This document shows positions 1 through 64,000 of a DNA stretch of 64,000 nt, piece after piece. The first letter of the stretch is position 1, and every line of letters begins with the position of its first letter. The notes beneath the pieces are model-generated. The model ran no database searches. It was not told where the DNA came from and was given only the letters and a program-made list of their open reading frames with translations. The DNA is taken from NCBI GenBank assembly GCA_024637035.1, contig JAGXFW010000023.1, forward strand, positions 217,139 through 281,138. Reading direction: 5' to 3'. Source of the stretch: Actinomycetes bacterium. Its GTDB lineage: Bacteria; Actinomycetota; Thermoleophilia; RBG-16-64-13. The position numbers and the translations under genes were made by a program.

Positions 1-68
1 TGCGCTGTGATGGCGTCGAAGACACTGGGCGCTCTGTCGCTGTCGAACTGAAGCAAGACCTTCCTCAT
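1..68 (-). CDS. 5' end (22 codons) of a methylene-tetrahydromethanopterin dehydrogenase-like gene (MtdA/MtdB family); continues beyond window start
   Basis: Reverse complement of 1..68 reads MRKVLLQFDSDRAPSVFDAITA, closely matching the recalled N-terminus of MtdB (M-KLL-QFD-D--PSVFD). AAGGAGGTG Shine-Dalgarno 8 nt upstream of the ATG at 66-68. Confidence 0.45.
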   Translation of the reverse strand, partial: MRKVLLQFDSDRAPSVFDAITA

Positions 69-191
69 CGCATGCCACCTCCTTGGGCTCCTCGAGCCCT
101 CTCGATCCGGCGATCGACACCACGGCTTCGTAAGTAGCCGCCTGTATACTCCCTTCCCAACCGTAATCAGCGGCCGGGGAGGGGACCGAGC

Positions 192-812
192 ATGCACCGA
201 CTGCGAGCACTCGCGATGCAGCAGGGGTGGATCTACGAGACCATCGTTTCGACGTATTGTGGTGGAGAGCCCCACGCCGCCCCGATCGGAGTCCGCGCGG
301 AAGGCCTCGACACGCTGCGCATGGAGATCTTCGATTCCTCCCAGACTCTCACGGGGATACTCGACACGGGACTGTTCACGGTCGGCTTCCCCTCCGATGT
401 CACCATGTTCCACGCGGCCCTGTTCACCCCGGGACTCCTCGTCTTCGAGGAAGCGCGAAGCGTCTCGGCGCCCGTCGTTGTCGGCTGCGTTGCCACCGTG
501 GAACTCGCCCTTCGCGAGGCGATCCCGGCACCTCCCCGCGTCAGAATATCCGGGGAGGTCGTGCGTGCCGAAGTCCAGGTGGAGTCGCCTGCGAACCTCA
601 GGTTGTTCAATCGGGCTGAGGGCTTGCTGGTGGAAAGCCTCATCCTGGCCACTCGCCTGCAATACCTAGACGAAGAAACGGTTCGAAGATCGCTCGAAGA
701 GAACCGCCGCGTGATCCGCAAGGTCGCCCCAGGGTCGATCTGGGAGACGAAGATGGCTGACCTCATGGGCCACATCGGCGGCGCGGTCATCGCTCCTCCG
801 CCTCAACCTTGA
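192..812 (+). CDS. DUF447-family protein (H4MPT-cluster 'orf19'-type, FMN-binding split-barrel-like)
   Basis: 206-aa ORF; sequence pattern recalled from DUF447 proteins found in methanopterin biosynthesis neighbourhoods; context next to RFAP synthase. Confidence 0.5.
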   Translation: MHRLRALAMQQGWIYETIVSTYCGGEPHAAPIGVRAEGLDTLRMEIFDSSQTLTGILDTGLFTVGFPSDVTMFHAALFTPGLLVFEEARSVSAPVVVGCVATVELALREAIPAPPRVRISGEVVRAEVQVESPANLRLFNRAEGLLVESLILATRLQYLDEETVRRSLEENRRVIRKVAPGSIWETKMADLMGHIGGAVIAPPPQP

Positions 813-1782
813 TCTGCGCCCCCCGGTTCCGCCCTGCGGCCACGAAGACGACCCCTCCTCCGGAACTCCTCGCCACGAACTCGCGTACCTCCTCCTCCAC
901 ACGCTTCGAGCGTTCCGCGTCGACAAGCCCATAAACGGCCGGTCCCCACGAACTCTGCCCCGCTCCGAAAGCCCCGGCGCGCAGCATCACGTCGATGGCC
1001 CCGGCCGCGTCTCCGTCGCCGTAGATCCCACCCTGCACGCTCTCGAAGTAGAGCCCCGTCTTGCGGTCGATGGCCGTGAGGGCGCAGCCGAACTCGGCGA
1101 TGTCTTCCTCCACCAAGGCCGGCATGAGCTTGAGTTGGGTGAGCCTGCATATCTCTTCCGAGGCCCGGACAGGTGGTGAGAGCGCCCCGAAAGCCCTCTC
1201 TTCCCTCGAGCCGTTGAGGCCCAGACTCGAGCCTGGGATCGCCACGACGAAACGCCAGGCGGAGGGGAAGTCCCGCCGGAAGACCACGGTCGGCATCGCG
1301 CAGTCGTCCTCTCGATCCTTCTTGCGGCCAGCATCGATTATGAACCCACCGGTCTGGAAGGCTGCTACTCCGATCCCCGACCGTCTGCCCCTACCCACGG
1401 CGCGCGCCACCTCATCAGCGTCCAGGTGCAGGCCGAGCACCTTCGCTAGTCCTGTCCCCAACGCCAGCCCGAGTTGCGTCCCCGAGCCGAGCCCAACGTG
1501 CTCCGAGATCCTTTCGCGGACCTCGACAGAGACCCGAGGCTCTACGGAGAAGCGGTGGCAGAAACGACGCACGATACCCTCGATCTCACCGCGCTCGTCT
1601 CCTACAACCTGCAGGGAGTCATGCGTCTGGAGCACGAGCGAAGTGCAGGGCGCATCCAGCGCGACCCCTATGCTTCCATAGCAGCGCCCGACGTCTTCAC
1701 TCAGGTTCGTGAAGCCGACGTGCAACCTGCAGCCGGTCGCCACGGAGACCTTCACGGCTGCTCTGGGGGTCGTCGTGAGCAT
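787..1782 (-). CDS. mptG: beta-ribofuranosylaminobenzene 5'-phosphate (RFAP) synthase, GHMP-kinase fold (methanopterin biosynthesis)
   Basis: ORF 787..2178 trimmed to the ATG at 1780-1782 (MLTTTPRAAVKVSVATGCRLHVGF... typical RFAP-synthase N-terminus; ~332 aa). GHMP-like GLGSGTQLGLALG motif. The upstream 130 codons are an antisense extension over the flavoprotein gene. Confidence 0.7.
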   Translation of the reverse strand: MLTTTPRAAVKVSVATGCRLHVGFTNLSEDVGRCYGSIGVALDAPCTSLVLQTHDSLQVVGDERGEIEGIVRRFCHRFSVEPRVSVEVRERISEHVGLGSGTQLGLALGTGLAKVLGLHLDADEVARAVGRGRRSGIGVAAFQTGGFIIDAGRKKDREDDCAMPTVVFRRDFPSAWRFVVAIPGSSLGLNGSREERAFGALSPPVRASEEICRLTQLKLMPALVEEDIAEFGCALTAIDRKTGLYFESVQGGIYGDGDAAGAIDVMLRAGAFGAGQSSWGPAVYGLVDAERSKRVEEEVREFVARSSGGGVVFVAAGRNRGAQIKVEAEER

Positions 1783-2318
1783 CGCGCCAGCGCCCCTTCT
1801 ATCTCGTCTGGACCTGAGAGAACGATCACACCATCCATCGCAGCGAGCTTCGCGCAGTTCTCGATATCCACAGGCCGAATCGCCAACTCGAGCTTCTCCC
1901 CGCCGGGCAGGGTGGTGACCGTGGTCCCCGGGTGCTGATCGACAGGCAACAGGAAGACGGGCACATCCGTCTTGTTCGTTTGTGCCACCGAGTTCGTGAT
2001 GATGGTGTCGGCCACGCCATGCGCGATCTTCGCCGCCGAGTTCGCCGTCAGCGGGGCCACCAGAAGACAATCGAAACGGCCGGTCTGGAGCCTGCCTACT
2101 ATGAACGGCGTGTTGGCATCCTCTTCGATCAGCACGTCCTTGGCCATCGCCTCCAACTGCTCCCAGAGCTTGTACCAACGCACCACCTTGACCGCCGCCT
2201 GGGACAGCACCGCGGTGACCTGGACATCGCCTTTCTCCAGTACGGCCGACAAGGCGGCGAAAGTCTCCGGCATCAGGTCACCGGAACCTGTGATCCCCCA
2301 CACCAGTTTTAGAGTCAT
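1752..2318 (-). CDS. AfpA/DmrB-type flavoprotein (probable dihydromethanopterin reductase)
   Basis: 188 aa, PF02441-like N-terminus LKLVWGITGSGDLMPETF (W-ITG-G-L, archaeal AfpA/bacterial DmrB pattern rather than UbiX GxSGASG). Immediately upstream of and overlapping mptG. Confidence 0.5.
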   Translation of the reverse strand: MTLKLVWGITGSGDLMPETFAALSAVLEKGDVQVTAVLSQAAVKVVRWYKLWEQLEAMAKDVLIEEDANTPFIVGRLQTGRFDCLLVAPLTANSAAKIAHGVADTIITNSVAQTNKTDVPVFLLPVDQHPGTTVTTLPGGEKLELAIRPVDIENCAKLAAMDGVIVLSGPDEIEGALARCSRRPPEQP

Positions 2319-2323
2319 ACGGC

Positions 2324-2974
2324 CTACCTCCCTACAGGACGGTCACCCACGACAAGGCGCGTCACTTCGATCAGGCGGTCGACCGACCGGCGCACCGAAG
2401 CCATACCCTCTTCGTCGGCCTCCGCGCCCTCCGCTCCCAAGTCTCTCGACCACACGGCGCCACCGAGGTTCGCTCCGAACGACCCGCCGCCCACGGGGAT
2501 CATCTCGCTGATCACATAGAAGTCCATCATGGAGTGCAGCGTCGGTTCCTGACCGCCCGTTCGGTCTCCACCCACCGCGATGCCCATGCCGACTTTGTTC
2601 CTGAACACCTTCGGATCCTGCGCCACCAGTGCCCGACAGCGATCGAGAACCGCCTTGAGCTGCCCGCTGATCTGCCCCTGATAACAGGGGCTCCCGAGGA
2701 TCCAGGCATCGGCTCGTTGCATCAGTGGATAGAGATCGGCCATATCGTCCTTGTGGACACACCCTTGTCGTTTCCTAACGCAATAGTCGCAGTGGATGCA
2801 GAACTCGATGGTCTTCTTGCGAACGCTGTAGTAGTCCACCTCTACTCCGTGCTGCTCGTGCGCGTATCTCAGCGCCGCGTTGACGGCGTGGTGTGTCGAC
2901 TGCCTGCGCGGACTCCCCGAGATGCCCAGAAGCCGTATACCCGTTCCGCTCGTGGGGCTCACCATGTCACGCAT
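2324..2974 (-). CDS. iron-sulfur flavoprotein / NADPH-dependent FMN reductase family protein
   Basis: Start chosen at MRDMVSP (AGGTGG upstream). LLGISGSPRRQS flavodoxin-like NADPH-FMN reductase N-terminus plus compact Cys cluster CIHCDYC...C (Isf-type). Confidence 0.6.
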   Translation of the reverse strand: MRDMVSPTSGTGIRLLGISGSPRRQSTHHAVNAALRYAHEQHGVEVDYYSVRKKTIEFCIHCDYCVRKRQGCVHKDDMADLYPLMQRADAWILGSPCYQGQISGQLKAVLDRCRALVAQDPKVFRNKVGMGIAVGGDRTGGQEPTLHSMMDFYVISEMIPVGGGSFGANLGGAVWSRDLGAEGAEADEEGMASVRRSVDRLIEVTRLVVGDRPVGR

Positions 2975-3044
2975 GCCACCTCTCGCTTGCGCCGGCCGGC
3001 TTGGCCGGCCGGCGCATGAGGTACCGGTCCAGAGTCGCCGAGTA

Positions 3045-3767
3045 CTATGACTCGTCTCCTCCGCTCTTGAGGCCGGCAACGTAGTCGTACACGAAGGCCG
3101 CCAACAGACCTCCTACGATCGGTCCGATGATGTAGATGGGGAACTTCTCCCAGCCACTCGTCGTGCCCCAGAACGTCTCGGTGAGCAGCGGACCGAAGGT
3201 ACGCGCGGGGTTCATCGAAGCACCGGCGATCGGGCCGGTCACGATGATGTCCGCAGTCACGACCAGTCCGATGGCCAGCCCTGCGAACCCGGCGGAGGCC
3301 CTCTTGTCGACCGCCGCTCCCCAGATCACCAGAACGAGGAAGAAGGTCGTCACGGCCTCTATCAGGATAGCCTGCCAGTAGTTGACGCCGTCACCGGGCA
3401 TCGTGTGACCAAGTCCGGCGTCAACGGCGCGCGTGCCGACTATCGCAACGATCACCAGCGAAGCCGCGACCGCACCGATCAGCTGAGCGACGATGTACGC
3501 CATGAGGTCCTTGGACGGAAAGCGGCCGGTGGCCCACAACGCGATGCTCACGGCTGGGTTGATGTGAGTTCCCGAGATATGCCCGAAAGCGTAGATCATT
3601 ATCATGACGGCGAAGCCGAATGAAAGGCCGATCAACAGCAGGCCCGCGGATTCGACGCCGCCGAAGAACACAACCGAAGTCACTACGGAACCCGTGCCCA
3701 AGAATACGAGCACGAAGGTACCGATCAGCTCCGCGATGGCGCGCTTCATCAGTGTTGGCTGCGGCAC
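3045..3767 (-). CDS. MIP-family channel (aquaporin/aquaglyceroporin)
   Basis: Two NPA boxes (HINPAVS and NPARTFGP), six hydrophobic helices, 240 aa. Confidence 0.85.
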   Translation of the reverse strand: MPQPTLMKRAIAELIGTFVLVFLGTGSVVTSVVFFGGVESAGLLLIGLSFGFAVMIMIYAFGHISGTHINPAVSIALWATGRFPSKDLMAYIVAQLIGAVAASLVIVAIVGTRAVDAGLGHTMPGDGVNYWQAILIEAVTTFFLVLVIWGAAVDKRASAGFAGLAIGLVVTADIIVTGPIAGASMNPARTFGPLLTETFWGTTSGWEKFPIYIIGPIVGGLLAAFVYDYVAGLKSGGDES

Positions 3768-3886
3768 AGTGTCACCTCCAGGGTTCTAGTCAGTGGCAGT
3801 GGGCGAGTGGAGAACGGGACGGCATCGCCCCGATCTCCACTCGTGTTCACCCGAACCTTAGGTCAGTCTAGGTAGACTTCCCCGGC

Positions 3887-5416
3887 TCAGACGGCGAGGT
3901 GCCACTGGCAGTACCCTTTGGCGCCTGTACCCAGGCCGGTCGCCATCGGGACGTTCCGCTTGATCAGCGAGCATGTGGCGCAATCCTTGCAGCCACGAAC
4001 CGGTGCTCCCGGAGTACCCGGATCGGCAGCCACGATGTTGGTCATCAGCGTGGCTGTGGTGCATTCGGGCGTCAGGAAGCACGGGAAGTCGGACAACGTC
4101 ATCAGGGCCGCGAAGCGCTGCGTGATGGCGCAGGCCGGATACGTGTAGCGCTGCGGGTTGCTGATGACCTCGTTGTTGTCGACGGTGCTGAGGTCGACCT
4201 CCACGCCCTTGATCTTGCCGCCGGAGCCTAGCGGGGTGATATCGAGGATGCTCTCGCCGCGCTTGAGGATATCCATGAAGTCGACGTTGTGTAGCTCGTC
4301 GGCCTCGCCCCGGTCGGGATGCATGGCGCAGTAGTTGTGGAACCGCTTGTTCAGCAGATCGATCACCATGGGCACGGTGAAGCTATCTTTCCACAGGATA
4401 TAGGCAGATGCGCAGGCCGTCGACCCCGTGGCCACCGAAAGAACGTCATACACGCTCTTGAACGCATCCTGCTTGAGAGCACGGTTCAAGGTGTTCTCCA
4501 ACACACCCGTCACCGACTCGTAGATGGCGAAAACCATATCGTCGGCGAACATATTGTACGCGGACTGAGCGATGTGGTGGGCGACGTCCCCCACGCAGTA
4601 CGCCGGCACGGCGGTGATGTTGGCCGGGTGCACGCCCGCCTTCATGGCAGCGACGATAGTCGGCCGCATCCTGTCTTTGTACTGCGCCATGTACTTACGG
4701 GTGTCGAACGACGTGTGCGGTCCGTGCCCACCCAGGTTGTGGGTGTCCATCAACTGAGCCTGGGCAGCGGAGGGTTCGCGGTAGATGAACTGCAGCATGT
4801 CGATCTCGGCCTGCTCGGCCTCGGCCAGCGTCTTGCCGGACTCGATGGCACCGCGGAGGGCACCTGCAAGGCCGTAGGACGTGTTCATGCCCCACGACTT
4901 ACACGCCAGAATCGTCTTCTTGTGGTCTGCCGGGATGTCCAAGCCGATGAGGATCTGGTTGACCAGGTTCGGCACAGAGCCTACGGACATGGCGAAGTCC
5001 ACCACGCAGGTCGGGCCGTACATGCCCCCGTAGCGTCGCACCGCTTCCCGCCCAACCAAAGCCTTGTTGGCTCCGATGGCGTCGATGAACTTCCACATCG
5101 AATCCTTGAAGGCCGAATCTTCCTCGTACAGAATCTCGAGGATGGGCGGAGTCTGGTAGTGCTCCACGAAGGGATCATCTTCGGGACGCACCGTCTCGCA
5201 CAGGCTCGTCATGATGTCGAAGTGGGCATTCACCGAGTCAACGTGGAGGGCGATGACCTCCTTGGACTGCCCCTCGGCCGCCGTCATCTTGTTCACGGCG
5301 TCCACGTAGGGCTTGGCGTCCGTAACCTTGAACGTCCCACCCCTGTTGGCCTTGTTCACACCGAACACGGCCTTCGTAGCTCCGACTGCTTCGGTGATCA
5401 TCTTCTCGTACAGCGA
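3887..5416 (-). CDS. conserved hypothetical protein, 509 aa, Cys-motif C-terminus (function unknown)
   Basis: Long ORF 3887..5620 trimmed to MSLYEKMITEAV at 5416, which has a GGGAGG Shine-Dalgarno 5 nt upstream. C-terminal motif GCKDCATCS...CQWH. No family confidently recognised. Confidence 0.5.
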   Translation of the reverse strand, partial: SLYEKMITEAVGATKAVFGVNKANRGGTFKVTDAKPYVDAVNKMTAAEGQSKEVIALHVDSVNAHFDIMTSLCETVRPEDDPFVEHYQTPPILEILYEEDSAFKDSMWKFIDAIGANKALVGREAVRRYGGMYGPTCVVDFAMSVGSVPNLVNQILIGLDIPADHKKTILACKSWGMNTSYGLAGALRGAIESGKTLAEAEQAEIDMLQFIYREPSAAQAQLMDTHNLGGHGPHTSFDTRKYMAQYKDRMRPTIVAAMKAGVHPANITAVPAYCVGDVAHHIAQSAYNMFADDMVFAIYESVTGVLENTLNRALKQDAFKSVYDVLSVATGSTACASAYILWKDSFTVPMVIDLLNKRFHNYCAMHPDRGEADELHNVDFMDILKRGESILDITPLGSGGKIKGVEVDLSTVDNNEVISNPQRYTYPACAITQRFAALMTLSDFPCFLTPECTTATLMTNIVAADPGTPGAPVRGCKDCATCSLIKRNVPMATGLGTGAKGYCQWHLAV

Positions 5417-5590
5417 CATTGTTCCCTCCCAGTCCTGTTCGACCCACATCTGTCTCTGGGAGAAGCGCGACGGCAGATCCATCTGCTCCCTCTCCCCCTC
5501 GAGTGGCCGGGTCGTGCTCTCGGATCCCCGCGCCCGTTCCCCGGGTTCAGGGATGAGAACGAAAAAACCGACCCACAAAGAGTCTCCTCT

Positions 5591-5656
5591 TGGCAGCTCG
5601 GCCGTGTTCAAGCGGAACACCTACAGCCTGGCAGTCCCTTCCGCAGGGTAGCCTGT
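5591..5656 (-). promoter_or_regulatory. copy A of a conserved ~68-nt element, ~175 nt upstream of the 509-aa gene
   Basis: Shares tggcagctcggc ... gcggaa ... tcccttccgcagggtagcc with copy B at 6223..6290 (~80% identity; perfectly conserved 19-mer and 12-mer). Confidence 0.45.
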
Positions 5657-5820
5657 ACTTATCCTACGATGCCACTCGTCTAGCGAAACTCTTTGAAACC
5701 GTTCGAGACTCAACAACAGTCTCTCTCGCACACCAACTCAGTCACATCTCTCGGCCGACACCACCTCCTCGGCCGCTCGGCCGCTAGCGCTTCCGCTAGC
5801 CGCATCGAGCCTTCGCAAGC

Positions 5821-6024
5821 CTACGTCAGCACCTCGGCGCATTCAGCGCACAGGATCCTCGGAAGCTTCTTCTTGGCCTTCGTGCTGGGGAATGGATAGC
5901 CGCCTTCCCACAACTCGACGTCTTCCCTGATCGCATGGTCCTTACAGAGACCCATCCCACAGACGATACAAACGCCTACGGCTACCGTCTCCACGCCCGA
6001 CTGAGCGCACACGTAACACTGCAT
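5821..6024 (-). CDS. DUF2180-like small zinc-ribbon protein (4 CxxC pairs)
   Basis: 67 aa, MQCYVCAQ...CIVCGMGLC...CAECA; GGGAGGAAGGAGG Shine-Dalgarno upstream. Confidence 0.55.
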   Translation of the reverse strand: MQCYVCAQSGVETVAVGVCIVCGMGLCKDHAIREDVELWEGGYPFPSTKAKKKLPRILCAECAEVLT

Positions 6025-6200
6025 ACCTACCTCCTTCCTCCCTGCGTTCGAAGTGCATTACACACGATTCCTACACCGCCGCTACTCCGGCTGCGCCTCC
6101 TGACGCGGGCATCAGGCACTCTTCAGGCGGCAGGCACGGTCGCGATCTCCTCACCTCCTCCCTTCTTCACTTCGCCACGGTTTGAACCCGGGAAAGCAAA

Positions 6201-6236
6201 CAGCCGAGCTGCCAGAAATACCTGGCAGCTCGGCTG
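6201..6236 (-). other. perfect 15-bp stem hairpin (CAGCCGAGCTGCCAG-AAATAC-CTGGCAGCTCGGCTG) overlapping the 5' part of repeat copy B
   Basis: Exact inverted repeat read directly from the sequence. Its right arm is the conserved 12-mer of the repeated element. Confidence 0.5.
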
Positions 6237-6290
6237 TGCGTTGGCGGAAAAACCAAACAGCCTTGCCGTCCCTTCCGCAGGGTAGCCCGT
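6223..6290 (-). promoter_or_regulatory. copy B of the conserved ~68-nt element, ~195 nt upstream of the DUF2180 gene
   Basis: See copy A. Same orientation and nearly the same spacing to the downstream start codon. Confidence 0.45.
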
Positions 6291-6365
6291 GACGGTCGTT
6301 CGCCAACCATATGCGAAGGGTGGCGCGGTTGTCAAGCGGTCGGGAGAGCCCGACTCCGCACCTCC

Positions 6366-6692
6366 CTACAGGATCACGCCCTCGTGCGACAGCCGCGTTC
6401 GCGTGCTCTCACGAAGGGAGGCTTCGGATATCACCTCCACCTTTCGCCCCAGCAACGCCTCGAGCTCAAGCACCAGCGCGATGTGATCCTGGGCCGTCGC
6501 CACCGGCAAGAACCAGACGACCAAGTCAACGTCGCTGTCCGGACCGGCTTCGCCTCGCGCGACGGAACCGATCAGCCGTACGTTCGCTGCGTGATGGTCG
6601 GCAGCGATCCGCACGATATCCGCCCGCCTTCCAAGGACCTCTTCGGTGATACCCACGTGCCCGGCGCTGCCCTTAGCCCACGGCTTCCTCAA
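6366..6692 (-). CDS. nucleotidyltransferase-domain protein (MNT/antitoxin-like), no HEPN partner adjacent
   Basis: IGSVARGEAGPDSDVDLVVWF = GS-x9-DxD minimal nucleotidyltransferase motif. Start uncertain (TTG at 6692 or GTG at 6657). Confidence 0.55.
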   Translation of the reverse strand: MRKPWAKGSAGHVGITEEVLGRRADIVRIAADHHAANVRLIGSVARGEAGPDSDVDLVVWFLPVATAQDHIALVLELEALLGRKVEVISEASLRESTRTRLSHEGVIL

Positions 6693-7785
6693 CGGTCGAG
6701 CAGGCCATGTCGAAGGCCTCGGCCACGCCCTTATAGGTGAGCTTCCCGCCCCATGTGTTCACCCCCAGCGCGAGTCCGGGGTCGCTGAGGACTGCGGCCT
6801 CCACGCCTTGTTCGGCAAGACGAAGGATGTACGGCAGCGTAACGCTGGTGAGCGCCGCGGTGGACGTCTGCGGCACGGCGCCCGGCATGTTGGCCACGCA
6901 GTAGTGCAGGATGCCTTCCTCGTAGTACGTGGGGTTCTCGTGCGTGGTCGGCCTCGTGGTCTCGACGCAGCCGCCCTGGTCGACGGACACATCGACGATC
7001 ACCGCGCGTGGGCGCATGTCGGACAGCATGTCGCGGGTGATGAGGTGCGGCGCGCGGGCTCCGTGAAGGAGTACGGCGCCGATAACGAGGTCCGACTGTG
7101 GCAGGTAGTGCTCGAGGTTGCCTCGGTCGGAGTAGACGGCGTTGCAGTTCGCGGGGAGGACGTCATCGAGATAGGCGAGACGGGCGGGCGACAGTTCGAG
7201 CAGGGTGACACGCGCTCCCATGCCAGCGGCAACCTTCGCCGCGTTGAGGCCGACGATGCCGCCTCCAAGGATGAGCACGTCGACGGGAGCGACCCCAGGG
7301 ACGCCGCTGATGAGGCGACCCAAGCCCCCGTTCGGGTAGAGCAAGGAGGAGGCCCCCACCAGGGGAGCCATGCGCCCGGCCACCTCGCTCATCGGGGTGA
7401 GGAGCGGGAGCGCTCCACCCACTTCCACGGTCTCGTAGGCGATGCCGATGACCCCGCTCTCGACCATGGCTTCTGTGAGCGCGCAGTCGGCGGCCAGGTG
7501 CAGGTACGTGAAGAGCACTTTGCCCGGCTGCAGGTGCCGATACTCCATCGGAAGGGGCTCCTTGACCTTCACCACCATGTCGGCGCGGTTCCAGACCTCG
7601 ACCGCCGTAGCGCACACCTCGGCGCCCCGAGCGACGTAGGCTTCGTCGGCGAACCCGCTGCCGACGCCGGCGCCGGCCTCCACGAGCACCTGATGCCCGT
7701 GCTGTTCCAGCGTCCACACACCCGAGGGGGTCATTCCCACCCGGTACTCGTTGTTCTTGATCTCCTTCACCACACCGATGAGCAT
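6673..7785 (-). CDS. ald: alanine dehydrogenase
   Basis: 370 aa, MLIGVVKEIKNNEYRVGMTPSGV... textbook Ald N-terminus, Rossmann GGGIVGLNAAKVAAGMGA. Confidence 0.85.
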   Translation of the reverse strand: MLIGVVKEIKNNEYRVGMTPSGVWTLEQHGHQVLVEAGAGVGSGFADEAYVARGAEVCATAVEVWNRADMVVKVKEPLPMEYRHLQPGKVLFTYLHLAADCALTEAMVESGVIGIAYETVEVGGALPLLTPMSEVAGRMAPLVGASSLLYPNGGLGRLISGVPGVAPVDVLILGGGIVGLNAAKVAAGMGARVTLLELSPARLAYLDDVLPANCNAVYSDRGNLEHYLPQSDLVIGAVLLHGARAPHLITRDMLSDMRPRAVIVDVSVDQGGCVETTRPTTHENPTYYEEGILHYCVANMPGAVPQTSTAALTSVTLPYILRLAEQGVEAAVLSDPGLALGVNTWGGKLTYKGVAEAFDMACSTVEEAVG

Positions 7786-7840
7786 CGCCGGCCTCCAGCC
7801 TACCTAGTCGCCTCGCCCACAACCTACACCCCGAACACCC

Positions 7841-8617
7841 CTAGCCCGATTTCTCGACCGGGACCCAACCCACCGCGGCGCCCGGTCCTCGCCGCCGCCG
7901 GAAATGAGCACGGTAATGGTACCTGTCGGACCGGAAGAACACATACTCCAGATTCACGGGGCGACCACCCTTCGAGAACGCCGTGAGTGTCATCTTGAGC
8001 AGTGGCGCCAGCGGGTCGATGCCCAGGAGTCGAGCCGTCTCGTCGTCGGCCGCCACGGCCTGGAACACTTCCGTCGCCGAGGTGACCTCCACCCCCGCCT
8101 TGGTCTCGAGGAGACGCATGAGGGGCTCACGCTCCAGGTCGCCGAGGCGCAGCTTCCCCCCCACATCCGCGGGCACGTAGCTCTCCACGACGGCGAACGG
8201 CTCACCCTCCACCGAACGGAGGCGCTTCGCGAACACCACACGCTCGCCGGTGGATATGCCGAGCGAAGCGGTCACCTCCGCCGGCGCCGGGGAAAGGCCG
8301 AACTCCAGCACGCGCACCTCCACGCGCAGACCTTGCCTGATCAGATCCTCGAGATAGCCGGAATGCGAGGACGACGACTCCGCTTCGACGTCGAGAGACA
8401 CGTACGTGCCTTTGCCTCGCACCCGGAAGATCAGACCGTCGTCTTCCAGGATACCGAGCGCCTGCCGCACCACCACCCGGCTGACGCCGAACCGCTCCAT
8501 GAGAGCGGCTTCGGTGGGAAGCCGCTCCCCAGGCGCGGCCTCGCCCGAGACGATCGACTCCCGCAGCGCCCGCATGACCCGATAGTAGAGCGGCACTCCG
8601 CCGCCGCGACCACCCAC
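7841..8617 (-). CDS. GntR-family transcriptional regulator, HutC/UTRA subfamily
   Basis: N-terminal wHTH LPTEAALMERFGVSRVVVRQALGILEDDGLI, C-terminal UTRA-like domain. Confidence 0.75.
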   Translation of the reverse strand: MGGRGGGVPLYYRVMRALRESIVSGEAAPGERLPTEAALMERFGVSRVVVRQALGILEDDGLIFRVRGKGTYVSLDVEAESSSSHSGYLEDLIRQGLRVEVRVLEFGLSPAPAEVTASLGISTGERVVFAKRLRSVEGEPFAVVESYVPADVGGKLRLGDLEREPLMRLLETKAGVEVTSATEVFQAVAADDETARLLGIDPLAPLLKMTLTAFSKGGRPVNLEYVFFRSDRYHYRAHFRRRRGPGAAVGWVPVEKSG

Positions 8618-8696
8618 TACCTCACCCCCCTCAAGTTCGCGGCCCGCGTCGTCCCCGCCCCATTCAAGTCCGCGCCCGTTCTCACCCTCGCCCCGT

Positions 8697-9644
8697 TCAC
8701 GTTCTCGCCCCCCTGACGAATGGGCGTCCGAGGGCTCCGGGGAGCGCCTTTCCGCGCCCGAACAGGAACAGGGCCACCAGCACCGCGACGAACGGCAGGG
8801 CGTTCAACAGATCGATGGGCACCGACACGCCCACCAGCTGCAACGCCGTCGCCAGCGAGAGCGCGATGCCGAACCCCAGCGCCAGGATCACGACCCAGAG
8901 AGGGCGGCCGCGGGAGAGCATCGCGATGACGATCGCGATGAACCCCGTTCCATTGGTCATGAAGGGCACGAACACACCCGCTGCCACGATCGAGAGAAAG
9001 CCCCCGCCCAAGCCCGCGCACGTGCCCGCCACGAGCACCCCGAACACACGCGTCGCGACGACGCTGACGCCGGCCGCATCCAGCGCCTCCGGCTCCTCAC
9101 CCGCGGCCTTGAGTTCGAGTCCCAGCGACGTGGCCCGAAGGAGCCACCCGACGGCCGCCGCGAGGGCGATGGCCAGGTAGACGACGAGCGGCTGCGAGAA
9201 CAGCGCGGCACCGATAACCGGCACCTTCGCGATCAGGGGGATCTCAAGACCAGGCACCGCGTCCAGCCGGGGGTACGACGCCCCGTATTCCGCCCGATGG
9301 AGCACGCTCGTGGCACCCTGTGCCAGGACCAGCAGGGCGATGCCCACCACCACTTGATCGAGGTTCAAGCCGACGCACAACAGTGCCATGACCGCGCCGA
9401 AGGCGAGTCCCGCCGCCGCTGCGGCCGCGAATCCCGCCCAGGGCGAGCCCCAATGGAGGGTCGCGGCGAAGCCGGTGAAGGCTCCCGTCAGCATCATCCC
9501 CTCCAGACCGATGTTGAGTACGCCCGCGCGCTCCGAGACCATCTCCCCCAGAGCGGCCAGCAGCAGCGGGATCCCCGCGATGACGGCGCCCGCCACGAGG
9601 GCCGTGAGCACCGGGACACTGAGAGACGCGCCGCCCCCGTTCAC
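8697..9644 (-). CDS. ABC transporter permease (BMP/nucleoside-type uptake system)
   Basis: ~9 hydrophobic segments; 4-nt overlap chain with the neighbouring permease, ATPase and SBP genes. Confidence 0.7.
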   Translation of the reverse strand: MNGGGASLSVPVLTALVAGAVIAGIPLLLAALGEMVSERAGVLNIGLEGMMLTGAFTGFAATLHWGSPWAGFAAAAAAGLAFGAVMALLCVGLNLDQVVVGIALLVLAQGATSVLHRAEYGASYPRLDAVPGLEIPLIAKVPVIGAALFSQPLVVYLAIALAAAVGWLLRATSLGLELKAAGEEPEALDAAGVSVVATRVFGVLVAGTCAGLGGGFLSIVAAGVFVPFMTNGTGFIAIVIAMLSRGRPLWVVILALGFGIALSLATALQLVGVSVPIDLLNALPFVAVLVALFLFGRGKALPGALGRPFVRGART

Positions 9645-10708
9645 GAACGGACTCCCCCACGGAACGAGACGCCGGCGATCGTGAGCGTCACCAGCACCAC
9701 GCCCACCAGCATGAGGACCACGTCATCGGGTAGCCCCGCCCGTCGAGCCGCGTAGTGCCCGCCCATGGAGAGCACGGCGTAGAACGCCACCAGGGGTACG
9801 AGCGCGGCGACCCGCAGGCGTGAGAGGAACACCAGCGCGAACAGCGGCAGGCCGAAGGCCGGGTTCCAGTCGGCCCGCACGTAACCCCACACCCCGAGCA
9901 CCTCGACGCCGGCCCCCAGGCCGATGAGCGCTCCGCTCAGCATGAAGGCGGCCACGACCAATCGCCCCGTGGCCAGCCCGGCGTGCGCGGCGGCCCGAGG
10001 GCTCTCTCCAAGCACGCGCAACCGCAGGCCGAAGGAGGTCTCACGCAACACCACACCCACGAGCGCCGCGCACAGGACCGCGAGCACGAAGCCCGCGTGC
10101 ACGCGTGAACCGAACAACCGGGGCAGCATCCAGTCGAGGCCCACCACGTCGGTCTGCGGCACGAGCGTCTTCGCGCTTCTGAATGGTCCCTTTACCAGGA
10201 GGTTGGCGAAGTTGATACCGACGAAGGCCATCATGAGCGAGGTGACCACTTCGTTCAGCGCGTAGCGCGCCTTCAGCAACGCGGGCACCAGAGCCCAGAC
10301 AGCACCGGCGGCCGCTGCGAGCACCAGCAGAACCACCAGGTAGAGTGCCCTCGGCATGGTCCCAGCCAGCGACGGGGCGACGCCGGCGACCAGGGCGGCG
10401 GCCACCAGGAACTGCCCGTCTCCACCGATGTTCCACAGGCCGGCGCGGAAGGCCACCACCAGGCCGGAGGCGATGAGCAGGAGCGGCGCCATGCGCACCA
10501 CGACGTCCTGCAACCCGCTCCACGTGAAGAGCCCGCGGTCGAACACCTGGACGTAGAAAGCCAACGGATCGGCCCCAAGGACGAGTAGGAGCAGGCCCCC
10601 GACGCCGAGCGCCAGCGCGACCCCCGCGACCGCCCGCGCGACCCCTCGGCGCGCGCCATCCACCGCCGGAGGCTGGACGGCCGCCTTAGTGGCCGTCGCG
10701 GCGCTCAC
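9641..10708 (-). CDS. ABC transporter permease
   Basis: Polytopic membrane protein, operon position between the ATPase and the second permease. Confidence 0.7.
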   Translation of the reverse strand: MSAATATKAAVQPPAVDGARRGVARAVAGVALALGVGGLLLLVLGADPLAFYVQVFDRGLFTWSGLQDVVVRMAPLLLIASGLVVAFRAGLWNIGGDGQFLVAAALVAGVAPSLAGTMPRALYLVVLLVLAAAAGAVWALVPALLKARYALNEVVTSLMMAFVGINFANLLVKGPFRSAKTLVPQTDVVGLDWMLPRLFGSRVHAGFVLAVLCAALVGVVLRETSFGLRLRVLGESPRAAAHAGLATGRLVVAAFMLSGALIGLGAGVEVLGVWGYVRADWNPAFGLPLFALVFLSRLRVAALVPLVAFYAVLSMGGHYAARRAGLPDDVVLMLVGVVLVTLTIAGVSFRGGVRS

Positions 10709-12453
10709 GCCGCGCCTACCATCATGCTGGAGACCGCTTCCCGCGCCCCGTCCCCGCCACTCACCTCACCGGCCACCGTGCCTCCCACTAGCACCAGCAC
10801 GCGGCTTCCCAATTCGATCACCTCATCGAGGTCGGTGGAGATGACCACCGCGGCAACCCCGTCACGCGCCGCCATGCGCGCGATGAGCCCCCTGACGAAG
10901 AGCGCGGTCTGATGATCGAGGCCTGCCGTCGGGTTCTCGAAGACCATCACCCGAGGGGAGCCGAGGAGCTCTCGAGCCAGAAGGAGCTTCTGGATGGTGC
11001 CGCCGGAGAGCGTCCCGGCCGCCACCCACGGGGAAGGGAGGCTCACGTCGAACGCACCCAGCGCCCCCGCGCACGTCCGTTCGATCTCACGGCGCCGTAC
11101 GAAGCCGTTGCGCCAGTCAGGCGGGCTGCCGATGCGCTTGAGGAGCAGGTTGTAGGCGACGCCCAGGGTCGCGACTATCCCTTCGCCGAGCCTGTCGCCG
11201 GACAGATGACTCACCCCGGAGACCTGACGAGCGGACACACCCTCACTCACCACGGAACGTCCAGCCACACGGACATCGCCCCGTGAGGGGCGGATCTGCC
11301 CTCCGATCACTCCAGCCAACTCGCGTTGACCCGCCCCTTCGACTCCGGCGACCCCGAGGATCTCACCGGACTTCACGAGAAACGACACCCCGTGCAGCCC
11401 CGTCTCGCCCACACCGGACGCAACCCAGACATCGCGCAGTTCGAGCGCCGCGATCGGCGCGCCGCGCGCCGGCTCGTCGGCGGACCCGCCGGGATCGGCC
11501 TGCCCACTCTGATCGGCGGACCCGCTCGGTTCAGCCTGCCCGCCCGAATCGGTCGCGGCATCGGGGAGTGACGTCACGGGGCGCGGTTCGCCGAACATGG
11601 CGCGCAGCAGGCGGGCGCGAGCAGCTTCCCGGGCGTCGCTCGACGCGCGGCCCAGATCATCAGCCTCGACGGTCGCCACCAACCGACCACGTCTCATCAC
11701 CGAAACGCGATCGGCCCAGTCGAGCGCCTCTTCCAGACGATGCGTAACGAAGAGAACCGCGCGCCCCTCATCGCACAACGATCGCAGCACACGACCGAGT
11801 TCCTCGGCCTCCGACGGAGCGAGCGACGAGGTGGGCTCGTCGAGGAGCACGATGCGGCTGTCCCACCAGAGGGCGCGAGCGATCTCCACCTGCTGCCGCC
11901 GTGCTATCGAGAGACTCTCGACCCGGGCGCCCGGGTCGAGCTCGACACCGAGTCTGGCGGCGGCGGCCCGCAGGGCCGCCGCCGCCCTCCGACGCTCCGA
12001 CCTCACCCCGCGCCGCTGCCCGAGCATCATGTTCTCCACGACCGTGAGACTGCGCACGAGAGCCGGGTGCTGGCGCACAGTGGCCACTCCAAGATCTCGC
12101 GCCCGACGCGGCGACAGGATCGCTACGTCGCGGCCATCCACCATTACGCGACCGGCGTCCGGGCGGTAGATCCCAGCCGCGATGTTCAGCAACGAGGTCT
12201 TCCCCGCGCCGTTCTCGCCCAGAAGGCAGTGGATCTCGCCGTAGCGAAGCCCAAGCGAGACATCGTCAACGGCCGCCACCCCGGGGAATACCTTGCCGAC
12301 TCGGCAGAACTCGAGGGCGGCCGAAGGGTCGCCAGTCTGAGCGCCGGCCTGGGCGCCGCCCGGGTAGCCCGCCGCGGCGCCTGCCCGGGCGCCTGCCGTG
12401 CCGGAGCCTCGGGAGAGCAGGGGATCACGCGTGGTCGCCACGGCCCCCGTCAA
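10705..12453 (-). CDS. ABC transporter ATP-binding protein, duplicated ATPase domains
   Basis: Walker A GENGAGKTSLL and a second ABC domain. A degenerate SGSADQSGQADPGG repeat lies in the interdomain linker. Confidence 0.8.
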   Translation of the reverse strand: MTGAVATTRDPLLSRGSGTAGARAGAAAGYPGGAQAGAQTGDPSAALEFCRVGKVFPGVAAVDDVSLGLRYGEIHCLLGENGAGKTSLLNIAAGIYRPDAGRVMVDGRDVAILSPRRARDLGVATVRQHPALVRSLTVVENMMLGQRRGVRSERRRAAAALRAAAARLGVELDPGARVESLSIARRQQVEIARALWWDSRIVLLDEPTSSLAPSEAEELGRVLRSLCDEGRAVLFVTHRLEEALDWADRVSVMRRGRLVATVEADDLGRASSDAREAARARLLRAMFGEPRPVTSLPDAATDSGGQAEPSGSADQSGQADPGGSADEPARGAPIAALELRDVWVASGVGETGLHGVSFLVKSGEILGVAGVEGAGQRELAGVIGGQIRPSRGDVRVAGRSVVSEGVSARQVSGVSHLSGDRLGEGIVATLGVAYNLLLKRIGSPPDWRNGFVRRREIERTCAGALGAFDVSLPSPWVAAGTLSGGTIQKLLLARELLGSPRVMVFENPTAGLDHQTALFVRGLIARMAARDGVAAVVISTDLDEVIELGSRVLVLVGGTVAGEVSGGDGAREAVSSMMVGAA

Positions 12454-13550
12454 CCTCCGATCAGGGCTTCCACTTCGGTCTTGCTCTCAGTCACCGGCAC
12501 CTCGACCGTGCCGTCGATGATGTCGGCCTTCACGTCTTCGATCTCCTTCCAGAGGTCTTCCGGCACGTGGGGCGTCTGAAGGAGTTTGAGCCCATCGCCC
12601 GCCAGGTCGAGGTAGTACACCTGGGTGCCGAAGGTGCCCTCTTCCAAGGCTTTGGCCGCACGCTCGAACAAAGGTTGATAGTCCCACCACACCGAGGTGA
12701 GATAGACACCTTTCTTATCGAGCGACGTCTTGTCGCCGATCACGTCGATGAACCAGAGCTTGTCGGCACCGGCCGGGGGCGTCGCGGTCTCGACCGCCTG
12801 GATCATGCCGAAGCTCGACCCATCGCCCATGCCGAAGACGATGTCTGCGCCGGCAGCGATCACGCCTTCGGTCACCCGCTTGCCACCCGCGGCATCGGCG
12901 TATCCGGCTTGGCCGACTTGGGCCAGAAGCAGCTTGGTCGCAGGCTCTGCCGCCCGAGCGCCCGCCACGAACCCGCCGGCCATCTTGACCCAGTTCTCGT
13001 CGTCAGCCGACATCACGATGCCCAGAGTGCCGGTCTTGGTCATGCGGGCCGCCAGGAAACCGGCGAGGTAGGCACCCTCTTGGGCCCGCGTCTCCAGGTC
13101 CTGGCTCAGCCCCGGCGCCAACCCCTCTTCGAAAGCCCCGATCACGATCACGGGCACGTCGAGCTCACCCGCGGTCTGCCGGGCCACCACGTTGTAGCCG
13201 CTGGCCCAGGCGATCAGCAGGTCGGACCCATCGTCGGCCAACTGCCTCAGCACCGGGCCTGGGTCGTCATAGCCTGCGCCGTCGGCCACCTCGATCTCTA
13301 CGCCGAGGGAATCGGCGAGTCTGCGCGCCGCGTCAGCCCCTTCCTGGTTCCACCCGAAATCATTCGCCTCCTCGGGAGCCACGATGCCGATCCTGCTTAT
13401 GCTCCGCCCGGCAACACTGCTCGTCGTGGTGTCGGGGAGGGAGTCGCCCCCACATCCCGACGCTCCCGCCAACGCCAACGCCAAGGCCAGCAGCGCGACC
13501 GCGGCCGCCAGCGGAGCAACCGCCATCCCTCTCGCACGCACTCGCACCAT
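12450..13550 (-). CDS. BMP-family (PnrA/Med-like) ABC substrate-binding lipoprotein
   Basis: Signal peptide plus lipobox ALALAGASGCGGDS. The ORF's N-terminal extension to 13859 was rejected; a start near 13550/13565 with a GGGAGAGA Shine-Dalgarno fits the end of the upstream gene at 13559. Confidence 0.7.
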   Translation of the reverse strand: MVRVRARGMAVAPLAAAVALLALALALAGASGCGGDSLPDTTTSSVAGRSISRIGIVAPEEANDFGWNQEGADAARRLADSLGVEIEVADGAGYDDPGPVLRQLADDGSDLLIAWASGYNVVARQTAGELDVPVIVIGAFEEGLAPGLSQDLETRAQEGAYLAGFLAARMTKTGTLGIVMSADDENWVKMAGGFVAGARAAEPATKLLLAQVGQAGYADAAGGKRVTEGVIAAGADIVFGMGDGSSFGMIQAVETATPPAGADKLWFIDVIGDKTSLDKKGVYLTSVWWDYQPLFERAAKALEEGTFGTQVYYLDLAGDGLKLLQTPHVPEDLWKEIEDVKADIIDGTVEVPVTESKTEVEALIGG

Positions 13551-13558
13551 TCTCTCCC

Positions 13559-14725
13559 TCACCATCCCATCGCCTCCAGCGCCGACGCCACGCCGCTTCC
13601 CGGCGCGACGTTCCATCCCATCGTCCTCAGACTGTGTTCCATGGCCGCCAGCGCGGCCAACGCGTAGGTGGGGCTGCAGCAGACGCCCATATGCCCGATC
13701 CGCACGAGTCGTCCGTCCAGCACCGAACCCGTGATGCTCCCCGATATGAGCACTCCGAAGCGCTCGACCATCCTCCGGCGCAGCTCCACGTCGTCGATGC
13801 CGTCTGGCACCCTTACGGCGGTGGTGACCTCGCACGCGCATGCGTCGCTCTCGGGCCACAGCTCGAGGCCCATGCCACGGACGCCCGCGCGGGTCATCCC
13901 GGCCACCTCCGCGTAGCGCCGATACCTTTCGTCAAGCCCGACCTCCAGATACTCAGCCACCGCGGCGTGAAGAGCGGTCATCTCGGTCACCGCCGGCGTG
14001 TAGGGCCACGCACCCTTCTCCAGCCACTTCTCCTTCCAATCGAGCACGCTGAAGTAGGAGTGACGATTGGGCGAATCGACGCCCAGGAAGTGTTGCCACG
14101 CGTCGGCCGACACCGACATGGCACTCAACCCCGGGGGCGCGCCAAGCACCTTCTGCGAACCCGCCACCAGGATGTCTATGCCCCACTCATCGGTGCGGAT
14201 ATCCCGACTTCCTACCGACGACGCGGCATCCACGAACACGAGGCACTCATGCGCCTTGGCAACCCGGGCGAGCGCCTCGAGGTCGCAGACCGTGCCGCTC
14301 GGTGTCTCGCAGTGCACGATCCACACGATCTTGGCCTCGGGATGGGCGGAGAGAGCCTCCTCCAGCTGCTCGGGCTGCACTACTGAGTCCCACGGGGCCG
14401 TCACAGGCACGGCAGTGCCGCCATACTTCTCGATGAAATAGCGGTTGCCCTCGCCGTAGTGGCCGTTCTCGCAGTTGACCACCACGTCGCCCTGGTCGAG
14501 TCCGCACACCGAGACGGCTTCAAGGGCCAGCAAAGCCTCGCCCTGCATGATGACGATGTCGCCGGCTGTCTTGAAGACCTGCTTGAGCATCTCTTCCGTG
14601 CCATGGAAAAGGTCTCGGAACGAATCCCCAAGAAACGGGACGATCTGGGCGCCGAGCGCGGCACGCACCCTGTCGGAAAGCTGCACGGGCCCCGCCGTCA
14701 TGATGAACTCCGGCCCCCGCGTCAT
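13559..14725 (-). CDS. class-V PLP aminotransferase (serine--glyoxylate / alanine--glyoxylate aminotransferase type)
   Basis: SGSQKVLGAPPGLS (SQK-x-L PLP-lysine region of AGXT family); start at MTRGPEF with GAGGAGGA Shine-Dalgarno. Confidence 0.75.
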   Translation of the reverse strand: MTRGPEFIMTAGPVQLSDRVRAALGAQIVPFLGDSFRDLFHGTEEMLKQVFKTAGDIVIMQGEALLALEAVSVCGLDQGDVVVNCENGHYGEGNRYFIEKYGGTAVPVTAPWDSVVQPEQLEEALSAHPEAKIVWIVHCETPSGTVCDLEALARVAKAHECLVFVDAASSVGSRDIRTDEWGIDILVAGSQKVLGAPPGLSAMSVSADAWQHFLGVDSPNRHSYFSVLDWKEKWLEKGAWPYTPAVTEMTALHAAVAEYLEVGLDERYRRYAEVAGMTRAGVRGMGLELWPESDACACEVTTAVRVPDGIDDVELRRRMVERFGVLISGSITGSVLDGRLVRIGHMGVCCSPTYALAALAAMEHSLRTMGWNVAPGSGVASALEAMGW

Positions 14726-14987
14726 GGATCCTCCTCGCCGCGCGCCCCTGCACGCCGGCATCGAGCCTCCTCGTCGCTTGCTCACTCCAAACGATACTTG
14801 TACTGAACTTGATATAACTACATCATACGATGGGTCGTGTCAACCAAGGCATGGGCGCCGCGCGGGTCGGTAACGTTCACGGAGGGCGGGCGGAGAGCAC
14901 GGCTGGAACACGCCCGCTCCGGGTACAGGCGACTATGCTGAGGCGGCAGCGATCCGCGGCCGCCGTCTGACTGCCAGGAGGGCAGCC

Positions 14988-15422
14988 ATGCGTCTTGACG
15001 AACTGCTGGAGTCTCAACCACTGGCAGTGCTGGCGACGGAGTCCGGCGGCCACCCCTACACGAACCTGATCGCGTTCGCCGCCGATGGACCCTCGCGTGT
15101 CTACTTCGCCACCACCCGAGCAACGCGCAAGTGGAGTCACCTGAACGCCAACCCCCAAGTTTCGCTGCTCGTGGACGATCGCACCAACCGCGAGATCGAC
15201 TTCCACGAAGCAGCGGCGGCGACCGGCCTGGGAAGGGCCGAGGTGTGCTCGGGCGATCACCGGGTCTTCGGCCTGGAGTTGCTGCGAGCCCGCCACCCCC
15301 ACTTGGTCGACTTCTTGTCCTCGCCGTCCACCGACATCCTGCTCGTTCGCATGACGGAGTGGTACGTCGTCGAGCGCTTCCAGTCGGTCAGCCGCGTGAA
15401 CGTCGCCGAGGAGAGTCCGTGA
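14988..15422 (+). CDS. pyridoxamine 5'-phosphate oxidase-like FMN-binding split-barrel protein
   Basis: 144 aa, LAVLATESGGHPYTNLIAFA pattern of PNPOx-like/F420-type small proteins. Confidence 0.6.
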   Translation: MRLDELLESQPLAVLATESGGHPYTNLIAFAADGPSRVYFATTRATRKWSHLNANPQVSLLVDDRTNREIDFHEAAAATGLGRAEVCSGDHRVFGLELLRARHPHLVDFLSSPSTDILLVRMTEWYVVERFQSVSRVNVAEESP

Positions 15423-17464
15423 GCCCGGCCCGCTCGCCCGTGACGATGCCTCTGACCCACGCAGCGACCGCCCCGATCGCCTTGGTCGGCGGCAAGGCCG
15501 CTTCGCTTGGGAGGCTGCTCGCGCACGGACTGCCGGCGCCGGACGGCCTGGTCCTCACCACCGTCGCCTACCACAGGTTCGTCGAGACCCAAGGTCTCGC
15601 GGAGCGCATCGCCGTGGAGCTGGCTCGGAAACGCGACGACGACTATCGCTGGGAGGAGTTGTGGGATGCGGCGCTCCGCATCCGTTCCTGGTTCCTCGGG
15701 AACCCGTGGCCCGAGGAGTTGCGCCTGGCCATCGAACGGTCCTTGTCCGAGCTACCCCCGGGGGCCCCCGTGGTGGTGCGCTCGTCTTCGCCTCATGAGG
15801 ATTCGAAGGAACGCTCGTTCGCGGGCATGCACGAGTCCGTGGTGGGCGTGGTGGGCACGGCTCGCATCTTGGACGCGGTGAGAGCGGTCTGGGCGTCTCT
15901 GTTCTCCGACCGATCGCTGCTCTACCGTCGCGAGTTGGGACTCGACCCGGTTCGGAGCTCGATGGCCGTGATCGTGCAACCTCTGGCCGAGAGCGACCGG
16001 AGCGGCGTCGCGTTCACCCAAGATCCCCTCGAATGGGGTCGCGGCACGGTGGAGGCCGTCTGGGGGCTCGGGGAGGGTCTCGTCAGCGGGCAGGTCGCAC
16101 CCGACCGCTGGTCGATCGATCGAGGGAGCGGCCGCGTCCTCTCTCACGAACCCCCCGAAGAAAGAGCCGAACGCCTCGCGCTCGCGCCGGTCGGTACGGC
16201 GCTCGTGCCCCTCGACCATACCGGATCGGACCACCCGCCCCTGAAGCCCAGCGAGGTCGCCGACGTATGGTCGCTGGCCACGCGGGCCGAGGAGGTCTTC
16301 GGGTCGCCCCAAGACTGTGAGTGGACCTACGACCTCGGTTCGCCGCTGCTGACCCAATCTCGCCCGATAACCACACTGCCGGACGACGCCCGTCGCGCCC
16401 ACCTCGATCTGCGGCCTTCCTTCGACCTCCTTGCGAGACTCGGCGAGCGGATCGAACGAGAGTCCTTGCCGGCCATGAGCCGCGAGGCCGATGAGTGGGG
16501 AGACGTCGATCTTTCGCGCATGCTTCCCTCGACGCTCGCGGACGAGGCTCGGCTGCGTGCGGAAGCCGTCACCCAGTGGCGGCGAGTCTATCGGGAGGAG
16601 TTCATCCCCTTCGCCCACGGAGCCCGCCTCTTCGGGCGCTTCTACAACGACGCCGTGCGACCCGAAGACCCGTTCGAATTCGTGGCCGTGCTCGTGCGCG
16701 ACGCGGCGGAACTCGAGACTCATCGCGTGCTGCTGGCAGAGTTACATATCGAGGCTGTCAACACTGCGACGACGGCAGCCCGCCGGCACGAACTCGAAAC
16801 CCACTACATCGACACCTTCGGCACAGAAGAAGACCGCAGCCAAGCCCGGAGGATCCTCGACCTCGGCCGAGCTTCGTGGCGCCTGCGCGACGACGACAAC
16901 CTCTACCTGCGGCGTCTGGAGAATGAGGCGCAGCGCGCCCTCCGCGAGATCGAACGCCGCTTGGGCGACACCGCGAACGTCGCCACGGGCGACACTGCGT
17001 CGGGGCCGGCGTCCGGAGTCTCCGCCACCGAGGAACACCTGCTCCAAAGAGCAGCGACCATCCTCCGCGCTCTCGAAGAGGACACCATCGATTCGAAACG
17101 CCCCACCGCGGCCGCGGAACTCCCGCCGGGGGTCCGCCCCCGTCAGCTACTGGGCCAACCCGCCGGGCCAGGGGTAGCCACCGGCCCGGCCCGCGTCATC
17201 GCTACGCGGGAAGACCTGCTCGCACTCCGACCCGGCGACATCGTCGTCGCGGACGCCCTCGAACCGGACACGGCCGCGTTCGCAGCGCGGGCCGCCGGCA
17301 TCGTCGAGCGCCGCGGAGGGATGCTGGTCCACGGCGCCATCGTGGCCCGCGAGCACGGCCTCCCCTGCGTGACCGGGGTGACCGGAGCGACCACGGTGAT
17401 CCGCTCGGGGGAACTGCTGACCGTCGACGGCTACCTGGGCATCGTGGTGCTCGACGACGTCTAG
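15419..17464 (+). CDS. PEP-utilizing enzyme (PEP synthase/PPDK N-terminal ATP-grasp + C-terminal phosphohistidine swivel domain; no TIM-barrel domain)
   Basis: GGKAASLGRL ATP-grasp region and C-terminal GGMLVHGAIVAREHGLPCVTGV mobile His domain. GTG at 15419 overlaps the upstream stop (GTGA) with a GAGGAG Shine-Dalgarno; alternative ATG at 15446. Confidence 0.7.
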   Translation: MSPARSPVTMPLTHAATAPIALVGGKAASLGRLLAHGLPAPDGLVLTTVAYHRFVETQGLAERIAVELARKRDDDYRWEELWDAALRIRSWFLGNPWPEELRLAIERSLSELPPGAPVVVRSSSPHEDSKERSFAGMHESVVGVVGTARILDAVRAVWASLFSDRSLLYRRELGLDPVRSSMAVIVQPLAESDRSGVAFTQDPLEWGRGTVEAVWGLGEGLVSGQVAPDRWSIDRGSGRVLSHEPPEERAERLALAPVGTALVPLDHTGSDHPPLKPSEVADVWSLATRAEEVFGSPQDCEWTYDLGSPLLTQSRPITTLPDDARRAHLDLRPSFDLLARLGERIERESLPAMSREADEWGDVDLSRMLPSTLADEARLRAEAVTQWRRVYREEFIPFAHGARLFGRFYNDAVRPEDPFEFVAVLVRDAAELETHRVLLAELHIEAVNTATTAARRHELETHYIDTFGTEEDRSQARRILDLGRASWRLRDDDNLYLRRLENEAQRALREIERRLGDTANVATGDTASGPASGVSATEEHLLQRAATILRALEEDTIDSKRPTAAAELPPGVRPRQLLGQPAGPGVATGPARVIATREDLLALRPGDIVVADALEPDTAAFAARAAGIVERRGGMLVHGAIVAREHGLPCVTGVTGATTVIRSGELLTVDGYLGIVVLDDV

Positions 17465-17489
17465 AGCCTCAGGCCCGACCCGGGACCAG

Positions 17490-17876
17490 CTAGACCCGGC
17501 TTCGTCCCTCGATTTCGGCGACCTTCCGTTCGAGGTGCCTTCCGGCGGCGACCGCCCCGAACAGCAGCACGTGTTTCACCCCGAGAAGGGTCACCTGTCC
17601 GCGACCCGCGGCGTCCGACCATTCGTACCGGCGGAACGTAAGGGCACGAACCACCCCACCGCCTACGATCCACCACAGCGAGACCCGGCTCGCGACTCGT
17701 GCGGCCTCGAGGCCGGCCCTGGTCGCCTCGTCGACCGGCGCACCGTCCGCGCGGCTCCGGCGCAACACGCCCCACTGGAACGCGTTGGCCGCGACCCAGG
17801 TGCCGGAGGCGAGATCGTGCAGGAAGTTATTGAAGACGACCAAGATGCCGCGCTTCGTCGTCGGCGTTCGCGCCAT
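17490..17876 (-). CDS. hypothetical small membrane protein at 3' end of cytochrome cluster 1
   Basis: 128-aa ORF with 2-3 hydrophobic segments; no family recognised. Confidence 0.3.
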   Translation of the reverse strand: MARTPTTKRGILVVFNNFLHDLASGTWVAANAFQWGVLRRSRADGAPVDEATRAGLEAARVASRVSLWWIVGGGVVRALTFRRYEWSDAAGRGQVTLLGVKHVLLFGAVAAGRHLERKVAEIEGRSRV

Positions 17877-17888
17877 GGTCCGTTCCTC

Positions 17889-18710
17889 CTAGAACTGGTT
17901 GAAGTCGTGCACGGTCGGCACCAACCACTGTACCCCCCAGAACGAGAGGAACACGAACACAAGGCCGAGAACGGCCACCGCCGCCGACCGCCGCCCACGC
18001 CAGCCCGCGAACGTGCGCAGGTGCAGGTAGAGGGCGTACACGAGGAATGAGATCAACGACCACACCTCGACGGGGTCCCAGCTCCAGTAGCTGCCCCAGA
18101 GATCGTTGGCCCAGATGGCACCCGAGGCGATCATGACCGCCTCGAAGATGAACCCGGCCACCACCATGCGATACGAGAGGTCCTCGAGTGCGTCGCCTTC
18201 CGGCAGGCCGGCGCGCACCCGCACGGTCGCCCCCCAGCTCTCGCTCAGATAGATGGCACCGGCGCTGAAGGCCAGAACGAAGCACCCGAACGACAGGAAG
18301 GCGAACACCACGTGCACGGCGAGCCAGCCGCTGTCGTATGCGGCGGAAAGCGGCCCGATGGCTGTGGGCGACGTGATCCCGATGCCGAGCGCGAGGATCA
18401 CCGGCGGCATGGCTCCCACCATGAGCGGCCGCAGCCGCGGCGCAAGCAGCACCACACCCACCACCACGACCATAGCGACCCACGAGCCGCTCAGATTGAG
18501 TTCGTACCCATCCCCCACCGGCAGGTGCCCGGACAGGACCCACCGAGCTGCCACCGCCCCCGTGTTCGCGGCAAGACCCGCGGTCACCGCGGCAAGGCCC
18601 ACGCTCCGCCATACCGGTCGCTGGAACACCATGCCCAACAACGTGGCCGCGAAGGCGACCACGTACAGCCCCGTCGTGATCCAGAAGAGCCAGGCTTCGA
18701 TGGGTCTCAC
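17889..18710 (-). CDS. ccsA: System II cytochrome c biogenesis protein CcsA/ResC (heme-handling WWD protein), copy 1
   Basis: Trp-rich WWD motif WGSYWSWDPVEVWS, polytopic, 4-nt overlap with resB. Confidence 0.8.
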   Translation of the reverse strand: MRPIEAWLFWITTGLYVVAFAATLLGMVFQRPVWRSVGLAAVTAGLAANTGAVAARWVLSGHLPVGDGYELNLSGSWVAMVVVVGVVLLAPRLRPLMVGAMPPVILALGIGITSPTAIGPLSAAYDSGWLAVHVVFAFLSFGCFVLAFSAGAIYLSESWGATVRVRAGLPEGDALEDLSYRMVVAGFIFEAVMIASGAIWANDLWGSYWSWDPVEVWSLISFLVYALYLHLRTFAGWRGRRSAAVAVLGLVFVFLSFWGVQWLVPTVHDFNQF

Positions 18711-19879
18711 GCGTTCTCCTCATCACTTGGGGAGCGCCGCCCGCGCACCGCTGTCCAGCTCGCCGGGGCGTACCGTATCAGTAGGCCCAGCAGTCCGATG
18801 ACGAACCCAGCGTACACGACGAACCGACCCGAATCAGCCCTCACGCGTACGGCAGTCCAGCGCCGCAGGTCGCCGAAAGCGAAGTTGTAGCCTCCCACGG
18901 CGACCTCCGACCCGAGGACGGCTGTCCCCGATTCCACCACAGAGCCGTCTTCCCCGAGGAACTCCACCACTATGGCCGGATTCCGCGCCTCAGGCGACAC
19001 CGACACGGCAGCACCGTCGTGGAGCCGGAAGTCGGGCAGCAGTCGCAGCCGTACCGTACCGGGCAACCCCGGAGCCTCCACCACGTCCTCGTACGCACCT
19101 GCGTCCCCTCCGTGCACGGACATGAGCGCCACGTACGCGTCAACCAACACCTCGCCTGCAGGAGAGACCACTGTCAACAGCGGCGAGAAGCCCCAGTCGG
19201 CGTGCGTCAGCACCACGCCCTCGAGTCGCACGGGGCGATTGACTCCGAGAGACCGGGAGACGGTCTCTGCGCCAGGTTCCGCCACGGCCAGCACGCTCTC
19301 TACGGCGGTGGAGACGCCGCCGTCGCTCACCGGACGCGATGATTCGACACCCAACGCATATCCCGGGAGTGCGCCGTCCGCCCACACGCCGCGCCTCAGG
19401 TCCAGGTACTGTTCTTCCCGGGAGAGATCGATCACCTGGCCCTCGGTCGCCACGATCCGCCCATCGATGCTCGACCCCGCCGTCACGACCCCACCCGCCA
19501 GCAGCGCCAGCAGCCCAACGTGGAGCACGAGCGAGCCGCCCAATGCCGCCGCCGCACCACCCCGCGCCTTGCGCGCCAGGATCGTCCGCCGGGTAGTGCA
19601 CGCCACCATGTTCACCGCCAGAGCAGCCAGCAGCACCATGAACGGGATGGACGAGAACGCCTCGAACAGGCCGAGAGGCTCGGCCACGGCCGTCACAATG
19701 GGGTGATCGCTCCTCCACAGGTCGAGAGCGGAATCGCCGACGGTTCCCGCCTGCGGGAGCATGGAGCCCGCGACGCACAGCAAGGTGAAGGCCGCGACGA
19801 CCGCGACGGTGGTCCGCGTGGAATAGAGAGCCCGCACTAGCGGGGCGAACAGGCGCATGATTTCAGGCGACGACTCCAT
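18707..19879 (-). CDS. resB: System II cytochrome c biogenesis protein ResB/CcsB, copy 1
   Basis: Start at MESSPEIMRLF (GGTGGA Shine-Dalgarno). ResB topology: N-terminal TM pair, large periplasmic domain, C-terminal TM. Confidence 0.7.
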   Translation of the reverse strand: MESSPEIMRLFAPLVRALYSTRTTVAVVAAFTLLCVAGSMLPQAGTVGDSALDLWRSDHPIVTAVAEPLGLFEAFSSIPFMVLLAALAVNMVACTTRRTILARKARGGAAAALGGSLVLHVGLLALLAGGVVTAGSSIDGRIVATEGQVIDLSREEQYLDLRRGVWADGALPGYALGVESSRPVSDGGVSTAVESVLAVAEPGAETVSRSLGVNRPVRLEGVVLTHADWGFSPLLTVVSPAGEVLVDAYVALMSVHGGDAGAYEDVVEAPGLPGTVRLRLLPDFRLHDGAAVSVSPEARNPAIVVEFLGEDGSVVESGTAVLGSEVAVGGYNFAFGDLRRWTAVRVRADSGRFVVYAGFVIGLLGLLIRYAPASWTAVRGRRSPSDEENA

Positions 19880-19920
19880 CGGTCCACCGGCGGTCGCGGA
19901 CCGCTCGATCTTCCGGTAGC

Positions 19921-22900
19921 TTATGGGTACGTCCTGGGGCTGGCCAAATGGGCGCAGTCGCCCCCGTAGCAGTTCCCGGCCGTGGGATTGAGCCCGCCGA
20001 GCCACCCACCGTAGAGGAAGGCTTTCGTCGTGATACCAGGGGTCTGGGCACCCGTGCCCGCCGGCCATGTCCAGCTGCCGCCGTGGATGTTGCCCGGACT
20101 GCCGTTCGCCACCGTGGCGCCGTCGGATTCCACCAAGCCGGCGTGGCAGCCCCGACAGGCCATGGTATTGCCGCCGGAAAACACGTGCTGTCCGCGGCTG
20201 TGGTCAACAAAGCGAGAGCCGGTACCGTTCGTTTCGTATACGCTCAGCTTGTGGCAGCGAAGACATAGATCGCGCTGCCCGCCGTAGTTCGGAGATGCGA
20301 TCGTGCCCACATTGGTACGAAGCATGTATCGGTTCGTGTTGCCGTGCCCGGACCAAGCCTCGTGGCAGTCGAAGCAGGAGATCACGTTGTGTGTGTTCGC
20401 CGCCTGATTCCACGGGACCACCATGGTGATGACGTTGCCGTTCGTGGCCGTGGCCGTGGTGTACGGGTTCGTCCCCACACCGCGGACGGCATGGTGGAAG
20501 TTGTTCGTGGTGGCGAAGGCGCTGAAGATGTTGGGCACATCCCGCGTGTTGCTGCTGAACGGCCGCGCTGCCGTGCCGCCGGGTGAGACGCGGGCGCCCG
20601 CGCTGCTGGCGCCATCCGAATCGTGACACTTGAAGCACAGGTTGTTCTGCACGTTGGTGACCCAGGCTTCCAGAGTGTTCGAGGCGGTGTTGCGGGTGAA
20701 GGAAGTGACGGCGGTCGCGATGGCGGCGCCGGTGTCGGGATCGCGGAAGTTGATGGCGTTGTTCTTATGGTTCGCCGAGATGATGTTGCCCGTGGCCGGG
20801 TCGCCCTCCATGTGGCACACGCCGCAGTCCTTGTCGGTGACCGCACCGCCCATGACGTGGCGACCGGTCAGCGAGAACTCGCCCGTCATCGCGCGCCGGG
20901 TGGGCGCCCCGTCGGCGTTGTCCTGCGCGACCGCGTGACAGCCCACGCAGCTGCCGCCTCGGTTCGGGCGGTGCACGTTGTACCCGGTGGCGGCGGTCGG
21001 TGCCGCGTAGCTGTTGCCGTGACAGTCGTAGCAGCTCACCGTGGGCGTGACCCGGTTGGTCTCGCCGTGAGCGGTGATCCCGGTGATGAGCGAGAGCTTA
21101 TTGGCGGCCGTACGCCGATCGAGGCCCTCAATCGAGGTGAGTTCGCCCGCGGGGATGGTATTCGCAAGAGCGTCCCCGCTACCCGTCACTCGCTGCCAGG
21201 GCAGGTGGCACTTGAAGCAGAAGTTCACGACCCCAGCCGTGGTCGTGGTGTCGATGTTCGACCACTGCTCGTCGGAGATGAGCTTGGTGTTGGCCTGCGT
21301 GCCGTTGTTGCCCTTCGACCCGTGGGGATTGTGGCAGTCGTAGCAGGGGAGCGGCGCGCCCACGGGCAGGTTGCCGCCGGCAGTGAAGATGCGGTGGCCG
21401 CCGGTGTAGTCGGCGCCGGTAAGGCTGTAGTCGTACGAGACGTACTGGAGGATGTTCTTCGTCGACGGGCTGCCGTCATGACAGGTGATGCACAGCAGGG
21501 CGTACGTGCCGTTCTGGCGGTCGGACTGGGCGGTTGCTACGTCTGGGGTCGGCCGGTACGTAGCCACGAGCGCGTCGTAGGTGGCCGTGTTGCGGTGAGG
21601 GGCGTGGCAGTTGCGACAGTCACCAGAGGCGCGGCCCGAGGCCGGCCAGATGACGTTCACCGAAGTGGTCGGGTTGTGCGGGTTGAACGTGGTGTTGTTG
21701 TACGCGGTACTGCCGGGGTAGGTGCCCAGGGTGGGGTAGCCGTTGGCTGCCCGCGTGGGCCGCGCCGCGTTGATGCCGCCCGATGGATACGGGTAGGTCG
21801 GCACGGCCCAGCTGAACGCGTCGTTGTGACACGCCTGACACCACGTGTAGTTGTTGCCGGTCACGGCCGTGGCATTGATGGTGGGCTTGTAGAGTTTCGG
21901 CTTGCCCCCCGCGCCTGAGGCCGGGTAGTGGGCGCCGTGGCACGAGGAGCACCTGCTGGTCAGACCCGGCCCTGGGATCACAACTGAATCGTTCACCTGG
22001 TGGCCGCTCCCGGCGAGCAGGAAGACAGCCTTCATGTTGGTGGCCGCGCCGGTGCCGTCGTGGCACATGTAGCAGACGTCCGCTTCCTGCGACTGCGGGA
22101 AGATCTTGCCCCCGTACGTGGCGGCCGCGGCCGCTCCATGTGGTGAATGGCAGTTCCGGCAGAGGTTGGTCGCGTTCGAATAACCGCCGTGCGGCGTGAT
22201 GCCCGTGAGGGCGGTGGTGAAGCTGCGTGAGAAGGGCGCCCCGAGCGGGTTGCCCGCGAGATCGGCCGCCACGCCCGAGGTCCAGATGGTGTAGACGGTG
22301 TTCACGTCCATCATCTGATCGGGGTAGATGTATACCGTGGTGCGGTCGGCGGCCAGCACAACGCTCCGGATCGGCACCAGCGACGCACCGATGCGCAGCT
22401 GCACATAGTCATCGTCCGTCAGAGTGTTCGGGTCCATCGGTTCGCTGAAGACGACAGTGGCAAAGCTGTTCACCGGCACGCCGGTAGCTCCGCTGGCCGG
22501 TGTGGCGCCGGTGACCATGGGCGGCGTGACATCGGCCGCGGCTGTGGTCTGGAAATTGGCCACGCTTGTCGCCGCCAACGCGAGCCCCGCCGCGTTCTGC
22601 GCACCGGTGGTGACCCGGGTGAAGTAGCGGCGTCCGGTCAGGAGGGCGGCGGTCGGCAAGAAGGCGACGGTGCGCGTTGGGTCGTCGTAGAGGAGAGTGC
22701 CGGCGATCTGCGTGTCGACGGCTAGGTCGAATACCCCGTTGTTGTTGGTATCGAGCCAGAGCTGCACGTTGGCGCCGATGATGGTGGCCGGGTTCATGTT
22801 GTCCGAGAAGATGATATTGGGTGCCACGTTCGTCGGAATGCCCGTGGCCCCGTCGACCGGATTCCGCCCGGTGATGGTGGGTGGCGTGGTGTCGAGGGTG

Positions 22901-25011
22901 ATAGCGTCGGTGACCGAGCCGGTGGTGTTGCCGTGAGAATCACGGTATTGGGCGTAGACGGTCTTGGCGCCGTCGCCCGCGGTCAACGTCCAGGCTGCGC
23001 TCGCGCTATAGGCCTGCCAGCCGGCCCAAACGGCGCCATCGTTGCTGAAGCGCATCTCCATCGGGAGCGACCCATCGGTGACCGTGCTGGTGAGGGTGAC
23101 GCTGGTCGTCGTCGTGTACGCCGCGTTTGCGTTGACGACGAAGCCGGTCACGGTCGGTGGCCGGGTGTCCACGGTGATGGTGGGGTTACCCAGGGACAGC
23201 CCGGTGTTGGCGGCGCCGTCGGTGGCCCGCGCCACGATGGTGCGGGGCGGAGCGTTGTCTTCGCTGGGTAGCGTCCAGGTGTAGCTCCAGGTGACGGTGC
23301 CCGTGCCGGCGCCGGAGGTGCTCGTCGCAAGCGCCCAGGAGGTCCCGCCGTTCACCGACACCTCGACTTGGCTCACCACGACGTTGTCGGTGGCGCCCCC
23401 GGTGATGTTGTAGGTGACACCAGTCAGCACCGCGCCGTTCGCGGGCGCGGCCACCGTGGCGGCGGGCGGAACCGCGTCGGGGCCGGAAGACGTCGTGAAG
23501 CGCCACGTGTAGGCCGCGGCCAGAGGCAGCCCGGCGGCGTTCTGCACCGAGGTGGTCAGTCGGGCGATGTAGGGCGTGCTGGCGAGCAGGTCGATCGTGG
23601 GATCGAGCGTCGCCGTCTTGCTGCCCGCGTTGTAGGTGACCGTGCCGGCCACCTGTACGTCACCGGCGTCGATGACGCTGTTGCCGTTCACGTCGCGCCA
23701 GAGCTGGTAGTTCGTGGTGTTGATCGTGGCGACGTTCATGTCGTCGCTGAAGGTGGCCGTGATGTTCGCCGCCGGATCGACGCCTGTGGCGCCGTTCACC
23801 GGGATCGTAGCGGTGACGGTGGGCGGAGTCGCGTCGAGGATGATGGTGTCGTTCGTGGCGCTGACGTTCAGAGCTACGTCGCGGAACTCGGCGTACACGG
23901 TCTTCACGCCGTCGCCGGCGGTGAGTGTCCAGGCCTTGGTGGCCGCGTAGTTCTCCCACGCTGACCACACCGTGCCGTCGTTGCTGAAGCGCATCTGGAT
24001 GACCTGCCCCTGGGCGGTGCTGCCATCTGTGACGCTGTTGTTCAGGGTGACGGCGGTGGCGGTCGTGTACGCGGCGCCGCCCGCCACCGCGAAACTCGCC
24101 ACGTTGGGGGCCACCCTGTCCACCCACACCTGCCGACTGGCGGTAGGCACTTCGGTGTTGGGCACCGCGTCGCGGGCCCGCGACCAGATGGTGCGCGATA
24201 CGTAGTCGAGTACCGGAACGCTCCACGTCTGGCTCCAGGTGACCGTGGGCGTGCCGGAGCCGGAGGTGACGGTCGCGGCACTCCAGCTGGCTTGGTTGTC
24301 GGTGGAGACGTCCACTTGGCTGATGTTGCTGCCACCCGTGCTCACATCGGTGGCGCCACCGGTGATGTTGTAGGTGGCCGAGGAGATCACGAGGCCGTTG
24401 GCGGCGGGAGTCGAGATGGAAGAAGTGGGCGGCGTGACATCGGACGAGCCGGTGACGGTCACGACGAACGAGCCGCCGTTGCGCGCGCTCCAGTCGCCGT
24501 TCTTGCCCGACTTGCCATTGCCGGCTACTGCGGCGATCCACAGCCGATAGGTACCCGGCGTGGCCGGCGCCGTCCACGTGAAGTTGACGATGGCGCTGGC
24601 CAACAAGGCTGATTGCCGCAATTCGTTCGTGGTCAGTATCGTGATGTTCGGAGTGACGGAAGTAAGGGTTCCGACGCGGGTGCCGCCCGTCGAGGCGGAA
24701 TTGGTGAAGGCGAGATCGATGCCCCAATCGGCCAGGTCCGCGGGCCCCCCGGTGATAGTCACCTGGTAGGCGCCGAGTTGGTTCGTGTTGAGCGCGGTCG
24801 GCCCGGTGATGGAGAGCCCGGCCGTGCCGGATTCGTGGCAACCGCCGGCCCCGCACCCGAGGGCCGTGTCGTAGGCCGTGTAGCCCGTGGAGGATGCCCT
24901 GGCCGGCGCGTCGCCAAGGACCACGATCCATGCGGCCGCCGCGATCACCAGTAGCACGACCGCACCGGCGAGCGCCCAGCCGCCGCGACACGGGAATAAT
25001 CGCACCATCAC
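19921..25011 (-). CDS. giant multiheme c-type cytochrome (1696 aa) with N-terminal S-layer-type Ig-like repeats; 15 CxxCH + 1 CX4CH
   Basis: Signal/anchor MMVRLF...AVVLLVIAAAAWIVV. Repeated ~90-aa modules with TPPTVTATIPVNGATGV...FSDDM (SbsA/Big_5-type signature). C-terminal third carries CRNCH, CYMCH, CSSCH, CQACH, CRNCH, CITCH, CYDCH, CFKCH, CYDCH, CVGCH, CGVCH, CFKCH, CFDCH, CLRCH, CRGCH; N-terminal CGAGGCH. Confidence 0.85.
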   Translation of the reverse strand: MMVRLFPCRGGWALAGAVVLLVIAAAAWIVVLGDAPARASSTGYTAYDTALGCGAGGCHESGTAGLSITGPTALNTNQLGAYQVTITGGPADLADWGIDLAFTNSASTGGTRVGTLTSVTPNITILTTNELRQSALLASAIVNFTWTAPATPGTYRLWIAAVAGNGKSGKNGDWSARNGGSFVVTVTGSSDVTPPTSSISTPAANGLVISSATYNITGGATDVSTGGSNISQVDVSTDNQASWSAATVTSGSGTPTVTWSQTWSVPVLDYVSRTIWSRARDAVPNTEVPTASRQVWVDRVAPNVASFAVAGGAAYTTATAVTLNNSVTDGSTAQGQVIQMRFSNDGTVWSAWENYAATKAWTLTAGDGVKTVYAEFRDVALNVSATNDTIILDATPPTVTATIPVNGATGVDPAANITATFSDDMNVATINTTNYQLWRDVNGNSVIDAGDVQVAGTVTYNAGSKTATLDPTIDLLASTPYIARLTTSVQNAAGLPLAAAYTWRFTTSSGPDAVPPAATVAAPANGAVLTGVTYNITGGATDNVVVSQVEVSVNGGTSWALATSTSGAGTGTVTWSYTWTLPSEDNAPPRTIVARATDGAANTGLSLGNPTITVDTRPPTVTGFVVNANAAYTTTTSVTLTSTVTDGSLPMEMRFSNDGAVWAGWQAYSASAAWTLTAGDGAKTVYAQYRDSHGNTTGSVTDAITLDTTPPTITGRNPVDGATGIPTNVAPNIIFSDNMNPATIIGANVQLWLDTNNNGVFDLAVDTQIAGTLLYDDPTRTVAFLPTAALLTGRRYFTRVTTGAQNAAGLALAATSVANFQTTAAADVTPPMVTGATPASGATGVPVNSFATVVFSEPMDPNTLTDDDYVQLRIGASLVPIRSVVLAADRTTVYIYPDQMMDVNTVYTIWTSGVAADLAGNPLGAPFSRSFTTALTGITPHGGYSNATNLCRNCHSPHGAAAAATYGGKIFPQSQEADVCYMCHDGTGAATNMKAVFLLAGSGHQVNDSVVIPGPGLTSRCSSCHGAHYPASGAGGKPKLYKPTINATAVTGNNYTWCQACHNDAFSWAVPTYPYPSGGINAARPTRAANGYPTLGTYPGSTAYNNTTFNPHNPTTSVNVIWPASGRASGDCRNCHAPHRNTATYDALVATYRPTPDVATAQSDRQNGTYALLCITCHDGSPSTKNILQYVSYDYSLTGADYTGGHRIFTAGGNLPVGAPLPCYDCHNPHGSKGNNGTQANTKLISDEQWSNIDTTTTAGVVNFCFKCHLPWQRVTGSGDALANTIPAGELTSIEGLDRRTAANKLSLITGITAHGETNRVTPTVSCYDCHGNSYAAPTAATGYNVHRPNRGGSCVGCHAVAQDNADGAPTRRAMTGEFSLTGRHVMGGAVTDKDCGVCHMEGDPATGNIISANHKNNAINFRDPDTGAAIATAVTSFTRNTASNTLEAWVTNVQNNLCFKCHDSDGASSAGARVSPGGTAARPFSSNTRDVPNIFSAFATTNNFHHAVRGVGTNPYTTATATNGNVITMVVPWNQAANTHNVISCFDCHEAWSGHGNTNRYMLRTNVGTIASPNYGGQRDLCLRCHKLSVYETNGTGSRFVDHSRGQHVFSGGNTMACRGCHAGLVESDGATVANGSPGNIHGGSWTWPAGTGAQTPGITTKAFLYGGWLGGLNPTAGNCYGGDCAHLASPRTYP

Positions 25012-25913
25012 GACCCCGCCCCCGCGGCGCCGATCGCCTCGAGCTGTGCGGCAAACGCCGGGTCGTCGGGGCGAAGATCAGCGCCGCGCTCGAACGCCAC
25101 TCGCGCTGCCTGCACGTCGCCAGCCTGGAGCCGAGTGAGTCCAAGTTCGAAGAGGATGCCCGGTAGCGCCGCGTCGTCGGGCGGAAGGGCCGCGATCAAG
25201 GACTCCCACTCGACACCCGCGCGCTCGTACTCCCCGACCATGCGCAGAGTGCGCGCCAGTTCCAAGCGGATGGGGACGGAATCAACGTCGAGGGCCGCGG
25301 CAGCCTCGAGGCGCTCCGCCGCCGCCTCAAGGTCGCCCGCGCCCCGAAGAACCAGAGCCAACTGATACAGCGTCTCCGGGTCGGAGCCGTGCTCGGCGAG
25401 CAGGGTCTCGTATCGAGCGGCGGACGAATCGTAGTCTCCGCGCAGCCAACTCACTTGAGCGGCGGCCGCGGCGGCCTCGCGGTCGTCGGGGCGCGCCGTC
25501 AAATACTCTCCCAGCAGGCGCTCGGCCTCATCCAGGCGGCCCACCTCGTACGCCGCGAAGGCGTCGGCCCTGAGACCACCGGCAGTGGCGGGATCGGCCC
25601 CCGTCTCGGTGGCTGTGGAGGCGAGCCCGGGAGCGACAGCCTCCGTGCCCGCGGTGTCCGATTCACTCGCGCCAGAAGGCAGCAACCCAGCCGCCCACAG
25701 CGCGACAAGCCCCGCGACCACGACGGTCACGAGGCCCAGGTAGAGGAGGCCCCTCGGAAGCTTTGCGCTGTCAATCACAAGCTCTTCGAATCGTCTCCGT
25801 TGTCGGCCGGTGGGGGCTACCCCACCCGCACCACCGTGCTTCGCGCGATTGCGGCGCATTCCGCGGCCAGTATACCCAGACCCCGAGTAGGTCGCCACGG
25901 AGAATATCGGCAT
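25008..25913 (-). CDS. membrane-anchored TPR-repeat protein (cluster 1)
   Basis: One TM helix then TPR-like helical repeats; 4-nt overlap with the cytochrome gene. Confidence 0.55.
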   Translation of the reverse strand: MPIFSVATYSGSGYTGRGMRRNRAKHGGAGGVAPTGRQRRRFEELVIDSAKLPRGLLYLGLVTVVVAGLVALWAAGLLPSGASESDTAGTEAVAPGLASTATETGADPATAGGLRADAFAAYEVGRLDEAERLLGEYLTARPDDREAAAAAAQVSWLRGDYDSSAARYETLLAEHGSDPETLYQLALVLRGAGDLEAAAERLEAAAALDVDSVPIRLELARTLRMVGEYERAGVEWESLIAALPPDDAALPGILFELGLTRLQAGDVQAARVAFERGADLRPDDPAFAAQLEAIGAAGAGS

Positions 25914-25936
25914 CGATCGACTACTCGATTAGTCTC

Positions 25937-27025
25937 TCAGTCGAAAGCGCGCACCAATGAGTAGTCCGTACGCCGTTGCGCCGGCACGAAGCCGGCGGCG
26001 CGGATCGCCCGCACGAGATCGTCCGCGCCCACGCTGAACGAAACTCCCGCAGCCGCCACCACGTTCTCTTCGATCATCGTGCTGCCCAGGTCGTTCGCGC
26101 CGAACAGTAGGGCTGTCTGTCCCACCTTGATCCCTTGGGTGACCCACGACGCCTGGATGTTGGCGACGTTGTCCAGATAGAGGCGAGAGACCGCCAGGGT
26201 CGTGAGGTAGTCGACCGCGGTGGCGGGCTCGACGGTACCTTCCAGGGCCGTGTTCCCCTCCTGGAACGTCCAGGGGATGAATGCACGGAAGCCGCCCGTC
26301 TCGTCCTGAAGGTCGCGGATGCGACGCAGGTGCTCCACCCGCTCCTCGAGCGTCTCCACATTGCCGAACATCATGGTGGCAGTGGTGCTCATGCCGAGCA
26401 GGTGGGCCTCCCGCATGACGTCGAGCCACGGTTCGGTGCGGGCCTTCTTGGGCGCCAGCTGAAGGCGCACCCTATCGACGAGGATCTCGGCCCCGCCGCC
26501 CGGCAGCGAGTCAAGGCCTGCGGCCCGAAGTCGCTGCAGGGTGTGCCGCACGGTCAACCCGCTCAAGGAGGCGATGTGGAGCACCTCCGGCGGCGACAGC
26601 GAGTGGATCGTGATGTCGAAGCGCCCCTTGATCGACGTGAAGAGGTCTTCGTAGTAGGTGATGTCGAGCTCCGGGTGGTGACCACCCTGCATGAGGACGG
26701 CAGTGCCGCCCAAGTCGAGGGTCTCCTGTATCTTGGCGAAGATCTCGTCCTTGCTCAGAACGTAGGCACCCTCGGTGTCGGGTGAGCGGTAGAAGGCGCA
26801 GAAGTCGCAGCCCGTGACGCACACGTTGCTGTAGTTGATGTTCCGGTCGATGATGAAGGTGGCACGATCGCCGGGCACCTGGGTCCGCCGGCGCCCGTCG
26901 GCGAGCCGTCCCAGCGTCAACAAGTCGCGGGAGCGCAGGAGCGCGGCCGCGTCAGCGTCGCCCAGACGCTCACCCGCCTCGATCCCGCGCACCAGCGCCG
27001 CATCGATCGCCCCACTGTAGCTCAC
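25937..27025 (-). CDS. radical SAM enzyme of the MqnC/MqnE family (futalosine menaquinone pathway)
   Basis: CVTGCDFCAF CxxxCxxC, MqnC/MqnE-like length and motifs; GTG start at 27025 overlapping the mqnA stop (GTGA). Confidence 0.7.
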   Translation of the reverse strand: MSYSGAIDAALVRGIEAGERLGDADAAALLRSRDLLTLGRLADGRRRTQVPGDRATFIIDRNINYSNVCVTGCDFCAFYRSPDTEGAYVLSKDEIFAKIQETLDLGGTAVLMQGGHHPELDITYYEDLFTSIKGRFDITIHSLSPPEVLHIASLSGLTVRHTLQRLRAAGLDSLPGGGAEILVDRVRLQLAPKKARTEPWLDVMREAHLLGMSTTATMMFGNVETLEERVEHLRRIRDLQDETGGFRAFIPWTFQEGNTALEGTVEPATAVDYLTTLAVSRLYLDNVANIQASWVTQGIKVGQTALLFGANDLGSTMIEENVVAAAGVSFSVGADDLVRAIRAAGFVPAQRRTDYSLVRAFD

Positions 27026-27870
27026 GAAGCGTCCTCCACGCCGAAGAACGCGAGTTCCGGTGCCTCCACCAGCTCTCCGGCTTCGAGGGCCAACTCGTAG
27101 AAGCGCTCGAGCCCACGGCGGTACTCCGTGTCGAACCCATACTTCAGCACCTCGAAGTACCGGTCGAGGCAGGGCTTGTCGAACCTCCACAGGCCTAGGG
27201 CCGAATCGACCACCTCGCCCTTCGCCCCACGGCTTGCTTCGATGGATGCCACCAACTCCCCCTCGACGGCGATCAACTCCGCCTCATGCTTGGCAAAGTA
27301 CTCCCTCCGTGTCGCCCAGACGGCGAACACCATGGGAAGACCGGTCCACTCACGCCACAGGCGACCGAGATCGTGGCACGTCGTACCCCCGGTGGGGAAG
27401 TACATGGCTTGGAGGCCGTCGTCGCCGATGAGAAGCACCGCGTCACTATCGACCAGCGCCTCCTCGGGAGTCGTCGTCAATTCCTCGTAGAGCGGTTCCA
27501 GGCCGTACTTCAGCTTCAGCATGGTCTTCAGGAGGGCTACCGAGGTCGCGCTCTTGGGCGTCAGCGCCACCCTGGTCAACTCCTCGAGCGGCGTGCGGGC
27601 GACCAGCTGGATGCTGTCCACCGCGCCCCGCGAAGAGATGGAGAGCCGGCGGCTGAGCAGGAGCTGGCCGTGGTTGCGCGCGTAGGCGATGGAGCTGATG
27701 GGCCCGAAGTCGATGGTGCCCGAAACCAGCATGCGGTTGAGGTCGGTGGGTACCCCACGCACCAACTCGAACTCGGTAGGGCTCGACACGCCCGCGGCGG
27801 CGCGGCGCTCCAACCCGTGGTAGAGCGGGAAACAGTTCAGAAACTCGATATGACCAACTCGGACGGTCAC
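27022..27870 (-). CDS. mqnA: chorismate dehydratase MqnA (futalosine pathway)
   Basis: ~283 aa after trimming the ORF to the GTG at 27870 (VTVRVGHIEFLNCFPLYHGL, MqnA-like start). GTGA overlap with the upstream radical SAM gene. Confidence 0.65.
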   Translation of the reverse strand: MTVRVGHIEFLNCFPLYHGLERRAAAGVSSPTEFELVRGVPTDLNRMLVSGTIDFGPISSIAYARNHGQLLLSRRLSISSRGAVDSIQLVARTPLEELTRVALTPKSATSVALLKTMLKLKYGLEPLYEELTTTPEEALVDSDAVLLIGDDGLQAMYFPTGGTTCHDLGRLWREWTGLPMVFAVWATRREYFAKHEAELIAVEGELVASIEASRGAKGEVVDSALGLWRFDKPCLDRYFEVLKYGFDTEYRRGLERFYELALEAGELVEAPELAFFGVEDAS

Positions 27871-28988
27871 GAGTCGTACCGTCTCACGACCTGATACAGC
27901 GTGTCGCGCTCTACGGCCGCGCGCCCCGTGTCCTGGATGATGCGCACCAACTCGTTCCGCGAGACCGCCTGCCCCGCTTCCGAGCCCGCCGCCTTGGTGA
28001 TCGTCTCCTCCACGATGGTGCCGTCGACATCGTCCACGCCGAAGAAGAGGCTGATCTGGGCAAGCTTGAGCCCGATCATCACCCAGTACGCCTTGATGTG
28101 GTCGAAATTGTCCAGCATGAGGCGGGCCACCGCCAGCATGCGCAGGTCGTCTACCCCGGTGGTGGGAGCCAGGTCGGAGAGCTTGGTGTTGCGCGGGTGG
28201 AAGGCCAGGGGGATGAACGCCTGGAACCCACCGGTCTCGTCCTGGGCGTCGCGAAGGCGCAGTAGGTGGTCGATGCGTTCCTCGAGCGTCTCGACGTGGC
28301 CGTAGAGCATGGTGGCGTTGGTGCGAAGGCCGCATCGGTGGGCGAGCTTGTGCACGTCGAGCCACTTCTCGCCCGAGATCTTCTTCGCGCACACCTGATC
28401 ACGCACGCGGCGCGCGAACACTTCGGCGCCGCCACCGGGGAGGCTGCCCAGGCCAGCGGCTTTGAGGTCCAGAAGCACCTCTTCCTCGGTCATGCCGCTC
28501 TGTCCGGCGAAGTGCACGATCTCGGAGGCCGTGAACGCGGTGAGGTGCACCTCGGGAGCCAAGGCGTGGAGTTCGGCGATCATCTCGCGGATCGAGGAGT
28601 ACGGCAGATCGGGGTGCTCGCCTCCCACGATGTGCAGCTCGGTGATGCTCTCGACAAGCGAGCTGCGGGCCCGGTCGAGCACCTCCTCGAGACTCATCGT
28701 GTAGGCACCCTCTTCGCCGTCGTCGCGAGAGAAGGCGCAGAAGTCGCACCGGTTCTTGCACACGTTGGTGTGATTGATGTGCCGGTTGTTGATGAAGAAC
28801 ACGTCGTCGCCCACCTTGCGCCGACGGGCCTCGTCAGCCAGCCGACCGACCCGGAGCAGATCGGGGGTGGTGAGGAGGGTGAGGCCGTCGGCGGCGGAGA
28901 GGCGCTCTCCGGCCCCGATCTTGGCCTCGATGGTGGCCATGGAGTCGAGTGATGAGGGTGGTGTCATGGCAGGGGCAGAGTCTACCAC
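27867..28988 (-). CDS. radical SAM enzyme of the MqnE/MqnC family (aminofutalosine synthase / cyclic dehydroxyfutalosine synthase)
   Basis: CKNRCDFCAF CxxxCxxC. Paralog of 25937..27025 (FINNRHINHTNVC vs FIIDRNINYSNVC). Confidence 0.7.
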   Translation of the reverse strand: MVDSAPAMTPPSSLDSMATIEAKIGAGERLSAADGLTLLTTPDLLRVGRLADEARRRKVGDDVFFINNRHINHTNVCKNRCDFCAFSRDDGEEGAYTMSLEEVLDRARSSLVESITELHIVGGEHPDLPYSSIREMIAELHALAPEVHLTAFTASEIVHFAGQSGMTEEEVLLDLKAAGLGSLPGGGAEVFARRVRDQVCAKKISGEKWLDVHKLAHRCGLRTNATMLYGHVETLEERIDHLLRLRDAQDETGGFQAFIPLAFHPRNTKLSDLAPTTGVDDLRMLAVARLMLDNFDHIKAYWVMIGLKLAQISLFFGVDDVDGTIVEETITKAAGSEAGQAVSRNELVRIIQDTGRAAVERDTLYQVVRRYDS

Positions 28989-29166
28989 CCGAGGCGGCGT
29001 ACCCGCGGGCGCGCCCTACTTCGCGCGGTACTACGATGCCCTATCAGCCCCTGTTTGCCGGCGAATAGGCGATGGGAACAACGCGTTCCGTCATTGCGTC
29101 CAAGCCTTCATCCGGCGGGGCGATCGCCTCGTCCGAAGGCATTCCGGAGGAGAGGGGAGGGGCACC

Positions 29167-29895
29167 ATGTCACGTCGTATCACCCTACTAGTGGCTGCAC
29201 TGCTTGCGCTCGCGCTGATGGCGCCGGCGGTCGCCCAGGCAGCCGACACCACGACGTACTCGTTCTCGGGGAAGAACGCCGATGCCGGCACCTGGGTCGA
29301 GTTCCGCAACGGTGGCTACGAGGGCCTCTGGATCTGGGGCGGGACGCTCACCAGCAAGATGATCGGCGCCACAGCGAAGCCGGAGAGGATCAAGGGCACG
29401 TTCGGCTTCTTCCAGAAGGAGAAGTACCTCCCGGAAACCGCTACTCGCCGCGAGACCTACCGGCTGATGACGGTGCAGGAGGCACCCGCCACCTTCACCA
29501 CCGACAACAAGCTCACATCCGCGACCCTTTCCTTCCAGGCGCCGGCTCAGGTAGCCGTCTGGTACGACGAGATGCCGTGGGAGTGCGAGCCTGTGCCCGG
29601 CTCCCCCGATGAGTATGTCTGTCCCGAGCCGGACAGGGTGATCGACACGGTGGTCATAGTGAATGTCGACTGGACCGGATTCGGATCGCTGTCCCGCAGT
29701 TCGTTCATGTCCAAGAGCCGTACGGACGGCTTCTTCTACATCGACCGCTCCAACTACCAGACCCGGCAGGCCACCGCAGTCGGCTCGATCGTCGGCGCCG
29801 ACGGCACCGTCTACTTCGATGGGGCGCTCGACTACGGGAGCATCTATAACAGCAAGAGCTCGGGTCACATGAAAGGCATGTGGCCGGAAGGCTAG
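29167..29895 (+). CDS. secreted hypothetical protein (signal peptide)
   Basis: MSRRITLLVAALLALALMAPAVAQA signal; GGAGGAGAGGGGAGG Shine-Dalgarno. Long upstream ORF extension rejected. Confidence 0.5.
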   Translation: MSRRITLLVAALLALALMAPAVAQAADTTTYSFSGKNADAGTWVEFRNGGYEGLWIWGGTLTSKMIGATAKPERIKGTFGFFQKEKYLPETATRRETYRLMTVQEAPATFTTDNKLTSATLSFQAPAQVAVWYDEMPWECEPVPGSPDEYVCPEPDRVIDTVVIVNVDWTGFGSLSRSSFMSKSRTDGFFYIDRSNYQTRQATAVGSIVGADGTVYFDGALDYGSIYNSKSSGHMKGMWPEG

Positions 29896-29992
29896 CCCGC
29901 GGCTACATGAAGTCGTGCCCACACGGGGCTCCGCGAGGAGCCCCGTCGTCAGGTGGCGCGCCTGGGGAGCAGGGCACCCTCCTCCACGCGGA

Positions 29993-30030
29993 GCTATAAT
30001 CTGTATAATCAGACGGTCGCAGATTTTTCG
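29993..30030 (+). promoter_or_regulatory. AT-rich promoter/operator region for vapBC (two TATAAT hexamers, ATCTG...CAGAT inverted half-sites)
   Basis: gagcTATAATctgTATAATcagacggtcgcagatttttcg is strikingly AT-rich for this genome and lies 20 nt upstream of the AGAGGAGG Shine-Dalgarno of the antitoxin gene. Confidence 0.4.
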
Positions 30031-30047
30031 CAAAGAGGAGGCCGACC

Positions 30048-30320
30048 ATGCGAACCATCACCGCTACGGAGCTGGCTCGGAACCTCCGTGAGGTCCTTGA
30101 TCGGCTCGCAATCGAGGGCCAAGAGATCATCGTGGAGCGCAACAACTGCCAGGTCGCCCGTATCCTTCCGGGTCCGGGGCATCAGACCGCCCTCGAAGCG
30201 ATGGGCGACCTTTACCGCACGCTGCCCGCGGGGGCGGGAGCCGGCTGGCTCGCCGATAGTCGGGACCTCCCTGGAGCCGGAGCTCTCGACGACGAGGTGC
30301 GTGACCCGTGGGCTTCCTGA
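30048..30320 (+). CDS. type II antitoxin (Phd/YefM- or VapB-like)
   Basis: 90 aa, MRTITATELARNLREVLDRLAIEGQEIIVERNN typical antitoxin N-terminus; overlaps the PIN gene. Confidence 0.6.
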   Translation: MRTITATELARNLREVLDRLAIEGQEIIVERNNCQVARILPGPGHQTALEAMGDLYRTLPAGAGAGWLADSRDLPGAGALDDEVRDPWAS

Positions 30321-30715
30321 TCGATACGTGCGTGTGGATCGACGTCGAGAGGGGAGTCCTCGCCCCTGGCGACGTCGCCGCGTTCACCGGTGACCGGCCG
30401 GTATTCCTCTCGCCGGTTACCATCGCGGAACTCAGGTTCGGAGCGGAGACGGCGGCCGACCCCGGCGAACGACAGCAAAGACTGGCTGGCCTACGCCGAC
30501 TCCAGAACCGGCCCCTTGTCCAGATCGATGGCGTCACGGGGGAGGTGTTCGGGGCGCTGGCCGCTGAGATCCGCCGGGCCGGACGACAGCACCGGTATCG
30601 CGTACAGGACATCTGGCTGGCGAGCCAGGCGATCCAACACGGCTACGGCCTGCTCACCCGGAATCGCAGGGACTTCGAGGACATTCCCGGACTCGACCTC
30701 GTGGTGATCGGCTGA
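30308..30715 (+). CDS. vapC: PIN-domain toxin VapC
   Basis: FLIDTCVWIDVERG...LTRNRRDFEDIPGL; conserved acidic residues of the PIN fold. Confidence 0.75.
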   Translation: MGFLIDTCVWIDVERGVLAPGDVAAFTGDRPVFLSPVTIAELRFGAETAADPGERQQRLAGLRRLQNRPLVQIDGVTGEVFGALAAEIRRAGRQHRYRVQDIWLASQAIQHGYGLLTRNRRDFEDIPGLDLVVIG

Positions 30716-30782
30716 GCGTCCACGACCGCGGAAGTCGCTTCCGACGGTTGTCGAATGCGTCCAACCCCGGGGGTCCGACGCC

Positions 30783-31991
30783 CTACGACACGGCCCACCA
30801 CGGGCGCACCCGGTGACCACCACGGTCATACGAGTCATCCCCTCCGTAGGCCAAGACCCCACCCCCATCCCCCGACAAGCCCGTGTAGTAGTCGAGCCCG
30901 CGGAACGCGTCGCTCGCGATGGTCTCCCCCGCTTTGACTTCCACGGCAACGCGGTTCAGCCCGAGATCCACCACGAAGTCGACTTCGCGGCCGTGGCTGT
31001 CCCTCCAGAAGTAGAGGGGCGCTCGCTCGCCATGATGAAGGAAGACCTTTCGCAGTTCGCTGTACACCAACGTCTCGACGATCGCCCCACGCAGTGGGTG
31101 GCGGTGTATCTCGTCAGGTCCACGCACTCCGAGGAGGTGGCACAGCAACCCTGGATCGAGGAAGAACATCTTCGGAGTCTTCACGAGCCGCTTCGAGAAG
31201 TTAGCGTGGTGCGGCTGTACGAGATCGAGCACGTAGCCCGCGCGCAATACCGACAGCCACCGCTTGGCCGTGGTGTGCGTGACGCCGGCCTCAGAGCCCA
31301 ACGATGAGAGATTCACCAACTGCCCGGAGCGGGCCGCGCAGAGCCCGAGGAAACGAGTGAACGAATCGAGGTCACCCACTCCGCTCAGGCTTCGCACGTC
31401 GCGCTCCACGTACGTACGCACGTATCCGTCGAGCCACGCGGCCGGATCGAGGCCTTGATCGTGGATGCGCGGAAAGAGACCGGAGAACAGGACCTCGTCG
31501 AGACTGAACGGCGGTCCGGGCGAAACCGGCGGGCGGTCGTCCCCTCTTGGTCCAAACAGCTGAACGGGAGACAGTGCCGGTCGACGCGCGAGTTCGGCGA
31601 TCGAAAAGGGCATAAGTTCGAGGATCGCCACTCGCCCAGCAAGTGTCTGTCCCACGTGCTGGGACAGCAGAAGCTGTTCGGATCCGGTGAGGATCACCGG
31701 CCCCGATCTCTTGTCATCGAGGAAGCCCTGGAGGTACGAGAGAAGGTCCGGGGTACGTTGCACCTCGTCGAGCACTACGCCCGGTGCCCCTTCGAGGCGG
31801 CGCAAGAACCCGCGCGGGTCTTCCCGGGCTTCTTCTCGGTTCTGCAGGTCCTCGAGGGATCGGTAGTGGAAGCCGGGGAACGTGGCGCGAGCGAGCGTCG
31901 TCTTGCCCGACTGGCGGGGGCCGGTGAGAAGCACGGCCGGGAAGCCAGACGCCAACTCCTCGAGCCGCGGTGTCAGGGTGCGCGGGATCAT
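30783..31991 (-). CDS. AAA-family ATPase with DUF4143-type C-terminal domain
   Basis: Walker A GPRQSGKTT; start at MIPRTL (ATG 31989-31991), whereas the ORF track starts at an upstream TTG. Confidence 0.65.
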   Translation of the reverse strand: MIPRTLTPRLEELASGFPAVLLTGPRQSGKTTLARATFPGFHYRSLEDLQNREEAREDPRGFLRRLEGAPGVVLDEVQRTPDLLSYLQGFLDDKRSGPVILTGSEQLLLSQHVGQTLAGRVAILELMPFSIAELARRPALSPVQLFGPRGDDRPPVSPGPPFSLDEVLFSGLFPRIHDQGLDPAAWLDGYVRTYVERDVRSLSGVGDLDSFTRFLGLCAARSGQLVNLSSLGSEAGVTHTTAKRWLSVLRAGYVLDLVQPHHANFSKRLVKTPKMFFLDPGLLCHLLGVRGPDEIHRHPLRGAIVETLVYSELRKVFLHHGERAPLYFWRDSHGREVDFVVDLGLNRVAVEVKAGETIASDAFRGLDYYTGLSGDGGGVLAYGGDDSYDRGGHRVRPWWAVS

Positions 31992-32069
31992 GGGTCCATC
32001 GTACTCGTGCGTTCGAACTGTGTCAATTGAACATGAGAAGTTCAATCATCACACATCGACCTCGTGGCG

Positions 32070-32780
32070 CTACACCGAAGCGTGGTGCAGGGCGATGATG
32101 CTCCCGGCCAGGATCTCGTATCTCGGGTTCACCAACCCGGCCGTGCGCATGACCTCGCGCAGCGCGTCCGGGTCGGGAAAGCGGCGCACGGACGCGGGCA
32201 GGTAGCTGTACGCGAAGTCGTCGCCGGCAGTGACGCGCCCCAGCAGCGGGACGACACCATCGAACCAGAGGCCGAAGAACTCTCGGAACCCGATGATCTG
32301 CGGCCGGGTGATCTCGAGGCACACCACACGGCCACCCGGACGGCACACGCGCCCCATCTCCGAGAAGGCCCGTTCGATGTCGGGCACGTTCCGTATGCCG
32401 AATCCCACGGTGCAGGCGTCGAACTCGCCGTCGGCGTAAGGGAGGTCGAGAAGGTCGCCGCGCACGAAGTCCACCCAGAGTTGGTTGCGTCCGCTCTTCT
32501 CGCGGGCAACGGCCAGCATCTCGTCGGAGAAGTCGAGACCCACCACACGCCCGCGCGGCCCCACCGCGCGGCGCAGCGCGAACGAGAAGTCACCGGTGCC
32601 GCATGCCACGTCGAGAGCGGAGTCACCGGGTCCCACCCCCGCCAGCAGTACCCCGAGTTCGCGCCACCTGTGATGCAGGCCCGCCGTCATCAAGGAGTTC
32701 AGCAGATCGTAGCGACCGGCGATCGAGTCGAACATCGCCTCGATACGACGTGGCTCCGGGGTGGCGTCGACCGGCGTCAT
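32070..32780 (-). CDS. menG: demethylmenaquinone methyltransferase (UbiE/MenG family)
   Basis: FDSIAGRYDLLNSLMTAGLHHRWRE and DVACGTGD SAM motif; start trimmed to MTPVDATPEPRRIEAMF. Confidence 0.75.
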   Translation of the reverse strand: MTPVDATPEPRRIEAMFDSIAGRYDLLNSLMTAGLHHRWRELGVLLAGVGPGDSALDVACGTGDFSFALRRAVGPRGRVVGLDFSDEMLAVAREKSGRNQLWVDFVRGDLLDLPYADGEFDACTVGFGIRNVPDIERAFSEMGRVCRPGGRVVCLEITRPQIIGFREFFGLWFDGVVPLLGRVTAGDDFAYSYLPASVRRFPDPDALREVMRTAGLVNPRYEILAGSIIALHHASV

Positions 32781-32886
32781 CGAGCGGCCCCGCCGCCGAC
32801 CCAGCGCCACGGGCCGTCCGGGCCCCCGAGAAGACGCGTCCGGCAGCGGCTGTCCCATCGCCCTGGTCCCACAGCGTCACGGCGGA

Positions 32887-33795
32887 TCACGCCAGCACCA
32901 CCGCCGCCGTCGCGAAGACGAAGAACGCCACAGACAAGGTGCTGTTCACTCCCATGAAAGCCAGCCCCACCTTGGCGAGATCGGCGTTTCGCATGACCCA
33001 GTTCTCGTAGAGCAGAAGAGCCCCGCAGAAAGCGACGCCCAAGTAGTACACCAGCCCGACACCCGAGAGCGATCCCGCGAGGGACAAGAGGGCAACCGCC
33101 GCAACATGCAGAGCCCGGGTCGACCACAACCCCGCCTGCTGGCCCAGGTCGGCGGGGATCGAGTGCAGCCCCTGCTCCCGATCGAACTGCACGTCCATGA
33201 AGGCGTAGATGACGTCGAACCCGGCGATCCACGTCGCCACCGCGGCCCCGAGGACGAATGGCTCCCAGGTCACCTCACCGGTCACGGCCACCCAGGCCCC
33301 CACCGGCCCGATTCCGATCGTCGCCCCGAGGAACAGATGGCTGAGCCACGACCACCGCTTCACCAACGGATACACCACGAACATGGCCACGGGGATCGGC
33401 CACAGGTAGCGGGTGACCACCGGCAGATTGAAGGTCGCGATCACCAGCACAGCCAGCGAGACCACGCTGAAGACCCAGGCCTCGCTGTTCGAGATACGGC
33501 CCGCGGGCAATTCCCGGATCGCGGTGCGTGGGTTCAACGCGTCGATGCGCGCGTCCAGGAGCCGGTTCAGAGCCATAGCCAGACTCCGCGCCGAGACCAT
33601 GGCCACGGTGATCCAGAACATGGTCCAGAAGCCGGGGATCCGGACTTCAGCCAAGAAGGCCGCCGAGTATGCGAAAGGGAGGGCGAAGATGGTGTGCTCG
33701 AACTTCACCAACCGCCCGAAGACGAGCACGTACTCGAGCGCGGAGCCGAGGCGGCTCTCGCCGCGCGGCTCCGGCGGCGCCGCTGTGTCGGTCAC
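32887..33795 (-). CDS. UbiA-family prenyltransferase (MqnP-like, menaquinone side-chain attachment)
   Basis: ~9 TM helices, Asp-rich UbiA motifs (NRLLDARIDALNPRT; FDVIYAFMDVQFD). Confidence 0.7.
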   Translation of the reverse strand: MTDTAAPPEPRGESRLGSALEYVLVFGRLVKFEHTIFALPFAYSAAFLAEVRIPGFWTMFWITVAMVSARSLAMALNRLLDARIDALNPRTAIRELPAGRISNSEAWVFSVVSLAVLVIATFNLPVVTRYLWPIPVAMFVVYPLVKRWSWLSHLFLGATIGIGPVGAWVAVTGEVTWEPFVLGAAVATWIAGFDVIYAFMDVQFDREQGLHSIPADLGQQAGLWSTRALHVAAVALLSLAGSLSGVGLVYYLGVAFCGALLLYENWVMRNADLAKVGLAFMGVNSTLSVAFFVFATAAVVLA

Positions 33796-33796
33796 G

Positions 33797-35269
33797 CTAG
33801 CGACCCGTCCGGCCCGACGGGTCGCCGAGTCTGAGGTCGCCGAGCCCGAGGTCGGCCCACATGGCGTCCACCTTGGCGACCACGTCGGCGCTCATGGCGA
33901 TGTCGGGCGGCCACTCACGCGTGTGGCCCTCGGCCGCCGTCTTGCGGGTGGCGTCGATGCCCACCTTGCCGCCCCAGAAAGCGGTGGGCGAGCTGTGATC
34001 GAGAGCATCCAGCGGACCCTCGGCGATCACCATGTCGCGCTTCGGGTCCACGTTGTTGAACACGCGCCACGCCACCTGCCCATAGTCGTGCACGTCGACG
34101 TCGGCGTCCACCACGATGACGAACTTTGTGAACTGCAGTTGCCCGGTGCCCCACACAGCGTGCATGATCTTGCGCGCATGCATGGGGTACGACTTGCGCA
34201 GCGAGAGGATCGCGCAGTTGTGGAACACGCCCTCCATCGGCAGGTCCATATCGACCACCTCGGGCAGGGTGAGCCGCAGGAGTGGCAGGAAGAGCTGCTC
34301 GGTCGCCTTGGCGATGAAGCAGTCTTCCATGGGCGGCGCGCCCACGATGGTCGTGGAATAGATGGGGTCGGTGCGGTGGGTGAGCGCGGTCACGTGGAAC
34401 ACGGGGTACTCGTCGGCCAACGAGTAGTAGCCGGTGTGGTCGCCGAACGGGCCCTCGACACGCCGCTCGTCGGGGTCGACGTAGCCTTCGAGCACGATCT
34501 CGGAATGGGCCGGCACCTCTAGGTCGACGCTCACGCACTTCACCATCTCCACCGGCTCGCCCCGAAGGAAGCCAGCGAACATCATCTCGTCGATCATGCC
34601 CGGCAGTGGAGCGGTGGCCGCATACGTGACCGCGGGATCGGTGCCGATGGCCACCGCCACCTCCATGCGGCCCCCGGCCTCACGGTAGTGCTCGGCCGCG
34701 TCCTTGTGCAGATGCCAGTGCATGCCGGTGGTGTTCCGGTCGTACACCTGCAGGCGATACATGCCGGTGTTGCGCACACCCCTGCGGGGGTCGCGCGTGT
34801 ACACAAGCGGGAGGGTGATGAAGCGCCCTCCGTCGAGCGGCCAGCACTTCAGAACCGGCAGGATGCCGAGGTCCACGTCGTCGCCGCGCATGACCACGTC
34901 CTGGCAGACGCCCTTCTTCACCAGCTTCGGAGCAAAGTTCGCCAAGTCCTTCAGGCGACCGAGCGCCTTCACCTTCTCGAGCATACCGCCTGGCATCTCG
35001 AGATCGAAGAGATCGAGCACCCGCTGCCCCAGTGCCTCATACGACGGGGTGCGGAGAGCGAGTTGGGTGCGTTCGTGGCTGGCGAACTGGTTGATGAGCA
35101 CGGGCATGGTGGAACCCGTGACGTTCCGGAAGAGCAGGGCCGGGCCGCCGGCCTTCACCACGCGGTCGGCGATCTCCGCAATCTCGAGCACGGGATCTAC
35201 CGGATGGTCGACAACGGCGAGGTCGCCGCGCTCGCGCAGCGACCTGATGAAGTCACGGAGGTCTTTCAT
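33797..35269 (-). CDS. UbiD-family decarboxylase (MqnL-like)
   Basis: 490 aa, UbiD-family pattern throughout, e.g. VNQFASHERTQLAL and GPFGDHTGYYS. Confidence 0.8.
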   Translation of the reverse strand: MKDLRDFIRSLRERGDLAVVDHPVDPVLEIAEIADRVVKAGGPALLFRNVTGSTMPVLINQFASHERTQLALRTPSYEALGQRVLDLFDLEMPGGMLEKVKALGRLKDLANFAPKLVKKGVCQDVVMRGDDVDLGILPVLKCWPLDGGRFITLPLVYTRDPRRGVRNTGMYRLQVYDRNTTGMHWHLHKDAAEHYREAGGRMEVAVAIGTDPAVTYAATAPLPGMIDEMMFAGFLRGEPVEMVKCVSVDLEVPAHSEIVLEGYVDPDERRVEGPFGDHTGYYSLADEYPVFHVTALTHRTDPIYSTTIVGAPPMEDCFIAKATEQLFLPLLRLTLPEVVDMDLPMEGVFHNCAILSLRKSYPMHARKIMHAVWGTGQLQFTKFVIVVDADVDVHDYGQVAWRVFNNVDPKRDMVIAEGPLDALDHSSPTAFWGGKVGIDATRKTAAEGHTREWPPDIAMSADVVAKVDAMWADLGLGDLRLGDPSGRTGR

Positions 35270-35288
35270 CGGGAGGGGGTCCGCCCTT

Positions 35289-35933
35289 CTAGTCGCGTTC
35301 CTGCGCTAGGTAGAACGATACCACCATCAGTTCGGTGGACAGGTCCACCTGCCGCACGAACACCCCGTCCACGGGCGGCAACTTGACCGGCGCGAAGTTC
35401 AGAATGCCACGCACACCGGCCTCGATGACCTTCTCGGCGACACCCTGTGCCGCTTCCGCGGGAACGGTGATCACGGCGATATGCACGTCGTTCTCGCGTA
35501 TGAAATCGGCTAGTTCTTTCTCCGGCAGCACGCTGAGCTCATCGATGCGGGTGCCCACCACGTGACTCGAGCTGTCGAAGACGCCCACCAACTTGTAGCC
35601 TTCCTCACGGAACCCCCGGTAGCGGGCGAGAGCCTGCCCGAGTTTGCCGGCGCCACATATGACGACGTTCCACTGGTGATCGAGCCCCAAGCACTTGGAC
35701 AGCTCGGCGATGAGGAAGCTGACCTCGTAGCCCACCCCCCGTACGCCGAACTCGCCGAAGTAGCTGAAATCCTTGCGGATCTGTGCGGCGTTCGCGTCCA
35801 GCTTCTCGGCCAGCTCCTGTGAGGACACCTTGGCGACACCGTCCCGCTCCAACCGATGAAGCACACGCAGATAGCGGGCCAACCGGGGCACGGTAGCCTG
35901 CGGGACCCTCGCCTTGTCCAATGGATCGCCCAT
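35289..35933 (-). CDS. rex: redox-sensing transcriptional repressor Rex
   Basis: 214 aa, N-terminal wHTH (ATVPRLARYLRVL) and Rossmann NAD(H) domain VVICGAGKLGQALA. Confidence 0.8.
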   Translation of the reverse strand: MGDPLDKARVPQATVPRLARYLRVLHRLERDGVAKVSSQELAEKLDANAAQIRKDFSYFGEFGVRGVGYEVSFLIAELSKCLGLDHQWNVVICGAGKLGQALARYRGFREEGYKLVGVFDSSSHVVGTRIDELSVLPEKELADFIRENDVHIAVITVPAEAAQGVAEKVIEAGVRGILNFAPVKLPPVDGVFVRQVDLSTELMVVSFYLAQERD

Positions 35934-35943
35934 CCCTTCTCCT

Positions 35944-37230
35944 CTACTCGAGTCCGCTCATGACTTCCGCCGCCGCCTCGACCGTGTGGTCGATGTCGCC
36001 CTCGGTGAAAGCCGTGGAAAGGAAGGCAACTTCGAACTGACTGGGCGCAAGGTAGATGCCACGCTCCAGCATGCCGCGGAAGAAGCGGCCATAGCGGTCG
36101 GTGTCGCTGGTCTTCGCAGACGGGAAGTCGACCACCGGTTCCGCCGTGAAGAAGGTGGTGAGCATCGCGCCCACCCTCTGCACCCGCGCGGAGATGGCCG
36201 CCTTCGCCGCGGCCGCGATGAGCCCTACTTCGAGCCGGGCACCCAAGGACTCCAGGGTCTCGTACGCACCGCCTGCCGCCAACACATCGAGCGTAGCGAC
36301 ACCGGCGGCCATGGCGAGCGGGTTGCCTGAGAGCGTGCCCGCCTGATAGATCGAGCCTGCCGGAGCCACCCTCTCCATGATGTCGGCTCGGCCGCCGAAC
36401 GCCCCCACCGGGAGGCCACCGCCGATCACTTTGCCGAGGGTAGACATGTCGGGAGTGACGCCGTAGAGTTCCTGGGCGCCTCCATAGGCCACCCGGAAGC
36501 CGCTCATCACCTCGTCGAAGATCAGGATAGCCCCGTAGCGCGCGGTCACCGCACGCAGACCCTCGAGGAACCCCGCGGCGGGTGGCACGCACCCCATGTT
36601 GCCCGCCACCGGCTCCACGATCACCGCGGCGATCTGCTCCCCCACCCGCGAGAAGACTTCCTCTACCGCAGCTAGGTCGTTGAATTCGACCGTGAGCGTG
36701 TCGCGCGCAGTGCCCTCGGTCACGCCGGGGCTGTCGGGCAGACCGAACGTAGCCACCCCGGACCCCGCCGCCACTAGTAGCGAATCGCCGTGCCCGTGGT
36801 AGCAGCCGACGAACTTCAGGATGAGGTCGCGCCCCGTGAACCCGCGGGCCACCCGCAGAGCACTCATGGTGGCCTCGGTGCCGGAATTGGTCATGCGCAC
36901 CATCTCGACCGAAGGCACCGCCTCGACCAACCGGCGCGCCATCTCGACTTCCGAGGCCGAAGGAGTGCCGAAACTCGTGCCTTTCGAGAACGCCGCCTCC
37001 AGTGCCGCCACGACAGCCGGATGACGATGCCCCAGGATCATCGGACCCCAGGAGCCCACGTAGTCGAGGAACTCGTTGCCGTCGACGTCCCACATGCGCG
37101 CGCCCTGCCCGCGATCCATGAAGAGCGGCCGGCGACCCACAGCGCGCATCGCGCGCACGGGGCTGTTCACGCCCCCGGGCAGATACCTGCGGGCTTCTTC
37201 GAACAGTCTGTTGCTTGTGGTGTCGATCAC
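35944..37230 (-). CDS. hemL: glutamate-1-semialdehyde 2,1-aminomutase
   Basis: [15 protein letters not shown]..., class-III aminotransferase motifs; GTG start at 37230 ([14 protein letters not shown]). The ORF's 100-codon upstream extension was rejected. Confidence 0.85.
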
Positions 37231-37322
37231 GTGTGTCGCTCCGTAGGTCCGAGAGTCCCGAGGGCGGCAGAGGCGATCCGCGGATGCCCCCCAGCGCCGC
37301 CCCACGCAATCTACCACAGGGC

Positions 37323-37340
37323 TTGTGAAAACGTAAGCAA
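37323..37340. promoter_or_regulatory. candidate Rex operator half-match (TTGTGAA-AACG-TAAGCAA) upstream of hemL-rex
   Basis: Left half identical to the Rex box TTGTGAA; right half matches 4 of 7 of TTCACAA. Located ~95 nt upstream of the hemL start. Confidence 0.25.
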
Positions 37341-37617
37341 AGTAACGCGGCAGTGGAGCACTGCATCCCGCCCTTGCCGGTCGGGGCGGGTTATCGCGTT
37401 CCGCCCACCACTGCGCCAGACCACGCGGCGCGGCCCCCTCCCGACTCCCGGTGGGCACCCTGCATGCGCAGGGGGGGCAGACCTGCTCTCCGTGGGGTGC
37501 GCGATGTGACGGGAGTAGCGAGTCACGCCGCTTCATCATCCTCGGTCACCGCACAGCCCGAAACACATGATTGCGACCATCAGCGCTGGAGGGCGCTCCG
37601 AGATCCAGGGGGACGTC

Positions 37618-39960
37618 ATGGAAGACACACCACATAGCAGAGCACGGAACGAAAGCACAACGGAAGACGAAGAGCCTGGGTCGTCAACACGACGCCCGGT
37701 GCCGTCCTCATACGCCGGCCGCCCACGCTGCACCCGCCGCCTCACACTGCTCGCCCTGACCACACTGCTCGCCCTCACGGTGGCCGTCCCGGCTACAGCC
37801 GCCGCTCCGTCCGCACAGAGCACCTCGGCGCAACCGCCGACGCACGCGCAGTCGCAGGCGCAGATGGTCGAACCATCCGGACACACGAAGCGCGCGTTCC
37901 CTCACGAGATCATGAAGGCCGGGAACAAGCGCCTGGAACTGGCGAAGGTCCTGCTCGATACAGCCAAGTCCCAAGCGGCCAAGGACAAGACGAGCGGCGC
38001 GGACACGGCGGCGCTCGACCTCGTCGTCGACCTCCAGGAAGCGCCCGCCGACCTCGAGGCCGCCCTCCTCCTCGAAGCTCAAGCTCAGGGCGCCGCTGCC
38101 GACATCACGTCCGGCACGACCGTCTCCACGATCACCCCGCTCAGCGGTGCCGCCACCTTCCCGGTCACGGTGGACGGGGTGCTCGCCACCGCCGGCGACC
38201 TCACTCTCGACCTCGGGCTGCTCACTGCCGACGACCGCGCGTGGTTCATCGACATCCTCGGCCGGGCGTATCCGGTCATGGTCGACGTCTACGGCCCCCC
38301 GGCGGCACCGTTGACCGTCCGAGTATGGAAGAACGTCTATCTGCCATATCAGGGGCTCTATGCGCCCGAGGGCAACCTCCTCCTCGTGCGCAGCCTGGCA
38401 GCCGACGTGGCCATCCACGAACTCCTACACGCCTTCCGCGACGACGTGATGTCAGCCATCCCGGCCTACGAGGAAGGGATCGTGCGGGCCGCCGAGGTGA
38501 CGATCCTCGATCGCCTGGGCATCGCGAGTTGGGATTCAGGCTTCTCCTATGTGTACGATCGGGCGTACGACGCACACAACGTGGACAGTCTCCTCGGCTC
38601 CACCGGCACCTTCCTGGCGGGCTACGGCCCCATGTACCTTCTGCGCTACCAGACGGCGGGCATGGCCTGGGCTCAGGCCGAGATCGCCCGGCCGGGTCTT
38701 CTACGAGACTTCAATGCGGCCTATGTGGCGGCCGCGCTCGCCGACCCCGCGTGTCGCAGTGATGCCACCCGCCAAGCCTCCCTGCTCGCCGCGCTGTCCG
38801 GTCGAGTGGAAGGACGCAGCCTCGCGGAATGGGCGCCGCTCCAGCGACCGTTCGCGCCGACCGGCGGCGTCGGGGTCCAACTTCACGCCGACGTCACCGC
38901 CGACGCCCTCACGATCAGGCTGTACACCCGTGATGAGTACGGGCTGGAAACGGCGGCACCAGGCACCGTCGCCGTCGAGGTGCGCGACTCCTCGGCCGAC
39001 TTGAACGTACGCAGACTCTCGCTCAACACCAGTGCCCTCGGCATGGCGGCCGCAGAACTCGGCACGCCGACCCCTCGGCGTCTCGACGTGCTGCTCACGG
39101 CCGACACCTCAGGCGGCACCGCAGAGCGCGAACTCCAAGTGTACGGAGGCGTCGGACAAGGTCTCTTCGGCATCGTGCCCGGTTCCGCGCATCCGGCGAC
39201 GGGCATGGTCAGCGCGACCGTCACGACGGCCGACGGCCGCGAGTCCCTCTTCACCGCGCCCATCGGCGATCACGCCTTCCAGATCTCCGACCTGAGCGAC
39301 TTCCTCGGCGTGGTGTCGCTCACCGCCACGTTCGAGAGCGACACCACGACATGGGAGCAGGTCGTGGTCAAGGGTCGGGGAGACACCTACGTGGCGCTCG
39401 GTGACCTTCACCCGGCAGTCGCCGCGGCGCCGACGCAGCCGGTCGTCCCCGAGGCCCCTGTTGTCCCCGAGGCCCCTGTTGTCCCCGAGGCCCCTGTTGT
39501 CCCCGAGGCCCCTGTTGTGCCCGAGGCCCCTGTTGTGGAAGTCGCCGCAATAACCGAGGTCGCCCCTCCGGCGGACTCCACGGCGGCGACACTCACGCTC
39601 GGATTCGTCGCCGAACGCATCTCCATTCGGCACGGGTCGGCGACAGTGGTGAGCTACACGGCGAACGAACCGGTCACAGTCACAGCGATACTCAGGCACT
39701 CGGGATTCCCCTCGACTCCTACTAGAACTCAGGGAAACGCTGCAAACGTCGAGTCTCTTGCGCACCACGCGGCCCAGACTCCCATAGCTCTGACCGGCAT
39801 CGCCGGCAGGATCACGTGGGAAGGGCGCACCTCGACGGGAGAGACCGCCCTACCCGGCCTGTACACGGTGGAGATCCTCGCCGAAGACGCAGCCGGCAAT
39901 CGTTCTCCAGCCGTGATGGTGACAGTGATCCTCACGGCGTCCACCGATCGCCGGCGCTGA
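37618..39960 (+). CDS. secreted putative zinc metallopeptidase (HExxH) with PVVPEA tandem repeats
   Basis: Signal [30 protein letters not shown] motif, (PVVPEA)x5 linker; GGGGGA Shine-Dalgarno before the ATG at 37618. Confidence 0.5.
39445..39534 (+). repeat. 18-bp tandem repeat (gtccccgaggcccctgtt) x5, coding (PVVPEA)n
   Basis: Four exact copies and one 1-mismatch copy, read directly from the sequence. Confidence 0.9.
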
Positions 39961-39996
39961 CCGGGCCGGCCGAGGAGCACTCCTCTTTGAGTCTCA

Positions 39997-40035
39997 GCTG
40001 CGCCTCCTCCCGAGCCACTCGGGGGGAGGCGCAGC
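39997..40035 (+). terminator. strong GC hairpin downstream of the metallopeptidase gene (probable U-tract-less terminator), preceded by a small GAGGA-GCAC-TCCTC-TTT hairpin at 39972..39988
   Basis: GCTGCGCCTCCTCCCGAG-CCAC-TCGGGGGGAGGCGCAGC, ~17 bp stem. Confidence 0.4.
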
Positions 40036-40126
40036 GTCGAGGCCTGAGCGAGCCCAGGTGGGCCGCACCAAGGCCAAGGTGCTAAAGTTCAACCCCGGAA
40101 CCCCCAGTGCCGACAGTAGGGATGGC

Positions 40127-41590
40127 ATGAAGAAGATCCTCCTCATCACCCCGGCCTACCACAGCGGCGTGCTCGAGAGCGCGGGCCGCTGGCCCAACCT
40201 CGGCTTCGTCTACATCGCCGGACACCTGCGCGACGCCGGCTTCGAGCCCGTGATCTACGACGCGATGTCGGCGAACCACGACCTCGCGCAGATCTCAGAA
40301 CGCATCCGCACGGAAGCGCCGGACGCCGTGCTCACCACCGCCTTCACCGCCAGCGTGCCCGCCGCCGTCGATCTGCTCCGCGCCGCCAAGAAGGTGGCAG
40401 CCGAGCAGAGCCGCGAGATCGTCACCGGGTTGGGGGGCGTGCACGCCACCTTCATGTACGCCGAGCTGCTTGAAACGGACCCCGACGCGGTCGACTACTG
40501 CTTCCGCGGCGAGGGTGAGTTGACCACGCCCGAGTTGTTCGCCGCACTTCGCGACGGCGACGACCCCGCTACCGTGCCGGGCGTGGCCTTCCTGCGCGAC
40601 GGCGAAATGGTGGTCTCGCCTGTCCGCCCGTTCATCCCCGACCTCGACGACCTCATCCCCGCCTGGGACCTGGTCGAGTGGGATCTCTACACCTTCTACG
40701 TGCTCCCCGGCAGCCGCATGGCCACCATCAACACGTCGCGCGGCTGCGGCCAAGCCTGCTCCTTCTGCAGCCAGCAGAAGTTCTGGCAGCGCACGTGGCG
40801 CGGGCGCTCACCCGAGGCCATCGCGAACGAGATCTTCCACCTGGAACGCGAGTACGGCATCGACGTGTTCCTCATCTCCGACGAACTCCCCACCTACGAG
40901 CGCGAGCGGTGGGAACGGCTCCTCGACCTGCTGATCGAGGCCGGCTCCACCTCGTACCTGCTCATGGAGACCCGCGTTGACGACATCGTGCGCGACGAGG
41001 ACATCCTGGCCAAGTACCGCAAGGCCGGCATCATCCACATCTACGTGGGTGTGGAAGCCACCAGTCAAGAGACCCTCGACCGCTTCCAGAAGAACGCCGA
41101 CGTGCAGACCGGCAAACGGGCCATCGAACTCCTGGCCCAGCACAACATCCTCACCGAGACCTCGTTCGTACTCGGCGTACCCGAGGAGACCCCGGAGACC
41201 GTCGCCCGCACGCTGGAGATGGCCAAGTTCTACGACCCCGACATGGCCCACTTCCTGCTGCTCGCCCCCTGGCCCTACGCCGACATGTACCCCGAACTCG
41301 AGCCCTACGTGGAGACGCGCGACTACGCGCTCTACAACCTGGTGGAACCGGTGATGCGCACCGAGGCCATGACCCGGGACGAGCTGATGGCGGCCGTCAT
41401 CAAATGCTACATGGACTTCTACATGAGCCGCCTCCCGCTCTGGGCGGCCGAGAGGGACAAGTTCAAGCGCGCCTACATGCTGCGCTCGGCCAAGCTCATC
41501 ATGCAGAACTCGTTCATCACCAAGCACATTCCGGGCGGCTTGAAGATGCCGGCGGCAGTGCGCAAGGCGATCGAGCGGCTGGCGGGATAG
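40127..41590 (+). CDS. B12-binding-domain radical SAM protein (class B)
   Basis: N-terminal B12-binding Rossmann (KKILLITPAY...), radical SAM RGCGQACSFCS; start at MKKILL with AGGGA Shine-Dalgarno. Confidence 0.75.
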   Translation: MKKILLITPAYHSGVLESAGRWPNLGFVYIAGHLRDAGFEPVIYDAMSANHDLAQISERIRTEAPDAVLTTAFTASVPAAVDLLRAAKKVAAEQSREIVTGLGGVHATFMYAELLETDPDAVDYCFRGEGELTTPELFAALRDGDDPATVPGVAFLRDGEMVVSPVRPFIPDLDDLIPAWDLVEWDLYTFYVLPGSRMATINTSRGCGQACSFCSQQKFWQRTWRGRSPEAIANEIFHLEREYGIDVFLISDELPTYERERWERLLDLLIEAGSTSYLLMETRVDDIVRDEDILAKYRKAGIIHIYVGVEATSQETLDRFQKNADVQTGKRAIELLAQHNILTETSFVLGVPEETPETVARTLEMAKFYDPDMAHFLLLAPWPYADMYPELEPYVETRDYALYNLVEPVMRTEAMTRDELMAAVIKCYMDFYMSRLPLWAAERDKFKRAYMLRSAKLIMQNSFITKHIPGGLKMPAAVRKAIERLAG

Positions 41591-41686
41591 GGACCGCCCG
41601 GCCGCGGGCGCGCCACGGGCCCAGCGTCGGAAGGCAGCTTCAGACCTGAGGGTCCTACCCGGGCACCGAAGACGGAGCCATCGAGA

Positions 41687-42772
41687 TCACGAAGCCTCCG
41701 CGCGCTCCAGCTGACGAGCGTCAACGAACCACGAGACCGCCCAGCCGACCGCCCCTGCGACCACCACCCCGAGGGCGCCGAGTACCCAGGAGAGGTACGA
41801 GCCCTTCCACATGACGACCTCCACCACCGGGGCGAATCCCTCTAGCAGCACGGGGAACTCGCCCATCACTACGCTGTCTCCCGGCGCCAGGGCCATGGAG
41901 CCCACAACGCTGTTCTCTTGCGCAAGCGTGACGATTGCGGCTGGCGCGGCGGCGGGCCCACCGAGCGCCTGCGCGATGATGGACACATCCCGACGGAAGT
42001 CAGGGATGACCCGCTCCATAGCGACTGTGAGCACCGAGTCCGTGAAGAGCTGCGCGGCGATCCACCCTTGCCCGCTCTGTAGGAACGGACTCGTCTGGGT
42101 GCGGCCCTGCCAGGAGACCTTCACGCGAGCCGCCCAGGCGGGGGGTGGCTCACGCAGGCGCAATCGCACCCCGCCCGTTTCGACCGTCTCACCCTTCTCC
42201 AAGGACACGTCCACCGAATCCGCCGCCAACCTGGCGTCAGCCGGCCGATCCTGATCGCCGAAGGGGCCGACGAGTTCCCCGCCCGCGAGCCGGGGCACGA
42301 ACTCGAGAGTCGCCAGCGAACCGTCCTCCGGTGTCCACCCCGTCACCGACGCCCGGAACGTCACGTCCAACCCCGGCACCTGCACCGTCTCCCCTGGCGC
42401 GACGGTTACGGTCACCTCGCGGAAGAGGAACAGGTGGAGCAGGGCGAAGACGAGGATTCCGAGCACACCGAGCCAGACGACAGCCTCGAAGAACCAACCT
42501 ACTCCCACGGTGTTGTCGGCGAGGAGTCGATCGGTCGCAATGAGGGTGATGCTCACCCCAAGACCAAGCGTCGCCGCGAGGAAGACGGCCGAGTGCAGCA
42601 TGTCCGAGGGTCCGAACACCCCCGGAAGCAGCGAGCGGAGCTCCGCGGTCGAAGCAGTAGAGCCCAATCCGACTTGAGGCACGAGCACGGCCACGACCGC
42701 CGAGCCCACCATGACCACGGCGAGGGCCAGAGGGATCGGCCACCAGGTGAGAAGACGCCAGATCCGATCCAC
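41687..42772 (-). CDS. ResB/CcsB-like cytochrome c biogenesis protein (short paralog, ~361 aa)
   Basis: ResB-like topology (2-3 N-terminal TM helices, periplasmic domain, C-terminal TM); GTG start at 42772 after trimming the 90-nt overlap with ccsA. Confidence 0.5.
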   Translation of the reverse strand: MDRIWRLLTWWPIPLALAVVMVGSAVVAVLVPQVGLGSTASTAELRSLLPGVFGPSDMLHSAVFLAATLGLGVSITLIATDRLLADNTVGVGWFFEAVVWLGVLGILVFALLHLFLFREVTVTVAPGETVQVPGLDVTFRASVTGWTPEDGSLATLEFVPRLAGGELVGPFGDQDRPADARLAADSVDVSLEKGETVETGGVRLRLREPPPAWAARVKVSWQGRTQTSPFLQSGQGWIAAQLFTDSVLTVAMERVIPDFRRDVSIIAQALGGPAAAPAAIVTLAQENSVVGSMALAPGDSVVMGEFPVLLEGFAPVVEVVMWKGSYLSWVLGALGVVVAGAVGWAVSWFVDARQLERAEAS

Positions 42773-42780
42773 GCCGCGCC

Positions 42781-43596
42781 TCAGAACCGGTAGTGGGTGA
42801 AGAAGAGATAGGTGCCGATGACGCAGGCGAAGCCGATCACCGAGAGCCACGCGGCCCGCACGCTCTCCCACCCCCGGGTGTACTGGGCGTGCAGGTACGC
42901 GCTATAGATGAGCCACGTCACGAGCGCCCAGGTCTCGATGGGATCCCAGGCCCAGTACACGCCACCGATGTACTTGGCCCACAGGGCGCCGGTGAAGAGC
43001 ACCATGGTCATGAATGGGAAGCCGAACACGGCGGCCCTGTATCCGACCCGGTTCACGGCTTCAGGGTCGTATCGTCCGCCCCAGCCGAAGTAGTGGCGAG
43101 CCAGGATCACAGCGCCCGCTCCGAAGGTGACGGTGAACGCGGCGTAGGCGACGATGGAAGTGAGGATATGGAGAAGCAGCCATCCGCTCCGCATGGAGAC
43201 GAGGCTGACCTCTCCGCTGTTCTCTGGGATCAACAGCAAATAGCCAAGCATCAGGAAGCTCACGGGCAGGGCAAGGATGGCGATCCACCATGGGCCGCGA
43301 CGCACGAGGAAATAGGCGACCACCAGGCAGATCGCCCAGGAGAACGCCAGCATGAATTCGAGTTGGTTGTAGACGGCGATCGTGCCCCGTGCCAGGCTGA
43401 GACCAAGGATAAGAGCTGCCTGACCGCCTACTGAGAGTGCCAGGAGACCCCAGAACACAGTGCGCACTCGTCCACGGCGCGCGCCGCCAGGTGCCGGCGT
43501 CTCGAACACCTCGCCCGCTATCGCCGCTATCCACGCCAGCACCGTGCCCGCCAAACCCACGGCGAATGCTGCCAGTTCCCACGGCCTGTCTATCAT
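42781..43596 (-). CDS. ccsA: System II cytochrome c biogenesis protein CcsA/ResC, copy 2
   Basis: WWD motif WAKYIGGVYWAWDPIETWAL; paralog of 17889..18710. Confidence 0.8.
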   Translation of the reverse strand: MIDRPWELAAFAVGLAGTVLAWIAAIAGEVFETPAPGGARRGRVRTVFWGLLALSVGGQAALILGLSLARGTIAVYNQLEFMLAFSWAICLVVAYFLVRRGPWWIAILALPVSFLMLGYLLLIPENSGEVSLVSMRSGWLLLHILTSIVAYAAFTVTFGAGAVILARHYFGWGGRYDPEAVNRVGYRAAVFGFPFMTMVLFTGALWAKYIGGVYWAWDPIETWALVTWLIYSAYLHAQYTRGWESVRAAWLSVIGFACVIGTYLFFTHYRF

Positions 43597-45035
43597 GCTC
43601 CGCCTCTCCCCACGTCGCCCGTCGCCACTTCCGGGTCTTCGGTCGCACCGACCTCGCCACCCAAGAGGGCCAGTTCCTGGGCGAGAGGCTGGTTGCGGCG
43701 CCGAGCGAACCCGATCACCTCGACCCCTCCTTCGACGGGAATGATGCGCAGCTGTCGGAACGAGAACCCCAGAGAAAGCAGCACCCCAATGAGGTTGGCC
43801 ACGAAGCCGCCCACCACCAGCATCCCCCCATCCCGAGAGGAGACAACGGCAACGGGCATGTAGGCCGCCTCGAGGAAGTCGATCGTGTAGCCCTCGGCAG
43901 TGAGTGAGTCTCCAAGCCGCATGTCCGCGGTGGCCACTTGCGCGTCGTCTCCATCGGCGGACTGGCGCACAACGGCGACAGCCGCGAGAGGATCCCGGTT
44001 CTCGGGAGTACGTCTCACCCAGCCCCCGGCGGCCGGCTCCGCATCGCGTGCGAAATCGAGCACGCGCAGCTGCAGGCCGTCGCTGCCCGGGAAGGCGACG
44101 CTCGGAGCATCGAACGACAGTCGTTCGACCGCGGAGGCGCCCTGGGGGGTGGCTATCCGGAACACGAGCTGAGCGCCCGGAGCTGAGGGCTGCAACACCA
44201 CGTCACCGCGGTCGAAGCGCAGACTGGTTCCCAATTCCACCGCGCCTTCCTGCAATCGCTTCCCACCCTCGTACACCGCGATCGTGGCGCGTATGCCGGC
44301 CAACTCGTAGTCGGTCTCATCACCCTCATCCCGCACCTTGCGATAGTCGGGCTCCAACTCGATCAGCTCGAACAGACGGTTCGAGTTTTGTTCGAGCACC
44401 CGCTCGCCTTGAGGAAGGTAGAGGGCTTGACTGAAACCCAGAGAGAGGTTGAGCGTCATGCCGGCGAGCACTATCAGCAGGCTGACGTGCAGCAAGATGA
44501 ACCCAAGAGGCTGCAGACGCCCCCGCGCCAAGGTGATAGCCGGACCGACCGGATCCGAATCGGCACCCGGCGTGCCCTCACCCTCGTCCGGCGCATACAC
44601 CCGGCCAGACCCCACGTGACGGTAGCCTTGAGCCTGCGCCCGACGCGCGACATCCTCCAGCCGGCCGGGTACGAAGATCCGCTCCCTTCCACCTTCCGGC
44701 TCGAACGCTTCCGGGTGGACGCACTGCACCCAAGCAGTACGGAACCGGCCGATAGTGCACAGCAGGATCTGCGCGGCGAAGACCACAAGGAGCGCACGGA
44801 ACCACCAAGAATGGAAAGCATCGTCGATACCAAGCCCGCGGATCAGGGCCGCGCCTACCCGGCCGTACTCCTGATCGTAGAAAGCCGGGTCACGGCCCTG
44901 GTCGACAAAGGCCCCCACGAACGTCGAAGCGAATCCGAGGAGGAGCACTACGGTCGTGACCCGCAGGCTGATGAAAAGCGACATCAGGCGGGCGCCCCAG
45001 CGGCGGGCGCTCCTGCCTTCGGGAGGCGCGCTCAC
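43593..45035 (-). CDS. resB: System II cytochrome c biogenesis protein ResB/CcsB, copy 2
   Basis: MSLFISLRVTTVVLLLGFASTFVGAFV classic ResB N-terminus, 480 aa. Confidence 0.75.
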   Translation of the reverse strand: MSAPPEGRSARRWGARLMSLFISLRVTTVVLLLGFASTFVGAFVDQGRDPAFYDQEYGRVGAALIRGLGIDDAFHSWWFRALLVVFAAQILLCTIGRFRTAWVQCVHPEAFEPEGGRERIFVPGRLEDVARRAQAQGYRHVGSGRVYAPDEGEGTPGADSDPVGPAITLARGRLQPLGFILLHVSLLIVLAGMTLNLSLGFSQALYLPQGERVLEQNSNRLFELIELEPDYRKVRDEGDETDYELAGIRATIAVYEGGKRLQEGAVELGTSLRFDRGDVVLQPSAPGAQLVFRIATPQGASAVERLSFDAPSVAFPGSDGLQLRVLDFARDAEPAAGGWVRRTPENRDPLAAVAVVRQSADGDDAQVATADMRLGDSLTAEGYTIDFLEAAYMPVAVVSSRDGGMLVVGGFVANLIGVLLSLGFSFRQLRIIPVEGGVEVIGFARRRNQPLAQELALLGGEVGATEDPEVATGDVGRGGA

Positions 45036-45583
45036 TCGGAGCCTCCGTTGTTGGTGTCGCCCGGAGAGCCGTCGACGTCGCCCCCGTGGAACGGGCCGGG
45101 GCCCTGGGTATCGGGTTGCGGACCTTCGCCCGACAAGGCCGCCCGAACCTGCTTGACCATGCCTTCATACTGAAGGTTCCCCGGATCCGCGCGGGCGGCG
45201 GCCTCGAAATACGGAAGGGCCGTCTCGACGGACCCCAACCGAAATTGGACCACGCCCATCGTGTAGTTCGCCAGCGGCGACTGGGGGTTACCCCGCACTG
45301 CATCGTCGAGTAATCGTTCGGCTTCGGGCAACTCGCCGGCGAACAGACGCTCCTGTGCCAGATCCAGACTGGCCAGCCAGTTCCCGGGGTCGATAGTCAA
45401 CGCCTCCGAGAGGAGGTCTTCCCTCTGAGATTCGGGAAGGGAGCGCGCTTCCCGAGCCAGGTCGTAGGCCACCGTACGGCGAACGTCCGACCAGTAGCTC
45501 CGGAACAGCCCGGTACCCAGCAGCACCGCCCCCACAAGGGCGACGACGAGGATACTCAGACGAAGAAGGGAGAGGGAGCGCAT
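45032..45583 (-). CDS. membrane-anchored TPR-repeat protein (cluster 2)
   Basis: N-terminal TM (LSILVVALVGAVLLGTGLF) plus TPR-like repeats. Confidence 0.55.
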   Translation of the reverse strand: MRSLSLLRLSILVVALVGAVLLGTGLFRSYWSDVRRTVAYDLAREARSLPESQREDLLSEALTIDPGNWLASLDLAQERLFAGELPEAERLLDDAVRGNPQSPLANYTMGVVQFRLGSVETALPYFEAAARADPGNLQYEGMVKQVRAALSGEGPQPDTQGPGPFHGGDVDGSPGDTNNGGSE

Positions 45584-45628
45584 GGCGCCGCGATTCTACC
45601 AGAGCGCCACAGTCGGCACGCCGGCAGC

Positions 45629-48600
45629 CTACCAGGTCCGCCGTTGGCCGCCGCCGGTGACGTTGTTATCGTGCATCCCATCGTTGCCGCCGCTCGCTCG
45701 AGACCATCCATGCTCGCTATCGCAGTTCGTGCTGGTCGACGGGTTGCTGATGTTGTTCGCGGCACCGATACTGGCGTTGTGGCTTGTCCACTTGCCATTC
45801 GCTGAGTGGCACGAGCCGCAGAACTGGCCGAAGAAGTCCGCCGTGAGCGCGCCCGCGGCGTTGACCTCCCAAGAGGTCAGGTGGATAGCGGCTCCGGACC
45901 CGGCGGCTCCGGTGCCGAGCAGATACGCGTTCGAGTCGTTCATCACGACGCCATCGACCACGATGTACTCACGCAGGAAGTACACGTTCTGCGATCCGTG
46001 CGGGTCGTGACAGGCGGTGCACTGCATGGCGGCGTAGGCGTAGGCGGGGTTGGAGTCAGAGTACGTAGTGCTCTGGAAGGGGTAGCGTGGACGCCAGTCG
46101 CGGTCGGAGCTGATGCTGCTGCCGTCGCCACTCCCGTGACGCACCGGGGTGGCGGTGCCATCGCCCAACCACTTGGCTGCAATATCCATCGGGACGGCAC
46201 TGCCCATGTTGACCGTCGGAGAAGTGCCGGCGGGCACGGTGTTGTCATGGCAGGCCAGGCAGAATTTGATGGAGTCCGCCGTAGCTTCCGCCGCGCCGCT
46301 GGCCGGGTTGTACGGTGCGGCCGTCCCATGGATGCCGGCAGGGTGATCCGGGTTCAGGTCGGCGTTCGCCCCGGACGGGACGTTCGCGTAGTTGCGAGCC
46401 GCGCCACCCACCACGAGCGTGTTCAGCGTGGAGTAGGCCCTCAGCGCCGTCGGGTACCCCGCCGTCCCTGGCTGCACGTCGGCGTCGAGAACCTTCCAGT
46501 AGTTGCTGGATGGGGTGGCTCCGGCGTTCAGGTGCGGGTTGTGGCAGTTCAAACACTCGATGGCGCCGGTTGTCGTGTTGGCAGTCGCGCCTCCGGTCCC
46601 GCGCTTGGTGACCGAGTACGTCACCCCCTGCTCGCTGTCGAGCACAGGGTGGTGACTCAACGGGACCGCCGCGCCAGCGGAAGCCTTGTTGTAGGCGAGC
46701 GTGCCTGCCGGAGTGGCTGTCGCCGTGAACTTCCGCTGAATGCTGTAGCTCGTCGTGCCCGGCCCGACGAGCCTCCCCGGGCCCGCTGCGGCATGACACT
46801 GGTAGCAGAGGTCCTCCTCGAAGGCCAACGTGTAGTTGGCGTACTGCGTGCCGTGCGGGTTGTGGCACTGCTTGCAGACGCCCACGTAGATGTTCTGAGC
46901 GACGGCAGGCACCGGGGGCGAGTAGGTCAGGCTGCGCGTCTTCGTGCTGGCCCCGTGGCCGGAACTCGTGTACGACGCACCGGGCAGGTTCGGAGCGATG
47001 GGCCCGCCGATGGGTAGGCCGTGGCAGCTATTGCACACTGCGTTGTACTGGGTGTTGTAGTTAGCGGCCGAGGTGCCGTTGAAGGTGCGCACGAATCCCT
47101 TGATGTTCTCCGAGATCAGCTTGTCGTTGGTTGTGCCGTGCTCCGAGTGGCAGCCCTTGCAGGCGATGCTCTCCACCGAGGGCACCCGCAGGTCGTTCAT
47201 CAGGATGCCGGCGCCGCTCAGCTTGTTGTGGCCGCTGCCGGACGCCGGGTAGTTCGTCTTGTGGTCGGTGCCCGTCGAGGCGTTCCACGATGCGCTGCTG
47301 ATGTAGCCGGCCGACGTGGCCGCGGTGGTGTTGTGGCAGGTCCAGCAGAAGTCGTTGCCGGTGACGTTGACGTAGGCTCCCGAGTACGACGGGTCGAGCT
47401 TCTTCACCGCCAGGAAGCGCTGCCCGGTGCCGGTCCGCGCGTGCGCGTTGTGGCAGTTGGAGCACCGCATGACGGCGCCCGTGTTCGTTGTCGCGCCGCT
47501 CACCCACGTGTGGGTGAGAGAGGCCGGCACCGGATGGTACGACCCGGACGAACCCACGATCTTCGTGGACGTGCCGATGACGGCCTCACCGAAGTCCCAG
47601 GAGAAGGGCGAGACGTTGTCGGTGGTCTTCACGTTGTACGACGACCCCGTGCCGTCGTGGCAGGCGTAGCACACCTGCTTCTCGGTAGCCGCGGGGAAGA
47701 GCTTGCCGCCGAGGTTAGAGGCTTGGACGGCGGCACCGTGCACCGAGTGGCAGTTGCGGCACAGGTTCTTGGCGGTCGTGTAGCCCCCGTGCGCCGTGAT
47801 GCCGGTGGCGGCCGTGGTGAAGGTCGTGGTGGACGCCGAGCCGAGCGGATTGCCGGCCAAGTCGGTCACGGCCCCCGAGATCCACACGGTGTACACGGTG
47901 CTGATGTCCATCATGGCGTCGGGATAGACATAGACCCGGGTGCGATCCGAACTCAGCACCACGGTCTCCGCCGAGATGGGCGTCGCCCCGATGCGTATCT
48001 GCACCTTGTCGTTCGTGAGCGTGCTCGGATCCATCTCCTCGCCGAAGACGATCGTGACGAACCCGTTGACAGGGACGCCGGTGGCGAGGTTCGCGGGCGT
48101 GACCGTCGAGACCGTGGGCGCTGTGGCGTCCAGGGAGGCGGCGGCGAACTCGGTGAAGTGACTCACCGTTCCGGTGACCGTGTCGGCCGCCTGGTTCACG
48201 GTCGAGCCGCCCTCCACCTGCACCCACGCCGTTCCGTTGAAGTAGAGGAGCTTGATGGTCGATTCGTCCACAGCCCCGGGCACGTACTTCAGGGTGATCT
48301 GCACCGGGCTTGTGAACAGCTGAGCGGCCGGAGTGGAATTGTAACTCGGGGTCACGAAGACCTTCGGCGGCGAACTCGGGGTGGTGGTGAGTTCGGTGAT
48401 GCCGATGGCCGTGGCCCCGGGGAGCGCACCGGCCGGAACGACGAGGCGCGCTTTGCCGTTGGTGGCGAGGAGCGTTCCGCCGCCCGCGCCCACACTCCCG
48501 TTCACGAGCACCATCGAAGTGTTCGCAACCGCGGACTTCACCGACTCGTTGCTGCTGGCGTCGACCGCCGTCACCTTGTAGTAGTAGACGACTCCCTCGG

Positions 48601-50692
48601 CTCCGTACGTGGTGTCGTCGTAGGTAGTGGTGGCGATCAGAGGGCCGTTCACCTTCGTCGCGAAGGCCCCGCCGGCCGAGGTGTCGCGGTACACGTTGTA
48701 GCCCGCCAAATCGGGAGCGATCGAGGCATCCCAGGAGAGCCGGTTGAGACCGTGTCCCGAGAAGGCCGTGAGACCGGTCAGTTGAACGGGAGGCGTCACG
48801 TCGAGCGCCGGGTTGTAGCCAAGGAAGCCAGATGCTCCCGGAGCTTGGGGCAGGTTCCCGGCCGCGTCGGTCACCGAAGGCGTTGTGAGCTTCACGCTCA
48901 CCGTGTAAGAAGAGCTCACGGTCTGTGCCGAAGTGGTGAGCCGCACCGTCCGGTTGTCGCCGAGCAGCGTAGCCGCCGAGACGGTGAGGCCGGAGATGGT
49001 GAAGTAGGCCGGCAACACGGAGCCCGAGGCCAGGTCCTCACCGAAGAGCACGTCGACGTTGGTCGCGGCAATAGCCACAGCCGCGACGACAGCCGGACCC
49101 GTGTTGTCGATGGTCACCGGTGTGATCGTTGTCGTGGAGGAGTTGGTGAGCACGTCGGTAGCGACCAGGCGGAACTGATACTGCCCATCGGTGCGCGTCG
49201 TGGTGTCGAAGGTGTTGAGGACGGCGTCGGTCACGTTGGCCGATCCGGTGGCCAGCGTGGACCACGACACCGGAGAGACGGCGGAGATGGAGAGGGTCCA
49301 GTTGGAGATCACGGCATCGCTGGCGGTTCCGCGGATCTGATAGGCCGTGCCCCTGATGGTCGAGGGGGCCGTCGGAGCCGTGATGGCCACCGTCGGGCCG
49401 GTGTTGTCCACCCGCACGTACTGAGCGGGCGAGAAGGCGGTGTTGCCGGCCACGTCGCGAAGCTGCGCCTGCAGCTTGTACCTGCCGTCGGCCACGAGGG
49501 CCGTATTCCAGGACACTCGGTATGTGGAGCCTGCCACAGGCGTCGTCTGGTTCACGTCCACCTGGGTGCCCACCGCGTCGTACGCTGCGCCATTCCACGC
49601 ATAGTAATAAAAGGCCACGAAGTTCACGCCCGAGCCGCCGGCGTCGGCAGCCGTGGCGTCGTAGTTCACTGTGCCCCGGATGCCGGTGGGTGGCGGCGCG
49701 CCGTCCACCCCGATGGGTGCGGTGATCGCGGGCGCCGCGATGGTGGCGTCCACCTTGAACAGTTGGCTCTTGTGCGGCGTCTCCTCGTTCGGGATGGCGT
49801 CCCGCGAGTAGTACCAGAGGGTGTTCGTGCCGGTCAGAGCGGAGAACGACGCGCCGTAGAGAGTGCCGGCTCCGGAGGCAGGGTCGCTGTTCCAGTTGTA
49901 GCGAATGATGGTGGGCGAGCCCTCGGGGTCGGTGGCGCTCAGCGTGATGCTGGGCACGGTCTTGAACCAGCCTGAGTCCCCGTCGAGTGCCGCGGGACTC
50001 GTGGAGAGTGACGTGGTGGGGGCGGTGCTGTCGGAGGGCGTCTCGTTCACGCGTAGGTACGACGCCTGGTTGGATCCGGTGGTGCCGTTGAAGAGCAAGT
50101 TGGTGTCATTCGAGTTGTCCCTGTCCACCTCCACGAGAACGCGCAAGCGCCTACCCGCTGGGATAGTGGTGGCGATGTTCGTGAAGTTGACCGTGAGGGT
50201 CTGCGCGCCACTGCCGGTACCGAGAGTCTGCTGATTCAATTGGACGCTGGCGCCGGTCGTCGAGTTGTACTCGTAGAGCGTGACCCTCCAACCGTCCCAT
50301 GTTCCGCTCACCCCCATGAAGAACTGGGCGTTGGCGGCGATCTGCGTGTCTTGGGCGTAGTCGGCCGCGGTGTACACGTCTACCATCCGATACCACGCAC
50401 CGTCCCCCCAGCTGCTCGTACGCACCATGGTGATCGCACTACTCCCGTTGGTGGTGGAGAAGAGGGTCACCCGGTTGGTCGAATTACTGTAGGGGGAACC
50501 AGCAGTCGTCACGTTCGTGGATAGACCGCCGCCCGGGATGGCGACGCCGCTGCTCGCGGTCACATAGTAGTCGACGACCGCGCCCGAGGCCGGCGACGCC
50601 GCCGAGACGACAAAGAAGAGCGCGAGCAGCACGAAGCCCACGAGGACGCGAGCATCCAGCCCCGCGACCCGCAAGCTTGTGGCCATCTTCAC
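45629..50692 (-). CDS. giant multiheme c-type cytochrome (1687 aa), paralog of 19921..25011; 12 CxxCH
   Basis: Signal peptide. Ig-like repeat modules and a conserved block (MDPSTLTNDKVQIRIGA...GITAHGGYTTAKNLCRNCHSVHGAA...CYACHDGTG) nearly identical in arrangement to cytochrome 1. CRNCH, CYACH, CSNCH, CWTCH, CKGCH, CNSCH, CKQCH, CYQCH, CLNCH, CLACH, CTACH, CGSCH. Confidence 0.85.
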   Translation of the reverse strand: MKMATSLRVAGLDARVLVGFVLLALFFVVSAASPASGAVVDYYVTASSGVAIPGGGLSTNVTTAGSPYSNSTNRVTLFSTTNGSSAITMVRTSSWGDGAWYRMVDVYTAADYAQDTQIAANAQFFMGVSGTWDGWRVTLYEYNSTTGASVQLNQQTLGTGSGAQTLTVNFTNIATTIPAGRRLRVLVEVDRDNSNDTNLLFNGTTGSNQASYLRVNETPSDSTAPTTSLSTSPAALDGDSGWFKTVPSITLSATDPEGSPTIIRYNWNSDPASGAGTLYGASFSALTGTNTLWYYSRDAIPNEETPHKSQLFKVDATIAAPAITAPIGVDGAPPPTGIRGTVNYDATAADAGGSGVNFVAFYYYAWNGAAYDAVGTQVDVNQTTPVAGSTYRVSWNTALVADGRYKLQAQLRDVAGNTAFSPAQYVRVDNTGPTVAITAPTAPSTIRGTAYQIRGTASDAVISNWTLSISAVSPVSWSTLATGSANVTDAVLNTFDTTTRTDGQYQFRLVATDVLTNSSTTTITPVTIDNTGPAVVAAVAIAATNVDVLFGEDLASGSVLPAYFTISGLTVSAATLLGDNRTVRLTTSAQTVSSSYTVSVKLTTPSVTDAAGNLPQAPGASGFLGYNPALDVTPPVQLTGLTAFSGHGLNRLSWDASIAPDLAGYNVYRDTSAGGAFATKVNGPLIATTTYDDTTYGAEGVVYYYKVTAVDASSNESVKSAVANTSMVLVNGSVGAGGGTLLATNGKARLVVPAGALPGATAIGITELTTTPSSPPKVFVTPSYNSTPAAQLFTSPVQITLKYVPGAVDESTIKLLYFNGTAWVQVEGGSTVNQAADTVTGTVSHFTEFAAASLDATAPTVSTVTPANLATGVPVNGFVTIVFGEEMDPSTLTNDKVQIRIGATPISAETVVLSSDRTRVYVYPDAMMDISTVYTVWISGAVTDLAGNPLGSASTTTFTTAATGITAHGGYTTAKNLCRNCHSVHGAAVQASNLGGKLFPAATEKQVCYACHDGTGSSYNVKTTDNVSPFSWDFGEAVIGTSTKIVGSSGSYHPVPASLTHTWVSGATTNTGAVMRCSNCHNAHARTGTGQRFLAVKKLDPSYSGAYVNVTGNDFCWTCHNTTAATSAGYISSASWNASTGTDHKTNYPASGSGHNKLSGAGILMNDLRVPSVESIACKGCHSEHGTTNDKLISENIKGFVRTFNGTSAANYNTQYNAVCNSCHGLPIGGPIAPNLPGASYTSSGHGASTKTRSLTYSPPVPAVAQNIYVGVCKQCHNPHGTQYANYTLAFEEDLCYQCHAAAGPGRLVGPGTTSYSIQRKFTATATPAGTLAYNKASAGAAVPLSHHPVLDSEQGVTYSVTKRGTGGATANTTTGAIECLNCHNPHLNAGATPSSNYWKVLDADVQPGTAGYPTALRAYSTLNTLVVGGAARNYANVPSGANADLNPDHPAGIHGTAAPYNPASGAAEATADSIKFCLACHDNTVPAGTSPTVNMGSAVPMDIAAKWLGDGTATPVRHGSGDGSSISSDRDWRPRYPFQSTTYSDSNPAYAYAAMQCTACHDPHGSQNVYFLREYIVVDGVVMNDSNAYLLGTGAAGSGAAIHLTSWEVNAAGALTADFFGQFCGSCHSANGKWTSHNASIGAANNISNPSTSTNCDSEHGWSRASGGNDGMHDNNVTGGGQRRTW

Positions 50693-50868
50693 GTTCTCAC
50701 GTGGACTACTGATCGATGCCTCCCTTGACCAACCTCGACCTATCTTCTATCGGCACGTAGGGTGTTTCGCTAGAGTGCACATCACCCTCCAAGCCGCCAC
50801 ACGTTTCTCAAGTTCGCATGCTATCAAAGCACGGTGTCGACGGGCATAGCGAAAATACCGTCCCGTGT

Positions 50869-51756
50869 TCAGTCAGCCACCGTGGTTGATGTGGTCCCGT
50901 CGACCCCCGACAGCGTCGTGGTCGTGGATGCTCCCCGCAATCGGTCGAGCAAAGCCCGCGCTTCCGCGTTGTCGGGGTTCTCCGCCAGAGCCTTCTCGAG
51001 TTGCAGGGCGGCGTTGTCCGCTTGATCGACCGCCACCAACTGCTCGGCGAGCGCCACACGGATCTGGTCGAACTGTACCCCCATAGGGCGCATCTCGATC
51101 ACCTCGAAGTAGAGCCTGATGGCCCGGTCGGCGTCGCCGAGTCCGGCGACCGTCTCGGCGAGGGCCACGCGCGCCGCGGTGAAGTCGCTGTTGAGGCGCA
51201 AAGACTCCTCGTAGCTCGCGGCTGCCTCTTCGGGCTGCTCCAGGCGCCTCTGGATGTTCCCGATGCGGAAGTGGGCTTCGAAATCACGGGCGTCGAGTTC
51301 GAGGATGTCCCGGTACACCTGCATAGCGCCGTCCCAATCGAGTCCGCGCTCATACACGAGAGCCAACAAGTAGCGGGCTTGCTTATCCTGCGGATTGACC
51401 TCGAGATGGGCTTCCAGCTTCGACTGAGCGGCCGCCAGGTCACCCGATTGGATGTCCGAGGTGCCGGGGATCGCTTCGCCCAATGTGGTACTGGTGGTCT
51501 CTACGGCCGAAGTGGAAGTAGTCGTCGCGGACTCTCCGCGGAGCGAAGCCGCGATCGCGACCGCGCCGCCGCCGAGAAGTAGGACTACCCCGAGTGCCAG
51601 AAGAAGCCGCCGTACCGCCAAGGAGTCGCCTCCCCATTCGTCCTGGACCGATGCCGCCACGGGGCGATGGCCGCTGGAAAACGCAGCAGAGCGCGACCCG
51701 TACCCGTGGTTCCGAGCCGGAATAGTATGACACATGACTCCGCCTGCGCGCGTCAT
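50869..51756 (-). CDS. membrane-anchored TPR-repeat protein upstream of cytochrome 2
   Basis: TM helix LLLALGVVLLLGGGAVAIA then TPR-like repeats; start uncertain. Confidence 0.5.
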   Translation of the reverse strand: MTRAGGVMCHTIPARNHGYGSRSAAFSSGHRPVAASVQDEWGGDSLAVRRLLLALGVVLLLGGGAVAIAASLRGESATTTSTSAVETTSTTLGEAIPGTSDIQSGDLAAAQSKLEAHLEVNPQDKQARYLLALVYERGLDWDGAMQVYRDILELDARDFEAHFRIGNIQRRLEQPEEAAASYEESLRLNSDFTAARVALAETVAGLGDADRAIRLYFEVIEMRPMGVQFDQIRVALAEQLVAVDQADNAALQLEKALAENPDNAEARALLDRLRGASTTTTLSGVDGTTSTTVAD

Positions 51757-51873
51757 GCGCTCGGGTAGAGTTTCACAAATCGCACCCCTCGTCTGCTATG
51801 ATGCGGGCGATGCCGACGTGCGACGCAAACGGCGTCACGATACGTCCGACGGGACAAGGAGGAGTGGGACTAC

Positions 51874-52389
51874 ATGGCTCGCAGCGATAAGGATTTCTTG
51901 GGTCTGGAGGTAGTCAGCCTCGAAGACGCGTCGGTCGTGGGTGAGGTGGACGCGCTCATCGTGGACGACACGAAGAACGCCGTCGTCGGTCTGGTGATCG
52001 ACTTGGGCGTATACGAAGCGAAGGCGCTCGCCTTCAGCGACATCTTGAGCATCGGGGAAGACGCCGTCATGATCGGTGCTTCCTCAGCCGTCAGGCCCAT
52101 CTCCCAGCACAGCGCGCTGGAAGCACTCGCCGAGCGCGACGTGCAGGTGGCCGACACACTCGTCATGACGGACCATGGCGATCTCGTGGGCGTAGTCGGA
52201 GACTATTATCTGGACTCCGCCACCGGTGTTATCAAAGGCATCGAAGTCTTGCCGGAAGACATGGGTGACGACGATGTCGCCGCCACCTACCTCGTACCTG
52301 CGTCTGACCTCATCAAGATGAGCGCTGAGCTCGTCATGATCAAGGCCGGGTTCGAAGAACGTGCGGTAGACTCCGAGGAATCTCTCTAG
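51874..52389 (+). CDS. PRC-barrel domain protein (two PRC barrels)
   Basis: LEVVSLEDASVVGEVDALIVDD... and a second copy; paralogous to the N-terminal half of 53150..54337. Confidence 0.6.
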   Translation: MARSDKDFLGLEVVSLEDASVVGEVDALIVDDTKNAVVGLVIDLGVYEAKALAFSDILSIGEDAVMIGASSAVRPISQHSALEALAERDVQVADTLVMTDHGDLVGVVGDYYLDSATGVIKGIEVLPEDMGDDDVAATYLVPASDLIKMSAELVMIKAGFEERAVDSEESL

Positions 52390-52443
52390 TTCGACCAAAC
52401 GGAGGGACTCGACGGGCACCATGACCTCTGAAAGGCACACTAT

Positions 52444-53145
52444 ATGAACATGCTGGTGCTCGCAGTGGCCGGTGTGTTCGTGCTTGCGGGCCTGGTTCTC
52501 ATCGTCCTCTCGTTCCTGGTGGGGCGCGCAAAGCCTGCGTCTGAGTCCGCGCTGGCCGGAGCCTCCGCCGCCGCCCCTACGGAACTCACCGCCGCCTTCA
52601 TCGACCAGCCCCTCGCCAAGGACATGGCGGACGACCTCAGGGATCGCAAGAAGGCCGTGCCGGATGCCGCTGCCGCCGTGACGGCGATCGCGCCAGAAGT
52701 CGCGAGCAAAGTGGCTGCCGATGCTGGTGCAGCCGCTGCCGGTCTCGCGGAAGAGGCCGAGGAGAAGGCCGAGGAGAAGGAAGCCGTCGCGGTCTCGTCC
52801 GCTCCCCCGCCCCCGACGCCCGCCGCGAACCTGGTGGGATTCAACTTCAGGGTGCAACTCGGCTTCAAGTTCCTGCAGAACGGTCTCTACGAAGACGGCG
52901 TGGCCGAGTTCCAGAAGGCGCTCGCCCTCACCGATGACCGCGACGCCAAGCTCAAGCTCTATGTAGAGATCGGCAACGCCTTCCGCACCCAACGCATGAG
53001 CGGACCGGCAGCCGCCTCTTACATGCAGGCTACTTCGTACACGGAGAACCCGATGCTATTGGAGCATCTGGAGAGGACAATCTCGGAGATGATGGAATCG
53101 GACACGTCTACCCAGGGCACGTCCGGATCAACAAAGGAGGAATAA
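52444..53145 (+). CDS. hypothetical membrane-anchored protein with helical-repeat (TPR-like) C-terminus
   Basis: N-terminal TM, Ala/Glu-rich linker, C-terminal helical repeat; no family recognised. Confidence 0.4.
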   Translation: MNMLVLAVAGVFVLAGLVLIVLSFLVGRAKPASESALAGASAAAPTELTAAFIDQPLAKDMADDLRDRKKAVPDAAAAVTAIAPEVASKVAADAGAAAAGLAEEAEEKAEEKEAVAVSSAPPPPTPAANLVGFNFRVQLGFKFLQNGLYEDGVAEFQKALALTDDRDAKLKLYVEIGNAFRTQRMSGPAAASYMQATSYTENPMLLEHLERTISEMMESDTSTQGTSGSTKEE

Positions 53146-53149
53146 AGTT

Positions 53150-54337
53150 ATGGCGAGGATTGATACGGATCTCCTGGGCCTTCAGATCGTCGCGCTCGAC
53201 ACCGCCACTGTGGTGGGCGAAGTGGACGGCCTTCTGATCGATGACGCGACGGTCAAGGTGGCCGGCTTTCTGGTGGATCTGGGCCTCTATGAGGCGTCGG
53301 TCCTGCCGTACTCTTCGGCCCACGCCGTTGGACTCGACGCGGTCGTGGTAGAGAGCGGCTCCAAGATCGCGGCCATCTCGGCCGACCCCGCGCTCGCGGC
53401 CCTCGCGGAGAAGGACATCACCATCACCGACGCCAAGGCGATCACGCGTGAGGGTCGTACGGTCGGTACCATCGGAGACTATTTCATCGACACCGAGACC
53501 GGCGACGTGGTGGGCATGGAGTTCATCGCCGCTGACCAGACGGTGTACCCCCGCGAGACCGCGGTGATCCCCGCGTCGAGCGTCTACCGTCTGGGGCGTG
53601 ACATCATCGTGCTCGAGGCCGACTACGCCCAGCACCTGCAGAAGGACGAGGGTTCGCTGGAGCGGGTAGCCAAGCCGGTCGAGCCGATCAAGGCAGAAGC
53701 CCCCGCAGCTGCCCCGGTCGTCGTCGCTGCGCCCGTACAGCCGGTCGCTGTCGTCGAGCCGGAGCCGGAGCCGCCGGTCGTGTCCGAACCCGCTCCCGTC
53801 GAAGAGCCCCCCGCGCCCGAGCCGGCTCAGGAGTTGGAGGAGGCCTTCGAGGCCATCACCACCCCCGAAGAGGCACCGGCCGTCGAAGCGGCGCAAGAAG
53901 CCGAAGAGGTCGTTGAGGCTATCGAAGAACCGCCCGTCGAATTGGTGGCAGAGCTCAAGGAGATCGAGCCCGAAGTCGAGGTGGCCGAGGAGATCACCCC
54001 GCTTGCAGCGGTGACCCCCGCCTACGCCGACGACACTCTGACCTCGGAGCCCGCCCCCGACCTGTCAGAGCCCCAGACCGCGGTCGAAGAAGCTGTCGTC
54101 GAAGAAGCACCCGTGGCGGAGGCCCCGGTCGAAGAGGCCCCAGCCACGGAAGCTCCCGCCGAAGATGCGTTCACGTCACAGCAGAAGCACTTCCTCATCG
54201 GCAAGCGCGTGCTTCGTCGCATCGAGACTCCCTCCGGCGAACTGATCGCCGACATGGGTGAACTGGTCACGTTCGAGATCATCCAGAAGGCGAAGGGTTC
54301 CGACCAACTTCTCATTCTTTCCCTGAACGTCGAATAG
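53150..54337 (+). CDS. PRC-barrel domain protein with long acidic Pro/Glu-rich linker and conserved C-terminal domain
   Basis: MARIDTDLLGLQIVALDTATVVGEVDGLLIDD (PRC barrel x2), then a PE-rich low-complexity region. Confidence 0.6.
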   Translation: MARIDTDLLGLQIVALDTATVVGEVDGLLIDDATVKVAGFLVDLGLYEASVLPYSSAHAVGLDAVVVESGSKIAAISADPALAALAEKDITITDAKAITREGRTVGTIGDYFIDTETGDVVGMEFIAADQTVYPRETAVIPASSVYRLGRDIIVLEADYAQHLQKDEGSLERVAKPVEPIKAEAPAAAPVVVAAPVQPVAVVEPEPEPPVVSEPAPVEEPPAPEPAQELEEAFEAITTPEEAPAVEAAQEAEEVVEAIEEPPVELVAELKEIEPEVEVAEEITPLAAVTPAYADDTLTSEPAPDLSEPQTAVEEAVVEEAPVAEAPVEEAPATEAPAEDAFTSQQKHFLIGKRVLRRIETPSGELIADMGELVTFEIIQKAKGSDQLLILSLNVE

Positions 54338-54375
54338 CTCTCGCGGGGCCTTTTGCCCCGGTGAGTGGAACACCC

Positions 54376-54405
54376 GAAGAGCCCGGCCTTCCCGCCGGGC
54401 TCTTC
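54376..54405 (+). terminator. hairpin terminator after the PRC-barrel gene
   Basis: GAAGAGCCCGGC-CTTCCC-GCCGGGCTCTTC followed by TATTGT. Confidence 0.4.
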
Positions 54406-54889
54406 TATTGTCGACCCCGTGTCACGCCGGCGGTGGACCACGGTTCGGAATCGGTAGAGCCGGAATCGGTCCGTTTTTGTCAGAGTAGAATTGCGTGGTT
54501 GCAGACGAATAATCCGCCGGCTTTCCAAACTAGCTGCAAATGGCGCATTCCTAGACTCAATGCGGTTGATTCGCCGCCTGAAGAAGTCCTTGACAGACCC
54601 CTTGGATGCCTATAGGCTATCGCCTGAGAGTATAAGGAGTTGGAGGCGTAGATCCCCGTTTCCGTACCTGGGCACTTGGGGCGGGGGGAGCCAGTAGTGC
54701 AACCGGCCATGGGGATGGCCGGTTTCTTTCGTTTTTCCGGTTCATCTCAAGAACATGAGACAGTCACTTCAGACCGGGGCCTCGGCCCCGGTCGACTCGT
54801 CTCTAGAGCACTACTACCTGCCGTAGTAGTGCCGATGTTCACGAACTCCTTTCCTCCAGAGACTAATGTGGAAAGGAGGTGAATCGCAA

Positions 54890-57800
54890 ATGAAAATGAA
54901 GAAACTCGTAATCTGTATCACTCTGGTCGCGGCAGTCTTGTTGCTCGCGGCCGCTGCACCCGCGCTGGCTCTGACCAGCACGGACTGCAAGAACTGCCAC
55001 TTGGCACCGCTCGGTGAGGCCACGGGTGCACTGGTGAACTTCGGCGTGAACCCGGTGACGGTACCCGATAAGTGCGTCGTCTGTCACGACGGTGTGAGTA
55101 TGCCGGGGCACAACTTCGCACCCAGCACTCTCACCGACGTGGACAAGATCCACCGTTCGCACACCGGCACACTAAGCTTCGGCCTGGACATGACGGTGCC
55201 GCCGTTCACTACGTGCGGCAACAACGGTTCCGGAGGCTGTCACTCCGGGGTCGTCGACTGCGAATGGTGCCACGGCACCGACATCACCCATCAACTAGCG
55301 GCCCACGGCAACAGCACGCCGGGGACGGTCGTTGCAGGTGTTCCGACGCGCGTGGTCAGCAACATGAACACCGCACCGGTGACCAAGTCGCTCACGTGTC
55401 TTGCGGCGCAATGTCACGCATTGCAGGCGCCGGCGGCAGGACTCTCCCAACAGAGCGTTCTGTTCGCGCCGTCGTGCATCCAATCCGGTTGCCACGGTGA
55501 TGAGTCGCACACCGTCGTCCACGAGCCCGACGCGGCTCTGACGGCGACGTATGCCACCTGCGGAGCCGCCGGTTGTCACGACCTCAACCTGGTCACGGAA
55601 CACGTGACCAATCAGGCGCTCGCTTGCGGCACGTGTCACGACTCGACCGAATCGGCTGTTGTCGGGGCTATCGCCGCCGGCTCAGCTCCTGGTGGAGCCA
55701 AGCAAGGCTGTTACGTCTGTCACGGCGCGGGTGCGGGCAACCATACGCCGCAGCACGCCTTGACGAACCCGGTGCAGCCACCGACGGATTGCCAGTCGGC
55801 CTCGTGCCATGTGGACAACTTGGTCACGGAGCACATCGATCGTCGCGCACTCACATGCGATACCTGCCACGCCGGCTCTACCGCCGTGCAGGGTGTGATC
55901 ACGACGTTCAAGGCCATCGCGCAGAACCCGACGTGTGAGGACTGTCACGGCACGATCACCGGACATGCTGTGCAGCATGACCTGACGAACCCTGTGGCTC
56001 CTCCGGCCGAGTGCCAGTACTGTCACCCCACCAACCTGTTGTCCGTGCACATCAACCCGGTCTTCCCGACCGACGTGAACGGCAGCACCTGGGGGGCGTA
56101 CAACTGCAACACATGTCACTCGCCGAGCAGCAGAGCATATACGTTCGTGACGGCCTTCTCTGCCAGCGCGGCCAACCCCAACTGCGCGACGTGTCACGCG
56201 GTCGCGAGCGTCCACGTCGATCGTCACCTGACGACCTCGACGGCATGCTTCGACAGCGGGTGTCACGTGAGCACCAACCTGGCCACGCTCCACGCGGGGT
56301 ACGGCCGGGGCTGTAACACCTGTCATACGGCTTCTCCGCGCGCCGGAGTCCGCGAGGCCATCCTCGCGAACAACACCTCGTGCGAGGCCTGCCACATGTC
56401 AGGGCACTTCGATCAGCACGCGTTGCCCGCCGACAAGACCATCGGCTCCGGGTACTACAAGTACTCGAACCAATCGTCCGGCACCACCGACTGCGCCATC
56501 TGTCACACGAACAACGTGATCTTGGAGCACACCGGTGACGCCACGACGGGTCGCCCGGCCTGGCTCGCGGCGAACGGCTCACCGCTCAACTGCGACACGT
56601 GCCACAAGAGCACGCGCGCGGCAGTGGTGGCCGCTATCGCGGCAGCCGCAACCGGCCAGCTGACGAACTGCGACCAATGTCACACGGTCCACGGCACGCC
56701 AACGTTGGAGCACCAGTCGCCGACCTCGGCGCCTGACCAGAGCTGCGGCCAGAGTGGGTGCCACAACGCGAACCTGCTGGTGGAGCACGAGATCCGTTGG
56801 GCAGTGGAACCATCGGACACGCAGAACAACACTCTCATGATTGGGGGTGTCTGCAACCGGTGCCACCTCGGCAACACGGGCGCCCTGTCGAAGACCTTGG
56901 TGTTGACGGCCATCGACAACGGCGACCGAACGTGCCAGGCGTGCCACGGCGCGAACGCGGGCGCGGGTCACACCGCGACTCACGATCCCGACGCGGCGCT
57001 CTCGGCTACGTACGCCTCATGTGCCGATCCCGGTTGTCACGTTCTGAACATCGCCACGCAGCACGTCGGCGATACGTTCAAGAGCGGTGTCGTCGGTTCG
57101 TGCAACACGTGTCACAGCAGCACGGCCCCCGCGTACGCCACGGCCGCCATCGCGGCGTGGAAGACCACGGGAGCCAAGCAGGGCTGCTTCGTGTGTCACG
57201 GCGGCAACGCCGGAGCACACCTGACGCAGCACGCGCTCACCAACCCGGTGCAGCCGCCTGTCGCGTGCCAGGGTTCCACGTGTCACGTGGACAACTTGGT
57301 GACGGAGCACGTCGATCGTCGTGCGCTCAACTGCGCCACGTGCCACAGCGGCTCTGCCGCAGTGCAGCAGGTCATCGCGACTTACCGCACGGGTGGCTCG
57401 AAGGCCACCATGAACCCGATGTGCACCGAGTGCCACGGGCCGACGGCCGGTCAGCACGTGCAACAGCACGAGCTCGCCGCGTCCGACTGCTCTCTGTGCC
57501 ACTCGAACAACCTGGTGACCGAGCACATCGTCAACAACCCATTGGGTTGTGACACGTGCCACGGCGCTGGTGCGTCGGCCACGGTGAAGTCGGTGATCGC
57601 CACGTACGGCGGCGCGAATCCGGCACTGCCGCTGTGCACGAGCTGTCACGCCGCGAACACGTATCACGCGGGCGCGACCGCCAAACACACGGCCAACGAA
57701 GAAACCGACTGCCAGAGCTGCCACCTGATGATGCTCCCGACGGAACACGCTCGGAGCACCAGCATCAGCAACTCGCGCAGCTGCGGTGCGTGTCACCCGC

Positions 57801-58375
57801 TGCCATCGTCGTTCGTCTGGACGTACAAGTGTGCGGACTGCCATAAGACCGGCGGTCTGGCTCCGGTGCGCCATCTGGCTGAGACCACGAAGCACGTGTC
57901 CTCTCAGACCTATTGCGCGAAGTCCGGATGCCACGCCAACACGCTGAAGACGGTCCACTCGGTCGTCGGATGCAGTGCGTGCCACAGCACCACCAAGGTA
58001 CCGACCTCGTCGAATTGCCTCACCGCTGGATGCCACGCCACGGGCCTAGCCCATCATGACGTCGCTCCGACGTTCAAGTTCGGCACGACGTCATCGGCCA
58101 ACATCCAACGGGCATGCACGACGGCCTGTCACGAGCACGACAACACGCATCAAAACGGCAACGACTGCTGGGGCAGGTGTCACGGCCCGGGCCTGAGGGA
58201 GGACTTCCACACAGCGGAGTCCGACCATCAAGCGAGCAGCGCGTGCGCCAAGTGCCACAACACGAGCTCGGCTCAGGCAAGCCAGTGCAGGACGTGCCAT
58301 AGCTTCGGCTCGAACTGGTGGGTGCCGTACGACATCCCCACCCCGACGACGACGTCCACCTCGTCCCAGCGATGA
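54890..58375 (+). CDS. giant multiheme c-type cytochrome (~1161 aa) with ~43 heme-binding motifs incl. 10 CX4CH, 2 CX3CH, 1 CX7CH
   Basis: Signal MKMKKLVICITLVAAVLLLAAAAPALA (AGGAGGTG Shine-Dalgarno). 30 CxxCH; plus CLAAQCH, CIQSGCH, CGAAGCH, CQSASCH, CFDSGCH, CGQSGCH, CADPGCH, CQGSTCH, CAKSGCH, CLTAGCH (CX4CH); CTTACH, CWGRCH (CX3CH); CGNNGSGGCH. Repeated diheme modules of the form C-x4-CH-V-x-N-L-V-T-E-H...C-x-T-CH. Confidence 0.85.
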   Translation: MKMKKLVICITLVAAVLLLAAAAPALALTSTDCKNCHLAPLGEATGALVNFGVNPVTVPDKCVVCHDGVSMPGHNFAPSTLTDVDKIHRSHTGTLSFGLDMTVPPFTTCGNNGSGGCHSGVVDCEWCHGTDITHQLAAHGNSTPGTVVAGVPTRVVSNMNTAPVTKSLTCLAAQCHALQAPAAGLSQQSVLFAPSCIQSGCHGDESHTVVHEPDAALTATYATCGAAGCHDLNLVTEHVTNQALACGTCHDSTESAVVGAIAAGSAPGGAKQGCYVCHGAGAGNHTPQHALTNPVQPPTDCQSASCHVDNLVTEHIDRRALTCDTCHAGSTAVQGVITTFKAIAQNPTCEDCHGTITGHAVQHDLTNPVAPPAECQYCHPTNLLSVHINPVFPTDVNGSTWGAYNCNTCHSPSSRAYTFVTAFSASAANPNCATCHAVASVHVDRHLTTSTACFDSGCHVSTNLATLHAGYGRGCNTCHTASPRAGVREAILANNTSCEACHMSGHFDQHALPADKTIGSGYYKYSNQSSGTTDCAICHTNNVILEHTGDATTGRPAWLAANGSPLNCDTCHKSTRAAVVAAIAAAATGQLTNCDQCHTVHGTPTLEHQSPTSAPDQSCGQSGCHNANLLVEHEIRWAVEPSDTQNNTLMIGGVCNRCHLGNTGALSKTLVLTAIDNGDRTCQACHGANAGAGHTATHDPDAALSATYASCADPGCHVLNIATQHVGDTFKSGVVGSCNTCHSSTAPAYATAAIAAWKTTGAKQGCFVCHGGNAGAHLTQHALTNPVQPPVACQGSTCHVDNLVTEHVDRRALNCATCHSGSAAVQQVIATYRTGGSKATMNPMCTECHGPTAGQHVQQHELAASDCSLCHSNNLVTEHIVNNPLGCDTCHGAGASATVKSVIATYGGANPALPLCTSCHAANTYHAGATAKHTANEETDCQSCHLMMLPTEHARSTSISNSRSCGACHPLPSSFVWTYKCADCHKTGGLAPVRHLAETTKHVSSQTYCAKSGCHANTLKTVHSVVGCSACHSTTKVPTSSNCLTAGCHATGLAHHDVAPTFKFGTTSSANIQRACTTACHEHDNTHQNGNDCWGRCHGPGLREDFHTAESDHQASSACAKCHNTSSAQASQCRTCHSFGSNWWVPYDIPTPTTTSTSSQR

Positions 58376-58461
58376 CTACGATATCTCCGAAGCACGCTAC
58401 GTGTTGACGAGGTAGGTCCGATCACGATCGGCTTGTCCGATCTGAGGCCGGGCGGTAGTCC

Positions 58462-58500
58462 GAGAGAAGCGGGTCCCTTCGGGGGCCCGCTTCTCTTTGC
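58462..58500 (+). terminator. rho-independent-type terminator hairpin after cytochrome 3
   Basis: GAGAGAAGCGGGTCCC-TTC-GGGGGCCCGCTTCTCT followed by TTGC; UUCG-like loop. Confidence 0.5.
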
Positions 58501-58624
58501 GTCCACACGCCCGCCGGAATACCTGTCCGCCCGCGCGGTGCGTTGAATGGAGCGCAGCGATCGAGTGGGACGGGCGAGGGAGCCGGCGTGAATGGAGCAG
58601 GTGGGCGCGGCGCTCGGAAGATGC

Positions 58625-59641
58625 CTAGTAGGTGTAGACCACCAGCCGGCGCGCGCCGCCGTCGGACACGACGATGCGGTCGTTCGTGATGACGATGCCC
58701 TCAGGAAGGGTCAGCCGCCTGGTGTCGCCGGGGCCACGCCCGTACGTGTAGAGGAGGGCTCCGTCCGAGCCGTACACGTGCACGGCCTGGCCGAACGTGT
58801 CCACCACGTGAAGGCGGCCGAACCTGTCGAAGGCCAGGGCTCGTGGCAGCACCAGCCCTTCCTCGGTATCCGCTTGGTCGATCACCGTGACCACGCCGCT
58901 CTCCGCGCCGATCACCTGCACCCGCTCGTTGTTACTGTCGGCGACGTACACCAGACCGTCGCGATCCACCGCCAGCGCGTTCGGGAAAGAGAACTCACCA
59001 GGATGGAACCCATCGCCCCCGAAGTACCGAAGAAACGAACCGGATGTGGAGAACACCTTCACACGCTGGTCGCCGACATCGGTGAGTAGCACCTCGGTCG
59101 CTGTGACCGCTAGACCCACCGGGGAGAGGAGTTCGGAGCGGGTGCGCTCCTCCTCCGAGATGAAGTCTCCCAGGAACGAACCGTCTGGAGTGAGTCGCCA
59201 CACGCGTCCGTTGGCGGCATCCGCGACCAGGAGCGTGCCGTCGGCCAGCACGCCCACGGCCGTAGGTTGGGGATCGCGGGGCAGTTCCTGCTCGAGGTCG
59301 TCGGGCGTGATAGGGATGAAGCCGATCTGGGCTTCCTGGCCGCCGGTGAGATCGAGCACCGCGACGCGCTGACCCTCGCTATCGGCGACGTACACGCGGC
59401 TCCCCGACACCGCGGAGTTGCGCGGGCGGAACGGCCGGTCGGCCGGTGCCTCCACCGCGTAGAGGAACGAAGGCTCTCCGGCGTTCTGGCCTGGCCCGAG
59501 TGTTGTGGTGGTAGACACGACCTCCGGCGGCGCGCTGTCGACCCGCAGATAGATCGCTACCAGGGCCACGAGCGCCACCGAGAGGACCACGATCAGAGCT
59601 ATGTACAGGCGCCGAGGAGCCGCCATCACCGATGAGCTCAT
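58625..59641 (-). CDS. membrane-anchored NHL-repeat beta-propeller protein
   Basis: N-terminal TM; six NHL-like repeats (e.g. RVYVADSEGQRVAVLD, GTLLVADAANGRVWRLT, LVYVADSNNERVQVI, RLHVVDTFGQAVHVY). Confidence 0.6.
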   Translation of the reverse strand: MSSSVMAAPRRLYIALIVVLSVALVALVAIYLRVDSAPPEVVSTTTTLGPGQNAGEPSFLYAVEAPADRPFRPRNSAVSGSRVYVADSEGQRVAVLDLTGGQEAQIGFIPITPDDLEQELPRDPQPTAVGVLADGTLLVADAANGRVWRLTPDGSFLGDFISEEERTRSELLSPVGLAVTATEVLLTDVGDQRVKVFSTSGSFLRYFGGDGFHPGEFSFPNALAVDRDGLVYVADSNNERVQVIGAESGVVTVIDQADTEEGLVLPRALAFDRFGRLHVVDTFGQAVHVYGSDGALLYTYGRGPGDTRRLTLPEGIVITNDRIVVSDGGARRLVVYTY

Positions 59642-59837
59642 CCGCCCCCGCTACACGAACCGCGCACGATGAAGCGAGGCGCGACGGGCCTCTCGGCCTG
59701 TGACACCACTTGGCGGTTGAAGCACTCCTCACGCACGATATACTGTTCCTTCGACCGAGCCGACACGGCTTTTTGCAGCCACACGACGCCTTCGGCAGGC
59801 CGAAGACGCCTTCGGCAGGCTACCACCAAGGGAGCAG

Positions 59838-60842
59838 GTGTTCAAACCCGCAGAAACCGCGCAACGGGCCGTGGCGCTGCTCGGCCGCCTTCCGCTCAAG
59901 GCTCTCCTCATCGTGGTGGTCTTTCTGTTCGCCGTCGCGGAGGTTGGCTTCGTGGTCCAGGCCACCACCCAGCGCGGGTGCTCGTGGTGCCACGTGCCGG
60001 AGCGCGTCCTTGCCGAGAATTCCGCAGGCAGCCATGCCTCCGTGCGCTGCCTCGATTGCCATAGGACCCAGGGCTCGCTGAACCTGCTGGAACTGAACGT
60101 GCGTGCCGTCCGCAACCTCATCGTGCACGTGAGCCCGTTCTCAGACCCCGACGCCTCCCGGGCATTCGTCCCCTCCTCCACCTGCTTGGCATGCCACGAA
60201 GGCGAGATCGTCGACCGCCTGGCGGTGGCCAACGACATCCGCATGAGGCATTCCGACGTGCTGGACGCGCGCATCCCGTGCGCCTCATGTCACGTTCGAG
60301 CACTCCACATCGCGAGTACCGTCACAACGGGGCTCACTCACGCCAGCTGCTCCTTCTGCCACGACGGCACGACGGCCGGCACAGCGTGCAGTGTCTGTCA
60401 CATGAAAGAGCCCACTGGTGGAGCCGCCCAGCTTCCGGGCATCGAGGCGATAGTCCACGGGCCGGACGTGCGCACCATCCACGGCATGGGCGACCTCAGC
60501 ACCTGCACCACCTGCCACGCCCGCACGTTCTGCAAGAGCTGCCACGGCGTCGAGCTCCCGCACGACCCGAACGCATTCCCGCACCTCCACGGCGCCCAGG
60601 CCATAGAAGCACGCGGAGCCTGCACAGACTGCCACAAGCAGACCTTCTGCGACGCGTGTCACCAGATCGAGATGCCGCATCCCGAGGGCTTCCTACCCGA
60701 ACACGAGGTTCGGCTGCAAGAACTGGACCGAGCAACGTGCGACCGGTGCCACGTGCCTGAAGACTGTCAGTACTGCCACACCGCCCACATCCATCCGGGG
60801 CTTCCTCCTGAAGCGCTCGAGCAGCTGCGCGGCGGCGGATGA
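59838..60842 (+). CDS. membrane-anchored multiheme c-type cytochrome, 12 CxxCH, NapC/NrfH-like N-terminus (candidate quinol dehydrogenase)
   Basis: One TM helix immediately followed by the first CxxCH (VVQATTQRGCSWCH), as in NapC/NirT/NrfH. 12 CxxCH total. Confidence 0.75.
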   Translation: MFKPAETAQRAVALLGRLPLKALLIVVVFLFAVAEVGFVVQATTQRGCSWCHVPERVLAENSAGSHASVRCLDCHRTQGSLNLLELNVRAVRNLIVHVSPFSDPDASRAFVPSSTCLACHEGEIVDRLAVANDIRMRHSDVLDARIPCASCHVRALHIASTVTTGLTHASCSFCHDGTTAGTACSVCHMKEPTGGAAQLPGIEAIVHGPDVRTIHGMGDLSTCTTCHARTFCKSCHGVELPHDPNAFPHLHGAQAIEARGACTDCHKQTFCDACHQIEMPHPEGFLPEHEVRLQELDRATCDRCHVPEDCQYCHTAHIHPGLPPEALEQLRGGG

Positions 60843-60855
60843 GCGAGATGACGGC

Positions 60856-61926
60856 ATGATGTCGTTCCTCCGGACCCTGCTTACCGACATGCGCCAAGTG
60901 TGGGCAGACCCTCAAGCCGACCCGCAGAGGACCGTGGTGTTCATCGCCGCGGGCGCGATCGCGCTGCTTCTTGTGTTCGTGGTGCTCCTCATGATCCTCT
61001 CCTGGGGTCCACGCATCGAGCGAGAGAAGAAACGTCGATGGAGGGAGCGCTTCGTCACGCCTCTCCTGGTGCCCGGGGTCCTGCTCGTGTTCCTGGGCCT
61101 CTTCGTGGCCGGCGACGAGTTCGCCACCGCCCCCACCACCTGCGGCCGCTGTCACGAGATCGCGCCGAGCGTGGCGTCCTGGAACAGTTCGGATCACGCG
61201 GGGAACGACTGCCTGCGCTGCCACGGCGACCGCGGAGTCATGGGGTTCGTCGCCACCCGCGTGCGCGGACTCAGCAACCTGACGACGCACTACCTGGGCG
61301 GCGCACCCCGGCTCGACGCGGGAGTGAGCGACTCGCGCTGCCTTCGGTGCCACGGTGACATCACAACGGGAACCGCCCAGTTCGGCTCACTTCGGGTTCG
61401 CCATGAGGATTTCCTGGGCGTCGGGATCAGCTGCCTCGGATGCCACGGGCAGCCCGGTCACCTGGTCACAGAAGGGTTCGTCGAACGGCCGAGCATGGAC
61501 AAATGCTTGACCTGCCACAACAACCAGGATGCCAGTGCCGCCTGCGCGACCTGCCACCTCACCGACGTGGCCGAGATCCGCGATATCCCCGACTCCTACC
61601 CTAAGGCCCACCTGGCCGAGAAAGGCACCTGCGAAGGCTGTCATAGCCTGGAACCGTGCAAGGAGTGTCACGGCCTCGACATGCCTCATCCGCCTTCGTT
61701 CTCTACATACGAGCATGCCCCTCTGGCCGCATTCGGCGGCAAGGAGGAGCTCTGCTACCGGTGCCACGAACCCGAGGAATGCCGCGAGTGTCACCTGGCC
61801 TTCGATGCGCACGGCCCTGATTGGCAGACACGCCACGGCCTCCAACCGCCGGCGACGTCCAACTGCTCCAGCTGCCACGACGACATCCCCACCACCCCGA
61901 TCTGCGAGTTCTGCCACCAGCCATGA
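60856..61926 (+). CDS. membrane-anchored multiheme c-type cytochrome, 12 CxxCH (paralogous partner of 59838..60842)
   Basis: Two hydrophobic segments then CGRCH... 12 CxxCH; shared C-x-x-CHG-x-x-MPHP patterns with the neighbouring cytochrome. Confidence 0.75.
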   Translation: MMSFLRTLLTDMRQVWADPQADPQRTVVFIAAGAIALLLVFVVLLMILSWGPRIEREKKRRWRERFVTPLLVPGVLLVFLGLFVAGDEFATAPTTCGRCHEIAPSVASWNSSDHAGNDCLRCHGDRGVMGFVATRVRGLSNLTTHYLGGAPRLDAGVSDSRCLRCHGDITTGTAQFGSLRVRHEDFLGVGISCLGCHGQPGHLVTEGFVERPSMDKCLTCHNNQDASAACATCHLTDVAEIRDIPDSYPKAHLAEKGTCEGCHSLEPCKECHGLDMPHPPSFSTYEHAPLAAFGGKEELCYRCHEPEECRECHLAFDAHGPDWQTRHGLQPPATSNCSSCHDDIPTTPICEFCHQP

Positions 61927-63941
61927 GCAGTCCGGCGAAGGCGGCGCCTCCCCTCGCGGTGTGGGCGGCGGCTGCCGCCCTCTTCGCTCTGCCGCTGATC
62001 TACCTGCCCGACTCGCATCACGTGTACGCCCTTCCCAAGGCGACGGTGTTCCGAGCCGCCGTGATTCTCATGCTCCTTGCGGGCTTCATGCGATTGCTGG
62101 GGAAGGACGCCGGAAGACCCGTCTTCCGCGCGCCCGAGCTACTCCTCCTGGGGTTCCTCGCGTGGGTCGCGATGGCGGCGTTCACATCGGGTTGGCCCTT
62201 CGTGGCGTTGTTCGGCACCTCTCCGCGATACGAGGGTGCGCTCGGGTTCTTCGGATATGCGGCCTTCTTCTGGACGGCCTCCCGGGCTACGCTCGCGCAG
62301 ATCAAGCTCTTGCTGCGAGCGATCGCGCTCAGCGGCGCGATCCTTGGCCTCGCCGCGCTCCTCGAGATGCTCGGACCCTTCCGCCCCCCCGGGTTCGGGG
62401 CCTTCGGTCTCCGAGCCACGTCATTGATGGGCAACCCCGTGTTCCTCGGAGCGTGGATGGTCATGGCGATCCCCGCCACGCTCGCCGGGATGTGCCTCAC
62501 CCGCCGCCGCGCGGAGCTGACGTTTGCCCTGGTCGCACTCGGCCTGCAGGCGGCCGGCCTGTATCTCAGCGCCGGCCGGGGAGCCTGGCTCGGCGCGGTG
62601 GCGGGCCTGGTGGTCGCGGGTGCGCTTCTGCTCCTCGTGAGACTGCGCTCGGGAAGACTCAAGGGCCACGGGGAAGCGCGCCGCCGCGGATCCGCCCTGC
62701 CCCACCGGCCGCTCCTCGTGGGCGCGGCGGCCGCAGGCCTCATGGTGGTGGCGGTGGGGCTCACCATCGTCTTCACGCCTGGTGTGGCCGCCAGCGGCAC
62801 CCGCCTGACCGAGGCCTTCGACGCGGTCGCGCAGGGTCAAGGCGGCGGCTCGGCCGAGACCCGACTCGTCATGTGGCGCGCGACACTCGATCTGGTTGCG
62901 GAGCACCCACTGCGGGGCGCTGGCCCGGAGACCTTCCTTGGGGAGTTCCCCCGGGTGCGCCCCTTACGACTCGTGCAGTTGGAGGACGCCGCGGCCTACC
63001 CCGATCGTCCCCACAACAGCTGGCTCTATCTGGCCTACGCGACGGGACTGCCGGGGTTGGCGCTGTACGTGGGGTTCTTGCTTGCCACGGCCTTCCTGGT
63101 AGTCCGGTCCCTCCTTCGGAACCCACACCCGTCCTGGCAGCGCACGATCGTGACCTGCGCCCTGCTCGGAGGTGCGACCGCCTACGAGGTACAGGCGCTG
63201 TTCAGCTTCAGCCTCCTCTGGACGACCCCCGCCGCGATGACCTTGTTGGGCATCACGCTCGCCCTGACCACGCGCGGGGAAGTCGCGGGGGCACTCCGCG
63301 CGCCCGCCTGGGCCGCGCGGGTGGGTGGTGTCGCCCTGTTTGCCGTCGCGCTCGCCCTGCTCGCGCCCGCGGTGCGCGACCCCTGGGCCGACCGGCAGTT
63401 CAGACGCGCCGTGCACGAACCCTGGGTGGCAGTGGAGGCGACCTCCCGGGCCGTGAGTCTCTCCCCCCGCGACGCCGAGTACGTGATCGGGTACGGGCGC
63501 GCTTTGGAGGAGGCGGCCCGCGACCGAGGCGATCCTTCCCTCCTCTCCCGAGCCACCCTCGCCTACGAAGACGCCGAGCGGCGCATCCCCCACCACCCCG
63601 ATATGCTCTTCTCCATCGCCCGAGTGCAGGCCATGCGCGCTGAGCTTCAGACGGCGATCCGCACCTACGAACAGGTGCTCTCTCGCGACCGCTACCACAC
63701 GGGGGCCCTCTTCAACCTGGCGGCCATCCGCCTCGAACTCGGCGACGCTGCCGGTGCGGAGCCCCTAGCCGCGCGCATCTTGTCATACGACGAGTCAGAC
63801 GCGGGTGCCTGGTACCTGCTGGGTCGCGCCCACCAGGCGCAGGGGAGGCCCTCAGAGGCGCGGGAAGCATACGAGCGGGCCCTAACCCTCGACCCCGGTC
63901 TCGACGACGCACAGGCCGCCCTGCAGAGCCTGGGGGGCTGA
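61923..63941 (+). CDS. O-antigen ligase-like (Wzy_C) polytopic membrane protein fused to C-terminal TPR repeats
   Basis: ~11 TM helices with a large loop typical of Wzy_C/O-antigen ligase, C-terminal ~250 aa TPR. ATG at 61923 overlaps the stop of the upstream cytochrome gene (ATGA). Confidence 0.55.
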   Translation: MSSPAKAAPPLAVWAAAAALFALPLIYLPDSHHVYALPKATVFRAAVILMLLAGFMRLLGKDAGRPVFRAPELLLLGFLAWVAMAAFTSGWPFVALFGTSPRYEGALGFFGYAAFFWTASRATLAQIKLLLRAIALSGAILGLAALLEMLGPFRPPGFGAFGLRATSLMGNPVFLGAWMVMAIPATLAGMCLTRRRAELTFALVALGLQAAGLYLSAGRGAWLGAVAGLVVAGALLLLVRLRSGRLKGHGEARRRGSALPHRPLLVGAAAAGLMVVAVGLTIVFTPGVAASGTRLTEAFDAVAQGQGGGSAETRLVMWRATLDLVAEHPLRGAGPETFLGEFPRVRPLRLVQLEDAAAYPDRPHNSWLYLAYATGLPGLALYVGFLLATAFLVVRSLLRNPHPSWQRTIVTCALLGGATAYEVQALFSFSLLWTTPAAMTLLGITLALTTRGEVAGALRAPAWAARVGGVALFAVALALLAPAVRDPWADRQFRRAVHEPWVAVEATSRAVSLSPRDAEYVIGYGRALEEAARDRGDPSLLSRATLAYEDAERRIPHHPDMLFSIARVQAMRAELQTAIRTYEQVLSRDRYHTGALFNLAAIRLELGDAAGAEPLAARILSYDESDAGAWYLLGRAHQAQGRPSEAREAYERALTLDPGLDDAQAALQSLGG

Positions 63942-64000
63942 TCAGAGCAGCCGGTCGAGCTCCTGCTTTGCCGGCATGAACCCGGGGTCGACCACGAGGG

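Follow-up and report, generated by a model that had tools for sequence, protein, structure and literature searches.

A Wzy_C-TPR protein, candidate O-oligosaccharyltransferase, encoded within a conserved multiheme cytochrome module of uncultured Actinomycetota

A membrane glycan transferase of the WaaL/PglL superfamily with a C-terminal TPR domain is encoded, in translational coupling with two 12-heme NapC/NirT-like cytochromes, in a 64,000-nucleotide stretch of DNA from an Actinomycetes bacterium (hereafter the window). The linkage of its gene, here called gene A, to a cytochrome module is deep and tolerant of rearrangement, persisting at 22-30% identity, at 40-66% GC and in four different gene orders. 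The most likely function of the gene A product is that of a dedicated O-oligosaccharyltransferase for proteins of this module, to which we assign a probability of about 0.45. The arrangement suggests that sugar attachment helps to build the electron-export machinery of uncultured Gram-positive-type Actinomycetota.

Little is understood of how electrons pass through the thick wall of Gram-positive-type cells, and the organisms that carry the module are all uncultured. In the literature, nothing was found that joins an O-antigen ligase with a multiheme cytochrome or Ca. Aquicultoria with a cytochrome, and searches on extracellular electron transfer (EET) in Thermoleophilia, on NHL or NapC proteins in Actinobacteria and on nanowire biogenesis returned nothing relevant.

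Gene A, its operon and its predicted active site

Gene A belongs to the operon nap1-nap2-gene A (Table 1). Its ATG (61923-61925) overlaps the TGA of nap2 (61924-61926) as ATGA, confirming the overlap with the stop codon of the upstream cytochrome gene that had been described in the original prediction. The gap between nap1 and nap2 is 13 nt, and the only promoter-like site of the operon lies upstream of nap1 (59717-59744). GC3 of the 672-aa open reading frame is 0.84. The gene cut by the window edge was assigned as a second Wzy_C-TPR gene, paralog B, by comparison with the C-termini of paralog B in two other loci (L004, L003) and from the synteny of relatives.

Table 1. Gene A, its domains and the neighbouring genes in the window
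Feature	Coordinates	Strand	Remarks
Cytochrome of 1169 aa, 30 CXXCH	54866..58375	+	C-terminal PTPTTTSTSSQR tail, Thr/Ser; upstream position kept in close relatives
Membrane-anchored NHL beta-propeller protein	58625..59641	-	divergent; conserved module member; S/T/A/P-rich linker after TM helix
nap1, 12-CXXCH NapC/NirT-like cytochrome	59838..60842	+	one N-terminal TM helix; first gene of the three-gene operon
nap2, 12-CXXCH NapC/NirT-like cytochrome	60856..61926	+	two N-terminal TM helices; NapC/NirT N-terminal region
Wzy_C-TPR gene A	61923..63941	+	672 aa; WaaL-superfamily membrane glycan transferase fused to C-terminal TPR domain
Pfam Wzy_C core	62535..63071	+	aa 205-383; SRGAW motif (R219), large external loop, PHN motif (H364)
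Large external loop of Wzy_C core	62772-63017	+	aa 284-365; holds R314, W318
H364 codon, PHN motif	63012-63014	+	gene A
Extra 13th TM helix	63306..63377	+	aa 462-485; hydropathy, loop charges; AF2 helix map H462-498
TPR domain, about six repeats	63420..63932	+	aa ~500-670; Pfam, AF2 helices, PDB TPR matches; predicted extracytoplasmic
Wzy_C-TPR paralog B, C-terminal end	63942..64000	-	convergent; cut by window edge; ends …DPGFMPAKQELDRLL*

The proposed fusion of an O-antigen-ligase-like protein with TPR repeats is borne out at several levels. The Pfam Wzy_C match (E 9.1e-17; 61.7 bits against a cut-off of 31.7) is followed by TPR families at roughly aa 530-668 (e.g. TPR_2, E 4.8e-13). An AF2 model, for which database proteins served as sequence input, reached a pLDDT of 81.9 and a pTM of 0.84, and contains 13 TM-length helices followed by 12 helices at aa 500-670, corresponding to about six TPR repeats. 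The best Foldseek match of this model is chain B of WaaL (7tpg_B; E 9.6e-7, TM-score 0.55 normalised to the target). The same WaaL entry, 7TPG, is the sole PDB match to a profile of the membrane domain of the family (E 8.3e-13); phmmer against the PDB with the membrane domain of gene A by itself gave no matches, and with the full-length alignment as query the matches were dominated by TPR proteins. The gene A product is thus a member of the WaaL/PglL (Wzy_C, GT-C-like) superfamily. A search for Wzy_C and PglL models, as had been proposed, recovers the former; PglL_A (PF15864) and Wzy_C_2 (PF11846) are absent from the Pfam matches at E <= 0.01, and the NCBIfam matches (IctB, PEP_O_lig_1) all fall under their cut-offs.

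Three residues, R219, R314 and H364, align with R191, R265 and H313 of Cupriavidus metallidurans WaaL (7TPG). They correspond to R215, R288 and H338, which are important for function in E. coli WaaL, and to R224, R298 and H349, which are conserved in Neisseria meningitidis PglL (PMC3643930). In a set of 28 distinct relatives, the most diverged of them about 22% identical, R314 and H364 never vary (28/28) and R219 is kept in 24, being replaced in four; W318, P329, G332, G334, R164 and G170-N171-P172 are likewise invariant or nearly so. The gene A product looks catalytically competent, because the Arg/Arg/His site common to WaaL and PglL is conserved. Topology was derived from the positive-inside rule and the 12-TM core of WaaL. 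Hydropathy and the AF2 helix map give thirteen helices, and with the positively charged loops these put the TPR domain on the external side, together with the catalytic loop, so that the TPR domain is predicted to lie outside the cell, adjoining the active site.

Linkage to a cytochrome module in relatives

The genes found together with gene A form, in numerous uncultured Actinomycetota, a module of nap1 and nap2 (the 12-heme pair), the Wzy_C-TPR gene, NHL propellers, a small TPR protein of about 220 aa and a 6-7-heme cytochrome. Synteny around gene A is identical in all close relatives. In more distant Actinomycetota MAGs (L012, L013, L014 and L025; 22-29% identity, 41-51% GC), the family gene still stands beside the 12-heme pair in other orders or orientations, and in two loci (L032, L035) it is found between nap1 and nap2. 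At low-GC loci, it is located inside pure cytochrome islands without glycosyltransferases, neither the phosphoglycosyl transferase (PGT) nor GT4 genes being present. A search from the nap2 side found a family member within 1.4 kb in 10/10 informative metagenome loci, those with a nap2 match at E <= 1e-32 and no less than 3.4 kb of sequence to either side, and the same linkage was seen in two of five randomly sampled library representatives. The named relatives all belong to Actinomycetota (Thermoleophilia, Ca. Aquicultoria and others, the closest being Thermoleophilia/Actinomycetota MAGs), of the kingdom Bacillati.

The arrangement of gene A beside cytochromes is not a chance one, as dozens of independent contigs show the same linkage. 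Gene A might have been a neighbour of the cytochromes without any functional connection, since the window is so densely filled with cytochrome genes that some adjacency is expected. That reading is hardly credible in the face of the overlapping start and stop codons, the linkage kept across such divergence and the result of the reverse search, and chance adjacency was rejected on synteny.

The family also occurs outside this context. The Wzy_C+TPR architecture is common, with more than 100 full-length representatives at 50% clustering, many of which lack cytochrome linkage. Conversely, two cytochrome modules (L058, L062) have no Wzy_C-TPR gene within 10 kb. A 694-aa open reading frame beside the L062 module was considered as a divergent member and rejected, as it encodes an S15 peptidase.

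Candidate acceptors, donor glycan and the glycopolymer alternative

The giant cytochromes of the window had been suggested as the glycosylated substrates on account of their Thr/Ser tracts and S-layer-type domains. The tracts exist: the two quoted motifs, GGYSNATN (aa 942) and TTTTAGVV (aa 1255), are both in a 1696-aa cytochrome (19921-25011, minus strand) of which Ser and Thr make up 21%. S-layer-type domains are not found there: for the giant cytochromes, Pfam gives only Ig-like Big_5 and Big_7 domains, and no match to SLH or another S-layer family. Moreover, the giant cytochromes are encoded 11-42 kb from gene A. Judged from conserved gene linkage, the partner is pointed to among the NapC-like, NHL, TPR and 6-7-heme proteins of the module, not among the giant Ser/Thr-rich cytochromes. 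The proposal of an O-oligosaccharyltransferase for surface cytochromes is supported in part, by architecture, active site, predicted outward TPR domain and the glycan genes near relatives, and its presumed substrates shift to the module.

O-oligosaccharyltransferase genes are commonly adjacent to and co-oriented with their target genes (PMC3643930, PMC12645811). Gene A has protein genes that are adjacent, co-oriented and translationally coupled, and their products are candidate targets. A c-type cytochrome, c5, serves as a reporter glycoprotein of the O-linked glycosylation system of Neisseria (PMC8091471). The coupled nap1/nap2 pair is itself Ser/Thr-poor (12%). Candidate acceptor sites are found in the NHL protein, whose TM anchor is followed by an S/T/A/P-rich linker that is not kept among low-GC relatives, and in the Thr/Ser tail of the 30-heme cytochrome.

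In the favoured mechanism, the twelve-helix core would use R219, R314 and H364 to bind a glycan linked to undecaprenyl pyrophosphate on the external side of the cytoplasmic membrane, and the 13th helix would bring the six TPR repeats to that side as well. These repeats would recruit the acceptor, to which the enzyme would then transfer the glycan en bloc. Among possible acceptors, proteins of the conserved module co-transcribed with gene A are the most likely; the candidates comprise both 12-heme NapC-like cytochromes, the NHL propellers, the small TPR protein, the secreted 6-7-heme cytochrome and the large cytochromes nearby. The modification may serve to stabilise or position the electron conduit in the monoderm envelope.

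In the high-GC clade, adjacent genes would supply the enzymes that make the donor glycan. The contents of the region past position 64000, the window end, were deduced from relatives 82% identical. In relatives with 44-82% identity, a second Wzy_C-TPR paralog, a Bac_transf phosphoglycosyl transferase and two GT4 genes follow directly downstream, so that glycan-assembly genes of the kind to be sought outside the window exist in these relatives. Five high-GC loci carry the PGT, both GT4 genes and PatA_N in the same orientation as paralog B and its cytochrome sub-module. A 35%-identical relative adjoins GT4 and GT2 genes.

These neighbours also bear on the main rival explanation, in which the gene A product, together with paralog B, acts on a glycopolymer and not on protein. 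As a polymerase it would join Und-PP-linked repeat units; as a ligase it would attach them to a wall glycopolymer or a lipid anchor. The cytochromes would be embedded in the resulting local polysaccharide matrix, and the sole task of the TPR domain would be to dock the enzyme to their complex. Besides the adjacent PGT and GT4 genes, this reading draws on the scope of Pfam Wzy_C, which takes in Wzy-type polymerases too, on the sub-threshold NCBIfam matches, on the lack of obvious acceptor tracts in the coupled cytochromes and on the cytochrome modules without a Wzy_C-TPR gene. The two divergent paralogs of each locus, 24% identical, could be a polymerase-ligase pair, although a TPR domain is present in both and a cytochrome gene precedes each. 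The genes called in five 22-kb loci include no Wzx flippase and no Wzz/PCP chain-length regulator, though these could be encoded elsewhere. At the low-GC loci, the enzyme persists in the absence of glycosyltransferases, and its position between nap1 and nap2 in two loci is more in keeping with a protein partner. On this balance, synthesis of a glycopolymer is a possible but less likely role.

Several observations also weigh against the O-oligosaccharyltransferase reading, namely the missing PglL motifs, the Ser/Thr-poor nap pair, the lack of a flippase, the low-GC loci devoid of PGT and GT4 genes, the commonness of Wzy_C+TPR proteins beyond cytochromes, the modules without the gene and the replacement of R219 in four relatives. 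Tentatively, a broader role may be considered for Wzy_C-TPR enzymes as dedicated ligases that are an ancient and integral part of the conduit. They might O-glycosylate the NapC-like, NHL or secreted cytochrome proteins or tether them covalently to a wall glycopolymer, and glycan attachment might be how the electron wire is fixed across the thick wall of monoderm Actinomycetota.

An apparently active, conserved glycan ligase in the operon of membrane quinol-side cytochromes leads to the testable hypothesis that glycosylation or glycan tethering is a part of conduit assembly. If true, O-oligosaccharyltransferase biology would extend to a new phylum and gain a new class of substrate, namely multiheme cytochromes or the propeller proteins that accompany them. 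If the glycopolymer reading is true instead, the module still ties polysaccharide synthesis to extracellular electron transfer in monoderms. In addition, the six-gene module can be used as a metagenome marker.

Comparison with known systems

WaaL of C. metallidurans (7TPG/7TPJ) is the only solved homologue and shares the aligned Arg/Arg/His residues, and an 82% homologue of the gene A product is named 'O-antigen ligase family protein' at NCBI. Both would fit a classical WaaL that transfers O-antigen to lipid A-core in a diderm host. WaaL of C. metallidurans, however, is only 20% identical to the gene A product and has 413 aa, and WaaL proteins are without a TPR domain. Actinomycetota are a monoderm phylum without LPS, in which a lipid A-core acceptor is not expected. 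A role as a lipid A-core ligase is unlikely because the closest named relatives are Thermoleophilia/Actinomycetota MAGs. Gene A lies in a cytochrome operon, also in close relatives, and not in an LPS locus, and no outer-membrane or LPS genes are present among the window genes scanned. On taxonomy and locus context, this very improbable identity was rejected.

With the Gram-negative O-oligosaccharyltransferases PglL, PglS, TfpO (PilO) and TfpM, the gene A product shares the Wzy_C core with Arg/Arg/His (PMC3643930), and en bloc transfer from an Und-PP-glycan is the presumed chemistry. It differs from PglL and PglS in lacking PglL_A and Wzy_C_2, by which such enzymes are recognised (PMC3643930, PMC12645811), although TfpO and TfpM lack them too. 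It further differs from all four in its 13th TM helix and six-repeat TPR domain, in having a cytochrome rather than a pilin as neighbour, and in its monoderm phylum. The eukaryotic TMTC1-4 proteins, like further GT-C enzymes, join a polytopic transferase of lipid-linked sugars to lumenal TPR repeats that select protein substrates. This is an analogy and no homology is claimed, as TMTC1-4 belong to another GT-C family, use Dol-P-Man as the donor and transfer a monosaccharide.

CcmI/CycH and NrfG resemble the gene A product in that a membrane-anchored extracytoplasmic TPR domain is encoded beside c-type cytochrome genes. By this likeness, gene A might specify an assembly factor or scaffold without glycan transfer, whose external TPR domain binds (apo)cytochromes and whose polytopic domain anchors or organises the NapC-like pair. 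PF23914 (TPR_CcmH_CycH) matches gene A above its cut-off (48.6 bits against 42), but the match spans 45 of 158 profile positions among 15 generic TPR matches. TPR proteins stand beside every cytochrome cluster in the window, where the gene order TPR, giant cytochrome, ResB, CcsA occurs twice. The similarity of these proteins to the TPR domain of gene A is only generic, giving no support for a common cytochrome-binding function. NHL and TPR/NrfG-like proteins are companions of cytochromes in other EET clusters as well (bioRxiv 10.1101/2022.05.06.490989). CcmI and NrfG, however, belong to System I and have no Wzy_C, whereas System II maturation (ResB, CcsA) is encoded twice in the window. The invariance of the external-loop Arg and His across 28 relatives argues for retained activity, and a purely structural role is improbable.

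Close counterparts are the putative S-layer O-oligosaccharyltransferases of Gram-positive bacteria, WsfB of Paenibacillus alvei, in which Wzy_C is followed by a C-terminal TPR domain, and WsaB of Geobacillus stearothermophilus, which is paired with a separate small TPR protein, WsaA (PMC2943079). The module of gene A has both arrangements, a fused TPR domain and a separate TPR protein of about 220 aa. The host is a monoderm and, in the high-GC clade, a WsaP-like phosphoglycosyl transferase and glycosyltransferases are encoded near gene A relatives. No ABC transporter, flippase or nucleotide-sugar genes were seen near the gene A family, in which it differs from WsfB and WsaB. Wzy_C with a C-terminal TPR domain, a monoderm host and a nearby glycan-assembly locus are thus found together in the architecture and the relatives' loci. 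The partners differ, gene A being linked to multiheme cytochromes and NHL propellers instead of an S-layer protein.

The Wzy_C-TPR gene, its fold and predicted active site

The ATG of Wzy_C-TPR A (61923-61925) overlaps the TGA of the upstream cytochrome gene nap2 (61924-61926), the junction reading ...CAG CCA TGA GC, as the original prediction had it. Together with nap1, the two genes form a compact operon, and the sole sigma-70-like site of the region lies upstream of nap1. A Pfam search confirms the predicted Wzy_C domain with a C-terminal TPR array: Wzy_C covers residues 205-383 (E 9.1e-17; 61.7 bits versus a cut-off of 31.7), and several TPR families match approximately residues 530-668. 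The suggested relationship to PglL is borne out in part, as Wzy_C was found while the PglL-specific motifs PglL_A and Wzy_C_2 were absent from the same search; an NCBIfam search returned sub-threshold matches only (IctB, PEP_O_lig_1).

Features of the window
Feature	Positions	Strand	Remarks
DUF2193 protein	3887-5620	-	E 2e-224
Parallel operon 1	17889-25913	-	
Giant cytochrome	19921-25011	-	1696 aa, 15 CXXCH
TM-anchored protein with linker	25008-25913	-	
Menaquinone/heme precursor genes	25937-35269	-	
Menaquinone/heme precursor genes	35944-37539	-	
797-aa protein	37567-39960	+	no Pfam match
B12-binding radical SAM protein	40058-41590	+	
Parallel operon 2	42781-51756	-	
Giant cytochrome	45629-50692	-	1687 aa, 12 CXXCH
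TM-anchored protein with linker	50869-51756	-	
PRC-barrel proteins	53150-54337	+	
TM-anchored protein with linker	58625-59641	-	
Sigma-70-like site	59717-59744		
nap1	59838-60842	+	second 12-heme NapC-like gene; 13 nt ahead of nap2
nap2	60856-61926	+	12 CXXCH; NapC/NirT N-terminal region; two N-terminal membrane helices
Wzy_C-TPR A	61923-63941	+	672 aa; GC3 0.84
A/B junction	63939-63944		palindrome TGATCA
Paralog B, C-terminus	63942-64000	-	...DPGFMPAKQELDRLL*; from sequence, compared with B of relatives

The protein belongs to the Wzy_C/WaaL superfamily. Its membrane-domain profile matches one solved structure only, the O-antigen ligase WaaL of C. metallidurans (7TPG; E 8.3e-13). WaaL is also the top Foldseek match (E 9.6e-7; TM-score 0.55 normalised to the target) of the AF2 model (pLDDT 81.9, pTM 0.84), and the remaining structural matches are all TPR proteins. 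R219, R314 and H364 align with R191, R265 and H313 of this WaaL (HMMER alignment). The corresponding residues of E. coli WaaL, R215, R288 and H338, are important for function, and the same positions are conserved in PglLs, being R224, R298 and H349 in N. meningitidis (PMC3643930). Six residues, R314, W318, P329, G332, G334 and H364, do not vary in any of 28 distinct relatives, the most diverged of which are about 22% identical; R164 and the G170-N171-P172 motif vary little or not at all, and R219 is kept in 24. All these residues are predicted to lie in external loops. Conservation of the external Arg/Arg/His site argues for an active transferase of lipid-pyrophosphate-linked glycans. A role as a non-catalytic TPR scaffold or chaperone, which would accord with a PF23914 match and with the TPR proteins heading both giant-cytochrome/ResB/CcsA operons, is improbable in view of the invariant catalytic residues; identity with a classical WaaL is very improbable.

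Twelve WaaL-like helices and a 13th (residues 462-485) are predicted from hydropathy, loop charges and the AF2 helix map. With the 13th helix, the six-repeat TPR domain would come to lie externally, facing the same side of the membrane as the catalytic loop (residues 284-365). This predicted external position favours a macromolecular partner, of which a protein would be the simplest case.

Linkage to the cytochrome module

The closest homologues of A (35-82% identity) come from MAGs of Thermoleophilia and other Actinomycetota, and the 82% homologue is annotated by NCBI just as 'O-antigen ligase family protein'. One layout is shared by five loci at 44-82% identity: PRC-barrel proteins, a large cytochrome, an NHL propeller on the minus strand, nap1, nap2 and A are followed by a convergent block with all genes on one strand, transcribed in the order GT4, PatA_N, GT4, Bac_transf phosphoglycosyl transferase (PGT), small TM-anchored TPR protein, NHL propeller, secreted 6-7-heme cytochrome of about 300 aa, and Wzy_C-TPR B, which ends beside A. 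The paralogs are 24% identical. Since the C-terminus of B occupies its last nucleotides, the window reaches only the border of this block. Neighbouring glycan-assembly genes, which the original prediction proposed to look for outside the window, are present in relatives, as the PGT and two GT4 genes downstream of A. The TGA of A directly abuts the TCA of B on the other strand, leaving no space for a terminator, and the gap is likewise zero in the related locus L004. In the window and in all close relatives (L001, L003 and L004), PRC-barrel proteins stand directly upstream of the large (30-35-heme) cytochrome.

The presence of two paralogs and of adjacent PGT/GT4 genes would suit a glycopolymer polymerase or ligase. 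This alternative, somewhat less probable than a dedicated O-oligosaccharyltransferase, is disfavoured by the absence of Wzx and Wzz from the 22-kb loci and by cytochrome islands without glycosyltransferases. In a scan of species-representative genomes, more remote members of the family (22-29% identity) came from genomes with 41-51% GC, among them Ca. Oleimmundimicrobium (class Ca. Aquicultoria). At four loci (L012, L013, L014 and L025), the gene adjoins a 12-heme NapC-like pair with NHL propellers and a TPR protein of about 213 aa in varying orders and orientations, and no PGT or GT4 homologue lies near it. Non-actinobacterial relatives had no multiheme genes among their neighbours.

In the reverse test, an alignment of nap2 was scanned against metagenomes and yielded 70 loci. 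Ten of these matched nap2 at E <= 1e-32 and had at least 3.4 kb of sequence on each side, and every one of the ten has a family member at most 1.4 kb away. L032 (6779-11077) and L035 (6797-11065), both low-GC metagenome loci, have Wzy_C-TPR between nap1 and nap2, and a second copy about 8 kb off. The order nap1-nap2-Wzy_C-TPR recurred in two of five randomly sampled library representatives, L102 and L104; in L104, nap2 is followed by two tandem copies. Of the other three, one had no more than a 6-heme protein in its vicinity, and two were on contigs too short to judge. The Wzy_C+TPR architecture is common (53 representatives at E <= 1e-30; more than 100 full-length matches of about 650-720 aa). 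The gene is missing within 10 kb of some modules, as in the high-GC loci L058 (5425-10918) and L062 (8949-15402), which carry the small TPR protein, NHL propeller, 6-7-heme cytochrome, nap1 and nap2. The enzyme seems to accompany the module frequently, as an accessory and not as an obligatory electron-transfer subunit; that it is a chance neighbour of the cytochromes is hardly credible.

Both the structure of the operon and a linkage that tolerates rearrangement point to the NapC-like/NHL/TPR/6-7-heme module as the source of the partner. The external TPR domain would engage this partner, and the conserved Arg/Arg/His site would transfer the lipid-pyrophosphate-linked glycan. A dedicated O-oligosaccharyltransferase, whose key chemical step is predicted, is given a probability of about 45%; the hypothesis is specific and, as far as genome comparison reaches, well supported.

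Candidate acceptors and the cytochrome clusters

The original prediction pointed to the surface cytochromes as possible acceptors. The quoted motifs GGYSNATN and TTTTAGVV both exist in the 1696-aa cytochrome, but the S-layer-type domains do not hold up, as both giant cytochromes carry Ig-like Big_5/Big_7 and no SLH; they are encoded 11-42 kb from the Wzy_C-TPR gene. Coupling to cytochrome genes holds for the nap pair, whose products have only 12% Ser+Thr. Candidate acceptor tracts are a linker of the NHL protein, VDSAPPEVVSTTTTLGPG (also given as VDSAPPEVVSTTTTLGPGQNAGEP), and the C-terminal end of the 30-heme cytochrome, PTPTTTSTSSQR. Similar linkers occur in TPR proteins of the window, and these candidate tracts are not kept in low-GC lineages. 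Ser/Thr/Ala/Pro-rich linkers, such as STTTTLGPG and SATTTSTSAVETTSTT, follow straight after the TM helix in three membrane-anchored external proteins (Table), and could be general O-glycosylation tracts.

Both parallel operons encode, in this order, a TM-anchored TPR protein, a giant multiheme cytochrome with Ig-like Big_5 domains, ResB and CcsA. A separate System II maturation pair and TPR partner thus appear to serve either giant cytochrome. Between the cytochrome clusters lie precursor genes for menaquinone (futalosine-type) and heme, namely two MqnC/CofH-like radical SAM genes, UbiE, UbiA, UbiD and HemL, and this part of the window resembles a respiratory 'island'. A gene for a B12-binding radical SAM protein adjoins these clusters, and another (18813-20603, +) adjoins the cytochrome module of the unrelated metagenome locus L062. 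The window further encodes a 797-aa protein and a DUF2193 protein, from a family that Pfam describes as uncharacterized and conserved in archaea.

Comparison with known systems

Among the papers that could be searched, none connects genes of the O-antigen-ligase type with multiheme cytochromes; that NHL and TPR proteins accompany EET cytochromes is already known (bioRxiv 10.1101/2022.05.06.490989). A protein acceptor is supported by three precedents. WsfB combines Wzy_C with a TPR at its C-terminus, and WsaB has the TPR protein WsaA as its partner (PMC2943079); O-oligosaccharyltransferase genes generally adjoin their targets (PMC3643930, PMC12645811); and the c-type cytochrome c5 serves as a reporter glycoprotein of the O-linked glycosylation system of Neisseria (PMC8091471). 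A shares the domain architecture of WsfB and fails the motif test specific for PglL. In its action, A would most resemble an O-oligosaccharyltransferase with a built-in acceptor-recognition domain.
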